Shown here: positions 1-64,000 of the stretch, piece by piece | Numbering within the stretch: position 1 is the stretch's first letter | How the letters are laid out: each line of letters begins with the position of its first letter | Virus record (IMG/VR): IMGVR_UViG_3300002835_000148 | Direction: 5' to 3' (one strand) | Source: a virus | Length of the DNA stretch: 64,000 nt | Notes under the pieces: model-generated | What the model was told of the DNA's origin: nothing | Seen by the model: the letters and a program-made list of their open reading frames with translations, nothing else | Databases searched by the model: none | Position numbers and translations under genes: made by a program

Positions 1-1
1 C

Positions 2-562
2 CGTCGTGCTTATGAGTCAGGTGATACGGAAGGGGTTTTGGATGCACAAAGAGCGCTACAGGATGTAGCTGTTCAGAAGTCCAGAATGAGCGATTTTAGA
101 CCGCCTATTCCTGAAGTAGAGCAACGTGAAAATAATGCTTTACAACAGCCACAACAACCTGTATATAATCAACCTCATATAGAGCAGCAGAAACCACAAG
201 CGCCTGTACGCGACCCTAGAGCGGAAGAATGGGCTTCCAAAAATCCTTGGTTCGGTGCAGATGAGGAAATGACCTCCTTGGCTTATGGCTTGCACTCTAA
301 GCTGGTAAATTCGGGTGTCGATCCGCAGTCAGATGAATACTATGCGACTATCGACAAACGCATCAGGGATGTATTTCCTGAATACTTTGGAAAGACGAAA
401 GAAAAGCCGCGAACCTCGTCCCCCGTGGCTCCTGCTGGCAGGTCAACTGCAAGTAGGAAAGTGACGCTAAATCCACATCAAGTGGCCCTAGCAAAGAAAC
501 TCGGCGTTCCATTAGCAGAATACGCTAAACACGTCGCTAAACTGGAGCAGCGCAATGGCTAA
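2..562 (+). CDS. 5'-truncated head-assembly protein (scaffold candidate), enters from left edge
   Basis: Frame open from nt 2 (RRAYESGDTEGVL..) into ORF-track 38..562. Directly upstream of the capsid cluster. Function by position only. Confidence 0.45.
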   Translation, partial: RRAYESGDTEGVLDAQRALQDVAVQKSRMSDFRPPIPEVEQRENNALQQPQQPVYNQPHIEQQKPQAPVRDPRAEEWASKNPWFGADEEMTSLAYGLHSKLVNSGVDPQSDEYYATIDKRIRDVFPEYFGKTKEKPRTSSPVAPAGRSTASRKVTLNPHQVALAKKLGVPLAEYAKHVAKLEQRNG

Positions 563-1016
563 TATCCAAATAGATAGAAAACAAAGAACCAATGAAACAC
601 GGGAAGATGAGGTACGTCAAGTATCTTGGAGGCCCGCGCACGATCTGCCGACTCCCGCACCACAGGACGGCTATGTATTTCATTGGAAACGTGTATCTAT
701 GGTAGGCCAAGCCGACCCCGCTAATATGGCTAAGGCGCGTCGTGAAGGATGGGAACCGTGCAAAGCGGAAGATCATCCTGAAATGCTGGCAGATTTCGCC
801 GCTTTTGGGCTGCAAGCCACAGGGATCATTGAAATTGGTGGTCTCGTGCTCTGTAAGTCTACTGTTGAGAACGCACTGGCGCGTAAGGCGTACTATGAAA
901 ACGCAACTCACGCTCAGACTCAAGCAGTAGATCAGAACTTTTTACGTGAAAATGACCCGCGTATGCCTCTCTTTAAGGAAGGCAGGACAAAGGTTTCTTT
1001 CGGTCGCGGTTCCTGA
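555..1016 (+). CDS. hypothetical head-module protein
   Basis: 153 aa. ATG overlaps previous ORF by 8 nt. No motif recognised. Confidence 0.6.
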   Translation: MANIQIDRKQRTNETREDEVRQVSWRPAHDLPTPAPQDGYVFHWKRVSMVGQADPANMAKARREGWEPCKAEDHPEMLADFAAFGLQATGIIEIGGLVLCKSTVENALARKAYYENATHAQTQAVDQNFLRENDPRMPLFKEGRTKVSFGRGS

Positions 1017-1053
1017 TTATTCGGGGCCGCTTAAAATTATTTAGGAGTTTACT

Positions 1054-1692
1054 ATGCCTAGTGTTTTCAATCCCGGCCCCTCCGGTTTCCTCCCGGTAAA
1101 CCTGCTGGGTGGTCGTGTATATGCGGGTTCAACCCGACACATCCCGATTGCTTCTGGTTATGCTCAGAACATCGGTTTTGGTGATCTTGTCGCTCTTGAC
1201 GCTAACGGTCAGGCCGTTCGTGTTGATACCTCTGCTGGTGCTAAGGCTGACTTTAATACCGCAAAGGTCATTGGTGTCTTCCTCGGTTGCGGTTATTCAC
1301 AGACCTCTGGGCTGAAATATACGCTTAACGCTCAGAACTGGGTGTCAGGCACCACTGCTTCTGATGTTTATGCTGTTGTCGTAGATGACCCGGATGCCAT
1401 TTTTCAGGTAACTCTGACCAATGCTTCTGGTGTTCAGTACACCTCTTCTGCGGCTACTCAGTCCAATGTTGGTAACAACATCGGTTACTACCAGCCCGCT
1501 ACGTTCGTTAATGCCTCTGGCAATAGCACCGTGTCTGCAAACCTTGCGTCTGCAACTACCACCAGCACCCTGCCCTTCCGTATTATTGACGTAGTGCAGG
1601 AAAGTGCCCTACCGTCTGATGGATCGTTTACGCAGGTTCTGGTTACGTATAACTTCGGTCTGCATTTCTATCGTCAGGCTACAGGCATCTAA
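1054..1692 (+). CDS. hypothetical head-module protein (scaffold or decoration candidate)
   Basis: 212 aa. AGGAG 6 nt before ATG. Immediately precedes the capsid gene. Confidence 0.6.
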   Translation: MPSVFNPGPSGFLPVNLLGGRVYAGSTRHIPIASGYAQNIGFGDLVALDANGQAVRVDTSAGAKADFNTAKVIGVFLGCGYSQTSGLKYTLNAQNWVSGTTASDVYAVVVDDPDAIFQVTLTNASGVQYTSSAATQSNVGNNIGYYQPATFVNASGNSTVSANLASATTTSTLPFRIIDVVQESALPSDGSFTQVLVTYNFGLHFYRQATGI

Positions 1693-1705
1693 GGAGTAAT
1701 TATCA

Positions 1706-2614
1706 ATGGCTGCTATTTCACGCGCGCAACTACTTAAAGAACTGCTCCCCGGCCTGAACGCCCTGTTCGGTCTGGAATACGCACGTTATGGTGAAGAATG
1801 GAAAGAACTGTTTGAGATCGAAAGTTCTGACCGTTCCTTTGAAGAAGAACAGAAGCTGTCCGGTTTCGGCGCTGCTCCTGTAAAGAACGAAGGCTCTGCT
1901 ATCACCTATGACACCGCTCAGGAAGCATGGTCTACCCGATACACCCACGAAACCATCGCTCTTGGCTTCTCTCTGACCGAGGAAGCTGTAGAAGATAACC
2001 TGTATGACTCTCTGTCTGCTCGTTATACTAAGGCGCTGGCTCGTGCTATGGCGTACACCAAGGAAGTCAAGGGCGCTAACGTGCTCAACAACGGCTTCAA
2101 CGCTAACTACCCCGGCGGCGACGGCAAACAGCTTTTCAGCAACGCTCACCCGTTGGTTAATGGCTCTACCCTGTCTAACGTACCTTCTACCCCCACTGAC
2201 CTGAATGAAACTTCTCTTGAGAACGCCGTCATTCAGATTTCTCTGTGGACTGACGAACGTGGACTGCTCATCGCAGCAAAACCGAAGAAGCTGATTATTC
2301 CTCCGGCTCTTCAGTTCGTTGCTACCCGTCTGTTGGAAACCCAGCTTCGTGTTGGCACCACCGACAACGACATCAACGCTCTGGTTAACAACGGCTCTAT
2401 TCCGGGCGGCTACAGCATCAACCACTTCTTGACCGACACGAACGCTTGGTTCTTGCAGACTGACGTTCCTAACGGCCTGAAGCACTTCGTTCGTGCTGCT
2501 CTGGCTACCTCTATGGATAGCGACTTCGATACCGGCAACGCCCGTTACAAGGCTCGTGAAAGGTACTCGTACGGTTGGAGTGACCCGCTGGCTATGTTCG
2601 GCTCGCAGGGCTAA
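1706..2614 (+). CDS. major capsid protein (HK97-fold type)
   Basis: 302 aa. AAGGAG before ATG. The pattern EEQKLSGFGAAPVKNEGSAITYD resembles podovirus coat proteins from memory. Followed by a strong hairpin terminator. Position fits a capsid gene. Confidence 0.72.
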   Translation: MAAISRAQLLKELLPGLNALFGLEYARYGEEWKELFEIESSDRSFEEEQKLSGFGAAPVKNEGSAITYDTAQEAWSTRYTHETIALGFSLTEEAVEDNLYDSLSARYTKALARAMAYTKEVKGANVLNNGFNANYPGGDGKQLFSNAHPLVNGSTLSNVPSTPTDLNETSLENAVIQISLWTDERGLLIAAKPKKLIIPPALQFVATRLLETQLRVGTTDNDINALVNNGSIPGGYSINHFLTDTNAWFLQTDVPNGLKHFVRAALATSMDSDFDTGNARYKARERYSYGWSDPLAMFGSQG

Positions 2615-2636
2615 ACCTTGTAAATCAAGGACTTGG

Positions 2637-2659
2637 AAGGGGCTTCGGCCCCTTTCTTT
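2637..2659 (+). terminator. rho-independent terminator after capsid gene
   Basis: AAGGGGC-TTCG-GCCCCTT hairpin followed by TCTTT, 23 nt after the capsid stop. Confidence 0.7.
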
Positions 2660-2669
2660 GGATAAAATT

Positions 2670-3326
2670 ATGAACAAAACTATTTTTGAAGGTAATAAAG
2701 CATTTATCGGCGCTGAACATGGGAAGCCCCTATTTTTGTCTGAAGTCGATAAGAGAAAGGTTAAAGCCATAGCAGGTAAATACGGTGTTTGGTACGAAGG
2801 CGCGGGGGGTGATGTTGAATCTAACGCAAGTTTGTTTGCGCCTGAAGACTACGAAGGGTCGTGGGATGACAAGTTTGCTGGCTCTGTACAAGGCTATCCC
2901 TATGAGTTTTTGTACACGATTTTCACTAATACCTCGGTTAACAAGCAAGCAAAAGCCTTGACTGCTCCCAGCAAAACCATATTCGCCAGCATCATGGCCG
3001 CACAAGAAAAAGTAGGCTACTTCAAAGACAGAAAATTTGGAGAAAATACTCTGCGAAAATTTCTTATAAATTGTGCAAGTGTGGGCATAAATTTCTTGGT
3101 GATGAGCCAGAAGAAAGCTACTGCGGATAACGTGGCCCAGTTTCTTAAAGCGGGCGAACAGTTGATGTGGCCTTCAAACTGGTCGGAGTACCCCAATGCT
3201 GCGGGTAAAGCTATGAAAAAAGCCGAAGAAGCTAGGATAAAGTTCCTTAAAAGTGCCGCTTCTGGGGTATATGTAGTGGGTAAAGACCACTTAAAATTTT
3301 TAGTTGACACGCACCGAAAACCCTAG
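2670..3326 (+). CDS. hypothetical protein, moron-like insert in head module
   Basis: ATG 2670 is in frame with ORF-track 2493..3326, whose upstream part overlaps the capsid gene and terminator. 218 aa. The 5' end looks AT-rich. GAEHG near the N-terminus and VGKDHL near the C-terminus loosely recall TraB/GumN-type proteins. Confidence 0.55.
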   Translation: MNKTIFEGNKAFIGAEHGKPLFLSEVDKRKVKAIAGKYGVWYEGAGGDVESNASLFAPEDYEGSWDDKFAGSVQGYPYEFLYTIFTNTSVNKQAKALTAPSKTIFASIMAAQEKVGYFKDRKFGENTLRKFLINCASVGINFLVMSQKKATADNVAQFLKAGEQLMWPSNWSEYPNAAGKAMKKAEEARIKFLKSAASGVYVVGKDHLKFLVDTHRKP

Positions 3327-3332
3327 TATAAG
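3304..3332 (+). promoter_or_regulatory. sigma70-type promoter
   Basis: TTGACA (3304-3309), 17 nt spacer, TATAAG (3327-3332). Lies 90 nt upstream of ATG 3423. Confidence 0.55.
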
Positions 3333-3422
3333 AAAACTAAATCTGGGACTTTTTATTTTGCCTGTCAGACTGGCCCAGCAGACTAGCACACGATTTCAGG
3401 CGCAAGTGCATGAGGAAATTCG

Positions 3423-3863
3423 ATGGCTTTTTCAACCTTCTCTGGCCCAATTCGCTCTGGTACTGTTCGTTACGGTACTGGCAATAATACCGGCGTTGCC
3501 GTTCTCGCACAGTCAGCCTCTCTTGGTCTGACTACTTCTGTTGCCTGCGTCCTCCCTGCTGGTGCACAGATTCTGAATATCTTCATTGACGTAACCACTA
3601 CGTTCACTACCAGCTCGACGCTGGCTGTTGGCGACGGCACCACTGCTGATAAATACGTCACGGCGATTACCACTCCTACTGCTGGCCGTCAGACTATTAC
3701 GTTCACCGCAGCGCAGCTCACGGCTATGTCTAACATTGGCACTACTGATGTGGCGGTAACTATCACTATGGCAGGCACCACTGCTGTTGCAGGTGCGGGA
3801 TTCATTACCGTTGTCTATGCACAGAAAGCTAGCGATGGCTCACAAGACCCAGCAACTCCGTAA
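3423..3863 (+). CDS. virion protein (decoration-like candidate)
   Basis: 146 aa, T/A/G-rich, starts MAFSTFSGPIRSGT. Has its own promoter. Function not assignable. Confidence 0.55.
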   Translation: MAFSTFSGPIRSGTVRYGTGNNTGVAVLAQSASLGLTTSVACVLPAGAQILNIFIDVTTTFTTSSTLAVGDGTTADKYVTAITTPTAGRQTITFTAAQLTAMSNIGTTDVAVTITMAGTTAVAGAGFITVVYAQKASDGSQDPATP

Positions 3864-3874
3864 GTAGTTAGCAA

Positions 3875-4123
3875 ATGGTTACACCAGTGGAACCGCAAGT
3901 TATAGTAGACGCTGTTATCGCACTGGTCGGTGCTTTGTTTGGTTGGTTGTTCAAGATGGTCTGGGATGCTATCAAAGAGCTACAGAAAGACATCAAGGAT
4001 ACCAACCAAACTATCCATGAAAGCTACGTCAGAAAAGACGACTACCGCGTTGAGATTGCTGAGATCAAAGGCATGTTCAACCGGATAATGGATAAGCTAG
4101 ACGGCAAGGTAGATAAACAATGA
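3875..4123 (+). CDS. small membrane-anchored coiled-coil protein
   Basis: 82 aa. Hydrophobic helix VIVDAVIALVGALFGWLFKMVW followed by a charged tail. Stop overlaps the next ATG (ATGA). Confidence 0.55.
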   Translation: MVTPVEPQVIVDAVIALVGALFGWLFKMVWDAIKELQKDIKDTNQTIHESYVRKDDYRVEIAEIKGMFNRIMDKLDGKVDKQ

Positions 4124-4374
4124 CCAGACCTTCACGCGGAGTTGCCGCAATACAGAAAAAAGCCAGAGGAAATGATATGAAAGCTAAGAATGTTTCCATG
4201 AAAAAGACCAAGATGTCTGTCAAAAAGCCTATGGACAGAGCAAGCCTCGGCCCCGCTATGAGCGCCGGAGCTATTCCGGGCATGAAAATGGGCGGTTCTT
4301 GTAAGGGTTATGCTAAGGGCGGCTCTATTGATGGTGTTGCTAAGAAAGGCAAAACCAAAGGCAAAATGTGCTAA
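4120..4374 (+). CDS. small Lys/Gly-rich protein
   Basis: 84 aa. C-terminal YAKGGSIDGVAKKGKTKG matches the C-terminus of the next ORF. Confidence 0.55.
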   Translation: MTRPSRGVAAIQKKARGNDMKAKNVSMKKTKMSVKKPMDRASLGPAMSAGAIPGMKMGGSCKGYAKGGSIDGVAKKGKTKGKMC

Positions 4375-4383
4375 GAGGGTATT

Positions 4384-5091
4384 ATGGCTAAACCATATCA
4401 AAAGTACAGTAAAACGCGCCGCCCCGTTAGTAAAACTCCCGGAAAAGTCAGTGCAACGCCGGAAAAACTCCCTGAGCCTAAGACCTCCCGCATAGGAAGA
4501 ATGGCCTCTCGCACTCTCGGCGGGTTGGGGCTTATGGCTTACAGCCCTGCGGTTGGAGAAGGATCAGATAAGCCCAAAAACTATCCGGGAGAAGGGTTGA
4601 AAGCGAAGGAAAAATCTTCCCCTGCAAAGCCCACTGCTACCGGAATGGAGCGATATAGAGAACCTGCGACTTCGGCCCGTGCATCTTCTGCGGCGGCAAA
4701 GCCCGTGAGCGCCCCGGTGAAAGTTTCTGAATACCCGCCAAAAGGGTCGTCTATTGACACCACTGAGCTTAAACGCTATCGGGATACTAACGCAGCGGAT
4801 AGTTCTAAAGCAAAACCTTCTACCCCCGCTTCCACTAAGCCGGTAAAACGCCCAGTGAAAAGCGCTAGCACCAGCTCTGCAAGTGCTAGAAAAAGTTCGG
4901 CAAGCGATAGATATGATCCAAACCTTGATTCTTCTGTAGCAGTGGGCACCACCGCCCGTGCTTCTATGGGGCCATCAGGTATGCGCTATGAAAATACTCC
5001 TCGCGGGCAGACTTTCAAAAAGGGCGGGTCTGTCAAAAGCCGTGGTGACGGCATAGCGCAACGCGGGCATACTAAAGGAAGGTTTGTGTAA
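4384..5091 (+). CDS. low-complexity basic virion-module protein
   Basis: 235 aa, S/P/A/K-rich. C-terminal FKKGGSVKSRGDGIAQRGHTKG. Confidence 0.55.
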   Translation: MAKPYQKYSKTRRPVSKTPGKVSATPEKLPEPKTSRIGRMASRTLGGLGLMAYSPAVGEGSDKPKNYPGEGLKAKEKSSPAKPTATGMERYREPATSARASSAAAKPVSAPVKVSEYPPKGSSIDTTELKRYRDTNAADSSKAKPSTPASTKPVKRPVKSASTSSASARKSSASDRYDPNLDSSVAVGTTARASMGPSGMRYENTPRGQTFKKGGSVKSRGDGIAQRGHTKGRFV

Positions 5092-5516
5092 TGGCTGGGG
5101 GAGGACAGAATATAGGCGAGCTGCTGAATCAGCAGAACCCGATGGGGCAGTTTAATACGCAGTCTGGCTATAATAATTTTGCCTCCCCTAACCAGAACTT
5201 CATGCAGTATCCACAGCAGGGGCAGCCAAACCAGCCCACCCAACCACCGGACTTTATGCCTGTGCTGGCAAGCCAAACACCTCCTGTTATCAACACGGGT
5301 GGGCCTAATGCTGGAGGGGATTACCCAAGCACGAACATGGGTTTTGACGGCAGTGGGAGTGATAGCGGAGTTGGAGGGCAGCCTGTAACGCAGCCGCAGA
5401 CGCCTTTACAGCAAGGTAATAAGCCTATAGGATTGAATCAATATCGTCCACAGCAAGGGCTTCAGATTCAGGGTAATCCAACTGCATCATTTGTGCAAAA
5501 CCCCCAACAGAGATAA
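5091..5516 (+). CDS. Q/N/P/G-rich low-complexity protein
   Basis: 141 aa. TAATG overlap with the previous stop. Confidence 0.55.
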   Translation: MAGGGQNIGELLNQQNPMGQFNTQSGYNNFASPNQNFMQYPQQGQPNQPTQPPDFMPVLASQTPPVINTGGPNAGGDYPSTNMGFDGSGSDSGVGGQPVTQPQTPLQQGNKPIGLNQYRPQQGLQIQGNPTASFVQNPQQR

Positions 5517-5519
5517 AAC

Positions 5520-5810
5520 ATGCAACCGCAAGTCCGATCACAGACAGCCGCAGGATCAACTTCTCCAATAGTCACAGACTACTACATCTCTCCGTTCAAT
5601 GTAGGGTTTGGCGTTGTGGTATCTGGCACTGTTAACTACACCGTGCAGCATACCTTCGATGGTACTACATGGTTTGACCATCCAACCATAGCAAGTAAAG
5701 GCACTAATCAGGACGGCAACTATGCTTTTCCTGTACTACAAGTTCGCCTAACAGTAAACTCAGGGGGTGGTACGGCTACTCTCACGCTGATTCAGGCGGG
5801 TAAACCCTAA
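5520..5810 (+). CDS. hypothetical protein
   Basis: 96 aa. Tightly packed in the late operon. No motif recognised. Confidence 0.55.
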   Translation: MQPQVRSQTAAGSTSPIVTDYYISPFNVGFGVVVSGTVNYTVQHTFDGTTWFDHPTIASKGTNQDGNYAFPVLQVRLTVNSGGGTATLTLIQAGKP

Positions 5811-6109
5811 TGCCCTATGTGGGTGGTTGGGGTACTGGGCCTTGGGGCACTGGGCCTTGGGGCACAACAGGCGCCGTTATTTCGTATGTAGGGTTTACAG
5901 GCGTTGCCAATCTCGCAAACACTTCGACAGGAACGGCGATTAGCGTTGTCGCTAATGCCTATAGTGATTTTGGTGATGACGTAGGGGACCACGGTGTTGT
6001 TGATCTATACACCACATATGTACCGCTCCCCACTGATTCCTTCATATCTATGGAGTCTACAGGATACGTCCTGCAAGAATCCGACAGCAAAATTTACCTA
6101 GAGACCTAA
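5810..6109 (+). CDS. hypothetical protein with GPWGT repeats
   Basis: 99 aa. N-terminal GWGTGPWGTGPWGT. TAATG overlap. Confidence 0.55.
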   Translation: MPYVGGWGTGPWGTGPWGTTGAVISYVGFTGVANLANTSTGTAISVVANAYSDFGDDVGDHGVVDLYTTYVPLPTDSFISMESTGYVLQESDSKIYLET

Positions 6110-6112
6110 TCA

Positions 6113-7111
6113 ATGCCTGACACAAAAATCTCAGCAATGCCCGGTGCAGCTACCCTCACGGGTACAGAGATTGTGCCGTTGGTTCAAACTGGGGCTAATG
6201 TTCAAACGACAGTAACCAATTTTGTTGGGCAGGCTCTTGACGTTACTCCTGCCACGATACCCAGAGGTGGTACCAACCTAACAACCTACACGCTGGGGGA
6301 TACTCTCTACTCCTCTGCTGCGAACACGTTAGCAAAGCTGGCGGGCAACACCACCACTACGCAGAAATTCTTGACTCAGACCGGCACAGGTGCAGCTTCT
6401 GCTGCACCTGTATGGAAAGCGCTTAGCCCATCTGACATAAACACTCAGTACGGTGCGTTTCATTACGACTATACCACTACCCTGACAAGCACTATTAACG
6501 GTACTGTTGGTACTATTCCAGTTGTCTCCACGACAGGTTTTTCTTCGACTGGTGCACTCATCATTGGTAACGAGATTATCACGTACACGGGTATTACAGC
6601 TACTTCGTTTACCGGGTGTACTCGCGGGGTAAATAGTTCAGTAGATAGCACACATACGGCTGGTGCTTATGTAGGAGGAGCGCAGGTTGCTACAGCAAAC
6701 ACGGCTACTTTGCTTCAGATCAATACAGTCGATCTCAGTAATGGTGTGTCGCTTAACACTACGACAAATGAGTTATCGGTAGCAGTAGCAGGCACGTACA
6801 ACCTCGCTTTTAGCATCCAACTATTTAACACAGGTAACAGCCAAGATTTTAGCAATGTTTGGTTCGTACTTGATGGGGCAAATATAGCCTCTACAGCGAG
6901 TTGGGCAACTACGGCGGCGAGATCGGGGCAAGTACCCGGAGCAGTAATTATGGCTGCTAATGTGTTTTTGACGCTGACAACATCCAATAAAGTCACTATG
7001 AAATGGTTAACTACCAATGGAGATACTTCCGTTGTAACCTATGCGCCTAGCGTAAGCCCGTCATATCCGGCAGCCCCTGCTGTCATCGTAACCGTCAATC
7101 AGGTGTCTTAA
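6113..7111 (+). CDS. tail fibre/spike protein
   Basis: 332 aa. The N-terminal MPDTKISAMPGAATLTGTEIVPLVQ motif is common on podovirus fibre N-termini (from memory). The remainder is T/S/G/A/N-rich. Confidence 0.6.
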   Translation: MPDTKISAMPGAATLTGTEIVPLVQTGANVQTTVTNFVGQALDVTPATIPRGGTNLTTYTLGDTLYSSAANTLAKLAGNTTTTQKFLTQTGTGAASAAPVWKALSPSDINTQYGAFHYDYTTTLTSTINGTVGTIPVVSTTGFSSTGALIIGNEIITYTGITATSFTGCTRGVNSSVDSTHTAGAYVGGAQVATANTATLLQINTVDLSNGVSLNTTTNELSVAVAGTYNLAFSIQLFNTGNSQDFSNVWFVLDGANIASTASWATTAARSGQVPGAVIMAANVFLTLTTSNKVTMKWLTTNGDTSVVTYAPSVSPSYPAAPAVIVTVNQVS

Positions 7112-7269
7112 TGGCTAAAGAAATCTGGGACAAACCAAGGCCGAAAGGATTGGGCAAACCGAAGAAACTAAGCTCGGCTAAAAAGACTGCGGCCAAGGCT
7201 ATGGCTAAAAAAGCAGGTCGTCCGTATCCGAATCTCGTTGATAACTTAAGAGCTGCGAGGAAGAAATAA
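7111..7269 (+). CDS. small Lys-rich protein
   Basis: 52 aa, below the ORF-track cutoff. Sequence KPRPKGLGKPKKLSSAKK..AGRPYPNLVDN. TAATG overlaps at both ends. Confidence 0.5.
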   Translation: MAKEIWDKPRPKGLGKPKKLSSAKKTAAKAMAKKAGRPYPNLVDNLRAARKK

Positions 7270-7529
7270 TGGCTAAATCACCTGCATGGACTAGAGCAGA
7301 AGGTAAGAATCCGAAGGGCGGCCTCAATGCAAAGGGTCGCGCTAGTGCTAAAGCTCAGGGCATGAACCTGAAACCCCCCGCTCCTAAACCCAAAACAGAA
7401 AAAGACGCAGCTAGGCGTAAGTCATTTTGCTCCCGTATGAAGGGTATGAAAAAGGTTAATACCTCTGCTAAGACAGCTAAAGACCCTAACAGCCGTATAA
7501 ATAAAAGTCTGCGTGCTTGGAATTGTTAA
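7269..7529 (+). CDS. small basic protein
   Basis: 86 aa. Sequence NPKGGLNAKGRAS..RRKSFCSRM..LRAWNC. Looks like a conserved small phage protein. Confidence 0.55.
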   Translation: MAKSPAWTRAEGKNPKGGLNAKGRASAKAQGMNLKPPAPKPKTEKDAARRKSFCSRMKGMKKVNTSAKTAKDPNSRINKSLRAWNC

Positions 7530-7541
7530 CTAGGAAAAGCT

Positions 7542-8600
7542 ATGGCAACTTACTTTACTCTCGATTTGGTGCCGCAAGGCGGTGGGTTGCTAGGGTCTCC
7601 TGTGTCTGTTGGAGTGGTAAACAACGGCACAACCTTTGCCGTTCCTATCTTTGAAGACGAAGCGTTAACTATACCACTGGCTAACCCCTTCAACATAACT
7701 ACTACAAACATACACTTTTGGGTAGCTAATGGGGCAATAAGCTACGACATCCTTCTTAATGGGGGCAATCTTTTATCCCCTGTTACGATCAGCAACATCT
7801 GGACGTTACCGGGGCCGATCTGGGCTGATGTGTCTACATTTTGGGAAGACCGTGCCTCCGAGTGGGCGTACATTTCTCCCTACATTGTCGCCGTGGCTTC
7901 TCGGTCTGAAGAGGCAATGTGGACGCCAGACATGGCGGAAATCATTGAAGAAGCCTATGAGCGATGTGGGGTCGAGGTTCGTACCGGCTACCAATTCCGC
8001 ACTGCTAGGCGCAGCTTGAATCTACTCTTTCAAGAGTGGGCTAATCGTGGGTTGAACCTCTGGACTATCGAGCAGGGCGAAATTCCTTTGAATGTCGGGC
8101 AGGTTGCCTATGAACTGCCGAATGATACTGTTGACCTGATAGAGCATGTAATACGCCAAAACCAAGGCAGTCAGTACAATCAGGTTGACCTGCAAATCTC
8201 ACGCATCGCGGTGCCTACATACGCCACTATACCCAATAAACTCGCACAGGGTAGACCTATTCAGCTTTATGTAGACAGGCAAGCACCGACTCCGATTGTC
8301 CGAGTGTGGCCTACTGCGAATGTGACGGGATACACTTTGGTGTACTGGAGACTGCGGCGTATCAGAGATGCCATGAAGCCGGGGTATGGGCAGATGGATA
8401 TTCCGTTTCGTTTCATGCCACCACTGATCGCTGGCCTTTCCTATTACCTGTCTTTGAAGGAAGTCAGTGCTACGAACAGAACCCCAATGCTCAAGCAGAT
8501 GTATGACGAAGCATTTGATCTTGCTAGCCGTGAGGACAGAGATCGTTCACCAGTAAGGTTTGTGCCGAGGATTGTAGGGATTGGTAGCGGTGGCTGGTAA
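7542..8600 (+). CDS. structural protein, head-tail adaptor-like (tentative)
   Basis: 352 aa. The segment EEAYERCGVEVRTGYQFRTARRSLNLLFQEWANRGLNLW resembles adaptor-type proteins of some podoviruses from memory. Unverified. Confidence 0.4.
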   Translation: MATYFTLDLVPQGGGLLGSPVSVGVVNNGTTFAVPIFEDEALTIPLANPFNITTTNIHFWVANGAISYDILLNGGNLLSPVTISNIWTLPGPIWADVSTFWEDRASEWAYISPYIVAVASRSEEAMWTPDMAEIIEEAYERCGVEVRTGYQFRTARRSLNLLFQEWANRGLNLWTIEQGEIPLNVGQVAYELPNDTVDLIEHVIRQNQGSQYNQVDLQISRIAVPTYATIPNKLAQGRPIQLYVDRQAPTPIVRVWPTANVTGYTLVYWRLRRIRDAMKPGYGQMDIPFRFMPPLIAGLSYYLSLKEVSATNRTPMLKQMYDEAFDLASREDRDRSPVRFVPRIVGIGSGGW

Positions 8601-8944
8601 TGTCTAAGAACTTCGCTTCTGAAAAAAAAGCCATAGGGCTATGCGATAGATGCGCCCAAAGATACCCTCTTAAGAAACTGCGAACCTATGTTGTCAAAGG
8701 TCGGGTCATCAATCAAAGGGTTTGCCCTACGTGCTGGGACCCAGATCACCCGCAATTATGGGTAGGCATTATCGGTGCTCAAAAGGCAACTAACGATCCT
8801 CAAGCCCTGAGAAACCCTCGTCCTGACACTAACCTGAATGACAGCAGAGGGTTGTTTGCGTGGAATCCTGTCGCCACTCAGACCATAGCAACGACAGTCA
8901 ATAGTGTTATAATTTCACAATTCGATTCATTCTCTGAAACCTAA
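8600..8944 (+). CDS. zinc-ribbon protein
   Basis: 114 aa. CDRC...CPTC four-Cys motif. TAATG overlap. Confidence 0.55.
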   Translation: MSKNFASEKKAIGLCDRCAQRYPLKKLRTYVVKGRVINQRVCPTCWDPDHPQLWVGIIGAQKATNDPQALRNPRPDTNLNDSRGLFAWNPVATQTIATTVNSVIISQFDSFSET

Positions 8945-8957
8945 CGAGGTTAGTAAG

Positions 8958-9182
8958 ATGGCTAAGACTAAATGGGAAGGTTCTGCTAAAGACGTTGCCC
9001 AAGACAAAAAACTAGCGAAAAAGCACAAGATGTCTTTTTCTGACTGGGAGAAATCTTCAATGGACAAAAAGCATGATACGCAGAAGTCCATGAAGGGTCT
9101 AAAGAAGGGCGGTGTCACCACTGCTGAAGCTAAGAAAATGGGCCGTAATCTGGCCCGCGTTGCAAATCAGAGGACAAAGTAA
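8958..9182 (+). CDS. small Lys-rich protein
   Basis: 74 aa. Contains the LKKGGV motif. Confidence 0.5.
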   Translation: MAKTKWEGSAKDVAQDKKLAKKHKMSFSDWEKSSMDKKHDTQKSMKGLKKGGVTTAEAKKMGRNLARVANQRTK

Positions 9183-9367
9183 TGCGTAAATCCAAACCTG
9201 TATGCTGCGATCATAAAGAAGGCAGCGCTGAGTACGCGGGTGTTAAACAAGTAGAAACCCCTAAAGGCAACGGCTATCCTGTAGAACTGACCGCAGAAAA
9301 AACTGTACAGGTTCGTGGTACTGGCGCTGCTACTAAAGGAACTAAAGCATCTAGCAAAATGGGCTAA
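9182..9367 (+). CDS. small hypothetical protein
   Basis: 61 aa. ATG overlaps the previous stop. Confidence 0.45.
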   Translation: MRKSKPVCCDHKEGSAEYAGVKQVETPKGNGYPVELTAEKTVQVRGTGAATKGTKASSKMG

Positions 9368-9369
9368 AG

Positions 9370-10011
9370 ATGAGCTTAACATACGCGCAGTTGTCCACCG
9401 CTATTCAGCAATACACTCAGGTCAATGAGACAAGTTTTATTGCTAACATACCTAACTTTGTCCAAAACACAGAGGTCATTGTTAACAATGCGGTGCAACT
9501 GCCTGCGTCTAGGCAAACTGCTACGCTTACGGCCACTGCTGGAAGCCAATATCTGACGCTTCCTACGGGATTTTTGTCGATGTTTTCTCTGGCAGTGTCT
9601 AGCCCCACAGAAGGCTACGTGTACCTTCTGAACAAGGATGTTAACTACATCACTGAAGCCTATCCATACCAGACCGCTCGCGGTCTCCCCGTTGCCTATG
9701 CGCTGAACAACGCATCTCAGATGATTCTTGGGCCAATCCCAAACAGTGCCTACTCCTTGGTCTTGAATTACTACGCTTACCCGCAGAGCATTGTAACCGC
9801 AGGAACTAGCTGGCTGGGAGAGAACTTCTCGAACGTACTTCTCTGGGGGTCTATAACAGAAGCCTATATTTACCTGAAAGGGGAAGCGGATTTGATCCAG
9901 ACCTATCAGGCTAAATTCCAAGAAGCTCTGGCAGAACTGAAACAGCTAGTCGATGGCAAAGATCGTGGCGATACATACCGCAGAGGGCAAGTTAGGGATA
10001 TGGTGACGTAA
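9370..10011 (+). CDS. hypothetical structural-module protein
   Basis: 213 aa. Tight spacing in the late operon. Confidence 0.6.
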   Translation: MSLTYAQLSTAIQQYTQVNETSFIANIPNFVQNTEVIVNNAVQLPASRQTATLTATAGSQYLTLPTGFLSMFSLAVSSPTEGYVYLLNKDVNYITEAYPYQTARGLPVAYALNNASQMILGPIPNSAYSLVLNYYAYPQSIVTAGTSWLGENFSNVLLWGSITEAYIYLKGEADLIQTYQAKFQEALAELKQLVDGKDRGDTYRRGQVRDMVT

Positions 10012-10445
10012 TGGCTATTTACCAGACTGTCGTATCTACATTCAAAAGTGAACTGCTGAGCGGGGTGCATGACTTCGCTTCTGGCGGAAGCACTTTCAAA
10101 ATTGCCCTGTACTCGTCTATGGCTAATCTTGACTCGGCTACAGTGAGCTATACCGGAACTACAGGTGAAGTTCCCAACGGAAGCGGATATACTACAGGCG
10201 GAAAGACGTTAACAGGTCAGTCTATTACAGCATCAGGAACCGTTAGCTTTGTTGATTTTTCTGATGTTTCATGGATGGGCGCGTCGTTCTCCGCCGCAGG
10301 TGCTTTGATTTATAATGACTCTGCTGTCGGAAAGCCTGCTGTCCTCGTGCTCAATTTTGGTGGAACCTATCTGTCTACTAGCAGCACTTTTACAGTGAGC
10401 TTCCCCAACGCAACTAGCACTACGGCGCTTCTGATACTTAACTAA
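10011..10445 (+). CDS. hypothetical structural-module protein
   Basis: 144 aa. TAATG overlap. S/T/G-rich. Confidence 0.6.
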   Translation: MAIYQTVVSTFKSELLSGVHDFASGGSTFKIALYSSMANLDSATVSYTGTTGEVPNGSGYTTGGKTLTGQSITASGTVSFVDFSDVSWMGASFSAAGALIYNDSAVGKPAVLVLNFGGTYLSTSSTFTVSFPNATSTTALLILN

Positions 10446-10465
10446 CGAGCATAAAAGGCCGCACA

Positions 10466-10621
10466 ATGAAAGAAATATCTCTGTTCCTTACCGTCGATGA
10501 AGTCAACGCTATTCTGGCTGTGTTGGGTGATCTACCTACCAAGTCAGGGGCGTTTCCTCTGGTCATAAAGATCAAGGAGCAGGCTGAAGAGCAGGTAAAG
10601 TCTGACGAAAGCGAAGCGTAA
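10466..10621 (+). CDS. small hypothetical protein
   Basis: 51 aa, below the ORF-track cutoff. Hand-translated MKEISLFLTVDEVNAILAVLGDLP... with an acidic tail. Confidence 0.4.
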   Translation: MKEISLFLTVDEVNAILAVLGDLPTKSGAFPLVIKIKEQAEEQVKSDESEA

Positions 10622-10632
10622 GGAGTAACGAG

Positions 10633-11004
10633 ATGGCCTTTGGCTTAAGTTCTAAGTCCTTGAAACGCCTTGAAGGGGTGCACCCTGACTTGGTGAAAGT
10701 CGTCAAACGCGCTATTGAGATCACACCTATTGATTTCGTAGTAATTGAGGGCTTACGGACGAAAGAACGCCAGCACTATCTGGTAGCCAAAGGTGCATCC
10801 CAAACCATGAACTCCTACCATCTCACAGGCCATGCAGTAGACATAGCGCCACTCGTAGATGGGCAAGCTAGTTGGGATTGGAAGTATTACCATCAGTTAG
10901 CCCCTGCTATTAAACAAGCAGCTAAAGAGTTGGGTGTAGACATCACTTGGGGCGGTGATTGGCGAAAATTCAAAGATGGCCCGCATTGGCAGATACCGAG
11001 ATGA
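10633..11004 (+). CDS. endolysin, peptidase M15 (VanY / L-alanyl-D-glutamate peptidase type)
   Basis: 123 aa. SYHLTGHAVDIAP and DGPHWQ zinc-ligand motifs typical of M15 cell-wall peptidases. AAGGAG before ATG. Confidence 0.85.
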   Translation: MAFGLSSKSLKRLEGVHPDLVKVVKRAIEITPIDFVVIEGLRTKERQHYLVAKGASQTMNSYHLTGHAVDIAPLVDGQASWDWKYYHQLAPAIKQAAKELGVDITWGGDWRKFKDGPHWQIPR

Positions 11005-11186
11005 AATTAAACCCTTTAGCAAGTTGGCTGCTAGATAGACTACGAGAGAAATCTACATGGTATGCCGTGCTGGGCCTTTTGGCCGCCTTAGATGTTCACT
11101 TCAACCCTGAACTTACGCAAAATATAACCGAGTTAGCTGTAGCTGTCGCTAGTGTGATAGCTTTCGTAACCAAAGAGGAAAAATAA
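11001..11186 (+). CDS. holin-like small membrane protein
   Basis: 61 aa starting at an ATG that overlaps the endolysin stop (ATGA). Two hydrophobic segments (WYAVLGLLAAL, LAVAVASVIAFV). Same frame as ORF-track 10959..11186. Confidence 0.5.
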   Translation: MKLNPLASWLLDRLREKSTWYAVLGLLAALDVHFNPELTQNITELAVAVASVIAFVTKEEK

Positions 11187-12887
11187 ATGGCGTCTACTTA
11201 TTCCCCCAATCTTCGCATTGAACTCATCGGTTACGGCGAACAGAACAACACATGGGGTACTACGACCAATACCAACCTTGGTACGCTGATTGAGCAGTCG
11301 ATTGCTGGTCAAGCTGCTATAAATGTAACCGCAGGAGATGTACCCCTGTCGGTTGCCAATGGCGCTACTGACCAAGCTCGTCAGATGATTTTGGGAATTA
11401 CAGGTACTCCGGGCACTGCTCGAACTGTCACTGCCCCCAGTGTTAGCAAGGTATATGTAGTAGCTAACGGATCAAATGCTACTGTTACTGTAAAAACAGC
11501 CGCAGGCACGGGTGTTCCAGTTTCTGCTGGTAAAGCTAAATTTGTTTACTGCAATGGTACGGACTTCTATGAAGCTACCACTGAGCAGGCCAGCGCAGCT
11601 ATTACGAACCTCACTGTATCAGGCAATACCATACTAGGCGATGCGTCAGCAGATACTGTGACTATCAACGGAACAGTTCAGCCCGGTGTGGTTATATCTG
11701 GGTCTTCTAGCTCTAATGCCTTACGAATCACGCAGACTGGTTCGGGCAATGCTCTGGTGGTAGAGGATGACACTAATCCTGATAGCAGCCCGTTCGTTGT
11801 TGAAGCGACTGGCGATGTTTTGATTGGAACAGCTACATCTATTGCGGGAGCATTTTCGGATACAGGAAAGTTACAGGTAGCAACAAATACTGGCGAAGCA
11901 ACACAACACAATTATGCGTTCCTAAGTAACCCGAATGGGTCAATTATTTATCTTAACAAGTCCCGTTCAGGTACAATCGGCGCTAACACAATAGTCCAGA
12001 ACGCTGATATTCTTGGGCAATTAGTGTTTGCAGGTGCGGACGGGTCATCTTACACAAGGGGAGCGGCTATCATAGCGGAAGTAGACGGCACCCCCGGCAC
12101 TAACGATATGCCCGGAAGGTTGGTGTTCAGCACTACAGCGGATGGCGCTTCCTCCCCTACAGAACGGATGAGGATTGATAACGCGGGGCGCGTAGGCATT
12201 AACGGCACGATCAGCACCGCCGCTTTACTTTCCTTAAGAGGAACATACCCTACAGACTCAGTTGCCGCATGCACAGTAGCTAATATCCAAGGTACTATTC
12301 CTAGTACCGTAACAGGAACATATAACGGCGTCTTTAATTTCCCAAGCACTGCTGCGAGTACAGCACTTACCACATTCAGAGGTTTTTCTTCCGCATTACA
12401 GACACTGGGCGCTTCTTCAACAATATCTGTAATGCAGGGCTTTTATGCTGACTCATCGTTGGTATCAGGTACTACCAATTACGGCTTCTACTCGAATATA
12501 GCTACCGCTTCAGGCCGCTACAACTTTTACGCTGCTGGCACTGCTGACAACTTTTTCCAAGGCCCGATTAAAAGCAATGGTACTGTAGCTGGCGGGTATT
12601 TCGCCCATTCAGCAGGTACGACCGCAATGATGCTTGGTTCTTATAATGTGGTCAAAGTAACGCCAAACGCAACGGCAACTTATACTACTACTGTAGCTCC
12701 GGCAGGTGCTGAATCTTCCATTATCATCGTGACGAGCGGCACGACATCTTACACCATTACCTTCGGTACGGGGTTCTTAACAACGGGCACACTGGCTACT
12801 GGCACTGTCACGGCTAAGACTTTCGTTGTAAACTTCGTATCAGATGGTACCACTATGATCGAAACTTCTCGCACTGTAGCGATGTAA
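11187..12887 (+). CDS. tail fibre protein
   Basis: 566 aa. N-terminal YSPNLRIELIGYGEQNNTWGTTTNTNLGTLIEQSIAG is typical of fibre N-termini (from memory). The remainder is T/G/A/S-rich. Confidence 0.65.
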   Translation: MASTYSPNLRIELIGYGEQNNTWGTTTNTNLGTLIEQSIAGQAAINVTAGDVPLSVANGATDQARQMILGITGTPGTARTVTAPSVSKVYVVANGSNATVTVKTAAGTGVPVSAGKAKFVYCNGTDFYEATTEQASAAITNLTVSGNTILGDASADTVTINGTVQPGVVISGSSSSNALRITQTGSGNALVVEDDTNPDSSPFVVEATGDVLIGTATSIAGAFSDTGKLQVATNTGEATQHNYAFLSNPNGSIIYLNKSRSGTIGANTIVQNADILGQLVFAGADGSSYTRGAAIIAEVDGTPGTNDMPGRLVFSTTADGASSPTERMRIDNAGRVGINGTISTAALLSLRGTYPTDSVAACTVANIQGTIPSTVTGTYNGVFNFPSTAASTALTTFRGFSSALQTLGASSTISVMQGFYADSSLVSGTTNYGFYSNIATASGRYNFYAAGTADNFFQGPIKSNGTVAGGYFAHSAGTTAMMLGSYNVVKVTPNATATYTTTVAPAGAESSIIIVTSGTTSYTITFGTGFLTTGTLATGTVTAKTFVVNFVSDGTTMIETSRTVAM

Positions 12888-12903
12888 TTTAGAGGAAACA
12901 CAA

Positions 12904-13257
12904 ATGGCAATATCAATCGAATGGATCGTTACCCGTCTTGAAGTAATACACAAAGACGGCCTTGAAAATGTAGCTGTTCAGGCATGTTTCGATGTCGAAG
13001 GATCAGATGGAGACCTAAAAGGGTTTACGCAGAGTGATGTGTCTTTCGCTAGTACCGATCCAGCTACGTTCACGCCTATCGAGCAAGTAACGAAGGAGCA
13101 GGCTGCCGCATGGGTAAAGAAGGCTCTAGGTAGTCGCGTTACGGAGTTTGAAGACCGCGTTATAGAACAGATTGAAAGACAGCGTGCCCCACAACCTAAG
13201 TCAATCGACCTGCCGTGGATGGCGGCCAGCGAGCCTGAACAGGCACCATTGGGTTAA
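12904..13257 (+). CDS. hypothetical protein between fibre genes
   Basis: 117 aa, acidic. Possible fibre accessory factor by position only. Confidence 0.5.
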   Translation: MAISIEWIVTRLEVIHKDGLENVAVQACFDVEGSDGDLKGFTQSDVSFASTDPATFTPIEQVTKEQAAAWVKKALGSRVTEFEDRVIEQIERQRAPQPKSIDLPWMAASEPEQAPLG

Positions 13258-13260
13258 GCT

Positions 13261-14316
13261 ATGTCAAATCTATCCAACCAGCAAATAAACCAAACCTTCA
13301 ACGGTTTACTCCAAGTCCCCGGAGGAGTTACTTCTGCCCTGCAAACGGTGCAGGATGGTAACGGTGCAAGCACTCAGCTAAAAGTAAGCACCACGCAGGT
13401 TCAGGTCGGACTCGTAAACTCTGGGGATATTCTTCAAGTGCCGGGCGGTGTTACCTCCCAGCTTAAAACTGTTTATGATGGGGACAATGTAGCTACGGGG
13501 CTGCAAATAAGCACGACTGGAATTAACGCTGCTTACGCTCAACAGGACTACGGCAGCTATGCCAACTACGTTGAGTCACAGACTATGACGTGGATAGCAC
13601 ACCGTGGCGGTGCGGGTATGGCTCCTGAAGACACGATGTCTTCTTTTGCGAATGGTATCGCACTGGGCAGTAAAATAATCGAGTGTGATGTGCAGATCAG
13701 CTTAGACAACGTACCTGTAATCATCCACGACTCTACTGTGGATCGTACTACCAATGGCACAGGCGCAGTCGCAGCATTGAATTACTATAGCTACATGCGC
13801 GGGCTGGATGCTGGATCATTCTTTAACGCAAAGTTTAGTGACAGCTACATCCCTACACTAGACGAATACTTCGCACTATGTCGGGCGCGTAACGCGCTTG
13901 CAATGCCTGAAATCAAAGGGTATAAAACCCAGAGCAATATCCAGCTTATGCTGGATAGTATGAATAACAACAACTGCCAACCGATTACGTGCTGGCAGTC
14001 TTTCAATTTTTCTGATCTACAGTACGTTAGAAATTTAGACGCTACTGTTAGCTTAGCCTATCTTTATACACCAACAACGCAGGCACAGTTGGACACTGTT
14101 ATCGCTCAGTTAATTGCTCTCGGTGGCCCAGTAGAACTTGCCTGTAGTTATAGCACTGTACTAGCGAATCCCAGTATTACTTGGGTGTCATCAACAAGCG
14201 CAGCTAACATTAAGTTAACAGTTTGGACTGTAGACAGCCCGTATATTGCCAAGCAACTTATGGACTTAGGTATAAATCGAATTATGTCTAATTACTATCT
14301 GGGGAGTATTATTTAA
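13261..14316 (+). CDS. tail fibre/spike with glycerophosphodiester phosphodiesterase (GDPD) domain
   Basis: 351 aa. N-terminus has two LQVPGGVTSxLxTVxDG repeats. From about aa 112, WIAHRGGAGMAPEDT..IECDVQISLDNVPVIIHDSTVDRTTNGTG matches GDPD family motifs. Confidence 0.75.
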   Translation: MSNLSNQQINQTFNGLLQVPGGVTSALQTVQDGNGASTQLKVSTTQVQVGLVNSGDILQVPGGVTSQLKTVYDGDNVATGLQISTTGINAAYAQQDYGSYANYVESQTMTWIAHRGGAGMAPEDTMSSFANGIALGSKIIECDVQISLDNVPVIIHDSTVDRTTNGTGAVAALNYYSYMRGLDAGSFFNAKFSDSYIPTLDEYFALCRARNALAMPEIKGYKTQSNIQLMLDSMNNNNCQPITCWQSFNFSDLQYVRNLDATVSLAYLYTPTTQAQLDTVIAQLIALGGPVELACSYSTVLANPSITWVSSTSAANIKLTVWTVDSPYIAKQLMDLGINRIMSNYYLGSII

Positions 14317-15464
14317 TGGCTATAGCAGCAGCAAATGTATGGACGCAATGGCAGTTACAAGGGTCAGGCGGGTCATACACCATAGACTCTTCTGGAGTTC
14401 TAAACATAATTGACGGCTCCACAAGCACTAATCAATCATTGTATCTGACGATTAACGTGCAAGGTGGGGATGAAATAGAATTTTCATGTAAAGCCAAAGC
14501 TAACTCCGGCCAAGGTCGGCAGTGGATTAACTATGGTTCCATCGGGAGTGCTTCTGGCGGAAAGCCAGAAATGATTATAGCTAACAACGCTGATTATCGA
14601 CCATCTGTGCTGAAAGCTGTTGTTCCAGCGTCTTTCGATATTACAACGTGCTACATTGGCGTTGGGTGCACCACTCCAGATATTGGTGATATTTCTGTGA
14701 TGGAGCCTGTTGTAACTCTCAATGGCACGCAGATTTACTTTGGGATTGACCCTAATAGCAATACCATTCGCTTTAACGCAACCACAACGCCTAATCGTAC
14801 TATTGTTGCACAATCATCATTTGTTGATGTAAACGGCGGTTATAATGGCTTGTACGCTAGCATTGGCTCACTTAACCCCGCTCTAAAAATGGTGGGGGGC
14901 ACCAATGAAACTACGACTTTTGGTATCGCCCAATATGCTGATGATGCGGCAAGCGGGACAATCCGCTTCGGTAAAACGCGCACCGCAGTCCCCGGAGATA
15001 CACCAATCGCAACCGTCTTAAACGATTCTATAGGCGCAATAGACGCTAATGGCGATAATGGTACGGGATTTGTCCCCGGCGCTCGTATAGATTTTCTTCA
15101 AGATGGCGTAGCAGCGGCGTTTGTACCGACGGCAATTCGTTTTAGATGCAGCACGGATGTAGCTGATAGGACTACTCGTCTTACTATATCTTCAGATGGT
15201 AATTTACGCCCCGGTGCTAATAACGTGCAAGGCTTTGGCACTACTTCTCTGAGGTGGGCTAATGCCTATATCAATAATGTCTATAGCGCTAACTTTTATC
15301 CGGGTTCTTCTGGTACTGTTATATGGACTTCCGGTTTCGGCTCTCCTGAAGGAGTAGTGGCTGCGCCTGTGGGGTCTTTGTATACAAGGACGAATGGTGG
15401 TGCTGGTTCTACTTTATTTGTTAAAGAGACAGGGGTAGGCGACACTGGATGGGTAGCCAAATAA
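14316..15464 (+). CDS. tail fibre / receptor-binding protein
   Basis: 382 aa. TAATG overlap. C-terminal SLYTRTNGGAGSTLFVKETGVGDTGWVAK resembles a conserved fibre C-terminal motif (from memory). Confidence 0.55.
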   Translation: MAIAAANVWTQWQLQGSGGSYTIDSSGVLNIIDGSTSTNQSLYLTINVQGGDEIEFSCKAKANSGQGRQWINYGSIGSASGGKPEMIIANNADYRPSVLKAVVPASFDITTCYIGVGCTTPDIGDISVMEPVVTLNGTQIYFGIDPNSNTIRFNATTTPNRTIVAQSSFVDVNGGYNGLYASIGSLNPALKMVGGTNETTTFGIAQYADDAASGTIRFGKTRTAVPGDTPIATVLNDSIGAIDANGDNGTGFVPGARIDFLQDGVAAAFVPTAIRFRCSTDVADRTTRLTISSDGNLRPGANNVQGFGTTSLRWANAYINNVYSANFYPGSSGTVIWTSGFGSPEGVVAAPVGSLYTRTNGGAGSTLFVKETGVGDTGWVAK

Positions 15465-15502
15465 CGCGGCTGCATACTTTTGAAAGCTGAATAGGAATCC
15501 AC

Positions 15503-17320
15503 GTGCCCTTACAAAAAGTCCAATTTAGACCCGGTATCTCCAGAGAATCCACCAACTACGCCAATGAAGGCGGGTGGTACGAGTGCGACAAAGTGCGCTT
15601 TCGCTCTGGGGCACCGGAAAAGCTAGGGGGCTGGGCATGGCAAGGTGACGAAGAGTATTTAGGTATTTGCCGCCATCTAAACGAATGGACTTCTCTCTCA
15701 GGGTACTACTTGCTGGGCGTAGGCACTCACACCAATTTCTACATTTGGGTGCGCGAAAACTTTTATGATATTACTCCTTCGGGGCTAACTCCCGGCCTGC
15801 CCATAAATGAGTACGCCGCTGGCTGGGGTGTTGGACACTGGGGTACAGGGCATGGGTGGGGCACGCCGTCTCCTAGCACTTACTCTCCTACGGTTACGGT
15901 CACTAGGCTGCGTACGTGGAGTGGGGACAACTTCGGGGAAGACCTCGTTTACAACCCAGCCAACCTGCCGATTTACTATTGGGATGCTTCTGTCAATCTG
16001 GACTCAAATGGGGTAGTGACTGGGGCGGGGGTAAATGTAAGGTTCCTACCGGGTGCTGACCTATGCGCTCCTTCTATAGCGTCTTGGGCTTTTGTCACCG
16101 AGGAGCGGCATATTGTTGCGCTAGGGGCTAATGTAACGATTCCGGTTTTAGCTGAGACTATTGTTATTGACACAAATTACACCATAGCAGAAGTTGGTAA
16201 CACAAATTTTATCCCTCTTGGAGCAGCATCTAATACCATCGGGGTTAGCTTTACCGCTATCTTGTCAGGGTCTACGGTAGCAGGCACTACGGGTACTGTT
16301 GTTAGTACAAACACTGCTCAGCAGCCCATGATGGTTAGCTGGTGCTCGCAAGAAAATCCTTTGATATGGAATCCATCTGACATCACAAACACTGCGGGCA
16401 ATCAACTGCTGTCCATAGGTAGCCGCCTCATAACAGCGGAGAAAACGCGCCAAGAGTATTTGCTTTGGTCTGACGCTGCTCTGTACTCTATGCGCTATCT
16501 GGGTGCTCCGTATGTCTTTGGGTTCAATGTTATCTCAGCATCAATAAGCATCGCGTCCCCCAATGCCAAGGCTAGTGCAGCAGGTATGACTTTCTGGATG
16601 GGGGTAAACAAATTCTATGTATACACAGGAAGAGTGGATTCTCTCCCGTGCTCTTTGTATCAGTATGTCTTTTCAGATATAAACGCCGAGCAGCTAGACA
16701 TGGTGTACGCAGGCACAAACGAGCGCTACAACGAAGTGTGGTGGCACTACCCCTCCGCTGAGTCATTGGTCAATGATAGGTATGTTGTCTATAACTACTT
16801 AGAAAAACTCTGGTACTACGGCTCTTGGGATGCAGCGCAACAGCGCACGGCTTGGATGAACTCCACTCTGTTCAAATACCCTGTAGCGGCAGCGGGTGTT
16901 ACGGCGAGTGGGAAAGTGCTGTTCCACGAGTTAGGAGCTGATGATGGCTTTGATATTCCGGCGGTTGCTATCGACGCTTATATTCGTAGTGCAGACTTTG
17001 ACTTGGGTGAGGGCGATAGCTTTTCATTCATCAAGCGTATCATTCATGACGTAGATTTTATTGGGTCTGATACCACTGCTCCTGTTGCTGATGTTACGTT
17101 ATCAGTGAGAAACTATCCGGGCCAAGCTAATTTTATGCAGTCGAATGACGCCGTTGTGGACGGCTCTGAAGTTACCATTCAGGTATACGAGTACACTCCT
17201 GATACGTGGCTCAGACTGAGAGGCAGGCAGGCTTCCTTCCGCATAGAAAGTGATGGCTTAGGCGTTCGCTGGCAGTTAGGTGTTCCTCGATTAGACATTA
17301 AGGCTGATGGCCGCAGGTAG
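15503..17320 (+). CDS. tail structural protein (tube/nozzle-like, tentative)
   Basis: 605 aa. GTG start per ORF track. N-terminal FRPGISRESTNYANEGGWYECDKVRFRSGAPEKLGGW recalls podovirus tail proteins from memory. Confidence 0.45.
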   Translation: MPLQKVQFRPGISRESTNYANEGGWYECDKVRFRSGAPEKLGGWAWQGDEEYLGICRHLNEWTSLSGYYLLGVGTHTNFYIWVRENFYDITPSGLTPGLPINEYAAGWGVGHWGTGHGWGTPSPSTYSPTVTVTRLRTWSGDNFGEDLVYNPANLPIYYWDASVNLDSNGVVTGAGVNVRFLPGADLCAPSIASWAFVTEERHIVALGANVTIPVLAETIVIDTNYTIAEVGNTNFIPLGAASNTIGVSFTAILSGSTVAGTTGTVVSTNTAQQPMMVSWCSQENPLIWNPSDITNTAGNQLLSIGSRLITAEKTRQEYLLWSDAALYSMRYLGAPYVFGFNVISASISIASPNAKASAAGMTFWMGVNKFYVYTGRVDSLPCSLYQYVFSDINAEQLDMVYAGTNERYNEVWWHYPSAESLVNDRYVVYNYLEKLWYYGSWDAAQQRTAWMNSTLFKYPVAAAGVTASGKVLFHELGADDGFDIPAVAIDAYIRSADFDLGEGDSFSFIKRIIHDVDFIGSDTTAPVADVTLSVRNYPGQANFMQSNDAVVDGSEVTIQVYEYTPDTWLRLRGRQASFRIESDGLGVRWQLGVPRLDIKADGRR

Positions 17321-17325
17321 ATAAA

Positions 17326-17559
17326 ATGGCTAATAACAACAACGTACCCAACTCAGTCCTCCCTCTGCCTCCTTTAGAATATGACACGCAGTATTTTAAC
17401 AGCCTCGTTCGCCAGCTCAATTACATAATCCAGCAACAGGCGAATCCGGGGCAGATGCGCGGGGCGACCCTGACTTTGACTAATTTACCTACTTCTGCCG
17501 CAGGGCTGCCTTCTGGCTCTATCTGGAATAACGCGGGCGTTTTGAACATTGTACCTTAG
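17326..17559 (+). CDS. small hypothetical protein
   Basis: 77 aa. Confidence 0.5.
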   Translation: MANNNNVPNSVLPLPPLEYDTQYFNSLVRQLNYIIQQQANPGQMRGATLTLTNLPTSAAGLPSGSIWNNAGVLNIVP

Positions 17560-17567
17560 AGGCAATC

Positions 17568-18809
17568 ATGTACGGACTTGAAAATCTTTTTAGCCAAGGA
17601 ATCACCGCTGTAGGAGCACCTGCACTATCCTCGTTTGTTAAGGAAGGCACGGGGGACATGATTGCTTCTGGGCTAAGTGGGCTGGATTTGAAACCGGATA
17701 CGCTCAAGCTGCTGGGAGATATAGGCAGTGGGACTCTTGGTGCTTTGTCTGGTGCAGCTCTTGGTGCGGGTCTTGGCGCTCTTACTGGAGGGCAGGCAGG
17801 CGCAGCGGGCGGTGCGGCTACAGGTTTGCTAAGTGGCGGCTGGGGTGCATACAAGTCCAAAGATATACAGGGTGCGCTGGGCAACCCCATGACGCAGCAG
17901 GGTGTGGCAAATACTGGGTTTGGTGTGACTCCAGAACAGTTAGCAAAGCCTCAAGCCTTTGGCGTATCCAATCAGCAGTTAGCAGGGCAAAACGCATCTA
18001 GCCCCATAGCAGAAGCGTTCAATAAACCTATTGGCGAAATGCCTTCTGAAGTAACGGCACCCACTGCCGTTGCCTCCACTCCTGCGGAAGCTGCACCCGC
18101 TTCTTCTGATGTAGACTTAGAAAAATACTTTGATATAGCAGGCAAGGGGGCACTGCCTGCATTTACACTTGGCTCTGGTATTGGCAGTAACATGGCGCTC
18201 AGCGACTACATGAGCGAGCAAGAACAGCAACTACAGCAGAAACGCCAGCAAGAAGCAGCCAAGTTAGCACAGTTGACTCAGGGATTATACAACTCTCCGG
18301 GCTATGCAGATGGCGGTGCGCTAGAAATTCATCCTCCCAACACTGATGCAACTATACGGTTCCCTGAGTGGTTTCTTGAAGACTACCAACGGTCAGGTGG
18401 CCTCGCTGCGCTGAAAGATCGCTTTGCTAACGGCGGCTTTATTCATACCCAGCCCATAGACCCTAACGCAGCGTACCCACAGTCACAAATAGCTCGCGCC
18501 ACTCCCTATCCAGCGGCCTCCCCTCAGCGGAGTGAAGTTGTAGATCATTACGAGCATGGGGGCTTGCTTGAGGGTGATGGAGATGGGATGAGCGACGATA
18601 TTCCCGCTAATATCTCAGGACAGGAAGATGTACGAGTCGCTGATGGCGAGTATGTTGTGCCTAAGAAAATAGCGGAATCTATGGAAGCTAAGTTAGACCG
18701 TATGCTCACAGCAGTACGAAGTGCCGCGCATTCGCATAAGGGCAAGCAGATTATTCAGGACGCTGCTAAAAAAGCCTTCATCCATGCTATGACCGGAGTT
18801 AAAGCCTAA
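17568..18809 (+). CDS. Gly/Ala/Gln-rich internal virion protein candidate
   Basis: 413 aa. Contains YADGG, FANGG and YEHGG motifs and DGEYVVPKKI. Confidence 0.55.
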   Translation: MYGLENLFSQGITAVGAPALSSFVKEGTGDMIASGLSGLDLKPDTLKLLGDIGSGTLGALSGAALGAGLGALTGGQAGAAGGAATGLLSGGWGAYKSKDIQGALGNPMTQQGVANTGFGVTPEQLAKPQAFGVSNQQLAGQNASSPIAEAFNKPIGEMPSEVTAPTAVASTPAEAAPASSDVDLEKYFDIAGKGALPAFTLGSGIGSNMALSDYMSEQEQQLQQKRQQEAAKLAQLTQGLYNSPGYADGGALEIHPPNTDATIRFPEWFLEDYQRSGGLAALKDRFANGGFIHTQPIDPNAAYPQSQIARATPYPAASPQRSEVVDHYEHGGLLEGDGDGMSDDIPANISGQEDVRVADGEYVVPKKIAESMEAKLDRMLTAVRSAAHSHKGKQIIQDAAKKAFIHAMTGVKA

Positions 18810-19240
18810 TGAACGCTGTAGCAAAAGGGGCGCACCTCGCTGAGCTGAAAGCCAGCATGCACAATGCGATAGACTCTGGCGAGCTTACCCAGATTGAAGC
18901 CCCGTTGGATCACTACCATACGCCCGGCTTATATGGCAGAAGAATCTATGTCCCTGCGGGGGCGACGGTTGTAACTAAGGTGCATAAATCAGAGCATATA
19001 ACGGTCGCGCTTAAAGGCCACTGCATTGTTGTAGATGAGCTAGGTAATAAGGCAGAGGTAATAGCCCCTGCGGTGTTTGTAACTAAACCCGGAACGCAGC
19101 GAGCAGTATACGCAATAACCGACGTAGAGTGGCTAACAGTCCATGCTTGTCAAGAGCAAGTGCTGGAAAAGATAGAAAATTTTTTGGTTTGTGATACTAT
19201 GACTGAATACAACAGTCTACAAATTGAGGATAAGTTATGA
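18809..19240 (+). CDS. hypothetical protein (cupin-like pattern, tentative)
   Basis: 143 aa. Sequence HYHTPGLYGRRIYVPAGATVVTKVHKSEH.. TAATG overlap. Confidence 0.5.
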   Translation: MNAVAKGAHLAELKASMHNAIDSGELTQIEAPLDHYHTPGLYGRRIYVPAGATVVTKVHKSEHITVALKGHCIVVDELGNKAEVIAPAVFVTKPGTQRAVYAITDVEWLTVHACQEQVLEKIENFLVCDTMTEYNSLQIEDKL

Positions 19241-19992
19241 GCTTCGCCGCCCTTATCACTATCGGCACTACTATAGGCAATGTCGCCGGGGCAGCGGCAG
19301 CTTCTCTTGGCGGCGTTTTAGGTGGAGCAGCGGGCACCGCTCTCGGTGCAGGGGCTGGCGCTGGTGGTTTGGGCACTATGGCTGGGGCTACTATGGCGGG
19401 CAGTGCAGGTTCTGCACTAGCAGGTACGGCACTTGCTCCTGCGGCGTCAACGACGGCTCTAGCTAATCTAGCTGCGGCGGGGGCGGGAGCAACGGCTCCA
19501 ACGTCTTTAGCTTCTGGGGTGGGCGCAGGCGCAGCCGGTAAAATGGGGCTGGCTGGCTTACAGGGAGCGGTTCCCGCTAGTCCGGGCGTGGGTGTTACTT
19601 CTGCGGGTGTTACAGCACCAACAGCAGGAGGAGGTATGTCAACTGCTGCACTGCCTTCAGCGGCGCAGGGGGGACTAGGGGCTGTAGGAAACTTCTTAGG
19701 GCAAACGGCGACAGGGCAAGTAGTAGACCAAGGCGTCAAAGGTATTCAGGCCCAGCAGCAGCGTGCTTCGGTAAATGCGGCAAATCGTAACGCAACCAGA
19801 CAGCAACAGCAGGAAGGGCAAAAAGCCCAAGAGCTAGGAGGCAATCTTATGAACCAAAAACTAGCACATGGCGGCTCAGTTAATCTTGAGAATGGGCAGT
19901 TTATTATCCCTGCCGACGTAGTAAGCGCTCTTGGTAATGGCTCAACTAAGGCGGGCGCTAAGTTTCTTGATGAGTTTTTCGGTAAAGTCTAG
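19237..19992 (+). CDS. Gly/Ala-rich internal virion protein candidate
   Basis: 251 aa. The first ~150 aa are nearly all G/A/T/S/L. Contains LAHGGSVNLENGQFIIPADVV. Confidence 0.55.
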   Translation: MSFAALITIGTTIGNVAGAAAASLGGVLGGAAGTALGAGAGAGGLGTMAGATMAGSAGSALAGTALAPAASTTALANLAAAGAGATAPTSLASGVGAGAAGKMGLAGLQGAVPASPGVGVTSAGVTAPTAGGGMSTAALPSAAQGGLGAVGNFLGQTATGQVVDQGVKGIQAQQQRASVNAANRNATRQQQQEGQKAQELGGNLMNQKLAHGGSVNLENGQFIIPADVVSALGNGSTKAGAKFLDEFFGKV

Positions 19993-20405
19993 TGGCCTAT
20001 AGCGTCCAAGAAGTACCCATAGAGTTTGTAAATAGAGCGTGGCCTGATGTAGAGAAGTTTATCACCACCTCTGTTGAGTATGCTGATGGAGAGTTTACTT
20101 TAGACGAAGTGAAAGCGCGGCTGGTGCAGGGTTCTTGGGCTTTAGTTGTTGCAGTGGATGAGAGCAACACAGTGCGTGGAGTAGCTACCGTGGCTTATTA
20201 TAATAGAACTGACCATCGCGTAGCTTTTGTGACTAATTTCGGCGGTAAGTTTGTGTCCAATCCAGAGGTGTTTTCTCAGTTCGCTTCTATCTTAGTGAGC
20301 AAGGGGGCTACATGTATGGAAGGGGCGGTTCGTGACTCGATGTTGCGCTTGTGGGCTAGGCTAGGTGCCCGGAAAAAATCCACCAATATCCAAATCATAT
20401 TGTAA
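19992..20405 (+). CDS. hypothetical protein
   Basis: 137 aa. GTG start per ORF track. Confidence 0.5.
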   Translation: MAYSVQEVPIEFVNRAWPDVEKFITTSVEYADGEFTLDEVKARLVQGSWALVVAVDESNTVRGVATVAYYNRTDHRVAFVTNFGGKFVSNPEVFSQFASILVSKGATCMEGAVRDSMLRLWARLGARKKSTNIQIIL

Positions 20406-20424
20406 AAATTTAGAAGGTAACATT

Positions 20425-21519
20425 ATGGCCTCAGCTCCCGGACAACTCGCCCAAACTTCATCCACCCAAATAACCGACCTTTCGGACTACGCTAAACAAC
20501 TATTGTACGGGCAGCAGTTTGCTCCCGGTTCTGTCACCTTGCGCCGTGGCGCTCAAGATGCTCGTTTATACGAAGGCATGTACGGTGGCAATCCTGAATA
20601 CACTAGGCAGTGGGCGGGGTTAGCCCCCGATGCAGATTTGGCAGCATATAAATCCCAGCTAGGCACTGCCAACCCACCTGCTACCAAAGAAGCGCCAAAG
20701 GAAGAAGCGCCGAAAAAGGCGGCTGAAGGCGGCATCATGTCCCTACGTGGCTACAAAAAAGGCAAAGGCATTACCGCTGACCGCGCTGATTTTCTCAGGA
20801 CTAGGCAAGAGGAAGGCAAGAAATTAACACCTATGCAGCTAAAGAATCTCGCTGCATACGACAAAGCGGAGGCCAAAAGAGCTGCTGCATCCCCCTATAC
20901 CCGTGCGGAAGCAGATGTAGGCGTAGTGCCATTCTACGACCCTAAAACAATGATGTCTACGAACCCTTACTTTCTTAGGGCTATTGAGGAAATAGAAAAA
21001 AGAAAGTCGTGGACTGATCCGGGCGTGTCTGAGCAATACATGAGTCCCTACATAAAGAATGTCATTGACGAGCAGAAGCAGCAGGCTAATAGGGACTTTG
21101 CTCAACAGCAGAATCTGCTCCGTTCAAATCAGGTCGGCCTGGGTGCGTTTGGTGGCTCTCGCGGTGCATTGATGGAAACGGAAGGCCAGCGCAACCAGAA
21201 TTTCCTGCTAAACAAAATAGCCCAAGAAGGCTTGCAGAACGCTTACACGCAAGGTATGGGTCAGTTTAACACGGGGCAGGATCAGCTAATGGCAGGTGCT
21301 CAGGGCTGGGGTGCCGCAGGGCAAACGCTACAAGGTCTGGGCCAAGACTACTACAACACCAGACAGCAGAGCGCTAAAAATTATTGGGGTGGCGCAACGC
21401 AAGCAGCGAGTCCGGGAGTAACCATGATAACAGGTATGCCGGGATCAGCTACGACGGGGCAATATACTCAGGTGCCTAGCTATTGGGGTGCAGGTAAAGC
21501 TAAAGGGGGCAAAGTATGA
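20425..21519 (+). CDS. internal virion protein candidate
   Basis: ATG 20425 with GAAGG 7 nt upstream (ORF-track start 20365 overlaps the previous gene). 364 aa. Contains AAEGGIM and a C-terminal KAKGGKV. Confidence 0.55.
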   Translation: MASAPGQLAQTSSTQITDLSDYAKQLLYGQQFAPGSVTLRRGAQDARLYEGMYGGNPEYTRQWAGLAPDADLAAYKSQLGTANPPATKEAPKEEAPKKAAEGGIMSLRGYKKGKGITADRADFLRTRQEEGKKLTPMQLKNLAAYDKAEAKRAAASPYTRAEADVGVVPFYDPKTMMSTNPYFLRAIEEIEKRKSWTDPGVSEQYMSPYIKNVIDEQKQQANRDFAQQQNLLRSNQVGLGAFGGSRGALMETEGQRNQNFLLNKIAQEGLQNAYTQGMGQFNTGQDQLMAGAQGWGAAGQTLQGLGQDYYNTRQQSAKNYWGGATQAASPGVTMITGMPGSATTGQYTQVPSYWGAGKAKGGKV

Positions 21520-23660
21520 GCCAAGGAATTGTTGACCAGCTAACTTCTGCTTTCAAGGTATACAGTGCCAATCCTAATGCGGCTAAGCAAGCTGTAGCCG
21601 CCGCTGCTCAAGGACAACCTATAGGGCCGAAAGGACTCGCCGCCGCCGCTGCGCTGCAACAAGCACCGCAGGCACAAACCCCCGCACCCCAAGGCACAGT
21701 GATGCAGCACCTTGCTCAACAGCAAGGTATTATGGGCCAGCTCCCTGCTATGCAGGGACAGCTTCCTCCGGCGCAGCCACAACCTGAACCTGAAATGGGT
21801 ATGGCAGGTGGTGGTCTAGTGTCTTTTGCTCAAGGCGGTGTAATCCCCCCTGATGTTCTTGAGGCTATCCAAGAGCACTTTGCTCAAGGTGGCGCAGTGC
21901 GTGGATTCCCCACAGGTGGCTCCTTACAGGCGCTATCAAAAATGATACCTGATGCTCCGGGCTACTACGAATCTGGGGATATACTCAGCCGAGAAGATGA
22001 AAAGCTGATGCAGGAGTTATTGCGGGAGCAAGACACGGCGACCAGAGCGCGGCTAGAAGAAGAGGCAGCGCGGAGAGGATTACGAGGAGAGCGCTCTAGT
22101 CCTTCTGCATATCAACAGCGGGCGGGTATGGTCTCTGACCAACCGGAGCCAACACAAGGGCGGGCCACGCCCAAGTCAATTCAAGGGCTATCTGAAGCAG
22201 ACTCTGCTACAGAAATGGAGCGGTTGAACCGCCGCCTCAAATGGCAGAATTTAGACAAAAGCGTTGGGTATGAACTACCTAAAGAGCCGCCTCCGGCAAA
22301 AGCCCCCCGTGGTATGGACACCAGCAAACTTAGCAAAGAAGCACGAGAGTTTCTTAGCAGGGAGATACCACAGGCAGAAAAACTCGCAGTGCCTGAAGCA
22401 GAAAGCCTAGCAACTAAACTAGGTAAAGTGGGTAGGGCCGCAGGTAAGTTCGGCAAAGGGCTTGGGCCAGTAGGCGAAGTGCTTGGGCCAGTAGGCAAAG
22501 TGCTTGGGCCAGTGGGCGTAGCACTGGGCGCTTGGGATATGATTGACTCACTCGCTAACCCACAATTCCAAAAACAGTATGCTGAGGACTGGAAAGAGTA
22601 CATGCCCTCATGGATGGGAGGCAAAGCGGCACCGCAAGAGGAAACAAAAGGAGTTACTGCCCCGCCAAAAAATGGAGCCTCCTCTGATAAAACAAGGCTA
22701 GGCGTTACTGAGCAACAGATGGCGAAAGTCTTTCCTAGTGCAGGGCTAGGCTCTCTAAAACAGGAAGGCAAACAGGTTGGTAAACAGGAACCTACTACGG
22801 GCGCATCTGTAACACCTCGTGCGGAGCCTACTCCAGAAGCGAAAAAAGCTGGGTATACGCCACCTGAAGAGCAGACCATAAAGACAAATAGCCAAGCGGC
22901 CCCTGCTGCTACAGAAGCCTCTCCGCAGGGTGCATCCTCTCTCATGCCGGGAGAAAGCTATGGCATACCCTCTCTTGAAGGCCAAGTCAAAATGCTGGAC
23001 GAACTGCGTGGGTTATCCAACGCTAAGATGTCTGACGCGCAGGCTAAACGCCTTGAAGAAATGCAGACTGGTGCTAAGGAAGACAAATGGCTAGGTGCCC
23101 TTATGGGTATGATTTCTGGCACATTGGGTTCTTCATCGCCCTATCTAGGTCAAGCTATCGGGACTGGTGGCATCCAAGCGCTATCCGCTTACCAGCAAGG
23201 AGCTAAAGAAGAAGCAGACATTGCACGTAAAGCCTATGACATATATGGAGAAGAAGAAAAAGCCCCTCAACTGGAGCATGCTCGCAACGTCGATACAATT
23301 TTGAAACTGTTGCAGCAGAAAGCTGAAATGGCAAGCGAAGAGCGTAGAGCGGCGAATAGAGGGAGGATGCCTTTTGAAGAGAGATGGGCCTTAGACCGAG
23401 AAAAAGGGATAGAGGCTGAAAAACGCGCTGCGCTTGTGTCTGGTAAAACTAATGCAGCTATTGAGCATGCTGCTCTCCAGCAAGCGGTGGCTGATTATAA
23501 TGCAGCAAGAGACAAGGGCGAAAACCCCAATTTTGACCAAATACTAACCAAGGCGCGAGTTCAATATGGGCTTACCCCGTTAGGGCTAGGCGGTGGCGAG
23601 CTAGGCGGGGGCGGGCTGGGTGGCGGTTTAACAGTTACAAGACAAGGCGTAAGGCAGTAA
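21516..23660 (+). CDS. large low-complexity internal virion protein candidate
   Basis: 714 aa, Q/A/P/G/K-rich. Contains MAGGGLVSFAQGGVIPP..FAQGGAVRGFPTGGS and 3x GPVG(E/K)VL. Confidence 0.6.
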   Translation: MSQGIVDQLTSAFKVYSANPNAAKQAVAAAAQGQPIGPKGLAAAAALQQAPQAQTPAPQGTVMQHLAQQQGIMGQLPAMQGQLPPAQPQPEPEMGMAGGGLVSFAQGGVIPPDVLEAIQEHFAQGGAVRGFPTGGSLQALSKMIPDAPGYYESGDILSREDEKLMQELLREQDTATRARLEEEAARRGLRGERSSPSAYQQRAGMVSDQPEPTQGRATPKSIQGLSEADSATEMERLNRRLKWQNLDKSVGYELPKEPPPAKAPRGMDTSKLSKEAREFLSREIPQAEKLAVPEAESLATKLGKVGRAAGKFGKGLGPVGEVLGPVGKVLGPVGVALGAWDMIDSLANPQFQKQYAEDWKEYMPSWMGGKAAPQEETKGVTAPPKNGASSDKTRLGVTEQQMAKVFPSAGLGSLKQEGKQVGKQEPTTGASVTPRAEPTPEAKKAGYTPPEEQTIKTNSQAAPAATEASPQGASSLMPGESYGIPSLEGQVKMLDELRGLSNAKMSDAQAKRLEEMQTGAKEDKWLGALMGMISGTLGSSSPYLGQAIGTGGIQALSAYQQGAKEEADIARKAYDIYGEEEKAPQLEHARNVDTILKLLQQKAEMASEERRAANRGRMPFEERWALDREKGIEAEKRAALVSGKTNAAIEHAALQQAVADYNAARDKGENPNFDQILTKARVQYGLTPLGLGGGELGGGGLGGGLTVTRQGVRQ

Positions 23661-23693
23661 AATACCTCAAGCAACTTTAACTCAGGAAACCGC

Positions 23694-26600
23694 ATGGATA
23701 AGTACGCTGGCCTTGCTTCTTTGTTCGACCCTTCTGTTGGCTCTGGCGATGCCGCGCTAGACGAGCTTATAGGGATACGCCCCTATACGGCCAAAGAACG
23801 GGAAGAGGATAAGCGGCGAGAGCTAGCGGATATAGAAGCCTACATGGGTGGCGAGGCTAGGCCAATGCAGGGTGATGGTGAGCAGAATCTCGCCTATGCC
23901 CGTAGATACTTAGAAGCTAAGGGGTTCCCTGCACATATTGCTGCTGGTGCAGTTGGTAACTTTGCACAAGAGTCAAGCGGTATTTCGGGGGGTTCCTTAA
24001 ACAAGGAGGGTGGGCTAGGTATCGCTCAATGGCGCAAAGAAAGGCTCTATGGCGGTGGCGGGTATGAAGGGCTAATCCCTTTTGCAAAACGCCAAGGGCG
24101 CTCTCCGCAAGACCTTACTACGCAGCTCGATTATTTTGTTAGTGAGTTACAAGGGCCAGAAAGAGCTGCTCTCGAAAAAGCTATGCAGACGCGCACTCCT
24201 GAGCAAGCTGCTGTCATACTTGGGCGCTACTATGAACGTCCGAATGAACAGTATGCCAACTATGAAAATAGGGCCGCGCAAGCGCGGCGCTTCGCTGCTA
24301 TCCCTGACGAGCAAATACAGAACGCTCCGTCTGGAATGTACTTAGATGTAACAGGTGGTAGGCCATTCCAACAACGGCAGGGACAATCCCCACAATACTC
24401 TCAGCTAGAAACCACCCCCATGCAGTTAAGCACAGGGCAGACGATCAATGTTGAGAAGGGCATGACTCATGCCGAGGTAGCGGCTATGCTGAAAAAAGAA
24501 GGCATAGAAGGCGTTCCGCTACGCCAATTCCAAGCGCCCAATGGTCAGACTGTCAACGCTGAATATGATATGTCTGATGACGAGGTGCTGGGTATGCTTC
24601 GCAAAGAAGCCCCTGAATATGCTACTCCTCAAGGCGCTCCCACTCCCAATAAGTCAAGCTATGGCGCTGCGGCTAAAGAATCGCTTCTGACAAGCGGTGC
24701 AGGGATATTTACAGGGCTTGGTGGAGAAACAAAAGAGCTAGGGAAAGCTGTGGCTGACACTGAACTGCTGGGGCAGTATGCGAAGCCTATAGGGGAAGCC
24801 ATTACAGGTGCTGGGGAGTCGATGCGTGGCTATGGCGAAGAGCTAGGTCATAGAGCAGAGGGCGTCTTTGAGATGCCTAAAGATGCAAGTTGGTTTGAGA
24901 AGACTGTAGGCTACCCAATCGTTCAAACAGGTGCGGGGATTGTCCCTTACGCTGCTGCGTATGCTATTCCGGGTGTAGGCCCAGCTACGGGCACTGCTGC
25001 TCTGTATGGCGGCGCTATGGGTGGGCTTGAAGAACGCGCTAAGGAAACAGGCAAAGAGTTTGTACCTAGCGAGGCACGCCCCTATGCTGTGGGCGAGACT
25101 GCCCTTGATTATGTAGGCGGCAGACTGCTCGGCCCGTTGAAAAAGTTATTCAGTGATGACGTAGTGCTGGGTGCTAGAGAGACTATTATAAAGGCTGTAG
25201 AAAAAGGCGGTATTGAAGAAGCCAAGAAACTCGTAGGCTCACGCCTCGGCAATATAGCTAAACAGGTAGGCATCACGGATGCAGCCTTCACCAGCAGTGA
25301 AGTAGCTGAGAATGTCATAGAACGCGCCTATGCTGGACAGCCCTTATTTGATGACTCTGCTCTACAGGAATATGCTGACACTGCTAAACAAGTTGCAGGT
25401 TTTGGTGGCGTTGCCGGTGTAGCGCAAGGTCTTGGCAGACACCACATCAAGGCTACAGAAGTAGCCCGCATCGAAGAGCAGAAAGCTACGGAAGAGGCGT
25501 TAGCCGCACAGAAAGCAGCCCAGCTCGCTCAGCAAACAGCCCTAGAAGAACAAGCTGTTGCTAAGGCAGAAAAGAGGAAAGAGCGCCAACCTATCGAGAT
25601 ACCTGAAGAATTACAAGGTATGCCCTATAAGGACGCTGTGCGCTACATGCAGATGCAGGAAGCCAAGGCACAACCCCCAGTAGAAGAAGTACCAGAACCT
25701 ACGGTGCAAGAGAAGCCCTACTACGAACAATTAGGGTTGAAGGCGCGTAAGAATACCCTAGTCATGAAGGGATTGAAGCAGCTTAACCCAGATGACCCTT
25801 CTCATGGCCCCACTATCAATGCGTTTCTTGATGAAATAGAAGCGAAGAATATGCCCCGCGATCAGCAGGCTATAGACGCTTTACGCACTAAACTTAACGA
25901 GGTACAACAAAATGCCCAGCAAGTCTCCGAAACAGGCCCGACTGATGGCAGCGGCGGCGCACAACCCAGCGTTCTCGAAGAAGGTGGGGATCAAACAATC
26001 AGTGGCGAAGGAATGGAACCAAGCCGACAAGGGGAGCAAGATGTTGAAGTCGATGACGAAGAACCCACGGAAAAAGTAAAAGCTGTCGCGGAAGAGGTTC
26101 CTACGGGGATGGTAAATCCTCGTGAGTTTATGCACTATAAGGATGTAACCAAGCGCACTGCTGAGTTAACCCAAGCGGCGGAGCAATTAGCTGCTGGGGA
26201 AATTACTAAGGAAGACTACGCTGCACTGGTAAACAAATATAAACCTGTTACAGCATATCGTAGTATCCCCAAGCCTGCCTCACTGGAAGAAATGTACAAC
26301 GCTTTATCTAAAGATAAAGTAGACAAAATAGGTGAGGCGAGCGGCACTCTGGAGGAAGGGGAAAATATAGGATTGCGCTTAGACATCCCCGCCTACAGGG
26401 ATCACGGCGCTTGGGTAGTCACGGTGCATACACCGCGTCGAGGGGGGTTTGCGGGTAAGCCTATTGGGTACGAAAGTGTCGCAGGAGCTACGGATGTATC
26501 TTTTGGGATTACTGAAAAAGCTGCATTAAACATAGCTAAGGGTTCTGGTAAAGCCACCATAGCGACAATGGAAGGTAAGTGGAAGCCTGTATCCCCAGAA

Positions 26601-29600
26601 GAAGCTGCAACGCTGGGAAAGCAATACCTTAATGACCCAGAATGGATTCAGGTGGGCATGGACCCGGAGCGCCATAGCTACTTCTATGATCGCGCTAACA
26701 TGGAACCCGTTACTCATGCTGAGGAGGTTTTGCAAATCGGCGGTCTAGTGTTCGCTAAAAATCCTACCTATGCCCCAGCAAGCAAATTCCTTTTCTCCGG
26801 TAGGGGCAAAAACCCAGACAAAGGAGTGCTCTCCTTACCAATACAAGAGTTCGAGTCAGCAACAGATGCTAAAGACCTGCTGAACAGATACGTCAAAATA
26901 GCTACGGATTCTCGCCTACATGATCTTGCTAAGACGTATTTAACATCTCCTCATATTGCGGCAGCCAAGGTTACATTCTTCAAGCAAGGAGACAAGATAC
27001 CGCGTAATGTTAAAAATGCCTTTGATGCAGCCAAGGCGGGTGCAGTTACCGTAGTGGGCGAAGATGGTGCTCATCTCTATTTCAAAGCAGATGATCCTAA
27101 CGTTTTCCGCGAAGACAACGTAATCCACGAAGTCACCCATGCTTTAACTGAGGCAGCTCTGGTGCGGAACCCATCTGCACGGGCGGAGCTAACAGGTCTA
27201 TCGGACAAAATAAGTCGCGTACTTCATTCCAACAACCCAAAGTACGGGAAATTCTGGGATGACATAATAGGCAAAGACCCTAGTGAAACGCTGGCATACA
27301 GCTTGACTTTGCCTTCTTTCCGACAGGTTTTAAGCAAGTACGACGAAGATGGGCATAGGCTGAAAGCTAAGCCTGCTGCATTTAAGGGCCAAGCACCTGT
27401 ACGCACCCTGTGGCAGAAATTCGTTGACACTCTTACAAGATTATTCGGCTTACCCAGCAAGCAGAAACAGGCGTATGACACTGCACTAAACGAGTATCTC
27501 GACCGCAAAGCAGAGTACGAAAAGCAAGTTGCTGACTACAACGCCCAGCGCCCAATGCAGGCTAAGCTGGATAGCATCCTACAAGAATTGCTAAAAACTA
27601 CTGCGGCTGAAGGCGTTGCTATGCCTAGCGACACCGCTGTTAAAGCAGTTTACGCAGGAAAGAGCGCTGTTGGCGCTGACTTAGGCAAACTTGAGGAAGC
27701 TGAAAAACGAACCACTGCTGGAGAAAGCGCCCAAAAAGTCCGTAAGGATACAGGCTGGTTCAAAGGCACGGAGGGCGAATGGCGTTTTGAAATTCCAGAC
27801 GACAAGGCTGAATGGGCGACAGACTGGGAAAAAATATCGGAAGCATCTGTAAGAGGCAAAGGGCTTCGTCTTGAGGATGTACTAGACGCTCCTGAATTAT
27901 TCGCTGCTTATCCTGAGCTAAAGGGGGTAAAGTTCACTAAGCGCCCTGCCCTGTTTGACTTTTATGACGAGAGTTTAGGTTGGTTTGACCCTGCAACTAA
28001 CACTCTAAACGTGACACCTAACAACCTTTCTGCTGACGCCGCGCTCGGCACTGCCCTGCACGAAATACAGCATTGGGTTCAAACAAAGGAGGGTTTTGCT
28101 CGCGGCGGCAATAGTAATTCGGTGCGCTTAAGCAACATAGATTCCTTAAATAAGCTAGCAAAATACTGGGCACGCAGCGCCCCCTCTAACTATGACGCGC
28201 TCAATGCACTGGCTATGGAAGAGCAGGGTGTGCCCTTTAGTAAGGTTAAAAGTCGTTACAACAGAGAAGATATGGTAGCTAGTGTTTTTTACGCTAAGCC
28301 TTATGACGAACTCACTGAAGCGCAGCAGCAAACTGTACGCAATAGTGCTAGCGCTAAAGCATTACAGCGCGAATTTTTAGCTTACGAGAGGGAAAAGACC
28401 GCCCCGATTGAAGAGCTTAAGGAAAATGCTGGTAAAAACGCTGCTTTATACGAAAGGGTTAACAATGCTGAAACTACGGTTAAGCTGCTAAAAGAGTATA
28501 TTGCTGATAAGAAAAGAGAGTTTAAGGGCGCTTACGATACCTCAGTAAAAGCTCGACAGTATGACCTTGCTGGAAAAATCGAAAGCACGCATAAAGCCGA
28601 AATAGAAAAGCTGGAAACTTCCCTAGATGAGAAGAAAGCAGAACTAATAGAGGCAACCGATGCCCTTAACGACTTTACTAGCCAATTCGCTGATATTCAA
28701 CACGCGCTGTATAAGCTCCTAGCTGGTGAGCGAGAAGCGCGAGATGTCGCAGGGCGGCGCAAACTGACTGCTGAGCAGCGCAGAGAGAGTGCCCCCTATA
28801 CAGCGGAGGATATTAGGGAAGATGAGGCTATAATCGTAACAGGTGCTGGAGCAGATGCCGCTAGAGTAATGTCTCGACAAACCCCTAGAGGGCAAAGAGG
28901 ATTAGCAGGCAAGCTAAAGGACAAGGACTTTGGCGAAAAACTTTCAGAAGCTGCGCGTGACGTTCTTACATCAGGGCGGCATACTTCTTTGCGTAGTGAA
29001 TGGCTTGACCAGTCTGAAGCATTGGGCAAGGTTACAGAAAACCTGCCTACTATGGTCGGTAAAAAGGCCCGTGTTGATTTCCTAGCTAGCCATTTCGCGC
29101 AGGTGGGCAATGTCATTGCTGACTCTATCCATAACGGATTCGTAAAAGATGTAGGCGACGGCTCTGTGATGACGATTAAAGATCACAGTTTAGCCCCAGA
29201 GAAGATATTCAGGCGAGTAGCTGAGACAGGCAAAAAAGAACTGTTCAACGAAATGCTGGTAGCACTTAGAGGTCGATCCATACGCGAGGCTGACATAAAA
29301 ACCAAAGCCCTTGCTGATGATCTGCTGACTAAAGCAGACGAGCTGGATGACTATGCTAGCACTCTACAGGACAAGAAGAAGCGAGCGAGCTTCACTCGGT
29401 CAGCGCAAAACCTTCGCACTCTTGCTGAGAAAAAGCTAGAGGGTATCAACTATGATAGAGGCCGCACCGAAGTCTCTGAAGAGGATATTCGTAAAGCAGA
29501 GGAGCTAGAACGCGCCGAGCCTGAGTTGGCCCGCGAAGCACAAAACGTCTATGACCTGCTGAGAAAGTCCGTTGATCTTCTCGAAGATAGCGGATTGATA

Positions 29601-31589
29601 GATTCTAAAACAGCCAAGCAGTATCGGGAGTACCCTAACTACATACCTCTGTACAAGGTGCAAGACTTTGAAGAGGCTATGATTGACCCTAAAAAGCACC
29701 TGCAACTCATCATCAGCAAAATGGGTAGAGGTGCAAACAAACTGCCTGAGATAAAGCGGCAGAAAGCTCACTTCCATGAGGTTATGGTAGAGAGTAACAT
29801 TCTCAAGCACATCGCACTGTGCACCATGACAGCAGCTAAGAACAATCTCAACAAAGCCGCAGCACTACAGATGGAACTCGTGGGTGCAGCAGAGCCTAGC
29901 AGATTAGGTAAAGACGATCCTGATGCTGTGCAATTCCGTGACAAGGGTGAGGTTAAATACTACACCATCAAAGATAAGCAGGCGTTGTTCGCTTTGCAAG
30001 CCGCGCAGCCTCTAATCAATCCTATCTTCAAACAGCTTAAGAAAGTATCAGGCGTCGTGCGCGGCGCTATGGTTATGAACCCGCTGTTCTGGTATCGGCA
30101 GTTGGTGCGTGAGCCACTGACCGCTAGCCTTGTTGGTAGAACAGGGTTGGTGACGCCTTTTGATACTCTTGCTGAAATAACCAAGATAGCCGCAGGTAAG
30201 TCCAAGCGGTATGAAGACCTGAAGCGCAGAGGCATAGTCGCAGCACAGGACGTTATCACTGACCCTATAGAGTTCATCAAATATGTCGAGAAAGGCAAAG
30301 GCTGGACAACCAAGGGCATCGAGCGGATTAAGGAAATACATGAAGCGGTGGACGGTGCTACTAGAGCGGTGGTTGCTGAACGCGCATATCAAGATGCTAT
30401 CAGTAAAGGTCTCAGCGAAGAGGATGCGAATAATCTGGCGGCGATAAAAGCACGGGAGATTATCAACTTCTCCAAGCAGGGTAGATCACAGAATGTTCGG
30501 GTCATGAGGGCCACTACGCCTTTCTTCGGCGCTGCGCTAAACGGTTTGGATGTACTGATGAAAGCCGCCATGCCTAGAAAATACGGGCGGTTGAGCAAAG
30601 CTGAAGCAATGGAAGCTAGACGTATGTTCTACTCTCGTGCGTCTATGATAGCGCTGTACACCGCAGCTTACACTATGGCAAGTTCAGATGATGAAGATTA
30701 TCTGAGCACTGTAGACCGCGCTGGTAATTGGCTGGTGCCGATAGGTAATAAGGACAACCCCTTTACCAAAATATCTATCCCCTACGAATTGGGCTTCTTC
30801 ATTAAGACGCTGCCTGAGCTTATTACGCTCCTGAACATGGGGGCTATCTCTACTAAAAAGGCCGTAACAGAAGCGGGCAAAGCAGCTTGGGAAACGGTGG
30901 TTCCCCCTATGCCGACTATCTATGCAATCAAACCCTTGGTAGAAGCCTTTATAAACTTTGACTTCCATACGCAAAGCCCCATAGAAACAGGCTCCGATTC
31001 CAGAGGAATGATACACCTCAGAAATAAGAAGGCGGGTGAGCTAACCAAAGCGGTTGCAAGCAAGCTGCACGATGCAGGGATAGACCTAGAAACTCTGTCT
31101 CCTGATCGTATGGAGCACATAATGGAGGGCTTCTTTGGGCAGATATGGGGTGTGACTCGCGCCGTGTCAGACTATTTTATGTACGATGGCCCTGAGAAAC
31201 CTGAGAAGATTCTTTCAGATTTACCCCTGATCGGCGGTGCATTTACCAAAGGCGCTAGGGATGCTGCGGTGAATGACTTCTACACGGTTTATAACAATGT
31301 TCGAGACCTTGCTGAGAGTGTGTCCAAGTTGGAAAAGGGCGGTGACGTAGATACCCTAGAGAAGCTGCGCGAAGACAAAAACTACGCAAAGTACATGAGA
31401 GCTAACACCCCGCTAGGCGACAAGATGCAGGCTATGGATAATAAAATGCAGATCATAACGCGCATCGAGAAAGACCCTACGATAGACGCTGCGGAAAAGA
31501 AACGCAGGATAGACATTCAGAACGAACAGCGCAATACGCTCGCCAAGCAAGGACTGGATATTGCTAGAAAGCTAGGTCTGGAGTTTTAG
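23694..31589 (+). CDS. giant polyvalent virion protein with N-terminal lysozyme-like domain
   Basis: Single 2631-aa ORF. About 23900..24300 encodes NFAQESSG..GLGIAQW..YYERP (phage tail-lysozyme type). HEVTH at 27126..27140 and HEIQH at 28059..28073 are zincin-like motifs. Confidence 0.75.
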   Translation: MDKYAGLASLFDPSVGSGDAALDELIGIRPYTAKEREEDKRRELADIEAYMGGEARPMQGDGEQNLAYARRYLEAKGFPAHIAAGAVGNFAQESSGISGGSLNKEGGLGIAQWRKERLYGGGGYEGLIPFAKRQGRSPQDLTTQLDYFVSELQGPERAALEKAMQTRTPEQAAVILGRYYERPNEQYANYENRAAQARRFAAIPDEQIQNAPSGMYLDVTGGRPFQQRQGQSPQYSQLETTPMQLSTGQTINVEKGMTHAEVAAMLKKEGIEGVPLRQFQAPNGQTVNAEYDMSDDEVLGMLRKEAPEYATPQGAPTPNKSSYGAAAKESLLTSGAGIFTGLGGETKELGKAVADTELLGQYAKPIGEAITGAGESMRGYGEELGHRAEGVFEMPKDASWFEKTVGYPIVQTGAGIVPYAAAYAIPGVGPATGTAALYGGAMGGLEERAKETGKEFVPSEARPYAVGETALDYVGGRLLGPLKKLFSDDVVLGARETIIKAVEKGGIEEAKKLVGSRLGNIAKQVGITDAAFTSSEVAENVIERAYAGQPLFDDSALQEYADTAKQVAGFGGVAGVAQGLGRHHIKATEVARIEEQKATEEALAAQKAAQLAQQTALEEQAVAKAEKRKERQPIEIPEELQGMPYKDAVRYMQMQEAKAQPPVEEVPEPTVQEKPYYEQLGLKARKNTLVMKGLKQLNPDDPSHGPTINAFLDEIEAKNMPRDQQAIDALRTKLNEVQQNAQQVSETGPTDGSGGAQPSVLEEGGDQTISGEGMEPSRQGEQDVEVDDEEPTEKVKAVAEEVPTGMVNPREFMHYKDVTKRTAELTQAAEQLAAGEITKEDYAALVNKYKPVTAYRSIPKPASLEEMYNALSKDKVDKIGEASGTLEEGENIGLRLDIPAYRDHGAWVVTVHTPRRGGFAGKPIGYESVAGATDVSFGITEKAALNIAKGSGKATIATMEGKWKPVSPEEAATLGKQYLNDPEWIQVGMDPERHSYFYDRANMEPVTHAEEVLQIGGLVFAKNPTYAPASKFLFSGRGKNPDKGVLSLPIQEFESATDAKDLLNRYVKIATDSRLHDLAKTYLTSPHIAAAKVTFFKQGDKIPRNVKNAFDAAKAGAVTVVGEDGAHLYFKADDPNVFREDNVIHEVTHALTEAALVRNPSARAELTGLSDKISRVLHSNNPKYGKFWDDIIGKDPSETLAYSLTLPSFRQVLSKYDEDGHRLKAKPAAFKGQAPVRTLWQKFVDTLTRLFGLPSKQKQAYDTALNEYLDRKAEYEKQVADYNAQRPMQAKLDSILQELLKTTAAEGVAMPSDTAVKAVYAGKSAVGADLGKLEEAEKRTTAGESAQKVRKDTGWFKGTEGEWRFEIPDDKAEWATDWEKISEASVRGKGLRLEDVLDAPELFAAYPELKGVKFTKRPALFDFYDESLGWFDPATNTLNVTPNNLSADAALGTALHEIQHWVQTKEGFARGGNSNSVRLSNIDSLNKLAKYWARSAPSNYDALNALAMEEQGVPFSKVKSRYNREDMVASVFYAKPYDELTEAQQQTVRNSASAKALQREFLAYEREKTAPIEELKENAGKNAALYERVNNAETTVKLLKEYIADKKREFKGAYDTSVKARQYDLAGKIESTHKAEIEKLETSLDEKKAELIEATDALNDFTSQFADIQHALYKLLAGEREARDVAGRRKLTAEQRRESAPYTAEDIREDEAIIVTGAGADAARVMSRQTPRGQRGLAGKLKDKDFGEKLSEAARDVLTSGRHTSLRSEWLDQSEALGKVTENLPTMVGKKARVDFLASHFAQVGNVIADSIHNGFVKDVGDGSVMTIKDHSLAPEKIFRRVAETGKKELFNEMLVALRGRSIREADIKTKALADDLLTKADELDDYASTLQDKKKRASFTRSAQNLRTLAEKKLEGINYDRGRTEVSEEDIRKAEELERAEPELAREAQNVYDLLRKSVDLLEDSGLIDSKTAKQYREYPNYIPLYKVQDFEEAMIDPKKHLQLIISKMGRGANKLPEIKRQKAHFHEVMVESNILKHIALCTMTAAKNNLNKAAALQMELVGAAEPSRLGKDDPDAVQFRDKGEVKYYTIKDKQALFALQAAQPLINPIFKQLKKVSGVVRGAMVMNPLFWYRQLVREPLTASLVGRTGLVTPFDTLAEITKIAAGKSKRYEDLKRRGIVAAQDVITDPIEFIKYVEKGKGWTTKGIERIKEIHEAVDGATRAVVAERAYQDAISKGLSEEDANNLAAIKAREIINFSKQGRSQNVRVMRATTPFFGAALNGLDVLMKAAMPRKYGRLSKAEAMEARRMFYSRASMIALYTAAYTMASSDDEDYLSTVDRAGNWLVPIGNKDNPFTKISIPYELGFFIKTLPELITLLNMGAISTKKAVTEAGKAAWETVVPPMPTIYAIKPLVEAFINFDFHTQSPIETGSDSRGMIHLRNKKAGELTKAVASKLHDAGIDLETLSPDRMEHIMEGFFGQIWGVTRAVSDYFMYDGPEKPEKILSDLPLIGGAFTKGARDAAVNDFYTVYNNVRDLAESVSKLEKGGDVDTLEKLREDKNYAKYMRANTPLGDKMQAMDNKMQIITRIEKDPTIDAAEKKRRIDIQNEQRNTLAKQGLDIARKLGLEF

Positions 31590-31597
31590 GCAAAAAG

Positions 31598-31624
31598 AAG
31601 CCACCTATGGAGGGAAGGTGGCTT
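31598..31624 (-). terminator. rho-independent terminator between convergent arms
   Basis: AAGCCACCT / AGGTGGCTT 9-bp stem. On the minus strand it is followed by CTTTTT. Confidence 0.6.
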
Positions 31625-31665
31625 AAGGGTAGGTATAGGAACGAGAGAACAAAACGAAATGCAAT

Positions 31666-31684
31666 GGAGGGATACTACCCCTCC
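31666..31684 (-). terminator. second hairpin downstream of primase gene
   Basis: GGAGGG / CCCTCC stem. The minus strand then reads ATTGCATTTCGTTTTG. Weaker than the first. Confidence 0.35.
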
Positions 31685-31701
31685 TCAATGCGGTTGTCAA
31701 G

Positions 31702-34635
31702 CTATAATATGATGCTTAGCAGTCTGGTGTTAAAGCGGTAGACCCTCACGGGTGCTGTGGAGTATACCTTGGTGTCGAAGCCTATATTCAGCATCTGCTC
31801 TGTCTCCAGTGCATTAGACGCCCTCAATGCTTCCACTAGCTGAGTTGTCGGTAGGCGCTTCTCACTCATCCATGCCTCGAAGTCAGCGATAGTCAGATAT
31901 AGCCTTTCTTTTGACACTTCGTAGCGCCCCTTCAACGAGCCTATCACGGGCTTGAAAGTAGACTGCCTCATCAGTATATCATCAACTTCTGATGCCCCTG
32001 CGCTTACGACAAGAATATGCTGGTGCTTTTCATTCCAGTAACGGCTTATTATTTCTTCGTATTTATTATCCTCGTTGACGATAGATGACTTACGAATGGT
32101 AGCACGGGTGGTTGTCACTAAGCCTAGCGCCCACTCCCATATAGGCTCTATAGGCACCTTGATTAGACCCAAGCGATTAGCGATTTCCGCCCCCGTGAAC
32201 GCCGCCGCAAAACAGGCAGAGTAGAAACGGTCTTTGCTCTTCAGCCCTGCTTCCTTATCGAACTTGTCGTGTATCTCTTTCATGCGTTCAATCACGTTGT
32301 CCAGATTAGGCACAACATACTTCATGAACTCTTCGCCTGCTATGCCGTAATGTCTAGGCAAGGTATAACTGAATAGGTCATCTGCTTCCTGTTTTGTCAA
32401 GCTCTTGTCCAACGGCACAGGGATTTCAAGGATACGATACATCTCACCTTCTACAGATGCCTTGTGTTGTTTAAGCACATCGTACAGGCTGTTGTTGCCT
32501 GAAGTCTGGAATATCGTAGCCCATGTTGTCTCGTTGACTCGCTCCTCATTTGCATTACTAGCCATGCGATTTCTGCCACGGCCAGAGGACAAGTCAAACG
32601 CCAGCCTGCTCACGGCTTCAGGTGCCATATTGGTCAGCTCGTCTATGCAGACAGGGATATTGTTCAACACACCTGCTCTATGCAGCTTGGCATTGTTGGT
32701 GTCGTTGTCTGTCAGCATACCCTCTACAGGATTACCCCATACGCTTGTTGCTACCTTCTGTGCGGTGGATTTACCCACGCCAGAAGCTACGTTAGTCAGG
32801 TGCAACAACATGCTGCCTTCGCCAATAAACTTGTAGAGGGGCGCACCGAAACTTGCAAACAGACTGAAGCCTCGCGCCTCATTTCCCGGCATAGCATAGG
32901 TATTGGCTACTTTCTGCCACATCGCTAACTCACCCTGCTTGGAGTAAATCTTAGCTACGTTCTCTACATTCTTTGCAATAGGGCAGAATTTGATATTGCC
33001 GGTGCGATCTATTTCTCTAGTGCCTATTACAAAGCTCTGCCCGTTATCATGCCAGCCAAACTGCATCCTTGATCTTTCCGCCGCGCTGTCCTTTTGCAGC
33101 TTGTGAACCCATGCCGCTAAGTATTTTCTTAGTAGCTCTAGGCGCTTAGGATTCGCTGCGGCGCTGACACCCTTCTTGGATAGTAACTCTTGCAGCTTGT
33201 CTGTCTTGAATACAACGGTCAGGGGTGCAGTAAACTCAGCGATACCATCATTAGGCAGTCGCCTAGCAATTACAATGTATTCCTCCTGCCCGTCACACAT
33301 CCTGCTCTTAACCCACAAGTCATGCTCATACACCATAACTTCATCAGGGTCAGCGTCAGGGTCTTCTGAAGGTGCTGCATCCTCTGGGCTTCCTCTAAAT
33401 GCCACACCACCTGTCTTGGGTCTTAGCCAAGGAAAAGGGTAGTCACTAGGTATTTCTACTGTAACTGTTTCGCCAAGGCTCTCGTGCTTATCCTCGAAAA
33501 CATTGTCTTCAGGTGTAGCTTCTTCAATCATTACACCTAACAGCAGAGGAGTGCTGATCTTGCCTCTATGGATACACTGCCCACAAAGCTGCGGCTGGTC
33601 TAATTCTTTCCACTTCTCGCATAAGCGTGGCCCCACTTTGCGCTCAGCCTTCGCATAGGCTTCGGCAAATACATAGTCGGGGTGGTCTCTCGACACCATG
33701 TCGATAGCTTCGTTTTTATCTATGCAGTGCCATGCAATAGATAGAGCGGCATCCCACATAGGCTCTTCTAGTGATGCTCTATTGGCAACGCAGTAGGCGA
33801 TCTGCGGGCACCCTGCGCTTTTCTGAATCTTCTTGTTGACGAGGCGGATTGCTTTCTTGCCGTCCTCTTGTAGATACTCTTCCTCTACCTGTTCCGTAAC
33901 CTCAATAGTCTCAATGCTTTTCTTGTATATGCGGCTGAATTTGTACTTCGTGCTGTTCTTCAGCAGTGCATCCATCACAGGGTCAGCGTTATTGGCTGAG
34001 TATGATCCCCGCGCTATGTAGCCTATCTTGGATGCAAAGTCCTCTAAGGAAATAGCAGCGCAAGTTTTCTTTAACGTGACTAACTTGTGAGCATTGTTGC
34101 GCTTTTTGTTCGTAGTCCCCGGTATGCGAAGGATTCGCGCACCGTCTGCTGTAACTACATTGTCTGCTTTTAGTCCCTTCTCAATCGTCTTTCTTTTCAG
34201 AGCATCAGCTACGGGCTTCCATGCGTTATAGTCTACCGATTCGTCCAAGGGCCAGTAGGTGTGAACTCCGAATCCTGAATCTACTAGTGTCGGTATGGGC
34301 AGTCCGACCTCTTTGCAGAACGCTGTCAGTGCTAGTATTGCTGTCTTTTGGTCTGGGTAGCTCTTGTCTTTCCCGCAATCTAAGTCTAAATAAAATGTTT
34401 TAAGACTATGGACATTACGAACATCCTTAGCCTTAGATGAATCAACGTAACTTGCACACCCGAAATAAACTTCGCGCCCTGCCTCATCAAGCGACCTGAT
34501 GCACTCATCTGCCTCCTCACTCCCCATGTTGAAATACTTAACAACAGGAGGTGCAGACCTATCACTCATCAACCCTACGATGCAAAGCAAGCCGTTTTCG
34601 GGCAACACAACATCTAATAATTCTTGTCCTATCAT
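31702..34635 (-). CDS. primase-polymerase (AEP) fused to D5/SF3-type helicase
   Basis: 977 aa. AEP motifs YLDLDCG and SGFGVHTYWPL. P-loop ASGVGKST and CIDELT in the C-terminal half. Confidence 0.75.
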   Translation of the reverse strand: MIGQELLDVVLPENGLLCIVGLMSDRSAPPVVKYFNMGSEEADECIRSLDEAGREVYFGCASYVDSSKAKDVRNVHSLKTFYLDLDCGKDKSYPDQKTAILALTAFCKEVGLPIPTLVDSGFGVHTYWPLDESVDYNAWKPVADALKRKTIEKGLKADNVVTADGARILRIPGTTNKKRNNAHKLVTLKKTCAAISLEDFASKIGYIARGSYSANNADPVMDALLKNSTKYKFSRIYKKSIETIEVTEQVEEEYLQEDGKKAIRLVNKKIQKSAGCPQIAYCVANRASLEEPMWDAALSIAWHCIDKNEAIDMVSRDHPDYVFAEAYAKAERKVGPRLCEKWKELDQPQLCGQCIHRGKISTPLLLGVMIEEATPEDNVFEDKHESLGETVTVEIPSDYPFPWLRPKTGGVAFRGSPEDAAPSEDPDADPDEVMVYEHDLWVKSRMCDGQEEYIVIARRLPNDGIAEFTAPLTVVFKTDKLQELLSKKGVSAAANPKRLELLRKYLAAWVHKLQKDSAAERSRMQFGWHDNGQSFVIGTREIDRTGNIKFCPIAKNVENVAKIYSKQGELAMWQKVANTYAMPGNEARGFSLFASFGAPLYKFIGEGSMLLHLTNVASGVGKSTAQKVATSVWGNPVEGMLTDNDTNNAKLHRAGVLNNIPVCIDELTNMAPEAVSRLAFDLSSGRGRNRMASNANEERVNETTWATIFQTSGNNSLYDVLKQHKASVEGEMYRILEIPVPLDKSLTKQEADDLFSYTLPRHYGIAGEEFMKYVVPNLDNVIERMKEIHDKFDKEAGLKSKDRFYSACFAAAFTGAEIANRLGLIKVPIEPIWEWALGLVTTTRATIRKSSIVNEDNKYEEIISRYWNEKHQHILVVSAGASEVDDILMRQSTFKPVIGSLKGRYEVSKERLYLTIADFEAWMSEKRLPTTQLVEALRASNALETEQMLNIGFDTKVYSTAPVRVYRFNTRLLSIIL

Positions 34636-34703
34636 GGTGTCCCTGCTTGCATGTGGAAAGGGCGGCGATTATACGCCGCCCCAAAGGATAAAGGAACTAA
34701 CCC

Positions 34704-35579
34704 TTAATCGTCGGTAGCCCAGTCATCCAGTGTGTCTTCTATGGACTCCTCTTTAGCAGGGACTGGCTTGCTCTTGTTGCTACGCACCACAGGCTCGGCC
34801 TCTTCACGGAATGGCGTCGGCGCTACTGCCACATCTTTTCTTGCACTTGCATCAAGAGTGCCCGGATTGAACACGATAGCTGCTTCTGCTTCAGGGCTAG
34901 CACCCTTCTCTGCTGCTATGGTTAACTCGTCGCCCTTGAGCCTACGCACCGCACGGAAATACAGGCGGGGTGTATCTGAGTGTTCATCGAAGCGCATTTC
35001 AGTCACAACCCGCGTGATTGAATAGTTGTACGCTGCGAGGTGCTTAACATAAGCGTCCAAGCCCATGTGGTCTTCATCGGGAGCTTTGCCAAACAGTGAA
35101 GTAGGTGCAAGCTGCATCTGATACACGTCACTGTTCTCTATGTTGTTGCCCAGCAGAACTGCCAACCTGCGAGAGTATTTGCAAGCGCGGCTCTTGCCAT
35201 TAGAACCTGACCCCGATTTGTTCATGGGGCAAGTCTCACAGGTTTTGCCCTGCGGTGCCGCTGACCTTGCGTCAGGCTTTATGCCATCATTCGACCAGCA
35301 GTCAGGTACGGAAATAGCATTGGGGTCATACAGCTTCGCGTAATAGGCTCGGCTAACATGAGGTGCGGCATTGACGATAACTACATCCATCTTGGAGTCA
35401 GGGCTACGCGCCGCTTCCTGCCCATTAACGATCATGCGGAATTTGCCACCCTTTATAGAAATGCGCTTGTAGTTCGCATTGCCCAGCAGTCGTTTAGTAA
35501 TCTCATCAAGACCTGTGCTGTCAGCTTTGTTGATAACAAGGTCAGTCTCATCGCGGAATAAAGTTACATTAGTAGCCAT
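34704..35579 (-). CDS. putative ssDNA-binding protein
   Basis: 291 aa. Acidic C-terminal tail EESIEDTLDDWATDD. Sits between primase and helicase genes. Tentative. Confidence 0.4.
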   Translation of the reverse strand: MATNVTLFRDETDLVINKADSTGLDEITKRLLGNANYKRISIKGGKFRMIVNGQEAARSPDSKMDVVIVNAAPHVSRAYYAKLYDPNAISVPDCWSNDGIKPDARSAAPQGKTCETCPMNKSGSGSNGKSRACKYSRRLAVLLGNNIENSDVYQMQLAPTSLFGKAPDEDHMGLDAYVKHLAAYNYSITRVVTEMRFDEHSDTPRLYFRAVRRLKGDELTIAAEKGASPEAEAAIVFNPGTLDASARKDVAVAPTPFREEAEPVVRSNKSKPVPAKEESIEDTLDDWATDD

Positions 35580-35599
35580 TGTGTTTTCCTATTTACGTA

Positions 35600-36016
35600 T
35601 TAAATTTTCTTGGTAGGGCGGCGAACCATGACAGTGTAGGCACTGTCAACATTCATTCCAGCGGGGTGTGCCTCTGGATGCTCTTCCAAGAACTCTTTCA
35701 TTGCAGAACCGCAAATGCGCTTTTCGAGTAGGTACGGTGCGTTATACTTGATGATTACACCGTGTAGTGAACCCCAGTCGTTTGTCCAATAGCGCGTAGT
35801 GGTTGTGCGAATAATCGTCCCGTGCGGTGTGCGTATGCTAGACGCCCCCTGTGTGTTGCACAGAACATTCATCTGGGCGCGTATGTCCTCCATTCTATCC
35901 TTCAATACGGCTTGTTCTTTTTTATGCTTGTCTTCGAGAATCTCCAGTTCTGTTTTTAGTTCTATGTATTCTTTCGCCAAAAGGCTAGCGTCTACAATTT
36001 GCGCTTCATTTTCCAT
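35600..36016 (-). CDS. hypothetical protein
   Basis: 138 aa. Coiled-coil-like N-terminus. Confidence 0.55.
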   Translation of the reverse strand: MENEAQIVDASLLAKEYIELKTELEILEDKHKKEQAVLKDRMEDIRAQMNVLCNTQGASSIRTPHGTIIRTTTTRYWTNDWGSLHGVIIKYNAPYLLEKRICGSAMKEFLEEHPEAHPAGMNVDSAYTVMVRRPTKKI

Positions 36017-36087
36017 GTTAACCTCTGTTGTCTAGTTCCCACCGAATACCTTCGGTGTGCGGGTATTATACTGTTTTTACTATGTTT

Positions 36088-38574
36088 TTACAAGGCACCT
36101 CCCAAAAAGCTCTGATACATTTCCAACAAACTTTTTTGCGCCAGTGTGCGGCTGGCTAGCGCTTTGTACAATTTGGTCTCAACAGGACTGCTGCATAGGT
36201 GGACTACCAAACAAGGATTCTTCTGCCCCGATCTATGCACCCGTGCATTGGCCTGTAAATATGTCTCCGCCGATGTCGTTGGGGAGAACCATACTACCGT
36301 ATTAGCTGCTGTCAGTGTAACCCCATGTGCCGCCGCCTGTGGCTGAATGACTAGCACCTGTGGGTTTTTATCAGTCTGAAACTCTTTGAAAATAACCGTG
36401 CGCTTTTTAGCCGACACATCACCGTGTATCGCTGCTGTGGTTATGCCATGCTTATTCAGGTAGCGCTCGACCAAATCTATCGAGTGCCGAAAGGCGCAAA
36501 ACACTAGCGTTTTATGCGAGACTTGCTGAACAATGTCCAGCAATTCTTCCAGTTTGTTAGAGCAGTCAAACTCAACAACCTCTCCAGTGTCAGAATACAC
36601 TGATCCACAATTATGCACAATAAGCGGCCCTTGGTGCCCAGCTACAACAAACCTAGCCCTGGGTCCGCAGTTAAGTAAGTCGTAAGTTTTTTGCTCTTGT
36701 CTGGAGGCACCATCAGGGCTATTTCTACGGGCCAACCCGCCTTTAGGCGTCTTCTCAATGTGATAGGCTTGATCCCATACGCCTTCGCCGCTTGTGCTAT
36801 GGGCATTAAACCTTTCGGGGTGTCTATGAGTACATTCGTCCGTTTGTTCAGCCCCTGCTGTTCTGCGGTAGCCCATCGGCAATTTTCTGGGGAATATGGG
36901 CCATTGTTGTCTATTCGATCCAGTGTGAGCCCCTTCTTGTATACCGGCCCCATATCTAACCAAAACGCCGCGAATGAATACCGCCAACTTTCGCATACTG
37001 CTATACCCCGTGCCCCGTAATTTTTGTAGTCCTTGTTGGAGGGATTGTGACAACGGAGTATCATGTTTTGATAATTGGAATACGCCTGATGGTAACTCAT
37101 TTTGTGCGTTTCGTTCCCGTGGTGGCAGCCACAACTCCTTGGGTATTTTCTGTGCTTCGCCCGCAAGTATTGGCTCTCCCTTTCCGTAATGTTCCCACAA
37201 TCGCAAAGACAAAGCCATCTGGCTTTTTTTGCTTTCCCAACTGATGTTCCGGCCCTTGCTATCACAGTCAGGTAGCCGAACTTTCGCTGCATCAAATCTA
37301 TAGCCGGATTTGCCATATAGTATATCTCCTGCTGTGCGCCAACCTTGTGTAGTAAGGACATTATGATCTAGTGTCATAGATACCCCGTAGCAGTCCTCTA
37401 CTTGCTTAACTCCTCGGAATATGACTCCACCATGATCTACCCATTCCTCTCCATCCCAGACTTTATGCTTGGCTGATACGTCTTGTATAGGTATCCAGCC
37501 TATATCCGTGAGTACCGGAGTATTATACACTATGCACGAAATTTGCAATAGCTTCCCCATCTGCACAGCGGCATTTACCGCTGATATATCCGTCCCCGCC
37601 GCCTGAATGAGCTGCTCTTTCCTCAGCTTATCATAGTATTTTTTCTGCTGCGCTGTCATAGGTATTTGCCTATCTGAATACAGCATATCCGGTAAGTCTA
37701 GGCAGTCTTCTGTCTTGTATCGAATGGCTGGCTGAAGCGCTTCATACACAATATCTTGAGCTTCTGGGCGCGGAACGTATTTGAACTGCGACGTTTTCAG
37801 CATCACTTTGTCTTTCCATGCTCCAGCATATCCCGGCACAGCGCTTGGATTCACTAGCCTAGCCTGACCATACGCATCTTCTGGTGACTGCGCTGCGGGT
37901 GTTCCTGTCAATAGCCAGAGCCATGTGTCTGCCTTTATCAATGAGTTTAGCGTCTTCCATCGCCTTGTCTTTACATTCTTTAGCGCAGTGCTCTCGTCAC
38001 ACACAATCAGGTCAAAGCCACCCTGCAATATCTCATCGCGCACCACTTCAATCCCGTCATAGTTGATGATGACAAAATCGGCCTTACCCTTTATAACGGC
38101 GATGCGCTGCTCTTTCGTGCCGTGGGCTATACCCACTCGCCTGTGCATAACTGTATTGAATAGGTCTGACCGCCATGCACAATCCATGATAGACAGTGGG
38201 CATACGATCAACACGCGCTTTATTGCTTTGGTGTTCAGCAGGTAGTCTGCGGCCCACGCTACAGCAGAGGTCTTCCCCGTCCCCATCGCATTAAGGCAAA
38301 ACGCTCTCCTGTGCAATGTCAGAAACGATGCAGTGTCCCTCTGATGGTCAAACGGGCTGTATATTCCGGGCCAGTCGTACTTACCAAGGATAGGTGACAG
38401 CACCTTTTTGAAGCCTAGGTTTTTCAGAATCATGGCATTGCCCAGATTCCAATGCACAGCAACATCGTGCACTCCATGCCCTTCTTTTATAACCTTGGAC
38501 TTTTGAATCACCTGAGTGATTTTGTCTGGGTTCTTTGTACGCACAACAAGTGCGCTATTTGCTAATACTTCCAT
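36088..38574 (-). CDS. SNF2-family helicase, intein-containing precursor
   Basis: 828-codon continuous frame. Motifs NAMGTGKTS, LIVCDESTAL, LTGTP, QPQAAAHGVTLT and QANARVHRSGQ. Interrupted at aa 347-655. Confidence 0.85.
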   Translation of the reverse strand: MEVLANSALVVRTKNPDKITQVIQKSKVIKEGHGVHDVAVHWNLGNAMILKNLGFKKVLSPILGKYDWPGIYSPFDHQRDTASFLTLHRRAFCLNAMGTGKTSAVAWAADYLLNTKAIKRVLIVCPLSIMDCAWRSDLFNTVMHRRVGIAHGTKEQRIAVIKGKADFVIINYDGIEVVRDEILQGGFDLIVCDESTALKNVKTRRWKTLNSLIKADTWLWLLTGTPAAQSPEDAYGQARLVNPSAVPGYAGAWKDKVMLKTSQFKYVPRPEAQDIVYEALQPAIRYKTEDCLDLPDMLYSDRQIPMTAQQKKYYDKLRKEQLIQAAGTDISAVNAAVQMGKLLQISCIVYNTPVLTDIGWIPIQDVSAKHKVWDGEEWVDHGGVIFRGVKQVEDCYGVSMTLDHNVLTTQGWRTAGDILYGKSGYRFDAAKVRLPDCDSKGRNISWESKKSQMALSLRLWEHYGKGEPILAGEAQKIPKELWLPPRERNAQNELPSGVFQLSKHDTPLSQSLQQGLQKLRGTGYSSMRKLAVFIRGVLVRYGAGIQEGAHTGSNRQQWPIFPRKLPMGYRRTAGAEQTDECTHRHPERFNAHSTSGEGVWDQAYHIEKTPKGGLARRNSPDGASRQEQKTYDLLNCGPRARFVVAGHQGPLIVHNCGSVYSDTGEVVEFDCSNKLEELLDIVQQVSHKTLVFCAFRHSIDLVERYLNKHGITTAAIHGDVSAKKRTVIFKEFQTDKNPQVLVIQPQAAAHGVTLTAANTVVWFSPTTSAETYLQANARVHRSGQKNPCLVVHLCSSPVETKLYKALASRTLAQKSLLEMYQSFLGGAL
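36610..37536 (-). mobile_element. intein in SNF2 helicase (309 codons)
   Basis: Begins CIVYNTPVLT (Cys codon 37536..37534). TLDHNV block. Ends YDLLNCGPRARFVVAGHQGPLIVHN (Asn 36612..36610) followed by a Cys extein residue. Confidence 0.8.
36642..37316 (-). CDS. homing-endonuclease-like protein nested out of frame (+1) inside the helicase intein
   Basis: 224 aa from an ATG with AGGAG 9 nt upstream (ORF-track 36642..37361). Motifs WLCLCDCG..SCGC, YKNYGARGI and LDRIDNNGPYSPENCRW are shared with 40515..41234 and 42547..43041. Confidence 0.7.
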   Translation of the reverse strand: MANPAIDLMQRKFGYLTVIARAGTSVGKAKKARWLCLCDCGNITERESQYLRAKHRKYPRSCGCHHGNETHKMSYHQAYSNYQNMILRCHNPSNKDYKNYGARGIAVCESWRYSFAAFWLDMGPVYKKGLTLDRIDNNGPYSPENCRWATAEQQGLNKRTNVLIDTPKGLMPIAQAAKAYGIKPITLRRRLKAGWPVEIALMVPPDKSKKLTTYLTADPGLGLL

Positions 38575-38628
38575 AATTTCACCACATCGCTTAGGGAGCG
38601 ACGACCCATGTTGTTTCGCTAGATACTT

Positions 38629-38865
38629 TTAGAGAATGTCGTAGGTGTCATCCTCACTTGATATTTTAAGAACATCCTGCACATCGGGTTTGATAACATC
38701 GCCGCTGTGCACCCACTCCTTGATCTGTTTGTAGCAGTGCTTCCTCTCCCGACGGGCTACCACAAAGGTCATGTTTATCAACTCATCCAAGAACCGATCT
38801 ATGACCTCTTGCGGCATCCCAGCGTTTCGTGCTAACTGCTTAACGCTTTTAGTTGTTACTCTCAT
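38629..38865 (-). CDS. hypothetical protein
   Basis: 78 aa. Confidence 0.55.
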   Translation of the reverse strand: MRVTTKSVKQLARNAGMPQEVIDRFLDELINMTFVVARRERKHCYKQIKEWVHSGDVIKPDVQDVLKISSEDDTYDIL

Positions 38866-39155
38866 TTTTTCTTTTTCGGACTGTCATAAGTTGCTTTGGG
38901 TTTGTGGTTGCTAGCTCTAGCATAGCTACGGTTGTCATGCTTAGAGGTTAAAAAATATCCGTCTGCATTAGAGCCACCTTTGGACAAAGCCTTTTTATGC
39001 GCTATGTCTTTGCCGGTTCTATCCACACCTTCTTTATCCAGTTTATACCTAGCACGCTGACGGGCCAGCTTAGCTTGAAGGACACCGCCGTCTTTTTTCT
39101 GCCGTGCCTTTTCATTCTGCCAATCACGCTTGTAGTCTCTCACCTTAGAGGGCAT
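38862..39155 (-). CDS. small basic protein
   Basis: 97 aa, K/R-rich. GKDIAHKKALSKGG faintly resembles an HNH motif. Confidence 0.5.
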   Translation of the reverse strand: MPSKVRDYKRDWQNEKARQKKDGGVLQAKLARQRARYKLDKEGVDRTGKDIAHKKALSKGGSNADGYFLTSKHDNRSYARASNHKPKATYDSPKKKK

Positions 39156-39164
39156 CGCCTTCTC

Positions 39165-39845
39165 CTATCTATTTCTGCCGTTATGCTCACAAGATAGTGC
39201 TTCGCACCACTTGCCACATAAACCATTCGGTTTTGGGTTGAACACGCCTGTTTCATAAGACATTTCTCGTTGTGCAAGTATACCATGCAGGTCAGAGAAA
39301 ATAGTGAAAGCCTCGTCACGGGTGTAGACACTCTGTATGCGGTCATTAGGCACGATGAACCACAGCATAGCCTTCACTTTTTCCAACTGCGGAAACTTAG
39401 CGAACATACACGCTGCCATCAGCGCCAACTGCTTTATGTCTGCATAACGAGAGCTTTTGCCTGTCTTGTAGTCCAGCACCCAGCCTGTGCTGTCATTTAT
39501 GATAATCAGGTCGGCTATGCCTCTAAACCATACGTCCTTGTCAAAGAAGTCACAGGCTACCAGCTTACCGTCCTCTTTCTTCAACCCCATTTTGAGTTCG
39601 CAATGCTTATCACCGGGGAATCTCTTTAGGCTGTCTAGGTAAGACTGTATATGAGAAAACTTGGGCAGGAGTGGCTTGTCATCGCGTACGTACTCTTCCG
39701 CTGCGGTATGCAGCTCTTTTCCGTAAAGTGTAGCCTCAGTGTCAGTGAATACTACTTCTTTGGTGATCTTCTCCGCCTCGTACTTACGAGGGCATAGCTC
39801 ATACAATTTTATTGATGAGAAACTCCATGCTCCGGGTTTTTTCAT
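39165..39845 (-). CDS. PD-(D/E)XK nuclease, Cas4/RecB-like with Fe-S cysteines
   Basis: 226 aa. N-terminal Cys (YELCPRKY), IADLII..LDYKTGK..QLAL core, and a C-terminal CGKWCEALSC cluster. Confidence 0.7.
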   Translation of the reverse strand: MKKPGAWSFSSIKLYELCPRKYEAEKITKEVVFTDTEATLYGKELHTAAEEYVRDDKPLLPKFSHIQSYLDSLKRFPGDKHCELKMGLKKEDGKLVACDFFDKDVWFRGIADLIIINDSTGWVLDYKTGKSSRYADIKQLALMAACMFAKFPQLEKVKAMLWFIVPNDRIQSVYTRDEAFTIFSDLHGILAQREMSYETGVFNPKPNGLCGKWCEALSCEHNGRNR

Positions 39846-39856
39846 CTGTACCTTCC

Positions 39857-42553
39857 TTAAAAATAACTCTCTAACTTCTTCATTTTGAATGATAAATTAT
39901 CTCCGAACCCGCACTCGGCGTCCAGCGGTATGTTGGGCAGCCACTCTGGAGGTCTACGAAGCTCCTCTACAATAAACTTCATAGCTTCTAGTGATTGCTC
40001 GGTCGGTACAATACCGTAGAGCGCGTCATGGATAGTCAGCCCGACAGGGTACTTCTTGTGTACTCTTACCATAGCCTCGCCCATCACGCACCTAGCCAAT
40101 GCCTGAATGATATTCTGAAAGCATTTGGCGGCGTGTATATGCACTGGCCCTTTGCGCGTTTTGTACACCCATTGTAGCCTGTTCGAGCTATCCATAGAGG
40201 GTGTCAGGTCATTATAGGTCATATACAAATTGGAAGGTAGCCTGATGCCCCGCGCTCCGATAACTTTCAGCGATAGCGCTCCTAAACCAATGTCGTATTC
40301 TTCATTTTGTGCAATCGCGTACAGCGCGTTACCTGCATCATGCCAAGCTTTTTTGACCATATAGTAATCATCTCGGTAAATTTCTACGACTTTTTTAGCA
40401 AATGTTTCTCCAATGTCCCTACCGGATAGCATCTTGATTTGCTCACGTAATTTCACATGGCCTGTGCCATAGATCAAACTTAACTGACAGTTATGTACAA
40501 TTATTGGGCCGGAATCAGTCAAGATCGTAAATCTGTTCCTCGGCCCGGCGCAAAGCAAGTCGTAAACGGGCAATCTCCGCCTCAAGCTCACTGATTTGGC
40601 GCTTGTTTCTGGTATTCTCCGCTCTGGAGATAAACCTAATGTTGCCCGGTTCGTAATTACCATTATTGTCGATGCGATCCATGTCAAACTCTGGAACATC
40701 CCAACCATCAAGTGTTTGCGCGTGCGCGAGAAACTGCGCTTTATCCATGCGCCATAGTGCGTACACCGTGATGCCTCGGCCCCCATAGTTTTTATAGTTG
40801 CCGTCTTTGGTGTTATGGCAGCGGTTAATTGCTGCGGCGATTCGGTTAAGCAACCTACGCCGATGCTGGTCATTAGGCATGGCTTTGGTGTAAGCCCAGA
40901 ACCTTTTAGTCCGACCTGCTGTAAGCCCGCATTGATGGCATCTAGTGCTTTTGAAGTCTTTGAAATTATGCTTATCCACAGTGTATTCAGGGAGGCCGCA
41001 GTCGCATTGGACAATAAGCGCGGCAACTCCCCCTCGCGGGCCTTGAATGTAGCCTGTAACGGTAAGTTTGCCGCTCCTATACCCAATGCTTGGGAGAGGA
41101 TGGACGCATCTGAAACCACTGATTGACTTTCCAACCACTGAGTCCCTGACCACACTAGATGATCCGGTGTTAACCAACTCCCGCAAAGACTCAATGTTTC
41201 TTTGTAACCTTTCGACACTAATCCTTGGTGGCATACCCACTCCTCCCCATCCCATACTTTGTCTGACAAAGAAACCGCTTCAATCGGCTTCCATCCTGAG
41301 TAGCATAATACTAGAGTTCCCTCGGCAATACAAGTTTTTCCAACGAAGCGCTGCTCGTCTGTGACATCTGCATATCTTATGTTAAACGCTGATGCAGCAA
41401 AGTCTTTATACAGGTCAAGCCCATCGCCCAGCATCTCTAGCTTATCCATCTGCCCAGCAAAGTACAGGCCCACACGCAGCTCGATGTTAGACAAGTCAGC
41501 ACCCACTATGCTATAGCCCAAAGGCGCGACGATAGCCTTCTTTAGCGGAGAAGTGCGAGGCAAATTCTGCAGATTGATTGAGTCCACTGCCGACCAGCGC
41601 CCTGTGATCGCGCCATAGTATTTTAGAGGTACAGGTAGCGAACCACTCTCTTCTGCTATGCGAATGAAGCGCTCTGTGCGGGTTTCTTCGAGTGTGCTCT
41701 TGACGCCTAGCCTAGCAGCAACTACAGCCTGTACACTGAAATTATCATGCTCCAGCAGTGCTTTGAACTCTGCATCACTCTTGGCAAAAGCGTAGGCAAT
41801 CTTGCCCGTTCGCGGGCTTACTTTCACCGGAGGTGTAACACCAAAACTTTTAAGCACTTCCGCCAGCTTCGGGTTCGACATCAAGTCTTCTTTAGCAATA
41901 CCGCTCTCTATAAGCAGGATTGTTTTCCTACCACGCACATCCGTTAAGTGCTCGTGTAACAGTGCGGTGTCTAGTTGAAATTGTGGCTTTGTGTGCATCT
42001 TGATCGTCATGTCGATCAACGCAATTTCCGACTTGATAAATGCTGGGGCTAGTCGCTTGAACAACTCATAGGTTAGCTCTACGTCATTCTTGCAGTATTC
42101 CCCATACGCCTTTAACTCTAACTCTGCGAAATCTGCACGGCGTTTACCCATAGCAAGGACAACTTCTTCACCCTTTACCCCTAGCTCGTAGCGTTCAGCT
42201 AGCGCTTTGAGCGATCCACCTGCGTCAACACCATGTACGGCGCGGGCCATAGACAGAGTATCGAGTATCAGCTTAGGGTGAATCCCGAACCGCCACGCTA
42301 GAATAGACGCATCAAACAGCGCATTGTGAGCCAGCATAAACGCATTGGCCCAGTCAAAACAACCAAGCCAGTCCCTAATTTCTTCATGCGTTCCGCTAAA
42401 CCATGCTGCCGGTTCATCGTTCTTCTTTACTGCAACGCCGATAGTTTCATATCGTTCGTCATCTACGTAGCTCTGAGTCGTTACGTCTTTGCGTGATAAG
42501 CTGTACTCTTTGCTATAGTAGGTTTCTATATCCACCGTAAACATATTTAGCAT
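39857..42553 (-). CDS. family A DNA polymerase with 3'-5' exonuclease, intein-containing precursor
   Basis: 898-codon continuous frame. Exo motifs FTVDIET and HNALFD. Pol motif A GADLSNIELR and motif C LTIHDALY. Motif B (RFVGKT / QLSLIYG) is split by an intein at aa 408-688. Confidence 0.88.
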   Translation of the reverse strand: MLNMFTVDIETYYSKEYSLSRKDVTTQSYVDDERYETIGVAVKKNDEPAAWFSGTHEEIRDWLGCFDWANAFMLAHNALFDASILAWRFGIHPKLILDTLSMARAVHGVDAGGSLKALAERYELGVKGEEVVLAMGKRRADFAELELKAYGEYCKNDVELTYELFKRLAPAFIKSEIALIDMTIKMHTKPQFQLDTALLHEHLTDVRGRKTILLIESGIAKEDLMSNPKLAEVLKSFGVTPPVKVSPRTGKIAYAFAKSDAEFKALLEHDNFSVQAVVAARLGVKSTLEETRTERFIRIAEESGSLPVPLKYYGAITGRWSAVDSINLQNLPRTSPLKKAIVAPLGYSIVGADLSNIELRVGLYFAGQMDKLEMLGDGLDLYKDFAASAFNIRYADVTDEQRFVGKTCIAEGTLVLCYSGWKPIEAVSLSDKVWDGEEWVCHQGLVSKGYKETLSLCGSWLTPDHLVWSGTQWLESQSVVSDASILSQALGIGAANLPLQATFKAREGELPRLLSNATAASLNTLWISIISKTSKALDAINAGLQQVGLKGSGLTPKPCLMTSIGVGCLTESPQQLTAAITPKTATIKTMGAEASRCTHYGAWIKRSFSRTRKHLMVGMFQSLTWIASTIMVITNRATLGLSPERRIPETSAKSVSLRRRLPVYDLLCAGPRNRFTILTDSGPIIVHNCQLSLIYGTGHVKLREQIKMLSGRDIGETFAKKVVEIYRDDYYMVKKAWHDAGNALYAIAQNEEYDIGLGALSLKVIGARGIRLPSNLYMTYNDLTPSMDSSNRLQWVYKTRKGPVHIHAAKCFQNIIQALARCVMGEAMVRVHKKYPVGLTIHDALYGIVPTEQSLEAMKFIVEELRRPPEWLPNIPLDAECGFGDNLSFKMKKLESYF
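40490..41332 (-). mobile_element. intein in DNA polymerase motif B (281 codons)
   Basis: Begins CIAEGTLVL (Cys 41332..41330). KVWDGEEWV and TPDHLV blocks. Ends VYDLLCAGPRNRFTILTDSGPIIVHN (Asn 40492..40490) followed by Cys. Confidence 0.8.
40515..41234 (-). CDS. homing-endonuclease-like protein nested out of frame inside the polymerase intein
   Basis: 239 aa from an ATG with GGAGG 7 nt upstream (ORF-track 40515..41255). Motifs QCDCG..RCHQCG, YKNYGGRGI and MDRIDNNGNYEPGN. Coiled-coil-like C-terminus. Confidence 0.7.
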   Translation of the reverse strand: MPPRISVERLQRNIESLRELVNTGSSSVVRDSVVGKSISGFRCVHPLPSIGYRSGKLTVTGYIQGPRGGVAALIVQCDCGLPEYTVDKHNFKDFKSTRCHQCGLTAGRTKRFWAYTKAMPNDQHRRRLLNRIAAAINRCHNTKDGNYKNYGGRGITVYALWRMDKAQFLAHAQTLDGWDVPEFDMDRIDNNGNYEPGNIRFISRAENTRNKRQISELEAEIARLRLALRRAEEQIYDLD

Positions 42554-43041
42554 ATGCCTTTCTCCTGCATAAACGCCCTAACTATTGCTTCCTTTTCTGG
42601 GCTTAATCTGGCGCAATTAAAGCCTTCTTTGTCTTTGTGCCTTACTCGCCAAATGTAATGATGCGCGGTCATTGTCTTCACACCCATGAGGACGCCTAAT
42701 TCCCATGCCATAGTTTTAGCATAGTTGCGATTTCGCGCCTGTGTTTGTCGTGTAGCCCAACAGCAATTATCAGGGCTGTACCCTTTGTTTACATCAACTC
42801 TTTCTAGTGTGTGCTTGCTCGTAGGGCGTCGCCCCATATCCGATAAGAAATTTTCGTAGAGCAACCATTCAGCTATGACAGAGATTCCCCGCCCCCCGTA
42901 GTGCTTATAATCTACGGCTCTAGTGTTGAAACACCTATTTTTCATCATTTGCCATGAGCGATATTCTGGAGTAGCCACGCGCCGCCCATTTACGTAGCGC
43001 ACTTCCCCGCACGCTTTTACAGCCATTACTTTATCAGGCAT
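42547..43041 (-). CDS. free-standing homing-endonuclease-like protein (paralogue of the nested genes)
   Basis: 164 aa. Sequence TPEYRSWQMMKNRC..YKHYGGRGISV..LERVDVNKGYSPDNCCWAT. Overlaps the polymerase start by 7 nt. Confidence 0.7.
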   Translation of the reverse strand: MPDKVMAVKACGEVRYVNGRRVATPEYRSWQMMKNRCFNTRAVDYKHYGGRGISVIAEWLLYENFLSDMGRRPTSKHTLERVDVNKGYSPDNCCWATRQTQARNRNYAKTMAWELGVLMGVKTMTAHHYIWRVRHKDKEGFNCARLSPEKEAIVRAFMQEKGIC

Positions 43042-43348
43042 CCTCCCTCCAATTTTTTAATAGCCTTTGCAGGTCTTCTTTCAGTGTGCCTAAGCCTGCT
43101 TCATTAACGACGAGAGCGCACCCACCAGCAGTGCTTATTCTTTTTAGCTCTCGCTCCTGCAACGCCGTGGTCTTCCCCTTTCCAGCTTTGCACTCTATTC
43201 CAAAAAAATACCCATTCAAACAACCGCATATATCAGGCACCCCACTTTTTCCATAGCCGCCCGTAACAGGGCTAAAATGATATGCTCCCAACTCATCCAA
43301 GATTTTCTTAACTACTGCTTTTACTTTAGCCTCTGGCGTAGTTGCCAT
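43034..43348 (-). CDS. VRR-NUC domain nuclease
   Basis: 104 aa. GVPDICG..GIECKAGKGKTTALQ matches the PD..ExK..Q motif order. Confidence 0.72.
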   Translation of the reverse strand: MATTPEAKVKAVVKKILDELGAYHFSPVTGGYGKSGVPDICGCLNGYFFGIECKAGKGKTTALQERELKRISTAGGCALVVNEAGLGTLKEDLQRLLKNWREDA

Positions 43349-43362
43349 TCACTCCTCCTTTG

Positions 43363-43593
43363 TTAACCATCACCGCTACCCTCGCCATCACCGTAGCCAG
43401 CACCACTGCCACTACCGTGGCTGAAACTACTACCTATGTCAGTGCCAAAGCCCTCTACCGCTTCAAAGTACCATTCAGGGCAATCGTTTACACCATCGCC
43501 AGCACCAGCGCCATTACCGATACCCCACCCGTGACCACGCCCTGAGTAGTGGCCTGAGTTATCTCCTTCGTTAGTGAGTTTATAGGGTGGCAT
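43363..43593 (-). CDS. glycine-rich small protein, array member 5
   Basis: 76 aa from the internal ATG (MPPYKLTNEGDNSGH..). GGGAGGTGGGAAG precedes the ATG. 14-nt overlap with member 4. Confidence 0.5.
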   Translation of the reverse strand: MPPYKLTNEGDNSGHYSGRGHGWGIGNGAGAGDGVNDCPEWYFEAVEGFGTDIGSSFSHGSGSGAGYGDGEGSGDG

Positions 43594-43831
43594 CTTCCCA
43601 CCTCCCGCTGTAACCGCCCTCACCATCGCCATAACCCGCACCGCCCCCCTCCCCCTCGCCACTGCCCTCGCCAGCGCAGCCTCCAATACCCCCATCCGCG
43701 CCGTCCCCACCGCCAGTGCTATCACCAGCGCCAGCATCATATCCGTAAGTAGATAGATCGCCCCAGCCCCTACCCTGCCCTGTGCCGAGGCATAAGTTAT
43801 CTCCATTGTTAGTGAATCTATAGGTCAACAT
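43580..43831 (-). CDS. glycine-rich small protein, array member 4
   Basis: 83 aa, MLTYRFTNNGDN.. ends GRWEDATL. Same SD/ATG junction. Confidence 0.5.
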   Translation of the reverse strand: MLTYRFTNNGDNLCLGTGQGRGWGDLSTYGYDAGAGDSTGGGDGADGGIGGCAGEGSGEGEGGGAGYGDGEGGYSGRWEDATL

Positions 43832-44090
43832 CTTCCCACCTCCCGTTGTAGCCACCCTCACCTGCGCCTCCGCCGGAGCCATCTCCATCACCATAGCCAT
43901 CGGCATAGCTGTCTTCATTGACCTCACAATCACCATTCCCAAAACCGTCGCCAGAGCCACTATACCTGCCGTGACCTATTCTAACGTGGCTGAGAGTAGC
44001 AGCATTACCGGAGCCGTAACCCCATCCCCAACAGCGACCTGAGTCGTGGCCTGAGCTATCTCCTCCGTTAGTAAGTTTATAGGTCAACAT
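43818..44090 (-). CDS. glycine-rich small protein, array member 3
   Basis: 90 aa, MLTYKLTNGGDSSGH.. ends GRWEDVDL. Same junction. Confidence 0.5.
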   Translation of the reverse strand: MLTYKLTNGGDSSGHDSGRCWGWGYGSGNAATLSHVRIGHGRYSGSGDGFGNGDCEVNEDSYADGYGDGDGSGGGAGEGGYNGRWEDVDL

Positions 44091-44286
44091 CTTCCCACCT
44101 CCCAGTAGCGCTCCCTCTACCCTCGCCGGAACCACCGCCGAAGCCGTTGCCGTCGCCGTCGCCGTCGCCGTTGCCATAGCCGTTGCCGTAGCCGTATCCG
44201 CTGCCGTTGCCGTAGCCGTGGCCGTGGCCGTAGCCCCATTGGGAATCGTGGTCGTTACTCAGTATCTTAGGGGACATAGGGGTCAA
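44077..44286 (-). CDS. glycine-rich small protein, array member 2
   Basis: 69 aa (TTG start per ORF track; ATG at 44277). Has a (G-X)n run GYGHGHGYGNGSGYGYGNGYGNGDGDGDGNGFG and ends GRWEDVDL. Confidence 0.5.
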   Translation of the reverse strand: MTPMSPKILSNDHDSQWGYGHGHGYGNGSGYGYGNGYGNGDGDGDGNGFGGGSGEGRGSATGRWEDVDL

Positions 44287-44303
44287 TGCCTTCGCTAGTG
44301 AGT

Positions 44304-44600
44304 TTATAGGGCATTGTCTTTCCAGCTCCCATCACGACCTCCTCTACCGTTGCCAGAACCCCAGCCGATGCCCACGCCAGTGCCCAAGCCGGAGCCTCCC
44401 ACCGCACCGCCGCCGGAGCCTTCTACCCTGCCAGCATCTGTTATGACAGTCCCGTGTGATCGACCCATGCCGTCGCCGTAGCCGGAACCGGAAAGGCTAA
44501 TAGCACCGTAGCCATAGCCATTACCGGAAGCAGTGCCGCGCCCCCTGCCATTAGTAGAGCCACAGTCGTTATTCAGTATCTTAGGGGACATAGGGGTCAA
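44304..44600 (-). CDS. glycine-rich small protein, array member 1
   Basis: 98 aa (TTG start per ORF track; ATG at 44591). MSPKILNNDCGS.. ends GSWKDNAL. Confidence 0.5.
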   Translation of the reverse strand: MTPMSPKILNNDCGSTNGRGRGTASGNGYGYGAISLSGSGYGDGMGRSHGTVITDAGRVEGSGGGAVGGSGLGTGVGIGWGSGNGRGGRDGSWKDNAL

Positions 44601-44874
44601 TGCCTACGACAAGTATCGTCTGGGCTGTGCCTGTGCAGGGAATCACTTCAATCACCCCCGTTAGGTAAATATCATCGACGGTAACAGACAGCTTGGACGA
44701 AGTAGCCAAACCATTCTTGCTGATCTCGCTGAGAGTGAACGCACCTTCCCATGACCAGATACGCCGCGCTTGTGTGAGTACGCATATGTCCCTATCCAAC
44801 TCCTCTACGATGCCGACATGAACGCCAGCGCTAACGGTACGAACTACTACGTATTTACCAATGTACTTTTTCAT
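44581..44874 (-). CDS. hypothetical protein
   Basis: 97 aa. MKKYIGKYVVVRT..RRIWSWEGAFTL. Looks like a conserved phage protein. Confidence 0.6.
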   Translation of the reverse strand: MKKYIGKYVVVRTVSAGVHVGIVEELDRDICVLTQARRIWSWEGAFTLSEISKNGLATSSKLSVTVDDIYLTGVIEVIPCTGTAQTILVVGIDPYVP

Positions 44875-45134
44875 TCTTCAATCTCCACAGTCACAGTACG
44901 CTTTACCTTTACGATCTTGCCTGTGCTCAGTTCTCTGGTGTAATGACTGCCAGCCCATGTTACATCAGTGGGATGCTGCAAGAACTTAGCGCGGATTTTA
45001 GGTATGAACTTCACATTTTTTAAAGTGGGGTCTTTCCATCCGCAAGCCGTTTCCCGTCCATCAGCATAGGTCTCACCCCATGCCAGTCCATCTTTCATAA
45101 TCATCACGCCTTCTTCAGTGTGTTCGTATTTCAT
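44871..45134 (-). CDS. hypothetical protein
   Basis: 87 aa. ATGA-type overlap. Confidence 0.55.
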   Translation of the reverse strand: MKYEHTEEGVMIMKDGLAWGETYADGRETACGWKDPTLKNVKFIPKIRAKFLQHPTDVTWAGSHYTRELSTGKIVKVKRTVTVEIEE

Positions 45135-45460
45135 TCTTCATCTCCTATCCTGTAATGTTTCTCAGCAAAGCAAATCCCAGCCAAAAAACTAAGCAAGTGT
45201 ACTCCGTCGTCTCTGTCCCGTAACTCAATGAACCCTTGCAGTCGCTCGTTGCTGGTCAGCGGCTTTCTTTTTGGATTGGATATTGTGTATAGGGGTATAT
45301 TGTTTTCGCCAAGGAAAGCGCGGATTTCTTCGATTATTGGTGGGCTACGCCAAGGCTGCATACCGCAAAACTCGGCGCATATTGTTTCGTCTTGGTCAAT
45401 CAACTCAGCAAGCGCCCGCCTCAGCAGTTCAACCGGATTGCTCATTCTTCTTCCTCCCAT
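45131..45460 (-). CDS. hypothetical protein
   Basis: 109 aa. Confidence 0.55.
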   Translation of the reverse strand: MGGRRMSNPVELLRRALAELIDQDETICAEFCGMQPWRSPPIIEEIRAFLGENNIPLYTISNPKRKPLTSNERLQGFIELRDRDDGVHLLSFLAGICFAEKHYRIGDEE

Positions 45461-45633
45461 TCGATACGGACACAGGCTTTTGGTTTTTGTGTAGCAACTC
45501 TATCTCTCATTGCGTCAGCTTGTTCCTTTGTAGGCCAAATACCATTGTTCCCAGCTCCATAGTAATAGACATTCACCCACCCCTCTTTTTTCACACGCCC
45601 TTCTTTTTTCTCGGATTTGTGCTCAGTTCCCAT
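45442..45633 (-). CDS. hypothetical protein
   Basis: 63 aa. Confidence 0.45.
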   Translation of the reverse strand: MGTEHKSEKKEGRVKKEGWVNVYYYGAGNNGIWPTKEQADAMRDRVATQKPKACVRIEWEEEE

Positions 45634-45871
45634 TTTCTTCCTCCATCGCTTCCAGTGCAGCGTTAACGCGACTTTCGTAGTCGAACCAATCTTTATCTTC
45701 CTCTGCCGTGGCGGTATTCCATTCTTTTAGTAGACTGGCTAATTCCTCTACTAAGTCTGCGCGGATATATTTATTTCTACACCTGAAGGCTACATATCCA
45801 GCGAGTAGTTTCCCGGTTTCAGCAACCTCGACCCAAATCTTCTTCGGTGCTTCGTTCATGAAATCAACCAT
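45623..45871 (-). CDS. hypothetical protein
   Basis: 82 aa. Alternative start MNEAPKK. Confidence 0.5.
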   Translation of the reverse strand: MVDFMNEAPKKIWVEVAETGKLLAGYVAFRCRNKYIRADLVEELASLLKEWNTATAEEDKDWFDYESRVNAALEAMEEENGN

Positions 45872-45996
45872 ATAAATAAATATGCAGGGATGAATAGGAT
45901 TGCAATCATAATAGTACTACCCACAGCTAACCCAACACTAAAAACAATACAATCAGCCAAGAAGCCTTTTAAGTCTTTCATTATATGTTTGCTCAT
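45856..45996 (-). CDS. mini membrane peptide (46 aa)
   Basis: Hand-translated MSKHIMKDLKGFLADCIVFSVGLAVGSTIMIAILFIPAYLFIWLIS. Below the ORF-track cutoff. Overlaps both neighbours. Confidence 0.45.
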   Translation of the reverse strand: MSKHIMKDLKGFLADCIVFSVGLAVGSTIMIAILFIPAYLFIWLIS

Positions 45997-46106
45997 GAAA
46001 TCACCCATACGAAGAATTTAACGACTACGTATGCTGCTCCTATAAAAGCGCCAGCTAACGCACCAAGGAATACAGCTCCTAGTAAAGACGTAATAGTGTC
46101 GTTCAT
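45993..46106 (-). CDS. mini membrane peptide (37 aa)
   Basis: Hand-translated MNDTITSLLGAVFLGALAGAFIGAAYVVVKFFVWVIS. GGGAGA before ATG. Ends in W-x-IS like its neighbour. Confidence 0.45.
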   Translation of the reverse strand: MNDTITSLLGAVFLGALAGAFIGAAYVVVKFFVWVIS

Positions 46107-46116
46107 TTCATCTCCC

Positions 46117-46347
46117 TCAAGTTTCAAACGACGCAACTATGCCGGGTTCGTAGGTTACGGCTGAGTCTAGCTTAAACTCCTTGACTGAGCGCACAGATAT
46201 GCGTAAGTCGAAGTATACTTCATGCCTCTTGAACCGCTCAGTCAGTATCTTTCCACATTGCTTGGGAGACTCGGCTATCACTGCAACCATCCCGCCGTAT
46301 TCAGAACGGGGGAATTTAACAGGCATATCGCAAATGTATATGTTCAT
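46117..46347 (-). CDS. hypothetical protein
   Basis: 76 aa. Confidence 0.5.
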   Translation of the reverse strand: MNIYICDMPVKFPRSEYGGMVAVIAESPKQCGKILTERFKRHEVYFDLRISVRSVKEFKLDSAVTYEPGIVASFET

Positions 46348-46513
46348 TGTGTTTCTCTCGTTAAAGTGCCAGCGCTAACGCGGCTGGCGAGCGATTGTCG
46401 GTCGGTACTTTCGCCTCTCGTTGCCACACAAAAATAAAAGCCCAACCGACGAATGGGTGCCGCCCCAGTGGTTCCAATACTCCCATTAAAAATAGGTAAG
46501 GGCGGCATTAAAC

Positions 46514-47149
46514 CTAAGCCATCAGTGCAGCCCAACTCACGGGGAATAACTGCTGAATAAACCCGCTAAACTCCTCAACCACATCTCTCGTTTCCTTCTG
46601 TGCGTGTGAGTCTAGTCTTAGTTTGCACACCCGAGCGAAGAAAACCAGCGAGCCTGTCCATATCCATGTGGTTTCTGAGCATATAGGGATGACCACACGC
46701 GCTTGTTCAGGACATACACCACTTTCAATCAAGTAGTCGTATGTAGCCAAACATTGATCCATTAGTTGATTTATATGCTCTTGATCTACGTTTACTAGCT
46801 CATCGCTTGAGCCTTGCTTCACATTCTCTGCGGCTCTGCGCCATTTGGTAGGCACATCTAACACAGGTGAGGTACTTACATACCGCCTGCTCACCTCATT
46901 AACAACCCCACCGACTTGATGTTTAGCCAACTGACGGGCTACATAGATAGGCATAGTCACCCTAAACTTTATGCTCGTGTGCGCGAACGGAGTCCAGTGT
47001 TTGTTCTTTGCGAGGTAGTGGATTAACTTCGCATCCTTTTCTGACAAAATAATTGCCGATTCGTACTCTGACTCTTTATCAAAGCTGACTCGCGCTGCGT
47101 TCACCACATCCAAATCGTCGCCCATGTAGTCTAGTAATTCAACGTGCAT
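46514..47149 (-). CDS. thyX: flavin-dependent thymidylate synthase ThyX
   Basis: 211 aa. DVVNAARVSF, HWTPFAHTSIKF and KHQ..NEVSRRY correspond to ThyX signature regions. Confidence 0.78.
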   Translation of the reverse strand: MHVELLDYMGDDLDVVNAARVSFDKESEYESAIILSEKDAKLIHYLAKNKHWTPFAHTSIKFRVTMPIYVARQLAKHQVGGVVNEVSRRYVSTSPVLDVPTKWRRAAENVKQGSSDELVNVDQEHINQLMDQCLATYDYLIESGVCPEQARVVIPICSETTWIWTGSLVFFARVCKLRLDSHAQKETRDVVEEFSGFIQQLFPVSWAALMA

Positions 47150-47223
47150 AGTCTATTTTTCCATTAAGTAAAAGCTAAGAATAAGCAGGGCGAACGCCCA
47201 TAACACAGGATCATGTAGAACAT

Positions 47224-47484
47224 TTACCATACATCCTCCCCCACATCGTCTGTTTTTCGCATCTCTTCGGGGGACATTTGGATGAAGGTAGCAGGCTCGT
47301 TAGGTGGAATGACAACGTACCCATTGCTGGTCTTGTTGATTGTCGTAATGCCCTTACCACTCAGGCTGCTGATAGCATAGCCATAAGAAGTCTCCTGCAC
47401 ATCTGCTGCACCATCCGGCCCCCAGATAAACAATGCCTGTGCAGGTAGGGAAAATACTACGCCTAGTAAAAATAGCTTTTTCAT
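47224..47484 (-). CDS. small secreted protein
   Basis: 86 aa. Signal-peptide-like MKKLFLLGVVFSLPAQA. Confidence 0.55.
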   Translation of the reverse strand: MKKLFLLGVVFSLPAQALFIWGPDGAADVQETSYGYAISSLSGKGITTINKTSNGYVVIPPNEPATFIQMSPEEMRKTDDVGEDVW

Positions 47485-47972
47485 ATCTCAAACCTCTCGT
47501 CGATACCAACCTTCTCATCTAGCAAAATGTCCAAGAGCTTTATGTGAACCATGCGAGACATCTTGTACAGCATCTTCCTCTCACCAATTTTGATGCCCTC
47601 TTTAATCCCAGCGGCTTTAGCACGACCCAGCATGTCATAAGAAGGTGCAATCTCATCAGCTAACTTAGCGGCCTCTTCTACTACCTCCTCGACTTCAGGT
47701 TCTTCTTCCATTACCTCCTCAACAACTTCTTCAACTACCTCTTCAACGGCTTCTTCCACTACCTCCTCAGCTTTATACTCTCTATTGAAACTCAGCCACT
47801 CAATGCCATCATCACTCACAACCCGCAGCACTTGGCCGCTATCAATAAGCAGCTTCAAAGGTTTTCTGATTCTGTCTTTGCTCATTCCCAATGCGTTTAC
47901 AATCTGACCGCGTGTCATTTCACAGCGAGTGCTTAACAAATCAAGTAGGCAGATGCGTGTACTCATGCTCAT
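47481..47972 (-). CDS. winged-helix-like protein with acidic EEVV repeat
   Basis: 163 aa. N-terminal MTRGQIVNALGMSKDRIRKPLKLLIDSGQVLRV, then EEVVEEAVEEVVEEVVEEVMEEEPEVEEVVEE. Confidence 0.55.
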   Translation of the reverse strand: MSMSTRICLLDLLSTRCEMTRGQIVNALGMSKDRIRKPLKLLIDSGQVLRVVSDDGIEWLSFNREYKAEEVVEEAVEEVVEEVVEEVMEEEPEVEEVVEEAAKLADEIAPSYDMLGRAKAAGIKEGIKIGERKMLYKMSRMVHIKLLDILLDEKVGIDERFEI

Positions 47973-47981
47973 ATTTTTACC

Positions 47982-48296
47982 TCACACTATATCTTTTACG
48001 AAAATACCGTTGACCATCTTGCCACTGCGCTTGCGAATGACATTGTAGGAGTCTGTCAGGCATGTCATCAGATCAGTGTCGATCAATTCAGATAGCAGAA
48101 TAAGCGTAACCAATACGTCACCAATATCATCTTGCGCTGCTTCGTAATTACCAACGGCTATGTTATCCGCCAACTCACCTGCTTCTGATATAAATTTTAA
48201 GCACTGAGTTTTAGGGTCACTGCTAACTAGAATCCCTCGGCTATCAGCCCATGCAACAACAGCCGCTTTGAGCTGCTCATACGTCATCTCATTCAT
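47982..48296 (-). CDS. mazG: MazG-like nucleotide pyrophosphohydrolase
   Basis: 104 aa. EAGELADNI..DDIGDVLVTLILL metal-binding helix pattern. Confidence 0.68.
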   Translation of the reverse strand: MNEMTYEQLKAAVVAWADSRGILVSSDPKTQCLKFISEAGELADNIAVGNYEAAQDDIGDVLVTLILLSELIDTDLMTCLTDSYNVIRKRSGKMVNGIFVKDIV

Positions 48297-48514
48297 TTCA
48301 TAACCTCAATTTTAAGTTCACATTGTTCTGCATCGTAAGGCGATGCGTCCATATAGGGTGTCCACCAAGCTGTACTTAGTCTATCAGATTGAGCATCCCT
48401 GTCAATCTGCAAGTACCTTTCACAAGTATTTTTTTGGCGACACAGGCTCCCCGCGCACCTCGCTACATCCGTCGGTAGCCCACTTATTTTGTATAAACGC
48501 CGCGATTTTTTCAT
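48293..48514 (-). CDS. small Cys-containing protein
   Basis: 73 aa from MKKSRRLYK (GGAG 4 nt upstream). ORF-track 48293..48562. Overlaps the upstream gene by about 95 nt. Confidence 0.4.
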   Translation of the reverse strand: MKKSRRLYKISGLPTDVARCAGSLCRQKNTCERYLQIDRDAQSDRLSTAWWTPYMDASPYDAEQCELKIEVMK

Positions 48515-48704
48515 GCTGCTCCGGTGAAAGTTTAGGGAGGGGGCACCATGCAGAGAACTCACCCTCCTCGTACCAATGCCCTATGACTGCCGATCCCCAT
48601 GATGTTAGCAAAAGCACCTTAGTGCTTAGGGGCGCAGGCTCCTCGAACTGCAACCGCCATTCTGGTTTGAACTCAGCCGCGTATTTCTCATGTAGTCTAT
48701 CCAT
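48420..48704 (-). CDS. hypothetical protein (DUF551-like pattern)
   Basis: 94 aa. Sequence W..PAPLSTKVLLLTSWGSAVIGHWYEEGEFSAWCPLPK. Confidence 0.5.
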   Translation of the reverse strand: MDRLHEKYAAEFKPEWRLQFEEPAPLSTKVLLLTSWGSAVIGHWYEEGEFSAWCPLPKLSPEQHEKIAAFIQNKWATDGCSEVRGEPVSPKKYL

Positions 48705-48852
48705 AATGTCCTCTGCCTTGCGGTACTCTGTTGGGGTGGTAACGGTACACTTTTACCAGCGGCCCGTACTTGTCGATCACTTTGTAAAACAGGTTGCCTT
48801 TTCTGTATATCTGCCCGATGTACTTATCAATCCCTAGCGTTATCATGTTCAT
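48697..48852 (-). CDS. small hypothetical protein
   Basis: 51 aa, hand-translated MNMITLGIDKYIGQIYRKGNLFYKVIDKYGPLVKVYRYHPNRV.. Below the ORF-track cutoff. Confidence 0.4.
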   Translation of the reverse strand: MNMITLGIDKYIGQIYRKGNLFYKVIDKYGPLVKVYRYHPNRVPQGRGHYG

Positions 48853-49000
48853 TGCTTACCTCTGGTTCTTTCATCTGGCACTCATCGCTTAAGACCAACA
48901 CCCTCTTAACAACGGGGCAGTAGTAGTAAAAGAAATGGTGCTTGAATTGCTCAACTCTATGCTTGTCACCGCACTTCTTGCATACGGCTTGCTCGCTCAT
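48827..49000 (-). CDS. small four-Cys protein
   Basis: 57 aa, hand-translated MSEQAVCKKCGDKHRV..YYYCPV..DECQM. ATGA overlap with the upstream gene. Confidence 0.4.
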   Translation of the reverse strand: MSEQAVCKKCGDKHRVEQFKHHFFYYYCPVVKRVLVLSDECQMKEPEVSNEHDNARD

Positions 49001-49185
49001 GTATCACCTCGGCTTCGTATCATAGCTATGATTTCCTCGCGCTCTTCTCTCTTTGCTTTAGCCATCATCTCATTCCACGCAGTAAAAAATATGAGCGCAT
49101 CAGGGTGCTTCGCAATGATAGCCCCCTCCTTGGTTATGACTACCTCTATCTTTACGCTGTCGCTGCCATCTATTTCATCAATCAT
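48997..49185 (-). CDS. hypothetical protein
   Basis: 62 aa. Confidence 0.5.
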   Translation of the reverse strand: MIDEIDGSDSVKIEVVITKEGAIIAKHPDALIFFTAWNEMMAKAKREEREEIIAMIRSRGDT

Positions 49186-49445
49186 AATGAATCCGCTCTC
49201 CGTAATGCACTGCTCACTTCATATCTGAACAGCAGGTTAGCTGGCGTTTTAGGCGGGGTATGCTTGCTCTCATCCCAAAACTGCTTGTATGTACCCACGG
49301 GTTTTTTGCTATCAGGTATAGCTACATAGATCGTATAGTCTCCGCGTGACAGCACTATGTAATTGCCGGATTTCATCGCCGTGACGTTAGGTATACTGTC
49401 AAGTTCGGCCATCATATTTTTAAGGCTTGGTCTAAAATTACTCAT
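49182..49445 (-). CDS. hypothetical protein
   Basis: 87 aa. Confidence 0.55.
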   Translation of the reverse strand: MSNFRPSLKNMMAELDSIPNVTAMKSGNYIVLSRGDYTIYVAIPDSKKPVGTYKQFWDESKHTPPKTPANLLFRYEVSSALRRADSL

Positions 49446-49446
49446 G

Positions 49447-49734
49447 TTACTCTCCTAGTGATCCTTTTATGGTCAAGTAAAATACGTTGTCGGTCATTCT
49501 GTATCCTACGCCCTCCAGTTCAGTTCCGTTCTCTACTATAAACAGCAGTGCCATACTCTCACGCACCCAGCGGGGCGCTTCCTCTACTCGCCACGAACCC
49601 ATCGCAAAGGGGCCATACATATCAGGGCCGTCGTTGAGATTAGTCCAAGAGTATATTGGGCTTGACGCCTCGTCCACACATGTCTCTATGCGTAGACGAA
49701 GCATACTAGGCTTGGTGCTATCTTTTGCACTCAT
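49447..49734 (-). CDS. hypothetical protein
   Basis: 95 aa from the internal ATG (MSAKDSTK..), which forms an ATGA overlap with the VWA gene stop. The ORF-track N-terminal extension is not accepted. Confidence 0.5.
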   Translation of the reverse strand: MSAKDSTKPSMLRLRIETCVDEASSPIYSWTNLNDGPDMYGPFAMGSWRVEEAPRWVRESMALLFIVENGTELEGVGYRMTDNVFYLTIKGSLGE

Positions 49735-50867
49735 GTGTTTATATGAATTGTGCTGCCAGCGGGGGCTAGGATATGCTCTGAAGTTATGGCCCACAGCGTC
49801 GGATACTTGATGATGTTTGGGAAGGGTGTGTATCCGTCGGTCAGCACGATTATAGCCTCTGGCTCTAGCTTGTTCTCTTCGACGTACTCGAAGATTCGAC
49901 ACATATCTGTACCACCACCGCCCTTGAATGACTTCTTCTGCTCTAGCGAATCGAATGTCTCTCGGTCATACACGGTGTGGGCCTGCACTTTAGCATCGAC
50001 TTCCAGCAAGTGCAATGTAGTGGGTGACACTGTGTTACATATAGCGACGATCTCAGAGAGGAAGCAAGCTAGTTCCTTATCTCCCAGACTGCCAGACGTA
50101 TCAACACCTACCACCACAGCCCCCATAGTTTCAGAGAACGACTGCGGCATATACAAATCGTGCTGCAACCACCGACGGCTGGGTCTAGCCCATGTGCTGT
50201 CATCCTTACCTGCTGATACTGAAGACACGAACTCTCTCAACTGCTCACGCCAGTCAACCTGCGGTCGCATCAACTCGCCAAACAATCTATTGGCATCACC
50301 TGACATTTTACTCGCAAGCATCGCCCCCTGTCGTACAGCCTGCTCAATCTCTTTGGATAACTCGTGACACTCTGCCTCGCTTATCTCATCGAAGCGATGC
50401 TCGTCCATACCACCCTGCCCACCATTACCACCTTTTTCTTTCAGCTTGCTAAAGACCTCTTGGGTGTTCATCCCTCTAAAGCCCTCATCAAGCAAAGCAC
50501 AGTCAGGTAGCTTGACGAACCCCTTATGCTTCTTCTCCATGTCAGCAATCTCTAAGTTGATAACATAGTCTGCCGCTTGGTTAGCGAGCTGAGCATTTTC
50601 TTTCCACAGGTGCTTCCATAGCCAGTGATGCTGATAGACTTTATGCAGGTTCTCATGAAGCACCAGACCTACGATCTCCGAATCCTCTAGGCTGCGAATG
50701 AAATCCGCACCGTATAAAACATCACGCCCATTAGTACACGCGGTGGGTATGTCATCTCTAACCTCAGTGTCACCCACCATCAGTATCGCACTGTAAGATA
50801 GCGTAGCTGGGTGGCCCATCATACGCACATGGATTTTCTGTAGTCTCTGTTCTGGTGTAAGTTTCAT
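49731..50867 (-). CDS. VWA-domain protein with N-terminal HExxH metallopeptidase-like domain
   Basis: 378 aa. LHENLH motif. MIDAS-like VVGVDTSGSL. A typical partner of MoxR-type ATPases. Confidence 0.7.
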   Translation of the reverse strand: MKLTPEQRLQKIHVRMMGHPATLSYSAILMVGDTEVRDDIPTACTNGRDVLYGADFIRSLEDSEIVGLVLHENLHKVYQHHWLWKHLWKENAQLANQAADYVINLEIADMEKKHKGFVKLPDCALLDEGFRGMNTQEVFSKLKEKGGNGGQGGMDEHRFDEISEAECHELSKEIEQAVRQGAMLASKMSGDANRLFGELMRPQVDWREQLREFVSSVSAGKDDSTWARPSRRWLQHDLYMPQSFSETMGAVVVGVDTSGSLGDKELACFLSEIVAICNTVSPTTLHLLEVDAKVQAHTVYDRETFDSLEQKKSFKGGGGTDMCRIFEYVEENKLEPEAIIVLTDGYTPFPNIIKYPTLWAITSEHILAPAGSTIHINT

Positions 50868-50885
50868 CTCTGTTCCTCTCTATTG

Positions 50886-51239
50886 TTATGCTGTTAAAGC
50901 TGCAAAGTCTGCGGGTTCCATGATCGTGCCATCCTCATCGCACTCGCGCACTGCACTTCCCCACGCTTGTAGTTGTTTATAGTTCAGCATGGTTGCGTCG
51001 TATATCTTGTGCTTCTTGATTACCTCTACATTGGGTACGCTGTAGGTAATCATGTAGTCCACATTGTCTTTGCCTGAGCGATACGTGTAGTCAAGCCCTA
51101 CAGCGTTCTCAGCTATCAGAGCCTGTATCTGATGCGCTACATGAAGTGGCACCATGATCGTCCCGTTGAGGTGCATCTTAGCCATGATCTGATTTTGCGC
51201 GGGCAGGGTAATAGTAGGGGTTTGTTTTGTTTTGCTCAT
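50886..51239 (-). CDS. hypothetical protein
   Basis: 117 aa. Confidence 0.55.
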   Translation of the reverse strand: MSKTKQTPTITLPAQNQIMAKMHLNGTIMVPLHVAHQIQALIAENAVGLDYTYRSGKDNVDYMITYSVPNVEVIKKHKIYDATMLNYKQLQAWGSAVRECDEDGTIMEPADFAALTA

Positions 51240-51280
51240 TGTTACTCTCCTGTTGTGGGGGCTACCTAAGTAGCCCCATG

Positions 51281-51303
51281 AAAACTTATACCGTATAAGT
51301 TTT
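51281..51303. repeat. early-arm palindrome copy 1
   Basis: AAAACTTATAC-C-GTATAAGTTTT. Followed on the minus strand by the GC hairpin GGGGCTAC-TTAG-GTAGCCCC (51277-51258), then the SD and ATG 51239. Confidence 0.9.
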
Positions 51304-51307
51304 TACC

Positions 51308-52384
51308 TTATGAAAATAAGAAGCTGTTTTGTGCAGCCCATGTTATGAACGTCTTGTGTGTAGATGCCATGCCCTGCTTCTCACTACGCATGATGGTCTT
51401 GGCAAACAGCGCGGCTACCTCTTTGGGCATACGCTCTACATACTCCATCCACGCCGAGAATGTCTCGCGCTCTAGTCTCATGCAAGCCTTGGCTACCAAC
51501 ATACAGCACGCTGCGCCAGACTTAGGGATCGCTGTACCAGTAGGGTCTTTGAGTATCTGCTCCCATCTTGGCAGGTCATTGTTTAGCTTACGCATGGTCA
51601 ACAAGTCCATAGCAGCGGCCTCACCTACTGTACCCATGAGAGCGTGGATAATTACGCTATCGGGCAGATGCTCAGTAGCCTTGAGAATATCGCTGGCCTT
51701 CTCCATTGCCCTGTGAGTTACGAACGCAGCACGCTGTGCCTTAGGGTGGTTGATATAGTGATTATTGCTAGGGTGTTCCACATGAATGTCATCCTCGAAC
51801 ATAGAAGGAAACTCCAGCACCGTGCCGATAACTATGGGGTGGATGTTATTCTTGAGCGCCCAATTCTCTACCCACTCCATAGCCGAAGACTTAGTGATTG
51901 CTGCTTGACACATCCTGTTGCGCTCATGGGGTAGGAACACATCGCCCAGCCCCTCACTAGACCTGTTAGTGGTAGCAAACACTATGCTCCCTTCTGGCAA
52001 AGCATAAGTGCCTATCATTCTATCCAGCATGACCCTCAACAGGCCGTTCTTCACCGCTTTGCTAGTCTTGCCTATCTCGTCAAGCATTATGATGACAGGC
52101 TTTTTCAGGTGACAACCAAACGCTTCGTTAGGTACGAACGACACAACATCAGTGCCGTCGATGGTCTTGAACTTCGGCATCTGCAAGTCACCCAAGTCCA
52201 TTAGCTGCGCTTCTACATACACAGGGTGGTGGTCAGGGAACCTAGCTGCCAGCTCCTTGAGAATAGACGACTTGCCGCATCCCATCGGGCCAGTGACTAG
52301 CACTGTAACTTTGTCGCCAATAGCTGCGATCAGATCAGTCGCGCCAGCCAAAGATATGTAGTTGTATTCTTTCTGTATTTTCAT
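51308..52384 (-). CDS. AAA+ ATPase (MoxR/CbbQ-like)
   Basis: Walker A VTGPMGCGKSS and Walker B VIIMLDEIGK. ATG 52384 is preferred over the TTG 52429 of the ORF track. Confidence 0.7.
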   Translation of the reverse strand: MKIQKEYNYISLAGATDLIAAIGDKVTVLVTGPMGCGKSSILKELAARFPDHHPVYVEAQLMDLGDLQMPKFKTIDGTDVVSFVPNEAFGCHLKKPVIIMLDEIGKTSKAVKNGLLRVMLDRMIGTYALPEGSIVFATTNRSSEGLGDVFLPHERNRMCQAAITKSSAMEWVENWALKNNIHPIVIGTVLEFPSMFEDDIHVEHPSNNHYINHPKAQRAAFVTHRAMEKASDILKATEHLPDSVIIHALMGTVGEAAAMDLLTMRKLNNDLPRWEQILKDPTGTAIPKSGAACCMLVAKACMRLERETFSAWMEYVERMPKEVAALFAKTIMRSEKQGMASTHKTFITWAAQNSFLFS

Positions 52385-52422
52385 TGCTGTTTCTCTCGTT
52401 GTGTTGTGTTTATTTCTGCTTA

Positions 52423-53304
52423 CTACCAAGCGAACTTATCTAACAGTGCGTCCACCTCCTCCTTCATATACTTCCTCACCACTTCATCCTTGCGTAACTC
52501 TGCTGGTTCATACCCAGTCAACACCATCCGTATGTTGCTCTTTAACTCCTCTATCTCTACGTCCCTTGTCAGGTTGAACCCATCCAGTGCATCGCATAAC
52601 TCAAGCGCGCTCTCAATAGTCACATCATGGATGCGCCCCTTCTTACCATTCTCATCTACCCTGAGTTGCTTGGATATTTTCTCAAGCGAACTCTTGACTC
52701 TGCTACGCACCTCAGTCATAGCCCCATTCAACCTAGCATCCTGCTGTCTGGCAAACTGCTCACGCAATTCACTCAATCCTTGATTGCCTATATCTACACG
52801 GAAGTCCCCTGTCTCCGGCAGTGGGTACACCGCGCTACGCATCTCGAACTTAGCAGGTATCTCTGACGGGTCAGGGTAGTCGTCAGCCTTGAACATAGCA
52901 CCAAGGGAGAACTGCGCTGCTTGTACTAACAAGGTGTACTCATTCACGAACGCTTGCACCCTGCGATTGTATTCCGCTTCGTGCGCCCCGTACTGCGCCA
53001 TGTATTCTTGTAAGCGTGCGGCTGGTAATAGCCGCGTCCCTGAGTCCGACCAAGGCAGAGTGTTCCAGTTGTGCCATTGCCTGATGATGGCAGCGTACTT
53101 TGTTATGTCATCCAGTTGCCCTGACCCTGCAAGCAGGTTCTTCTGATACACACCTGCTCTGTTAGTCGCGCCCTTGTTCTGCCCTACCTCATCGGACACT
53201 TCCTTGTCCTGCTTTTTAGCAGTCCATCCTCTGATGGTCAGGTCTACCAGCACTGCGCTAGATGCAATCGTTACGTCGTTGTTGTTTACGTTGTTCATGC
53301 TCAT
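52423..53304 (-). CDS. hypothetical protein upstream of AAA+/VWA pair
   Basis: 293 aa. Possibly the DUF3150-type partner seen with such pairs (from memory, unverified). Confidence 0.55.
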   Translation of the reverse strand: MSMNNVNNNDVTIASSAVLVDLTIRGWTAKKQDKEVSDEVGQNKGATNRAGVYQKNLLAGSGQLDDITKYAAIIRQWHNWNTLPWSDSGTRLLPAARLQEYMAQYGAHEAEYNRRVQAFVNEYTLLVQAAQFSLGAMFKADDYPDPSEIPAKFEMRSAVYPLPETGDFRVDIGNQGLSELREQFARQQDARLNGAMTEVRSRVKSSLEKISKQLRVDENGKKGRIHDVTIESALELCDALDGFNLTRDVEIEELKSNIRMVLTGYEPAELRKDEVVRKYMKEEVDALLDKFAW

Positions 53305-53323
53305 CGTTATATCCTCATTGTTG

Positions 53324-53346
53324 AAAACTTATACCGTATAAGTTTT
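53324..53346. repeat. early-arm palindrome copy 2
   Basis: Identical 23-mer, 19 nt upstream of ATG 53304. Confidence 0.9.
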
Positions 53347-53408
53347 TGCTGCTTTACATCAGCGGGTAAGGCCCGCCACCTCTTTCTACGTTTCTTCAAC
53401 GTAGATAT

Positions 53409-53438
53409 ATTATAGCACAACTATAATACAAAAGTCAA
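53409..53438 (-). promoter_or_regulatory. sigma70-type early promoter
   Basis: Minus strand TTGACT (53438-53433), 18 nt spacer, TATAAT (53414-53409). Followed by hairpin CTACGTT-GAAGA-AACGTAG (53404-53386). Confidence 0.6.
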
Positions 53439-53581
53439 ATTTAGACCGCGTTAACCATCAGCGGCGTAGGACTACATCCTAGTGGGAGAGAGGTGCAGAA
53501 TTACGATAACTGCAATTCGACACTATATGTAGCAGCCACGGTTATTACGCAAGTGAGGCACTCATGGCTTACCCTCTTTTG

Positions 53582-53845
53582 TTAACTAAAAATTATTGCG
53601 ATGACCGGCGCTTGCTGGTCTATAAAATCTCTTACGTGCCGTGGCAGTTGTGCGTAGTACACACACTGCGTCTCTCTCAGGTTGTTTGGCCCACCATAGG
53701 CTACGCTCTGTGGTGGCTCTCCCGCATTGTAGGTATAGTACCAGTATTTAGTACCCTTGATTTTGAACCTTGTCAACACTCGGGTAAACCGCTCGTCCTC
53801 AATTAAGTCATGTGTCAGATTAGTCACTTCGTATTTCATACTCAC
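53582..53845 (-). CDS. hypothetical protein
   Basis: 87 aa. C-terminus QQAPVIAIIFS is similar to its neighbour. Confidence 0.55.
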   Translation of the reverse strand: MSMKYEVTNLTHDLIEDERFTRVLTRFKIKGTKYWYYTYNAGEPPQSVAYGGPNNLRETQCVYYAQLPRHVRDFIDQQAPVIAIIFS

Positions 53846-53846
53846 C

Positions 53847-54107
53847 TCACGAAAGCATGATCGCTATTATTGGTAGCTGCTCAGTGATTGTTCTCTGCAC
53901 CCACTTGGGTGCGCTGCATGTCCTAATGGACACTCCGGTTGCTGCGTTCGTCACACGGCCTGGGCCTAGTAGACGGCACTTGGACTCCTTAAATACATGT
54001 GTTTGGTACGTCGTCCCCCTGTCATTGGTCATGGTGATCGTCACAAAATGTGACCACGCATGCCCTACATCCCACAGCTCATGCTTAACCTCAATCTTAC
54101 CGGCCAT
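53847..54107 (-). CDS. hypothetical protein
   Basis: 86 aa. C-terminus EQLPIIAIMLS. Confidence 0.55.
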   Translation of the reverse strand: MAGKIEVKHELWDVGHAWSHFVTITMTNDRGTTYQTHVFKESKCRLLGPGRVTNAATGVSIRTCSAPKWVQRTITEQLPIIAIMLS

Positions 54108-54309
54108 CGGCGTAGTCCTCGCAGTGCATGTTCAGTACCCACAGGGATACCAAGTCGTCTAGCTGTTCTTGAGTGAGGCACCCTCTTATATCCACGAACT
54201 TATAAACAACTCGATGCACGTACCACTCACCCTCATCCTTACAGTAGGCGCACTCCAACTCTACCTGCTGTTCGTTTATTCCTATTTGTGCTTTCATACT
54301 AATTTTCAT
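54097..54309 (-). CDS. hypothetical protein
   Basis: 70 aa. Confidence 0.5.
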   Translation of the reverse strand: MKISMKAQIGINEQQVELECAYCKDEGEWYVHRVVYKFVDIRGCLTQEQLDDLVSLWVLNMHCEDYADGR

Positions 54310-54875
54310 AACAGCTCACCCTCCTCGTCGAACTCGCACTCGTTTGCGAGTATGGATTCTTCAATAGCCTCATCGCTCGTCAGCCAGTCGTATTCCTTTT
54401 GCAGTGTGTCCTGTATCCAATCGGCAAAGCCATTGAATGCTTGCTCGATTACCTCACCATTTAGCAAGTCCTCTATTTCTTCATCGTCGTCTGCGTCACA
54501 CACTTCCCAATCTACGTTCAATGAAGTGCGGTGTGATGGTGTAATCGACGCCCATAGGTAGCTACCCTGCGTATGGATAGCGCATAGTGCAGATTGCTCA
54601 ACCAGAGGGTCGATGATATGTTTTAAGTCCTCTCTCTGCACATCGGTGAAGTCATCGAGCCTCATATTTTTAGAATTAAACCGCGCCTCATACTGGACAT
54701 ACGCTCCATAAACTAGGCCGAATCCCTTGATCTCGAAGCCATATATCCCCAATCCAAACGCCACGTCTGCAACGTATTTGTATACGTGCTCCCACCAATC
54801 GTGATCGACGTTGATGTCAGCGAAGCGGTCGCGGGCTTTCTCTTTTGCTTCGTTGCTCAGTTGTTCGTACTTCAT
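54306..54875 (-). CDS. acidic hypothetical protein
   Basis: 189 aa. D/E-rich C-terminal third (CDADDDEEIEDLL, ECEFDEEGELL). Confidence 0.6.
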   Translation of the reverse strand: MKYEQLSNEAKEKARDRFADINVDHDWWEHVYKYVADVAFGLGIYGFEIKGFGLVYGAYVQYEARFNSKNMRLDDFTDVQREDLKHIIDPLVEQSALCAIHTQGSYLWASITPSHRTSLNVDWEVCDADDDEEIEDLLNGEVIEQAFNGFADWIQDTLQKEYDWLTSDEAIEESILANECEFDEEGELL

Positions 54876-54891
54876 GCTGCTCTCTCCTGCG

Positions 54892-54914
54892 AAAACTTAT
54901 ACCGTATAAGTTTT
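54892..54914. repeat. early-arm palindrome copy 3
   Basis: Identical 23-mer (25 nt with G/C flanks), 16 nt upstream of ATG 54875. Confidence 0.9.
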
Positions 54915-54935
54915 CGCCTTGTTATTTTGTTACTC

Positions 54936-55385
54936 TTACCACCAAGCGGGTGCTGTGGCGCGATCCCAAGAGGCGAAGCTCTTGGTTCTGTAGTATGTGC
55001 GGTATGATTCTACCGCATCATCCGTCTTACACGCATCTGGCATAGCCAGAGCGAATGGCGTTAGCCCTGCATTGGGCAGGGTTGAGATAAAGCCAGTCCT
55101 TCCTAAATGTACGCACTTGGCAAGGGCTAAGTGATTGTCGTGCTTACCCCACCTCTTCTTGTACTCCTCATTTAGCCACACCATTAACTCCCATAGCCAC
55201 GTAGCATTATCTTGTGACTGTGCCACCCACCTAGTGCATGGGTGGTTTTTATGGGTGGGCTTGTATGGGCCGTTAAGGGCTGTGGATAACATCTGCGCGC
55301 TCTCTAATATCATCTTCGGCACATGCTTATCGCAATGTGCCTGAGCCGCAAGGCGCGGCTCCTCGTCTAATACAAATATATTCAT
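54936..55385 (-). CDS. conserved phage protein (possibly DNA glycosylase-like, unverified)
   Basis: 149 aa from MNIFVLDEEPRLAAQAHCDKHVPKMILESAQML. ATGA overlap with the upstream gene. Confidence 0.5.
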   Translation of the reverse strand: MNIFVLDEEPRLAAQAHCDKHVPKMILESAQMLSTALNGPYKPTHKNHPCTRWVAQSQDNATWLWELMVWLNEEYKKRWGKHDNHLALAKCVHLGRTGFISTLPNAGLTPFALAMPDACKTDDAVESYRTYYRTKSFASWDRATAPAWW

Positions 55386-55618
55386 TGCTTTCTCTCCTCG
55401 TCCTCGTAGAATTTTGCCTCGACGCAATTCCCCCACAAACCCGTGACTTCACACAATGCGAAGCCCACTTCATCGCCACAGTCCCATGTGCCTGTACCTG
55501 CCGTAGCTAAGAAGGCATTGAGCATACCTTCTTCCTCATCCTCCAGCCCTGAGTAGTCGCCATTGATAATGGCGGGCAGGAAGTGTTCGCCTATTGTGTA
55601 TTCGATTGGCTCTCTCAT
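55382..55618 (-). CDS. hypothetical protein
   Basis: 78 aa, acidic. Confidence 0.5.
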   Translation of the reverse strand: MREPIEYTIGEHFLPAIINGDYSGLEDEEEGMLNAFLATAGTGTWDCGDEVGFALCEVTGLWGNCVEAKFYEDEERKQ

Positions 55619-55980
55619 CTCAATTCCTCCGGTACATCTACCTCATCGCCTAATTTACTAGCCACATAGCAGCGCATAGCTGCGATAAGGGGGGTCGTGC
55701 CGTGAAAGTGGTCAGACCGTTTTTGTTTACGGCAGGCAAACCAGTCAGGGTTTGCTTCCTTGAATGCTTTTGCTTGTGCAAGGGTCAGGTTACACAGCAC
55801 CTCTATGCCCTCCCGCTCAATGATCGGCCCACCTTGCTCCCATTTGGTCGAGGGGCTAAAAAACCCTTGTTTTACGCCATCTATGGCGATCTTACCAAGC
55901 ATCAAGCCTTCACACTTTGCCACTGCCCAGTCAAGGGCAGCGCCACTCAGTCGATATGTTTTCATACTCTCGTATCTCAT
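55615..55980 (-). CDS. hypothetical protein (DUF2591-like pattern)
   Basis: 121 aa. Sequence LSGAALDWAVAKCEG. Confidence 0.55.
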   Translation of the reverse strand: MRYESMKTYRLSGAALDWAVAKCEGLMLGKIAIDGVKQGFFSPSTKWEQGGPIIEREGIEVLCNLTLAQAKAFKEANPDWFACRKQKRSDHFHGTTPLIAAMRCYVASKLGDEVDVPEELR

Positions 55981-55995
55981 CGTTGTTCCTCCTGT

Positions 55996-56018
55996 AAAAC
56001 TTATACCGTATAAGTTTT
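55996..56018. repeat. early-arm palindrome copy 4
   Basis: Identical 23-mer, 15 nt upstream of ATG 55980. Confidence 0.9.
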
Positions 56019-56025
56019 CGTGTTG

Positions 56026-56295
56026 TTACTCGCCATATGCGCTTTCGATGCGCTCCCCGCTGTGGGCGCAGTACCAGTCGTACTCGCCCCAATTCACGTC
56101 CATATAAATGACGCGCCATCCGTAATCGCTCTGTTCCCTGACAGCTCGCAATACTTCCTTGTAATTCTCCTTGACTGCCTTAAATGATAAGGCTTCGCCA
56201 TCGCTGGCGATGAAATACACTGGATACCCGCCCGGCCACGCATAGGGGCCAGAGCGGAGGGCGTTCTTCAAATCTTTGCTGTTTTTTATTTCCAT
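56026..56295 (-). CDS. hypothetical protein
   Basis: 89 aa. Confidence 0.55.
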   Translation of the reverse strand: MEIKNSKDLKNALRSGPYAWPGGYPVYFIASDGEALSFKAVKENYKEVLRAVREQSDYGWRVIYMDVNWGEYDWYCAHSGERIESAYGE

Positions 56296-56297
56296 TG

Positions 56298-56528
56298 CTA
56301 CTCCTCCTCTATGAACATCACTACGCAGTCGCCGTTTTTGGGGTGCAGCACTATGGTGTCATGCCCATACTGCACATCACAGGGTATACCTGCCCACCCC
56401 GCCACTGCCTTGGCAGCGCGGATTTTTGCCAGTCGGGTGTTTGTCTTGGTCTCGGCCTCGTACCGACGCACCCACGCATAGTTTGCGTCTCCTCCGAATG
56501 TATCAGTCACTTCTACTTTTATTTTCAT
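56298..56528 (-). CDS. hypothetical protein
   Basis: 76 aa. Confidence 0.55.
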   Translation of the reverse strand: MKIKVEVTDTFGGDANYAWVRRYEAETKTNTRLAKIRAAKAVAGWAGIPCDVQYGHDTIVLHPKNGDCVVMFIEEE

Positions 56529-56546
56529 TGCGCTCTCCTATGTTTG

Positions 56547-56569
56547 AAAACTTATACCGTATAAGTTTT
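56547..56569. repeat. early-arm palindrome copy 5
   Basis: Identical 23-mer, 18 nt upstream of ATG 56528. Confidence 0.9.
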
Positions 56570-56703
56570 CGTTGGGTTTGTTGTGATGATGTGTTGTGTC
56601 TAGCTGGTAAGGCCAGCCGTCCTATATGTGAATGAAATGCGCAACGTGTAAACCTATACAAGCACCGCTCATTCATCGCACCGTTTTCTCAAACAGTGGG
56701 GAT

Positions 56704-56732
56704 ATTATACTCTAATATCTGGTTGCTGTCAA
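56704..56732 (-). promoter_or_regulatory. consensus sigma70 early promoter
   Basis: Minus strand TTGACA (56732-56727), 17 nt spacer, TATAAT (56709-56704). Hairpin CACTGTTT-GAGA-AAACGGTG follows directly. Confidence 0.7.
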
Positions 56733-56825
56733 GCATTTAATTTTAGGTCATTCATCATCATCCAGCAGCACCTAAAACTCTCTGCCCTCAGCCTCCGTCC
56801 CACTGTTTTCTCAAACAGTGGGGAT

Positions 56826-56854
56826 ATTGTACGCCTATTCTACTTCTTTGTCAA
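56826..56854 (-). promoter_or_regulatory. near-consensus sigma70 early promoter
   Basis: Minus strand TTGACA (56854-56849), 17 nt spacer, TACAAT (56831-56826). Hairpin CCCACTGTTT-GAGA-AAACAGTGGG (56822-56799) follows directly. Confidence 0.7.
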
Positions 56855-56885
56855 GTCTTTGTTTTTGTTGGCTTTTTCTGCGTTT

Positions 56886-58013
56886 TTACCATAGGGGTCT
56901 TACCTTTAGTGGGCTGAGTGGGATGAAGTTGGTTTTCTCCCAGTAGTTTACTGGGTCTGCATCGGGTAGCACGTGGCTTCCGTCTGCTTTTAACTCGTCC
57001 ACCTTGTTTCCAGCACTGTCTATCACTACCTGCCATCCTGTCGGCTGGCCTATGGGTTTTGTGTTGCTACTGGGTTTTGTGTTGCTACTGGGTTTTGCGT
57101 TGCTACTGGGTTTTGCGTTGCTACTGGGTTTTGCGTTTTCCTGCCCCCACTCATTTTCCTCGCCTCTGCCCCATGCTTCCAGTGCATCGAGCAGGGTCAT
57201 CATGTCGGCTTCGTCTATTATCCGCAGGCTCTTAGCGTATGGGGTCTGGTACTTGAGCCAATGCTCGCGTGTGTTGTTTATAACCTGTAAGAATGAAGCC
57301 GTACTCACACCACCTAACAAGCCCGCATCTATGCTACCGCCACCTAATAGGCCAGCGCCTCCCAAGCCAGTCCCTCCGCCTACCAGCCAATTAAATGTGT
57401 AGGCACTTTTAGCAGCCTTTTCAGCGCGTTCTGTCGCGCTGTTGCCCTTGTTCCTATTCATTATAGAAGGTAGATACATGGTAGAAGCACCCTCTGCCCT
57501 GAAATCCTGCTTGTGGTCGATGCAGTATTTGTTCTTAACATCCTCAATCAAGGCAGCACTAGGGATAATAATGGAGTGGCGCACCGTTTCGACGTAATTC
57601 ACAGCACCCCCATGCGCTTCTACTCCATAGTACGACACTATGCCTTTCCTAGCTGCTATGCCTGCATTACGCATGTTCAACGTGTTTTCTGATGCGTACC
57701 TTGTGCTTAGAAATTCTCCACGCTGGCGCGTGATGTATACAAGGTAGTCTAGTTCGGGTAGGTAGAGTCCTTCTGGCATGAACTCCCGTGTCTTAGCACG
57801 AGGGCTTTTCCTTGGGCTTCTTTGGTTGTTTGTGTCGGTGGCGGTGGTGATTTTTATGGGCTGGTGGTTGGTGCTTTGTTGGGCGTTTTGCTGTAGGTTT
57901 TCTATCTGGTGCGTCAGTTTTTTTATCTCATCCATCATCATTGCCACCGTCTTTTCCAGCATTTTTTCACGGTCTTGGGCACTTTCGGGGGAGGGGGAGA
58001 ATTGTGATGTCAT
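56886..58013 (-). CDS. early protein with Gly-rich core and AKPSSN repeats
   Basis: 375 aa from ATG 58013 (ORF-track TTG 58070 is not accepted). Contains GGGTGLGGAGLLGGGSIDAGLLGG and 4-5x (A/T)KPSSN. Confidence 0.6.
   Translation of the reverse strand: MTSQFSPSPESAQDREKMLEKTVAMMMDEIKKLTHQIENLQQNAQQSTNHQPIKITTATDTNNQRSPRKSPRAKTREFMPEGLYLPELDYLVYITRQRGEFLSTRYASENTLNMRNAGIAARKGIVSYYGVEAHGGAVNYVETVRHSIIIPSAALIEDVKNKYCIDHKQDFRAEGASTMYLPSIMNRNKGNSATERAEKAAKSAYTFNWLVGGGTGLGGAGLLGGGSIDAGLLGGVSTASFLQVINNTREHWLKYQTPYAKSLRIIDEADMMTLLDALEAWGRGEENEWGQENAKPSSNAKPSSNAKPSSNTKPSSNTKPIGQPTGWQVVIDSAGNKVDELKADGSHVLPDADPVNYWEKTNFIPLSPLKVRPLW
57053..57137. repeat. 18-nt tandem repeat x4.7
   Basis: TGGGTTTTG(T/C)GTTGCTAC units, encoding the AKPSSN repeats on the minus strand. 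Confidence 0.85.
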
Positions 58014-58305
58014 GGTGAATCCTATAATTAGATGTAACGAATCGTTCTTGTATTTGAAATAACTTGTCAAATTTAGGGGGGTTGAAAGTTACCGCTCTTA
58101 CTCGGATATGATGGGGGCGTAAGCGGATTAAGTCAATAGGCTTTTTGTATTTATATTGGATTGGGGGATTGATTGGATTAGGGAAAAAATAGTGATGTTT
58201 ATGGCTCTTAATTTTGGTTGTTTTTCAGTGTGAAAGTTTAACCTGTGGATAAAATTAAGGCGTTGATTTGGAAGGAGTTTTTCGACGGCGATTAAGGAAA
58301 TGCGC

Positions 58306-58434
58306 GATATAATAACCTATTCTATTAAAGAGAAAAGAGAGAGACCCTATAAGAGGGGTCGTAGGAAAACGGGCGGCTGGGAAAATCTCTACGACGCCCT
58401 CTCTTTCTTCTTTAATAGAATACATTATTATATC
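58306..58434. repeat. long imperfect inverted repeat (about 36-38 nt arms)
   Basis: The left arm GATATAATAACCTATTCTATTAAAGAGAAAAGAGAGAG pairs with CTCTCTTTCTTCTTTAATAGAATACATTATTATATC. The inner GGGGTCGTAG pairs with CTACGACGCCC. Confidence 0.75.
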
Positions 58435-58498
58435 TTCTACTTTTTTCTTTTTTCGCGGGGTTCGCGCCCACCTCACCCCTGCCTCAAACGCACCCCCA

Positions 58499-58521
58499 AA
58501 AACTTATACCGTATAAGTTTT
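58499..58521. repeat. early-arm palindrome copy 6
   Basis: Identical 23-mer inside the non-coding island. Confidence 0.9.
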
Positions 58522-58600
58522 GCATCCCTGCCACGCAACACGAAAACGCCCAAAGGCCTCAGTCCTAGTAATAAGGAACTGGCTTGGTGGAACTGGCTTG

Positions 58601-58623
58601 AAAACTTATACCGTATAAGTTTT
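58601..58623. repeat. early-arm palindrome copy 7
   Basis: Identical 23-mer inside the non-coding island. Confidence 0.9.
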
Positions 58624-58692
58624 CAGCCTCGCGCATGCGCGAACGCTAATCGAAGTGAGAATGAGAATCATTCTCAACAAAAAGTTGAGGCC

Positions 58693-58716
58693 AAAAAAGC
58701 CGCGCATACGCGCGGC
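58693..58716 (-). terminator. rho-independent terminator after first early gene
   Basis: Minus strand GCCGCGC-GTAT-GCGCGGC followed by TTTTTT, 19 nt after the stop of 58735..59577. Confidence 0.8.
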
Positions 58717-58734
58717 TATGTTGGTGAGTGCGTG

Positions 58735-59577
58735 CTACTTGCTAGACTTAGCCTTGAGCGCGTCGCCCGCTTTGCGGGTTTCCTGTTCGCTTTGTATCAA
58801 AGCATTTTTTAAGTCCACGTACTTTATGCCTAGGATTCCCGCAGTGTTTTTAATGTACTCGACTGTCAAGGGGTGCCGTTGAAATTGCAATAGTATCGTG
58901 TACCAATGCTCCAGCTCTGATAGCGCGTCCGTGTCGTCTGTTTTGCTTACTATTTTGGATAGTGTTGCGTCCGCATCTTGCACTTGTTTTGGTGGGACTT
59001 TACCCGCTGGAGCTGGAGCTGGAGCTGGAGCTGGAGCTGGAGCTGGAGCTGGAGCTGGAGCTGGAGCTGGAGCTGGAGCTGGAGCTGGAGCTGGAGCTGG
59101 AGCTGGAGCTTTATCCGCTGATGCCGGAGCTTTATCCGCTGATGCCGGAGCTTTATCCGCTGATGCCGGAGCTGATGCCTTGCTAACAGCCCTATTGATC
59201 GTTTTGCCGTCCCAGCCTATCCACGCTTTTGCCGTTTTTAGCCTATGCGGGTTTAAGTCCGTTGGGATTATTCGCTCTTGAAAGGCAAATTTAAGAGTAG
59301 TCATGAGCGCGTCGGGGTTGCTGTAGTTACTCGCAACCACGGCAACCCGTAGTTGCTTCTTGATGCTGTCCCATGGCTTAGCGCCATACTTCTCTAGCAG
59401 GGAAACAAGAGCGGCTCTTGTTTCCTTTTGCAATTTAGCAGTTGTCTGAAGTTCGTCATTAAGTTCGCCTATCCTTTTGGCGTAATGCACATAGCCTAAT
59501 GTGTGCTTGACTAGGTTTATCGAATCAACGGCAAAAGTATCCACATTGTCATTTGCTTTGTTTGCTTGCTTGCTCAT
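58735..59577 (-). CDS. first early protein with (Pro-Ala)n linker
   Basis: 280 aa. Contains 3x ADKAPAS then about 17x PA. Helical-looking N- and C-terminal domains. Confidence 0.65.
   Translation of the reverse strand: MSKQANKANDNVDTFAVDSINLVKHTLGYVHYAKRIGELNDELQTTAKLQKETRAALVSLLEKYGAKPWDSIKKQLRVAVVASNYSNPDALMTTLKFAFQERIIPTDLNPHRLKTAKAWIGWDGKTINRAVSKASAPASADKAPASADKAPASADKAPAPAPAPAPAPAPAPAPAPAPAPAPAPAPAPAPAGKVPPKQVQDADATLSKIVSKTDDTDALSELEHWYTILLQFQRHPLTVEYIKNTAGILGIKYVDLKNALIQSEQETRKAGDALKAKSSK
59006..59170. repeat. tandem repeats: (GCTGGA)x17 then a 21-nt unit x3
   Basis: Perfect hexamer tract at 59006..59107. GCTTTATCCGCTGATGCCGGA x3 at 59108..59170. Confidence 0.9.
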
Positions 59578-59631
59578 GTCATTCTCTCATAAGTGATTGA
59601 TTTACCACGGCAGGGCTGCCGCTTGCCGTCT

Positions 59632-59659
59632 ATTATACAGAGTCTGTCAATCTGTACAA
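59632..59659 (-). promoter_or_regulatory. candidate sigma70 promoter (proximal)
   Basis: Minus strand TTGTAC, 16 nt spacer, TATAAT, preceded by a T-rich stretch. Lies about 55 nt upstream of ATG 59577. Confidence 0.4.
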
Positions 59660-59685
59660 CAAAAATTAAACACGAAAAAACAAGG

Positions 59686-59709
59686 GAAACTTATACGCGT
59701 ATAAGTTTC
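59686..59709. repeat. early-arm palindrome copy 8 (variant)
   Basis: Perfect 24-nt palindrome GAAACTTATACGCGTATAAGTTTC between the two candidate promoters. The minus strand continues CCTTGTTTTTT. Confidence 0.9.
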
Positions 59710-59741
59710 GGCCCTGTAATGGCACGGTATATATAAGGTAT

Positions 59742-59770
59742 ATTATAACACAAAACGCTAACAAAATCAA
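59742..59770 (-). promoter_or_regulatory. sigma70-type early promoter (distal)
   Basis: Minus strand TTGATT (59770-59765), 17 nt spacer, TATAAT (59747-59742). Confidence 0.6.
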
Positions 59771-59793
59771 GGACTTACAGAATATAGGCTATC

Positions 59794-59850
59794 GTTGTCC
59801 GCTTTTTGTCCAGGGTATTCGTTGTTGTTGTCCGTTTTTTGTCCAGGGTA
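59794..59850. repeat. two 24-nt direct repeats, 33-bp period
   Basis: GTTGTCCG(C/T)TTTTTGTCCAGGGTA at 59794-59817 and 59827-59850. Each contains two TTGTCC half-sites. Confidence 0.85.
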
Positions 59851-60018
59851 GGGAACTAGCTTGCTTGATTTTGACCCCACCCCACCCCGCACCCCCCGCG
59901 CAGCGATGGGACTCCGTACGTAAATATAGACTATATTCTTGACAGTTACAGACCAAAATTATTGCATGTTTGGTTAAGATGTGTTTTAATACACCCTCTC
60001 ATCTACGGAGGTAGCACC

Positions 60019-60555
60019 ATGCGAGCCAGCAAATACAAAAAAATTTCCCAGCAACAGTTACATGACATGTTTGATTACGACACAGAGACCGGATATTTAA
60101 CCAGAAAAGTAAAAGGAAACACCCAGCGTGTAGGGAGCCGAGCAGGAACACTGTACTATGCGAAAGGGAATCTTACGGGGCGGGTGATAGGCATAGACAA
60201 AGAGCGCTACGCCGCGCATGTACTAATATGGTTGTATGTGTACGGAATAGTGCCTGAGTGTCAAATAGACCATATAGACCAAAATCCAGACAACAACTCC
60301 TTAAGAAACTTACGCCTAGCGCCAAACAACCAAATGGATCAATGCCAAAACAAAAGGCCCAGCAGGAAAAACAAGCTAGGTGTCATTGGGGTCAGGTACG
60401 ATGCAGAACGGCGGCGCTACTACGCTACTATCACTGCATACAAAAAACATTATTTTTTAGGAGGGTATGCAACGCTAGAAGAAGCTGCCGCTGCGCGTAA
60501 AAAAGCGGAAGTAGTGCTACACCCTTTTTCTACAAAAACACCCCCCACTGCTTAA
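60019..60555 (+). CDS. HNH endonuclease with AP2-like DNA-binding domain
   Basis: 178 aa from an ATG with GGAGG 7 nt upstream (ORF-track TTG 59962). Contains CQIDHIDQNPDNNSLRNLR and GVRYDAERRRYYATI..GGYATLEEAAAARKKAE. Confidence 0.75.
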   Translation: MRASKYKKISQQQLHDMFDYDTETGYLTRKVKGNTQRVGSRAGTLYYAKGNLTGRVIGIDKERYAAHVLIWLYVYGIVPECQIDHIDQNPDNNSLRNLRLAPNNQMDQCQNKRPSRKNKLGVIGVRYDAERRRYYATITAYKKHYFLGGYATLEEAAAARKKAEVVLHPFSTKTPPTA

Positions 60556-60600
60556 AAAACAGCCCCAAAAAATTTTTCATATAAAAAATTTACAACCCTA

Positions 60601-60629
60601 TTGACATTGGACTTTACCCGCGCTACTCT
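60601..60629 (+). promoter_or_regulatory. candidate sigma70 promoter for packaging operon
   Basis: TTGACA, 17 nt spacer, TACTCT, preceded by an A/T-rich UP-like tract. ATG 60660 lies downstream. Confidence 0.4.
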
Positions 60630-60659
60630 CCGATTTCTGGTTTTATACCTGCTTATGCT

Positions 60660-61169
60660 ATGGATGACCTAGCCGATACTCTGTACGATTTTCCTATTAT
60701 TGTCCCTGTAGAGGGGATGCCTGACCCTGCATTGTTCCTTGAGGACGAGACTCGCCCGCTTAAAAGGGCGGAGAGTGCATGGATAAAGACGGCTATAGAG
60801 GAGATAAAGGCGTCACCAGAAAAGCAGGAAGTAATAATTCATTCCGCTCCCAGTGCCCCTGCACTGAAGTCTCTTCAAAATGCCCTGCAAAGATACGAAG
60901 GCGCAATGCCTGTCACAAAGGAGCAGTGGCAGAACTTTGTGATGAAGAAATACTTCGAGCAGGCAAACGACATAGACCCAAAAGTATCAAAGCCCGCCCT
61001 AGATGCACTAGCAAAGACCTCAATGGTTGGACTGCATAGCGATGTGCAGGAAATAAACATCAACAACCGCACAACACTCGAAATAGAAGCCGAGCTATTA
61101 CAGACTATCCAGAAGCTAACAAACAAGGCTGAGGAGAAGGTGATAGAAGGAGAGTGGGAAGATGAGTGA
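60660..61169 (+). CDS. hypothetical protein (small terminase candidate by position)
   Basis: 169 aa. Overlaps the terL start by 8 nt. No motif recognised. Confidence 0.35.
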   Translation: MDDLADTLYDFPIIVPVEGMPDPALFLEDETRPLKRAESAWIKTAIEEIKASPEKQEVIIHSAPSAPALKSLQNALQRYEGAMPVTKEQWQNFVMKKYFEQANDIDPKVSKPALDALAKTSMVGLHSDVQEININNRTTLEIEAELLQTIQKLTNKAEEKVIEGEWEDE

Positions 61170-62727
61170 TGCGGAGAATGGCGAAGCAGCCGAGGAGAAT
61201 AGCAAAGCCACCGGGGAGATAACCCCAGAGGTGCTTCAAAAGGCGCTGCTACGTGCCAGCCCAGCGGATAGGATTAAGATAGAAAAGCTCGTAGGTGAGC
61301 TTACTAGAAGGAAAAAGAGAGAGGATGCACAGGAGGATTTTCTGTCTTTCGTGCGATCTCAGTGGCCTGACTTCATATCCGGTGCTCATCACCGTAGAAT
61401 CGCTAAGTTGTTCGAGGCAGTAGCTAAGGGAGAAAAGCGCCGAATCATTATCAACCTAGCGCCACGACATACAAAATCAGAGTTTGCGTCGTTTCTGTTC
61501 CCTGCATGGTTCTTGGGCAAGTATCCAAAGAAGAAGATAATGCAGATCAGCAACACGGCTGAGCTGGCAGAAGGCTTTGGTAGAAAGGTGCGAAACCTGC
61601 TGGAAACAGAGGAATACAGAGAGATTTTCCCCGATGTCGAACTCAGATCAGACTCAAAAGCGGCAGGACGATGGAATACCAACTACGGTGGCGACTACTA
61701 TGCTACAGGCGTTGGGGCTGCTCTTGCTGGTCGCGGTGCTGACGTTGTGGTTATTGACGACCCACATACAGAAAATGAAGCACTCCAAGCGCAATTTAAC
61801 CCCGGAATATATGATAAGGTATATGAGTGGTTCACTACAGGCCCACGGCAGCGACTCCAACCGGGCGGGGCGATAATCGTTGTTCAGACTCGATGGAGTC
61901 TCCGCGATCTTACAGGGCAGATTCTTGAAACAGCCAGCCAGCGAGAGGGTGCAGATCAGTGGGAGGTGTTTGAGTTTCCCGCCATCCTGCCGTCTGGCAA
62001 TCCACTATGGCCTGAGTATTGGTCAAAAGAGATGCTGGAGGCCATCCGTGCAGAACTCCCGACAGGTAAATGGCAGGCGCAGTACCAACAAGACCCAACA
62101 AGTGACGAAAACGCTATAATAAAGCGAGCAGACTGGCAAATGTGGGATAGAGAAGACCCGCCCAGTGTTAGTTACATTATTATGGCTATGGACACCGCGT
62201 TTGAAGCTAAAAAGAGTGCTGACTACAGTGCTGCGGTGTTTTTTGGCGTGTGGGATAACCCTGAAGATGGCGACCAGCCTAACCTGATTCTGCTTAATGC
62301 GTGGCGAGAAAAGCTGGAGTTTCCTGAATTGAAGGCCCGCACGCTGGAGCTGTACAAGGAATGGGAGCCAGATAGCGTCATTATTGAGAAAAAGGCCAGC
62401 GGTGCTCCGCTGATAGCCGAGCTGCGTAGAACGGGCATACCAGTGCAGGAGTACACACCCTCTAGGGGTAATGACAAGATAACAAGACTTAACGCAATCT
62501 CAGATATTTTTGCATCAGGTAAAGTATGGGCACCGAACAAGCGCTGGGCAGACGAGCTGATAGATGAAGTCGCATCCTTCCCGTCCGGTCGTTACGATGA
62601 CTTTGTGGATTGCGTTTCTCTTGCTCTGTCTAGGTTTCGTGCTGGCGGATTCGTTGGAACGCAGCATGATAAGAATGATTACGAAGACGAATGGATGTAC
62701 AAAAGTAGACGAGCAGCCTACTACTAA
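61162..62727 (+). CDS. terL: terminase large subunit
   Basis: 521 aa. ATPase part includes NLAPRHTKSE and VVVIDDPH. The C-terminal nuclease part includes the YDDFVDCVSLAL motif. Confidence 0.88.
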   Translation: MSDAENGEAAEENSKATGEITPEVLQKALLRASPADRIKIEKLVGELTRRKKREDAQEDFLSFVRSQWPDFISGAHHRRIAKLFEAVAKGEKRRIIINLAPRHTKSEFASFLFPAWFLGKYPKKKIMQISNTAELAEGFGRKVRNLLETEEYREIFPDVELRSDSKAAGRWNTNYGGDYYATGVGAALAGRGADVVVIDDPHTENEALQAQFNPGIYDKVYEWFTTGPRQRLQPGGAIIVVQTRWSLRDLTGQILETASQREGADQWEVFEFPAILPSGNPLWPEYWSKEMLEAIRAELPTGKWQAQYQQDPTSDENAIIKRADWQMWDREDPPSVSYIIMAMDTAFEAKKSADYSAAVFFGVWDNPEDGDQPNLILLNAWREKLEFPELKARTLELYKEWEPDSVIIEKKASGAPLIAELRRTGIPVQEYTPSRGNDKITRLNAISDIFASGKVWAPNKRWADELIDEVASFPSGRYDDFVDCVSLALSRFRAGGFVGTQHDKNDYEDEWMYKSRRAAYY

Positions 62728-62753
62728 AGCAAAAACACACAAGAAAACAAACG

Positions 62754-63161
62754 ATGAGGAAACAACGAATGACACTAGAAGAGTTTGAAGCGATCTTCAA
62801 AGAAAGAGATGAAGCGAAGTCCCCAGATGAGTTGCACGCACAGGTAGTGCGAACCAAACTCCAGAATAACCTGAGCGATCTAGCGAAACTATACAACCCA
62901 CCAAAGCAAAAAACTCAAGAACAGAACACTCAAGAACAAAAAACCCACGCTCGGCAGGTAGGCGGCGACCACTACAAAACCAAATCCATTCAGCCGTGGG
63001 ATGTGATAGATACGCTGCCTCATGCCGAAGCTATCGGATTTTACAGGGGAAATGCTATAAAATACCTCATGCGAGCAGGAGCTAAGACTGATAATCCAGC
63101 GCGACAGGATTACGAGAAGGCACTGCATTACATTGAGAAGTTGCTAGATACCCTACGGTAG
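62754..63161 (+). CDS. DUF3310-like protein
   Basis: 135 aa. Sequence GGDHYKTKSIQPWDVID..FYRGNAIKYLMRAGAK..DYEKALHYIEKL. Confidence 0.6.
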   Translation: MRKQRMTLEEFEAIFKERDEAKSPDELHAQVVRTKLQNNLSDLAKLYNPPKQKTQEQNTQEQKTHARQVGGDHYKTKSIQPWDVIDTLPHAEAIGFYRGNAIKYLMRAGAKTDNPARQDYEKALHYIEKLLDTLR

Positions 63162-63198
63162 CACCCACAAAAGCCTCCCACGAACACAGGAACCCCAC

Positions 63199-64000
63199 AT
63201 GCCCATAGAACGCGCTCCCCAGCAAAGCCCCCTACAGGGTTACATAGAAGAGAACCTCCGTGCTCAAAGCCCACTGCTGAGTGAGAGCGAAGAAGAGCCT
63301 GTAGAGATTATTCTTGGGCCTGAAGACGGTGAGGAGGTATTTTCCATAGAAACTACAGAAATCGAAGCGCCTAGCTTTGATGCTAACCTCGCTGAGTTTA
63401 TGGATGAGTCAGAGCTTGCAGCCCTGTCTGCGGATTTGCTTGATGATTTTAGTAACGACAAGGCAGCGCGTAGAGAGTGGGAAGAGACCTATGTAGACGG
63501 GCTGGACTTGCTTGGGTTGAAGCTGGAAGAAAGGACTGAGCCTTGGAACGGAGCGTGTGGAGTATTCCACCCCATGCTGACAGAAGCGGCTATTCGGTTC
63601 CAGAGCGAGATGATCTCAGAGACATTCCCAGCACAAGGGCCAGTCAAGGCGCGGATCATTGGTAAAACGGATAAAGAGACAGAGCAGGCGGCGGCGCGAG
63701 TCGTTGCAGATATGAACTATCAGCTCACTGAGCAGATGCAGGAGTTTCGGCCAGAGCATGAAAAGATGTTGTGGTCACTGTCTCTCTCGGGCGCTGCGTT
63801 CAAGAAGGTGTATTTTGACCCGACACTGAACCGCCCTACGTCGATGTTTGTGCCAGCGGAGGACATCTACCTGCCCTACGGGTCTAGCAGTGCTAACACT
63901 GCTGAGCGCATCACTCACAGCATGCGGAAGACCAAGAACGAGGTTAAGAAGCTACAGCACAGTGGGTTCTACCGCGACATAGACTTGAACGAGCCGACGA
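63199..64000 (+). CDS. portal protein, 3'-truncated at window edge
   Basis: ATG 63199. Frame stays open to nt 64000, so it is absent from the ORF track. Follows terL. Acidic N-terminus then EWEETYVDGLDLLG..PWNGACGVFHPML. Confidence 0.7.
   Translation, partial: MPIERAPQQSPLQGYIEENLRAQSPLLSESEEEPVEIILGPEDGEEVFSIETTEIEAPSFDANLAEFMDESELAALSADLLDDFSNDKAARREWEETYVDGLDLLGLKLEERTEPWNGACGVFHPMLTEAAIRFQSEMISETFPAQGPVKARIIGKTDKETEQAAARVVADMNYQLTEQMQEFRPEHEKMLWSLSLSGAAFKKVYFDPTLNRPTSMFVPAEDIYLPYGSSSANTAERITHSMRKTKNEVKKLQHSGFYRDIDLNEPT

Follow-up and report, generated by a model that had tools for sequence, protein, structure and literature searches.

An overlapping chain of small glycine-rich genes behind a DUF6948 gene in a phage genome

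Introduction

Five consecutive small glycine-rich open reading frames (ORFs) occupy positions 43363 to 44600 of a 64,000-nucleotide stretch of viral DNA (IMG/VR record IMGVR_UViG_3300002835_000148; the whole stretch is referred to here as the window), and raise the question of what kind of protein they encode and what role such an array might play in infection. Key to this question is the gene that precedes them, which encodes a DUF6948 protein and which forms with a (Gly-X)n gene a pair that is widespread in phages and on which we found no paper. A full-text literature search returned no paper mentioning DUF6948, and searches of the literature on DUF7666, phage 'fibroin heavy chain-like' proteins and phage-encoded Sm-like proteins with glycine-rich partners found nothing relevant.

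Results

The five ORFs (members 1 to 5; 95, 66, 90, 83 and 76 residues) lie head to tail on the minus strand and are about one-third glycine (34, 35, 29, 36 and 30%, compared with 8% in the upstream neighbour), as originally described. From the ORF coordinates, they belong to a chain of seven ORFs, all on the minus strand, that runs from the DUF6948 gene through member 1 and a short relay ORF to members 2-5. The chain begins one gene earlier than first noted, the DUF6948 stop overlapping the ATG of member 1 by 11 nt. The first cistron is the DUF6948 gene itself (44581..44874, minus strand; 97 residues; Pfam PF22253, E 5.7e-26). Member 1 (44304..44591, minus strand; MSPKIL...GSWKDNAL) occupies the canonical slot immediately behind it, has orthologues in L001, L003, L008, L010 and L100, and could alternatively start at a TTG at 44600 to give 98 residues. 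Although the five genes had been described as linked by one junction, this holds for members 2-5, while members 1 and 2 are bridged by the relay ORF (44267..44314, minus strand; 15 residues, MPYKLTSEGIDPYVP), which overlaps its neighbours by 11 nt at each end. In the relay, the second type of N-terminus, that of members 3-5, is joined to a copied C-terminal tail of DUF6948; the relay is present in L001 (16 residues) and L003 and absent from L008 and L010, both of which lack a second MSPKIL-type gene.

Member 2 (44077..44277, minus strand) carries a pure (G-X)n run of 33 residues encoded by a 6-nt DNA repeat (44136-44235), and its length across relatives is 66, 70, 80, 82 or 84 residues. Member 3 (43818..44090, minus strand; MLTYKLTN...GRWEDVDL) has an orthologue, P0001, at 91% identity, and member 4 (43580..43831, minus strand; MLTYRFTN...GRWEDATL) is identical in L003 and occurs in a chimeric form in L010. 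The C-terminal G(R/S)W(E/K)D..L first claimed for four of the five members is indeed found in four; the final one, member 5 (43363..43593, minus strand; MPPYKLTN...GEGSGDG), is without the WED..L tail.

At the junctions between members 2 and 3, 3 and 4, and 4 and 5, the predicted 14-nt overlap and +1 frame step were recovered, but the overlaps are not identical in sequence (ATGTTGACCTATAA, ATGTTGACCTATAG, with a TAG stop, and ATGCCACCCTATAA), and the triplet given as CC(T/C) reads ACC in two of the three. The same Shine-Dalgarno stretch, GGGAGGTGGGAAG, lies upstream of all three ATGs (for member 3 at 44103-44091, within the coding sequence of member 2; for member 4 at 43844-43832; for member 5 at 43606-43594), placing a GGAGG core 7 nt ahead of each. 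The chain as a whole comprises six consecutive overlaps of 11/11/11/14/14/14 nt with a +1 frame at every step, and a degenerate junction pattern matched twice in the window against 0.00 expected from 100 shuffles. A stop/start overlap with an embedded Shine-Dalgarno, as proposed, is retained in every relative examined, with a core weaker than GGAGG in some; this is the architecture that would be expected of translational coupling through termination-reinitiation. No promoter- or terminator-like sites were found on the minus strand within the array.

In the annotated frame pooled dN/dS was 0.42-0.54, and the other two sense frames gave 0.78-1.07; for member 5 relative to L001 the value was 0.12. 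The antisense frame that shares wobble positions gave equally low values (0.38-0.46), so that dN/dS does not separate it from the sense frame and the strand was assigned from stop codons, from the architecture of the starts and from the gene context; specifically, this antisense frame is ruled out only by stops that fall where the sense frame has Tyr and by the context of the strand. In keeping with the expectation that the ORFs would be conserved as ORFs, every orthologue group is retained in related contigs from several samples. These comparisons, to which the strict glycine register described below adds, establish the five ORFs, at the level of sequence, as real genes read in the annotated frame. 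Scans for Rfam families and tRNAs across the window returned no match.

Related contigs spanning the whole array carry 4-7 copies, bearing out the suggestion that copy number would vary, and identify the members as genuine conserved paralogs that have undergone chimeric or mosaic recombination among relatives. An extra array member in L001/P0005/P0034 has the C-terminus ILQDDEIP. A metagenome scan with the junction pattern returned five stretches, comprising the L001 contig itself, two further array variants (L097 and L100) and two with no recognisable array (L099 and L101), and a word-indexed search with member 3 returned one relative. The sensitive profile search that had been recommended, performed as an exhaustive HMM scan of 1.84 billion representatives, gave 12 matches, of which the real ones all belong to the same lineage; the wider class is therefore invisible to profile methods, and it was gene neighbourhood that exposed it. 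The array had no match among GenBank phages by megablast, blastn or tblastn, and Pfam and PHROGs searches with the five members gave sub-threshold compositional matches only (TrAA12 linker, keratin head).

Glycine falls in a strict period-2 register along whole proteins (even/odd counts of 0/23 in member 5, 22/1 in member 2 and 5/25 in member 4). The long pure run occurs only in member 2, and X residues in the window members extend beyond S, Y and D to N, H, A, R, W and E. Members 2-5 are acidic (pI 4.0-4.5) and member 1 is basic (pI 9.0). Member 3, the sole member modelled, gave an AlphaFold2 pLDDT of 30 from an 8-sequence alignment and is predicted to be disordered. Repeat codons mostly end in pyrimidines (GGY 88%, Ser TCY 95%), a choice from which high expression of the repeat genes is probable.

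DUF6948, the upstream partner, has a dN/dS of 0.07 relative to L001 and was modelled by AlphaFold2 at a pLDDT of 93.9; when searched against the PDB with Foldseek, the best 50 matches listed were Sm/LSm chains or spliceosome/snRNP entries (probability 1.0), the match being moderate (E about 1e-3, TM 0.55/0.75). With high confidence, DUF6948 is thus predicted to adopt an Sm/LSm-like fold, the Sm fold being defined by an N-terminal helix and a strongly bent five-stranded beta-barrel. At the sequence level, no Sm/LSm or Hfq profile match was obtained, a Pfam search returning DUF6948 alone, and a PDB sequence search gave no match at E up to 1. The family is large: the metagenome database has at least 6,960 protein clusters of it.

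Across the other IMG/VR DUF6948 loci, a (Gly-Ser/Tyr/Asp)n repeat ORF starting at the DUF6948 stop adjoins DUF6948 in 71 of 79 (about 90%). The ATG sits exactly at the stop in 63 of these 71, and the overlap, with consensus ATGGAANNNNTAA, is 13 nt in 45 (the mode); member 1 shares this position, its ATG overlapping the DUF6948 stop by 11 nt. In this class X is S (40%), Y (30%) or D (23%), with Ala (GCY) at 1.4%. As background, just six (G-X)n ORFs occur in 313 kb of flanks of the surveyed loci, four being extra (G-X)n genes of the locus itself (L050, L068) and two lying in L057 and L067. The pair is also present in Ralstonia phage NK-7, Pectobacterium phage Sabo, L014 and L103. Genes of this type are often mis-called by gene finders, and often break assemblies. 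The members, which could not at first be matched to any family, appear to be diverged versions of the (Gly-X)n protein encoded behind DUF6948 in most sampled loci, and the array would represent a lineage-specific amplification of a widespread two-gene phage module. The best match of a family profile was P0009 (E 4.6e-3), which is encoded next to DUF6948 in an unrelated phage; the score is weak, and low complexity limits the test. In addition, phrog_18306 matches DUF6948 at profile positions 153-236 (E 1.2e-5) and, weakly, the Gly-X stretch at about positions 62-130 (E 0.0023-0.12), which hints at a fused Gly-X/DUF6948 form.

Genes neighbouring the pair are mostly involved in DNA recombination and replication, with YqaJ, RecT, Erf/SSB and RusA often nearby. 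The neighbour survey identified no conserved third partner, but a heterogeneous set of early, recombination and methylase genes. The 'VRR-NUC' label originally given to a gene beside the array lacks Pfam support; that gene has a weak Hjc match (E 0.009) and PHROG matches to 'endonuclease' and 'Holliday junction resolvase'. As originally noted, no maturation enzymes adjoin the array, judged from precomputed Pfam labels between -10 kb and +10 kb of the DUF6948 gene; the labelled span ends about 8.8 kb beyond the array, and its genes are replication or nucleotide-metabolism genes or have no match. In L008, a precomputed label, Acb2_Tad1_hairpin, is attached to the gene immediately upstream of DUF6948; it was not reproduced with hmmscan.

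Discussion

Here we propose, with about an even chance of being right, that the array consists of co-transcribed, translationally chained paralogs that supply disordered tails in trans to a ring of Sm-like DUF6948. The paralogs would be diverged copies of one small phage protein type, an intrinsically disordered and mostly acidic (Gly-X)n protein encoded directly behind DUF6948 in many unrelated phages, whose gene would have been amplified by unequal recombination in a freshwater phage lineage. The duplicated unit appears to include the junction itself, with its Shine-Dalgarno, ATG and stop, so that each copy would end in G-R-W-E-D..L, GGGAGG being the Shine-Dalgarno core, and begin with M..YKLTN. 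Members may then join the DUF6948 ring as separately encoded acidic disordered tails, by which nucleic-acid binding would be adjusted, or assembly or condensation promoted, at an early stage of infection, with several diverged copies serving as alternative tails. This best guess is patterned on Acinetobacter Hfq, the Sm proteins of eukaryotes and SSB with their glycine-rich C-terminal tails, and the conserved partnership with an Sm-like protein puts a nucleic-acid-related role first. Adjacency and coupling are what suggest joint action, and neither proves binding. Several observations count against this explanation: DUF6948 has no Sm or Hfq sequence match and a structural match that is moderate, HMM comparison relates the window members weakly to the canonical S/Y/D repeats, member 1 is basic rather than acidic, and the neighbours are mostly DNA recombination and replication genes, so that the target may be RNA or DNA.

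More tentatively, and with rather less confidence, the pair may constitute a widespread phage system in which an Sm-like ring and a separately encoded, dipeptide-repeat disordered protein of variable length come together on RNA or ssDNA, perhaps in a condensate, and reprogram early nucleic-acid metabolism. The five-gene array would then be a panel of interchangeable tails for one ring, a split and modular form of the design known from Hfq, Sm and SSB, a beta-barrel with a glycine-rich tail.

An unlikely alternative, close to the host-takeover or anti-defence roles first suggested, is that the members are fast-evolving decoys acting on host proteins independently of DUF6948, for instance as acidic mimics of nucleic acids or as mimics of the SSB tail, and diversified through an arms race. 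Their early-region position, the acidity of members 2-5, an elevated member dN/dS (0.3-0.8, where DUF6948 has 0.07), mosaic recombination and variable copy number would all fit, and the ILQDDEIP end of the extra member is reminiscent of the SSB tip DDDIPF. However, the entire early region is just as mosaic, and the Acb2/Tad1 label beside DUF6948 in L008, which might point to anti-defence, is the one that hmmscan did not reproduce. The WED..L tail is largely set by the overlapping Shine-Dalgarno and ATG and is absent from member 5 and from canonical family members, and the near-obligate coupling to DUF6948 in unrelated phages favours joint function.

We consider it improbable that the repeat acts as RNA or DNA with the peptides incidental, either as a (GGY-NNY)n RNA platform for the Sm-like protein or as a hotspot of recombination and slippage. 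Such a role would account for the extreme third-position bias (92% pyrimidine, with Ser never AGY) and for the many metagenomic contigs that terminate within the repeat, and Sm-family proteins are known to bind repetitive RNA motifs. It would not explain why X is confined to Ser, Tyr and Asp when GCY (Ala) is equally possible, why the ATG at the DUF6948 stop is conserved, or why the ORF stops shortly past the repeats; moreover, the window members are mostly non-repetitive as DNA yet keep their glycine register, their ORFs and a dN/dS below 1, and there is no Rfam match.

A further proposal, that the members are 'slippery' substrates on which host AAA+ proteases (ClpXP, Lon) stall or are kept occupied, so that phage proteins are shielded, draws on composition, probable high expression and predicted disorder only. 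The Gly-Ala repeat of EBNA1 and other glycine-rich tracts do affect proteases, but with no degradation tag or folded domain for an unfoldase, and with the Sm-like partner left unexplained, this is very improbable. Finally, RiPP or bacteriocin precursors (microcin B17-like) and structural fibre elements, which tandem small glycine-rich genes with conserved ends and variable cores superficially resemble, are hardly credible: the peptide-toxin and gp38 polyglycine-II analogies of the original prediction are both unsupported, as the members have few Cys and no leader, double-glycine motif, hydrophobic stretch or GxHxH motif, member 3 is poorly modelled, the genes lie in a replication/early rather than a tail-fibre module, and no export, YcaO, radical-SAM or lanthionine-synthetase gene adjoins them (Pfam labels, DUF6948 gene +/-10 kb). 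RTX calcium-binding repeats were likewise rejected, the nonapeptide GGxGxDxUx matching no member.

Returning to tails supplied in trans, if the pair does work together it would be a new case of a nucleic-acid-binding barrel whose glycine-rich disordered tail is separately encoded and can be amplified. Independently of function, the array offers a clean natural example of a long overlapping-cistron chain in which a duplicated junction would dictate both protein termini.

A close parallel is Acinetobacter baumannii Hfq, in which an Sm core is followed by a disordered C-terminal domain of GGFGGQ repeats and an acidic tip, and in which RNA binding and autoregulation depend on the number of repeats (PMC11617691). 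In both systems a small beta-barrel of Sm type goes together with a long disordered segment of glycine-rich repeats and with acidic residues. In the phage, however, the core and the glycine-rich part are separate polypeptides with predicted translational coupling, the repeat is a G-X dipeptide (X = S/Y/D), the partner is present in five copies (4-7 in related contigs), DUF6948 has no sequence similarity to Hfq, and nucleic-acid binding is putative.

Eukaryotic SmD1, SmD3 and LSm4 likewise join an Sm fold to Gly-X dipeptide repeats, in the form of covalently attached, methylated and basic Arg-Gly (RG) tails, whereas the phage repeats are acidic or aromatic and separately encoded. Bacterial SSB, with its OB fold, glycine-rich disordered linker and acidic tip, shares with the phage pair a small beta-barrel and a glycine-rich part, the pair often sits among recombination genes, and the extra L001 member ends in DDEIP; SSB differs in that DUF6948 is Sm-like rather than OB, canonical (G-S/Y/D)n proteins carry no tip, and any binding of SSB partners is putative.

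Also close are the canonical DUF6948-adjacent (Gly-Ser/Tyr/Asp)n proteins of phages, such as those of Sabo (XDF89731) and NK-7 (XCO36015, 'fibroin heavy chain-like'). Since Sabo and its relatives and NK-7 have the simple pair, its function can be tested in cultured phages. In comparison with these proteins, those of the window are present in multiple copies, show far less repetition, carry junction-encoded WED..L tails, and contain conserved non-repeat segments as well as Arg, Trp, His, Asn and Cys. They share with them the position behind DUF6948 and the overlap with it, the period-2 glycine register, an acidic character, small size, and similar short N-termini (MSKLIKP / MSPKIL, METLLTNSGDGSG / M.TYKLTNSGDGSG).

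The glycine-rich genes form one overlapping chain with DUF6948

Every gene around the array lies on the minus strand of the window. Here an unbroken chain of ORFs runs from a gene encoding a DUF6948 protein (97 aa, 44874-44581, -) through the glycine-rich member m1 (95 aa, 44591-44304, -), a 15-aa relay ORF (MPYKLTSEGIDPYVP; 44314-44267, -), m2 (66 aa, 44277-44077, -), m3 (90 aa, 44090-43818, -) and m4 (83 aa, 43831-43580, -) to m5 (76 aa, 43593-43363, -), with successive overlaps of 11, 11, 11, 14, 14 and 14 nt and a +1 frame step at each successive ORF. All three 14-nt junctions are preceded by GGGAGGTGGGAAG, which places a GGAGG core 7 nt 5' of the ATG, and the same bases encode G-R-W-E-D in the preceding protein; a degenerate junction pattern matched twice in the window versus 0.00 expected from shuffles. 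The original prediction of five glycine-rich genes joined by 14-nt stop/start overlaps was right overall, with small errors in the junction consensus, and had missed the relay ORF and the coupling to DUF6948. Glycine makes up 29-36% of array members versus 8% of the neighbour. Four of the members, m2-m5, are acidic (pI 4.0-4.5); m1, at pI 9.0, is basic. Counted in strict register over the full proteins, glycine at alternate residues gave 0/23 for m5, 22/1 for m2 and 5/25 for m4. Neither promoter-like nor terminator-like sites were found on the minus strand within the array, nor Rfam families or tRNAs in the window.

DUF6948 is paired with (Gly-X)n proteins across phages

Similarity searches of the array against GenBank phages returned zero matches, comparison with Pfam and PHROG assigned its members to no family, and an exhaustive scan with an HMM over 1.84 billion representatives matched only same-lineage proteins. 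A weak profile match, the protein P0009 (N-terminus METLLTNSGDGSGYGDG...), comes from an unrelated temperate phage, where its gene immediately follows that of DUF6948; P0019 is likewise encoded directly behind DUF6948. The same arrangement is seen in Ralstonia phage NK-7, where DUF6948 is followed by a 137-aa (GS/GY/GD)n protein annotated 'fibroin heavy chain-like', and in Pectobacterium phage Sabo, where it is followed by MSKLIKPEKYGDGSGYGSG... with a 17-nt overlap. Among 79 further DUF6948 loci taken from IMG/VR, 71 carry a (G-X)n ORF beginning at the DUF6948 stop; the start codon is ATG in 63 of the 71, and the overlap is 13 nt in 45 (consensus ATGGAANNNNTAA). Across 313 kb of flanks there are only six ORFs of this kind, four of them extra (G-X)n genes of the same locus (L050, L068) and the remaining two in L057 and L067. 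The glycine-rich array is real, and the finding reaches further than the original prediction did.

These canonical partners (median 84 aa, median net charge -8) have Ser (40%), Tyr (30%) or Asp (23%) at X, and their codons mostly end in pyrimidines (GGY 88%, Ser TCY 95%). Some carry a globular domain C-terminal to the repeats; a conserved domain of ~150 aa (FAHGETLR...YHHVLTGSCRMGR) without a Pfam match follows the repeat in L045, L047, L052, L065, L087 and P0017. In other phage-like contigs a (GY/GD/GN/GS)n repeat is fused at the DUF7666 C-terminus (P0003, P0004, P0010, P0012, P0014, P0016, P0022; L102 5001-5498). The phrog_18306 profile weakly matches Gly-X sequence over roughly positions 62-130 and matches DUF6948 over 153-236, which hints at a fused form of the pair. 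Many viral contigs end ~70-550 nt past DUF6948, often within the repeat (L019, L026, L028, L037, L044, L046, L049, L058-L060, L062, L064, L086, L088, L091, L094, L096), suggesting that short-read assemblies commonly break at the repeat or that it is located close to genome ends, and that (Gly-X)n genes are therefore under-recorded.

DUF6948 is a family of at least 6,960 clusters, and a PDB sequence search found no related solved structure. An AlphaFold2 model from a 32-sequence alignment (pLDDT 93.9, pTM 0.85) was compared by Foldseek with the PDB, and the best 50 matches listed were Sm/LSm chains or spliceosome/snRNP entries, archaeal SmAP, Lsm1-7/2-8 and spliceosomal Sm among them (probability 1.0, E about 1e-3, TM 0.55 by query and 0.75 by target). 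Its matches among viral models are further members of DUF6948 and 'Sm-like' proteins of phages. For m3, disorder is predicted (pLDDT 30).

Origin and evolution of the array

Since m1 occupies the canonical position behind DUF6948, its MSPKIL N-terminus resembles MSKL(I/N)KP, and the N-terminus of m3-m5 (M.TYKLTN.GD.SG) is similar to METLLTNSGDGSG, the array is best read as an amplified and diverged DUF6948 partner gene. The relay ORF is a scar: it joins an m3-m5-type start to a duplicate of the final DUF6948 codons (IDPYVP), showing that m2 arose by copying of the DUF6948/m1 junction into the array. Extra (Gly-X)n copies arise independently elsewhere: L050 has one DUF6948 with three (G-X)n genes around it, and L068 a tandem duplication of the entire pair.

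Copy number varies among relatives, as the original prediction had proposed to survey. The array of L005 (JGI Ga0453693_0000095, 67 kb) is the same as that of the window, and L009, L011 and L012 share it as well; five members, with an m2 of 82-84 aa, are found in L003, L006 and L007, L008 has five, one starting with GTG, L001 and L002 have seven, and L010 has six, including a chimera of an m5-type N-terminus and an m4 body, and one 29-nt overlap. Some members are missing from L097 and L100, and the L004 array is partial. Open ORFs and stop/start overlaps are kept in every array-bearing related contig examined, and mosaicism in these phages extends beyond the array to their entire early region.

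Pooled over m1-m5, the annotated frame has a dN/dS of 0.42-0.54, compared with 0.78-1.07 for the two remaining sense frames, a pattern indicating that the upstream extensions in the long ORFs of gene callers (e.g. P0001, 155 aa; P0038, 147 aa) are not coding. Such versions of members appear in mechanical ORF lists at 43363-43806 (-), 43580-43960 (-) and 43818-44177 (-); these lists and public gene calls run into the preceding gene because glycine-rich codons keep other sense frames open. The wobble-sharing antisense frame has a pooled dN/dS of 0.38-0.46; there, as read from the codons, TAC (Tyr) after a C-ending codon such as GGC creates a TAG stop, and the longest plus-strand ORF across the array is at most 67 aa, opposite in orientation to all surrounding genes. 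By orthologue group, dN/dS ranges from 0.12 (m5) to ~1, with DUF6948 at 0.07. The array members are genuine, fast-evolving genes.

Proposed role and alternative readings

Together these data describe a conserved bicistronic module, in which the stop of the gene for a predicted Sm-like barrel overlaps the start of a (Gly-X)n gene; this lineage has extended it by chaining five diverged (Gly-X)n copies, each with an embedded Shine-Dalgarno. We consider this structural and evolutionary account highly probable. Its functional counterpart is offered tentatively: the overlap would couple synthesis of the two products in about matched amounts, they would function jointly, and the disordered, mostly acidic and aromatic repeat would serve as an in-trans tail for a putative ring-forming nucleic-acid binder, tuning its binding or promoting higher-order assembly. 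Typical neighbours of the pair are early recombination/replication genes (YqaJ, RecT, Erf/SSB, RusA), HNH endonucleases and methylases, and the window pair adjoins PD-(D/E)xK nuclease and DNA polymerase genes; the ligand may therefore be DNA instead of RNA.

A plausible alternative is that the members act independently as anti-defence or host-takeover decoys, in keeping with their fast evolution, copy-number change and acidity, and with the DDEIP ending, similar to the SSB tip, of one extra member, but this leaves the conserved partnership with DUF6948 unexplained. Action of the repeat at the RNA or DNA level, for which the codon bias is suggestive, is weakened by the restriction of X to Ser/Tyr/Asp, the conserved ATG and the window copies, which are de-repeated yet still constrained. 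A 'slippery' protease-jamming sequence is pure speculation. Tests for the features of RiPP precursors and RTX repeats in the array were negative, and the polyglycine-II likeness to gp38 first suggested does not hold (m3 pLDDT 30).

Other features of the window

Intein-like insertions of 281 and 309 aa (Cys first, IVHN last, then Cys) interrupt the DNA polymerase A (39857-42553, -) and SNF2-type helicase (36088-38574, -) genes, respectively; they have similar C-terminal blocks (YDLL..GPR.RF) and both are missing from L006, an otherwise near-identical relative. A 164-aa ORF without a Pfam match (42547-43041, -), between the PD-(D/E)xK nuclease and polymerase genes, is found in the window, L005, L009 and L012 and not in L003, L006, L007 or L010, and may be a mobile (homing-endonuclease-like) insertion accompanying the inteins. 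The early arm also encodes a ThyX-type thymidylate synthase (46514-47149, -; Pfam Thy1, E 1.7e-41), whose position varies among relatives, lying downstream of the array in L008. In L008 the gene directly upstream of DUF6948 (8548-8898) bears Acb2_Tad1_hairpin as its precomputed Pfam label; this anti-CBASS/Thoeris sponge family was not recovered there by hmmscan at E up to 0.01. On the plus strand, one 2,631-aa ORF (23694-31589, +) occupies part of what is presumably the structural arm.

Comparison with known systems

In our literature search, no paper was found to mention either DUF6948 or DUF7666. The nearest known kind of system is an Sm-type barrel carrying a glycine-rich disordered tail, and RG-tailed Sm proteins and SSB, through its glycine-rich linker, follow a logic similar to that of the DUF6948/(Gly-X)n pair. 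The closest described design is Acinetobacter baumannii Hfq, in which GGFGGQ repeats and an acidic tip on the Sm core both influence RNA binding and autoregulation (PMC11617691). The phage system differs from such tailed barrels in that its tail is a separate, coupled gene, its repeat is a Gly-X dipeptide and, in the window, the tail gene has been amplified into a chained array.

Follow-up and report, generated by a model that had tools for sequence, protein, structure and literature searches.

A short palindrome recurs almost unchanged along the early arm of this uncultured phage, which raises the question of what recognizes it and whether recognition would take place on DNA or on the transcript. 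The DNA analysed, hereafter the window, is a single stretch of 64 kb; genomes designated by L numbers are its relatives.

Palindrome copies and their surroundings

The palindrome comprises 23 nt, AAAACTTATAC-C-GTATAAGTTTT, present in seven exact copies and accompanied by an even-centred eighth copy, GAAACTTATACGCGTATAAGTTTC (Table 1). A search of both strands of the 64 kb, tolerating up to 3 mismatches, discloses no further match to the 23-mer; this is the exhaustive search called for in an earlier note on this DNA, and it bears out the seven identical copies and one variant counted there. The chance expectation is 0, with 0 matches in 100 shuffles. All 8 copies lie in non-coding DNA of the minus-strand early arm, as the earlier note had stated (chance 2.7e-6, given 20% non-coding DNA in 50886-59800), and all fall inside one 8.9 kb stretch of the window (chance 1.4e-7). 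The central base is C on the + strand, that is, G on the transcribed sense strand, in 7/7 exact copies, and perfect complementarity reaches 25-29 nt in three copies (54889-54917, 56546-56570, and 58599-58625). Two independent metagenome contigs, L032 and L070, carry the same copies at 98-99.8% identity, and the palindromes are therefore not an assembly artefact.

Table 1. Palindrome copies, promoters and neighbouring features of the early arm, and candidate binding proteins (+ strand coordinates)
Feature	Coordinates	Strand	Context
Even-centred variant GAAACTTATAC-GC-GTATAAGTTTC	59686..59709	-	between candidate promoters P1 and P2
Exact copy	58601..58623	-	non-coding island behind first early gene
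Exact copy, second of island	58499..58521	-	present in L032 and L070 too
Exact copy	56547..56569	-	18 nt upstream of ATG 56528 (76-aa gene)
Exact copy	55996..56018	-	15 nt upstream of ATG 55980 (NinX-like 121-aa gene)
Exact copy	54892..54914	-	16 nt upstream of ATG 54875 (189-aa gene)
Exact copy	53324..53346	-	19 nt upstream of ATG 53304 (293-aa DUF3150-like gene)
Exact copy	51281..51303	-	between MoxR-type ATPase gene and 117-aa gene; mosaic junction
G+C-rich hairpin GGGGCTAC-TTAG-GTAGCCCC	51258..51277	-	between 51281 copy and SD of gene 51239
Candidate early promoter P1	59742..59770	-	TTGATT-17-TATAAT, with TG; promoter scan
Candidate early promoter P2	59632..59659	-	TTGTAC-16-TATAAT; read from sequence
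Non-coding island	58014..58734	-	terminator, two palindromes, inverted repeat, DnaA-box-like element, in that order
Two near-consensus sigma-70-type promoters	56704..56854	-	56854..56826, 11/12; 56732..56704, 12/12
Sigma-70-type promoter	53409..53438	-	TTGACT-18-TATAAT, with TG; then 5' hairpin
First early gene, 280 aa	58735..59577	-	candidate for binding protein
163-aa protein	47481..47972	-	weak winged-helix N-terminus, acidic EEVVEE repeats, helical C-terminus

Four copies end 15-19 nt before an ATG with the SD in between, exactly as first described. At 51281 the distance is 41 nt, the extra hairpin reported there, GGGGCTACTTAGGTAGCCCC, being confirmed; L126 and L140 show covariation of its stem at the orthologous position (GGGGCGG/CCGCCCC and GGGGTGG/CCACCCC, respectively), and L121 and L127 display comparable G+C hairpins downstream of their palindromes. 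The gaps are thus real, but the emphasis originally placed on start codons is weaker evidence than it appears, because intergenic sites in tightly packed operons must adjoin starts and because copies in the clade also occur at promoters, in the island and inside genes. The 56547 copy is placed at the 3' end of a 357-nt intergenic region holding two strong sigma-70-type promoters, each directly followed by a hairpin that would sit at the transcript 5' end, and the 53324 copy lies ~63 nt downstream of the -10 of the promoter at 53438..53409. Predicted RNA hairpins reach -9.6 kcal/mol (z -3.0) at 56547 and -15.3 kcal/mol (z -5.0) at 54892, where the perfect palindrome extends over 29 nt.

The claim that the variant at 59686 lies between tandem promoters stands for P1, which is kept in L001, L121 and L124, and is qualified for P2, which is absent from the promoter scan list and has a weak -35, being read from sequence and conserved in L001. 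The L121 equivalent of P2, at the same place, is TTGACA-17-TATAAT; downstream of P2 come a leader hairpin and then the first early gene. The site of the variant is also palindromic in L001, L058 and L091 (odd centre, C on the sense strand) and in L121 and L124 (one mismatch), and the corresponding L127 copy overlaps a -35. On the sense strand the variant, which the earlier note suggested could attenuate, is followed by CCTTGTTTTTT; the T-run begins after 'CC', the stem is poor in G-C pairs, and the T-run is absent at the L121 and L124 copies. A terminator reading of the palindromes was tried and is not supported.

The island comprises the terminator (58698-58717), the two palindromes, a 36-nt inverted repeat (58306-58341 / 58399-58434) and the DnaA-box-like TTATCCACA (58244-58252). 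A direct repeat of AAGCCAGTTCC comes after the 58601 copy, GAAGCCAGTTC comes after the corresponding island palindrome in L124 and L129, and a palindrome-bearing island is present behind the first early gene in all relatives.

Two proteins encoded in the window are candidates for a binding protein. The 280-aa product of the first early gene comprises a helical N-terminal domain, a Pro-Ala linker and a C-terminal domain with a helix-turn-helix-like pattern; family and PDB searches return low-complexity matches only, and the C-terminal domain of its L121 homologue matches HTH_68 at a sub-threshold E of 0.083. Its AlphaFold model is unusable (pLDDT 38.7), as is that of the 163-aa protein. The latter, proposed earlier as the binder, is retained as a possible lineage-specific candidate, its matches to ArsR, MarR, ParB-HTH and Lrs14 models being sub-threshold (E 1e-3 to 0.1; HTH_ParB, E 0.022), with no PDB relative and no homologue found in relatives by tblastn. 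No integrase or immunity-type repressor was found among the ORFs scanned.

Lineage-specific palindromes in related phages

Every relative sharing the early-arm layout and the DUF3150-MoxR-VWA module carries its own palindrome, of one uniform type per genome and in the same kinds of place, with 4-17 or more copies. The types include (i) GTCATAC-N-GTATGAC, (ii) TTTTAGAC-(0-2)-GTCTAAAA, (iii) GTTAGTC-NN-GACTAAC, (iv) TCGAAAC-N-GTTTCGA, and (v) GGTTCAG-N-CTGAACC, with 17 perfect copies in the isolate Planktothrix phage Pag-Yong1. Even close relatives differ, the window displaying CTTATAC and L141/L142 GTCATAC despite an 89% identical 117-aa protein, and an orthologous site with the same flanks reads TATAC in L140 vs TAGAC in L126. 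No such repeat is present in HTVC027P or 023Pt_psg01, two TerL relatives that do not have the early-arm module. The motif is not a host repeat, 6 single matches being obtained when one genome from each of 185,579 species was scanned, and the reading as host REP elements was tested and is not supported.

Conservation is confined to the arms, whereas the centre varies freely: L127 displays eight different centre dinucleotides among 11 copies, all four centre bases are used in Pag-Yong1, and L128 has G, G, A and T. Centre length also varies within genomes (0/1 nt in L124; 1/2 nt in the window and L129). The sense-strand centre of start-proximal copies is biased, G 22 : C 2, compared with G 5 : C 8 in other copies (Fisher p = 0.001, the copies not being independent). 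The arms of L124, L127 and L128 span 5-9 bp, and minimum-free-energy folds of their mRNA context show either no hairpin or a weak one (z near 0).

The search of relatives for a positional bias, suggested by the earlier note, discloses conserved positions, so that the copies are neither randomly placed nor devoid of positional conservation, the outcomes that would have counted against its proposal. In 8/8 genomes examined (window, L069, L121, L124, L127, L128, L129 and Pag-Yong1) the DUF3150 homologue is immediately preceded by a palindrome; others lie between P1 and P2 in the window, L001, L121 and L124, just upstream of a -35 in L121, L128 and L142, and before the NinX homologue in L124 as well (6118). 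Pag-Yong1 maintains 21-22 nt from palindrome to ATG in nine or more early cassettes and also carries perfect or one-mismatch copies within long ORFs and on both arms; among its degenerate copies, G.U pairs are not in excess of A.C pairs on the sense strand (9 vs 10).

Alignment and identities show that the relatedness of the window to L140/L126 and to L141 switches exactly at the 51281 palindrome. On the ATPase side the window resembles L140 and L126 (83-86%), whereas on the side of the 117-aa gene it is 89% identical to L141, whose flanking ATPase and VWA genes are at 57-58%.

Recognition on DNA or on RNA

We favour, with a probability of about 0.45, the reading of the palindromes as operator or roadblock sites for a phage-encoded dimeric DNA-binding protein, resembling mycobacteriophage stoperators. 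A putative sequence-specific protein of two-fold symmetry, encoded by the phage, would read the palindromes on duplex DNA and control the early arm, presumably by repression: the copy between P1 and P2 would serve as an ordinary operator, the island and intercistronic copies as extra operators or as roadblocks to elongating host RNA polymerase, and binding would modulate or silence the entire early arm no matter which internal promoter serves, as Cluster A stoperators do. Protein and sites would diversify together, giving each lineage its own uniform palindrome.

The earlier deduction of a sequence-specific trans-acting factor from within-genome identity is strengthened, because the palindrome changes from one related phage to the next but stays uniform inside each genome; this same pattern argues for sites on DNA, and lineage-specific site motifs tracking the cognate repressor are documented for stoperators (PMC6550527). 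Constant arms with a free centre are the pattern expected of a dimer reading half-sites on duplex DNA, whereas a protein that binds hairpins should read the loop. Also in favour of DNA sites are (i) the short-armed palindromes of L124, L127 and L128, without a strong predicted hairpin, (ii) the operator-positioned copies between P1 and P2 and overlapping or just upstream of a -35, (iii) the Pag-Yong1 copies in ORFs and on both arms, without G.U excess, and (iv) the absence of such a repeat from the two TerL relatives without the early-arm module and the finding that the motif is not a host repeat. On the other hand, the candidate binders offer sub-threshold HTH hints only, half-site spacing varies within genomes, which rigid dimers tolerate poorly, the centre base of start-proximal copies is strand-biased, two long intergenic regions of the window have the site beside the SD and clear of the promoter, and the setting differs from the temperate phages where such systems are known, as neither integrase nor immunity-type repressor was found among the scanned ORFs. 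The comparative data lean towards DNA over RNA, without settling the matter.

A serious rival, though on balance an unlikely one, is action in cis at the RNA level, serving translation or processing. Once transcribed, the palindrome would become double-stranded immediately 5' of the ribosome-binding site, either by folding on itself or by pairing with a second copy, and a trans-acting factor would use this duplex to repress translation, to set its timing, or to cleave the polycistronic early mRNA. Cleavage would leave an upstream message that ends in the palindrome hairpin and a downstream one that starts with a G+C-rich hairpin. The distances of the five start-proximal window copies fit this, the proximity being kept even in the 357-nt and 277-nt intergenic regions, as do the constant spacing in Pag-Yong1, the strand bias of the centre, and centres of 0, 1 or 2 nt, which would change loop size alone. 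The window hairpins are reasonably stable (-7.7 to -15.3 kcal/mol; z -3 to -5 in 3/5), and several palindromes are followed at 2-11 nt by covarying G+C hairpins resembling those right after the sigma-70-type promoters, in keeping with a new 5' end arising there. The anatomy of Cluster K ESAS/SAS, with inverted repeats just upstream of a start-associated motif, is similar (PMC3203893). It would however be unusual for a fully paired RNA stem to be read by its sequence when the loop is unconstrained, and most relatives have stems that are too short to fold. Some copies are located within promoters or upstream of them, Pag-Yong1 has others deep inside ORFs, the degenerate copies display no G.U excess, and sites in packed operons adjoin start codons anyway. 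A 5' end could instead be made by transcription, the element being a phage-specific promoter for an unrecognised polymerase or a modified host polymerase that starts ~10-14 nt downstream of the centre, as at N4 DNA-hairpin promoters. In three L129 genes, which have no SD, the ATG begins 10-11 nt from the centre of a palindrome; in the window, L121, L126 and L127, the G+C hairpins start at a distance of 8-15 nt from it; and the start-proximal copies share one centre-base orientation (22 to 2 by count). This is nonetheless improbable: no RNA polymerase was found, the other large ORFs being replication or structural proteins; the arms are not sigma-70 -10 elements (TCTAAA has no A at position 2, TATAAG no final T, CTGAAC neither); and strong sigma-70-type promoters already serve the early arm. 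The 2631-aa virion protein displays lysozyme, LPD23, LPD38 and HExxH peptidase motifs, with no T7/N4-type polymerase motifs and no PDB relative. The N4-type hairpin promoter was tested and is not supported.

Very unlikely is a role chiefly as recombination joints or self-propagating repeats, without regulatory function, in which short shared sequences would mark the cassette borders at which related phages swap genes and uniformity would arise by gene conversion and palindrome-templated repair. The 51281 copy sits precisely at the switch in relatedness, gene content between palindromes differs greatly among relatives, and a PD-(D/E)XK exonuclease is encoded at 39165-39845. The junction palindrome is nevertheless of the recipient genome's type and not common to both partners, and therefore not simply the homology used in the exchange; neither target-site duplications nor a transposase or RAYT-like gene came to light. 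Selection on a recognised sequence is favoured by the conserved positions (upstream of DUF3150, P1-P2, island), by the strict arms with free centres and by the copies associated with promoters.

Relation to known systems

In the IncP plasmid RK2, the KorB operators (O_B, TTTAGC-S-GCTAAA) are 13-bp odd-centred palindromes, ~12 of which are distributed over a 60-kb replicon; some are placed at promoters and others near or far from them, and one global regulator reads all of them. They resemble TTTTAGAC-G-GTCTAAAA in form; KorB, however, is a plasmid ParB-family CTPase, and here no ParB-like protein was found beyond the sub-threshold HTH_ParB match. The conserved inverted repeats of the Streptomyces phage phiC31 are reportedly highly conserved palindromes of ~17 bp, bound by the c repressor, with many intergenic copies in the early region, one of them tied to autoregulation of the regulator gene. 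The likeness lies in the multi-copy conserved palindrome in early-region gaps; phiC31 is a temperate actinophage with a known binder, whereas the phage described here looks lytic and has candidate binders only, and the motif sequence is unrelated.

Like the palindromes, the RNase III sites of T7 fall between cistrons shortly before gene starts, as hairpins of an early mRNA that the host transcribes, but they are long, irregular and different in sequence, whereas the copies here are short and identical. The analogy drawn in the earlier note fails because most relatives have stems of only 5-9 bp, a length insufficient for RNase III, and no folding of these stems is predicted in the mRNA context. 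SAS/ESAS repeats of Cluster K mycobacteriophages, whose function is unknown, are tightly tied to the translation starts of a gene subset, their positions are conserved by gene family, and their consensus positions differ between subclusters (PMC3203893). SAS is an asymmetric 13-mer including the SD, and the ESAS arms are imperfect 17-mers 4-13 bp apart (PMC3203893), unlike the perfect, contiguous arms with a 0-2 nt centre found here, where some copies lie at promoters or in the island, away from starts.

Stoperators of the Cluster A mycobacteriophages L5 and Bxb1 are bound by the immunity repressor and act as roadblocks to elongation (PMC6550527, PMC9283540). Both systems comprise many copies of one short site dispersed through transcribed regions in short intergenic gaps, most of them away from promoters and some placed as true operators at an early promoter, with an own consensus per lineage that tracks genome relatedness. 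In contrast to the perfect palindromes, stoperators are asymmetric, span 13 bp and are bound by a repressor monomer, their orientation follows transcription, and 20-30 occur across the genome vs 8 copies confined to the early arm of the window; their phages are temperate, whereas neither integrase nor repressor was found here and no stoperator-repressor homologue was identified. Read as binding sites for a phage regulator, the palindromes would be an arrangement of a familiar type, now seen in a clade from which it had not previously been described.

The palindrome family in the window and its genomic setting

The window represents nearly the whole phage genome, with the structural and packaging genes on the plus strand, including TerL and a 2631-aa polyvalent virion protein comprising lysozyme, LPD23, and LPD38 domains. 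The long minus-strand arm begins at ~59.8 kb and comprises small early genes as well as DUF3150-like, MoxR-type ATPase, VWA, MazG, ThyX, DNA polymerase A, SNF2 helicase, PD-(D/E)XK nuclease, and DUF927 primase-helicase genes; scanning of the ORFs in the window turned up neither an integrase nor a repressor nor an RNA polymerase.

An exhaustive search of both strands, allowing up to three mismatches, recovered the exact 23-mer at the seven positions reported in the earlier note and no further match in the window, with shuffled sequence yielding none. The 25-nt form reads GAAAACTTATACGGTATAAGTTTTC, and the even-centred variant lies where it had been placed. The palindrome is the sole dispersed repeat family in the window other than coding tandem repeats. 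As had been stated, all eight copies are non-coding and fall within 8.9 kb of the minus-strand early arm, with chance probabilities of 2.7e-6 for all eight being non-coding and 1.4e-7 for the clustering; five of the eight are intercistronic. The palindrome-to-ATG gaps of four copies, each enclosing an SD, were also correctly measured, and the 51281 copy is indeed parted from its own gene by a G+C hairpin. Proximity to start codons holds even in intergenic regions of 357 and 277 nt. Identical copies are carried by contigs from other metagenomes that are 98-99.8% identical to the window.

Coordinates of features in the window
Feature	Coordinates	Strand	Remark
Exact palindrome copies	51281, 53324, 54892, 55996, 56547, 58499, 58601		23-mer AAAACTTATACCGTATAAGTTTT
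Even-centred variant	59686-59709		GAAACTTATACGCGTATAAGTTTC
Gene starts following a palindrome	55980, 54875, 56528, 53304	-	gaps of 15, 16, 18, and 19 nt, respectively
117-aa gene, start	51239	-	gene of the 51281 copy
G+C-rich hairpin	51258-51277		between the 51281 copy and its gene
Entry of terminator scan	54889-54917		antisense strand
Candidate early promoters P1, P2	59742-59770, 59632-59659	-	
Near-consensus sigma-70-type promoters	59770, 56854, 56732, 53438	-	promoter scan
Hairpins past the -10	56826-56790, 56704-56670, 53409-53385	-	
First early gene	58735-59577	-	280 aa
In-frame tandem repeats	58990-59190, 57040-57145	-	first two early genes
Second perfect palindrome	59401-59425		GGAAACAAGAGC-G-GCTCTTGTTTCC
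Non-coding island	58014-58734		
Inverted repeat, 36 nt	58306-58341 / 58399-58434		in island, 89% complementary
DnaA-box-like sequence	58244-58252		in island, TTATCCACA
Conserved non-coding element	~59873-59940		...ATAGTCTATATTTACGTACGGAGTCCC-N10-GGGGGGTGCGGGGTGGGGTGGGGTC
HNH_3 endonuclease gene	59962-60555		free-standing
TerL	61162-62727	+	
163-aa protein	47481-47972	-	
DNA polymerase A	39857-42553	-	
SNF2 helicase	36088-38574	-	
Periodic and ~139-nt repeats	43360-44600	-	

The early arm displays several other elements. The strong sigma-70-type early promoters carry a hairpin 2-4 nt past the -10, such as CCCACTGTTTGAGAAAACAGTGGG, so early transcripts would start with a 5'-terminal stem-loop; the hairpins at 56826 and 56704 are one repeat, 91% identical (D20). 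The in-frame tandem repeats comprise a Pro-Ala run of ~28 dipeptides with three ADKAPAS units in one gene and five 18-nt units encoding N(A/T)KPSS in the other, and homologues contain other low-complexity linkers in the same place. The first early gene contains, within its coding sequence, a second perfect palindrome of 25 nt, with 12-1-12 geometry and another sequence (~0.004 expected by chance in 64 kb, a rough estimate), which is absent there from the related contig L001. The island contains an inverted repeat, a DnaA-box-like 9-mer found three times in the window versus 0.38 expected, and a direct repeat of AAGCCAGTTCC, the core of which is kept after the island palindrome in relatives L124 and L129; the island may function as an origin or encode small RNA. 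A conserved non-coding element in the divergent stretch that separates P1 from the HNH/terminase genes recurs in the same place in L001, L121, L124, L127, and L142; its possible identities include a packaging site, a genome end, and a structured RNA.

Endonuclease-related sequences are also present: (i) an internal segment matching endonuclease family phrog_93 is found both in the DNA polymerase A ORF and in the SNF2 helicase ORF; (ii) a free-standing HNH_3 gene, missing from L001 at this position, separates the early promoters from the terminase genes; and (iii) the TerL ORF of L129, of 836 aa, has an intein-like Hom_end_hint match. Elsewhere, several short ORFs are crossed by degenerate 12-nt periodic repeats (GCCGTTGCCGTC...) and by three ~139-nt copies that have diverged; on the minus strand these would encode Gly-rich repeats.

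Palindrome types and positions among relatives

A nucleotide search of a phage collection with positions 51000-60000 gave no match, and the ATPase as a single query against viral contigs returned no relatives; these were reached via homologues of the ATPase and the 117-aa protein, their contigs, and pattern scans. The nearest isolates by TerL, at ~50% identity, are the pelagiphages HTVC027P and HTVC023P and Planktothrix phage Pag-Yong1, and the gene order from terminase to early arm is common to the relatives retrieved. A de novo count of short inverted repeats revealed one dominant palindrome in each related genome, in 4-17 or more copies, comprising at least seven types, each uniform inside its own genome. 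As a negative control for the method, HTVC027P and 023Pt_psg01, related by TerL and lacking the early-arm module, display no such repeat.

Dominant palindromes of the window and related genomes (L numbers denote contigs)
Genomes	Palindrome	Copies
Window, L001, L058, L091	AAAACTTATAC-N-GTATAAGTTTT	
L141, L142	AAAAGTCATAC-N-GTATGACTTTT	
L140	TTTATAC-G-GTATAAA	
L126	(C/T)TAGAC-G-GTCTA(G/A)	
L121, L124, L129	TTTTAGAC-(0, 1 or 2 nt)-GTCTAAAA	10-11 each
L127	GTTAGTC-NN-GACTAAC	11
L128	TCGAAAC-N-GTTTCGA	4
Pag-Yong1 (cultured)	GGTTCAG-N-CTGAACC, GGTTCAGCCTGAACC	17 perfect, ~33 with at most 1 mismatch

The earlier note had proposed looking in relatives for the element and its positional bias, and the same architecture recurs in each genome: promoter 1, palindrome, promoter 2, first early gene, terminator, island with about two copies, and then copies upstream of a subset of genes. 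The palindrome directly precedes the DUF3150 homologue in all eight genomes examined, and in the distant L069 this copy is the only one in 8.4 kb. In Pag-Yong1, 12 of the 17 perfect copies are intergenic, though the genome is 91% coding. Its early intergenic regions (OL906435.1) are near-copies of one ~45-nt cassette comprising a stop codon, (g)atcc, GGTTCAGNCTGAACC, a C-rich spacer of 21-22 nt with the SD, and the ATG. The Pag-Yong1 genome appears G+C-rich in the stretches read, which is unexpected since Planktothrix is of low G+C; deposited records that share its length of 65,014 bp name three different cyanobacterial hosts.

The window motif gave just six hits, all single, in 185,579 bacterial and archaeal species scanned with one genome apiece, and is thus not a host repeat; an operator for a host regulator was rejected on the same grounds. 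MetJ was considered, with one metbox in TAGACGTCTA, and misfits because the sites are single and odd-centred. Another multi-copy repeat, GTATAACTTATAC-N-GTATAAGTTATAC, shares the core of the window motif and is often tandemly extended. It occurs on many short contigs (L003, L004, L012, L015, L018, L023, L027, L046, L050, L054, L057, L062, L099, L103, L104, and others) from metagenome samples Ga0256838, Ga0208946, Ga0115011, and Ga0209404, often at contig ends; these contigs show no protein similarity to the window.

The junction between the ATPase and 117-aa genes discloses how the palindrome type behaves. A G+C-rich hairpin between palindrome and SD is found in the window, L121, L126, L127, L140, and L141, and at the orthologous junction it covaries (GGGGCGG/CCGCCCC versus GGGGTGG/CCACCCC), its sequence varying with pairing kept, whereas the palindrome is identical within a genome. 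To the left of the junction palindrome the window resembles L140 and L126 (ATPase 83-86% identical), and to the right L141 (117-aa protein 89% identical, the flanking ATPase and VWA proteins only 57-58%); in the alignment, the switch of relatedness falls at the palindrome, where each genome carries its own type. In addition, L140 and L126 share both flanks, yet differ by TATAC versus TAGAC, a symmetric point switch at one orthologous site. Taken together, these comparisons indicate that the palindrome type belongs to the genome and not to the neighbouring gene, and that it changes fast and in concert; that the palindromes are themselves recombination joints or selfish repeats is the least probable of the readings considered. 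L121, L124, and L129 are too diverged from one another for breakpoints to be located, and the stretch between two palindromes where L121 differs from L122 falls on a scaffold gap of Ns.

DNA-level and RNA-level readings

The palindromes were compared with known element classes. T7-type RNase III sites, invoked in the earlier note, have a stem of about two helical turns, usually with an internal loop, and the palindromes do not conform: the window has stems of 11-14 bp, and L124, L127, L128, and Pag-Yong1 have stems of 5-9 bp, with no predicted in-context hairpin in relatives. Intrinsic terminators combine a G+C-rich stem with a U-run; the seven exact copies are A/U-rich without a U-run, and a terminator scan listed just one palindrome, on the antisense strand. 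The 59686 variant may still be an attenuator; CC precedes its T-run, and L121 and L124 have no T-run. As sigma-70 promoters (-35/-10, 16-18 bp spacing), none of the eight was listed by the scan, and the arms do not hold the invariant -10 positions across lineages. For REP elements with RAYT, no TnpA_REP gene was found in the window, and the species scan gave single-copy hits only. Rfam 15 returned no relevant match at E up to 1 for 50500-60500. An ops-like non-template hairpin for a NusG paralogue was also considered, as was sigma-dependent pausing; no TAnnnT is conserved across lineages, and no KOW-domain protein was seen.

We tentatively read the palindromes as operator or roadblock sites for a putative phage-encoded symmetric DNA-binding regulator, at a probability of about 0.45. 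Several observations favour action on DNA: (i) the arms are kept and the centre is free, with eight different centre dinucleotides in L127 and all four bases in Pag-Yong1; (ii) the arms span 5-9 bp in most lineages, and the hairpin is absent from minimum-free-energy folds in mRNA context in L124 and L127 and marginal in L128, although the longer arms of the window do fold (-7.7 to -15.3 kcal/mol); (iii) some copies occupy operator positions at promoters; (iv) near-perfect Pag-Yong1 copies lie deep inside ORFs and on both arms; and (v) the degenerate Pag-Yong1 copies carry, on the sense strand, 9 G.U versus 10 A.C, with no sign of selection on RNA pairing. An RNA-level role is less likely, though a serious alternative, and draws on the start-codon proximity kept in the long intergenic regions, the constant spacing of 21-22 nt to the ATG in Pag-Yong1, the centres of 0, 1, and 2 nt inside one genome, and the covarying downstream hairpins, which suggest that a new 5' end may arise there. 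It is also consistent with a strand bias of the centre base in odd-centred types (sense G 22 : C 2 near starts, G 5 : C 8 elsewhere; Fisher p = 0.001, the copies not being independent). Two of these points carry less weight than might appear: packed operons put any intergenic site beside a start codon, and DNA-acting stoperators are placed likewise.

That the palindrome is a promoter generating a 5' end is improbable. The geometry is compatible with N4-type hairpin promoters for a phage or virion RNA polymerase, which have a 5-7 bp stem and a 3-nt loop centred ~11 nt upstream of the start; an N4-like virion RNA polymerase was rejected, since the scanned ORFs include no polymerase and the giant protein lacks polymerase motifs as well as any family or PDB match to such an enzyme. 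Speculative, and quite improbable too, is a trans-acting RNA-RNA network with C-centred copies antisense to G-centred ones. As the palindrome is perfect, a C-centred sense transcript is the exact antisense of every G-centred copy, and in every lineage the promoter leader or the island retains copies with a C or an even centre. Such copies could be short regulatory transcripts whose CCG loops would kiss target CGG loops and extend to a 17-25 bp duplex beside the SD, which would block translation or serve as a substrate for RNase III; the computed duplex of any two copies has -25 to -30 kcal/mol versus -16 for two separate hairpins. If so, one small RNA would control many early cistrons, encoded opposite none, and a symmetric point change would be enough to give the entire network a new key.

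For the regulator of the DNA-level reading, the first early protein is a candidate: its C-terminal domain is helical and shows an HTH-like pattern, and a homologue gave one sub-threshold HTH match. The homologue search was swamped by the Pro-Ala repeat, and the model of the protein has pLDDT 38.7. The 163-aa protein, put forward in the earlier note, shows sub-threshold winged-helix matches and an acidic linker, but no detectable conservation in relatives. The 117-aa protein, considered as a ribbon-helix-helix binder after a weak ParD2 match (E 0.33), was rejected: the secondary structure of its AlphaFold model (pLDDT 51) is not ribbon-helix-helix, and the protein is 89% identical in L141 despite a different palindrome, so it does not covary with palindrome type.

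Relation to known phage repeats and significance

Dispersed phage-specific regulatory repeats are a known kind of element, and we found no description for this clade, nor anything specific in the literature on Pag-Yong1 or on similar repeats. Conserved inverted repeats of phiC31 and KorB operators of RK2 are also close to these palindromes. The closest analogy by behaviour is the so-called stoperators of Cluster A mycobacteriophages, which are dispersed and mostly off promoters, their consensus being lineage-specific and following the repressor (PMC6550527, PMC9283540), and which act on DNA and share the placement beside start codons (PMC6550527). In both systems one short site recurs many times in transcribed regions, mostly off promoters, and its lineage-specific consensus changes jointly at all sites of a genome. 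In contrast, stoperators are asymmetric 13-bp sites oriented with transcription, in temperate phages with a cognate immunity repressor that blocks elongation, whereas the sites here are perfect palindromes with strand bias in the centre base only, and neither repressor nor integrase was found among the scanned ORFs; the symmetry of the sites and, probably, the lack of a temperate setting thus speak against membership of the stoperator family. By anatomy, the SAS/ESAS elements of Cluster K mycobacteriophages are closest, and their function is still unknown (PMC3203893). The perfect symmetry, the fast concerted switching between close relatives, and the placement at a mosaic junction are worth following up.

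The palindromes represent a regulatory signature of an entire clade of podovirus-like phages from freshwater, most of them uncultured, with Pag-Yong1 as the one cultured member. Hallmarks of the clade are a DUF3150-MoxR-VWA module, a giant polyvalent virion protein, and an early arm that diverges from the terminase gene. In practice, the motif flags cassette borders, aids the placement of gene starts, and sorts metagenomic contigs by regulatory type. Uniform, lineage-specific palindromes are the footprint left when a trans-factor and its sites evolve quickly as a pair, and in temperate phages such pairs define immunity groups. The same footprint without sign of lysogeny would suggest that early-gene shut-off or co-infection exclusion diversifies in a similar way.
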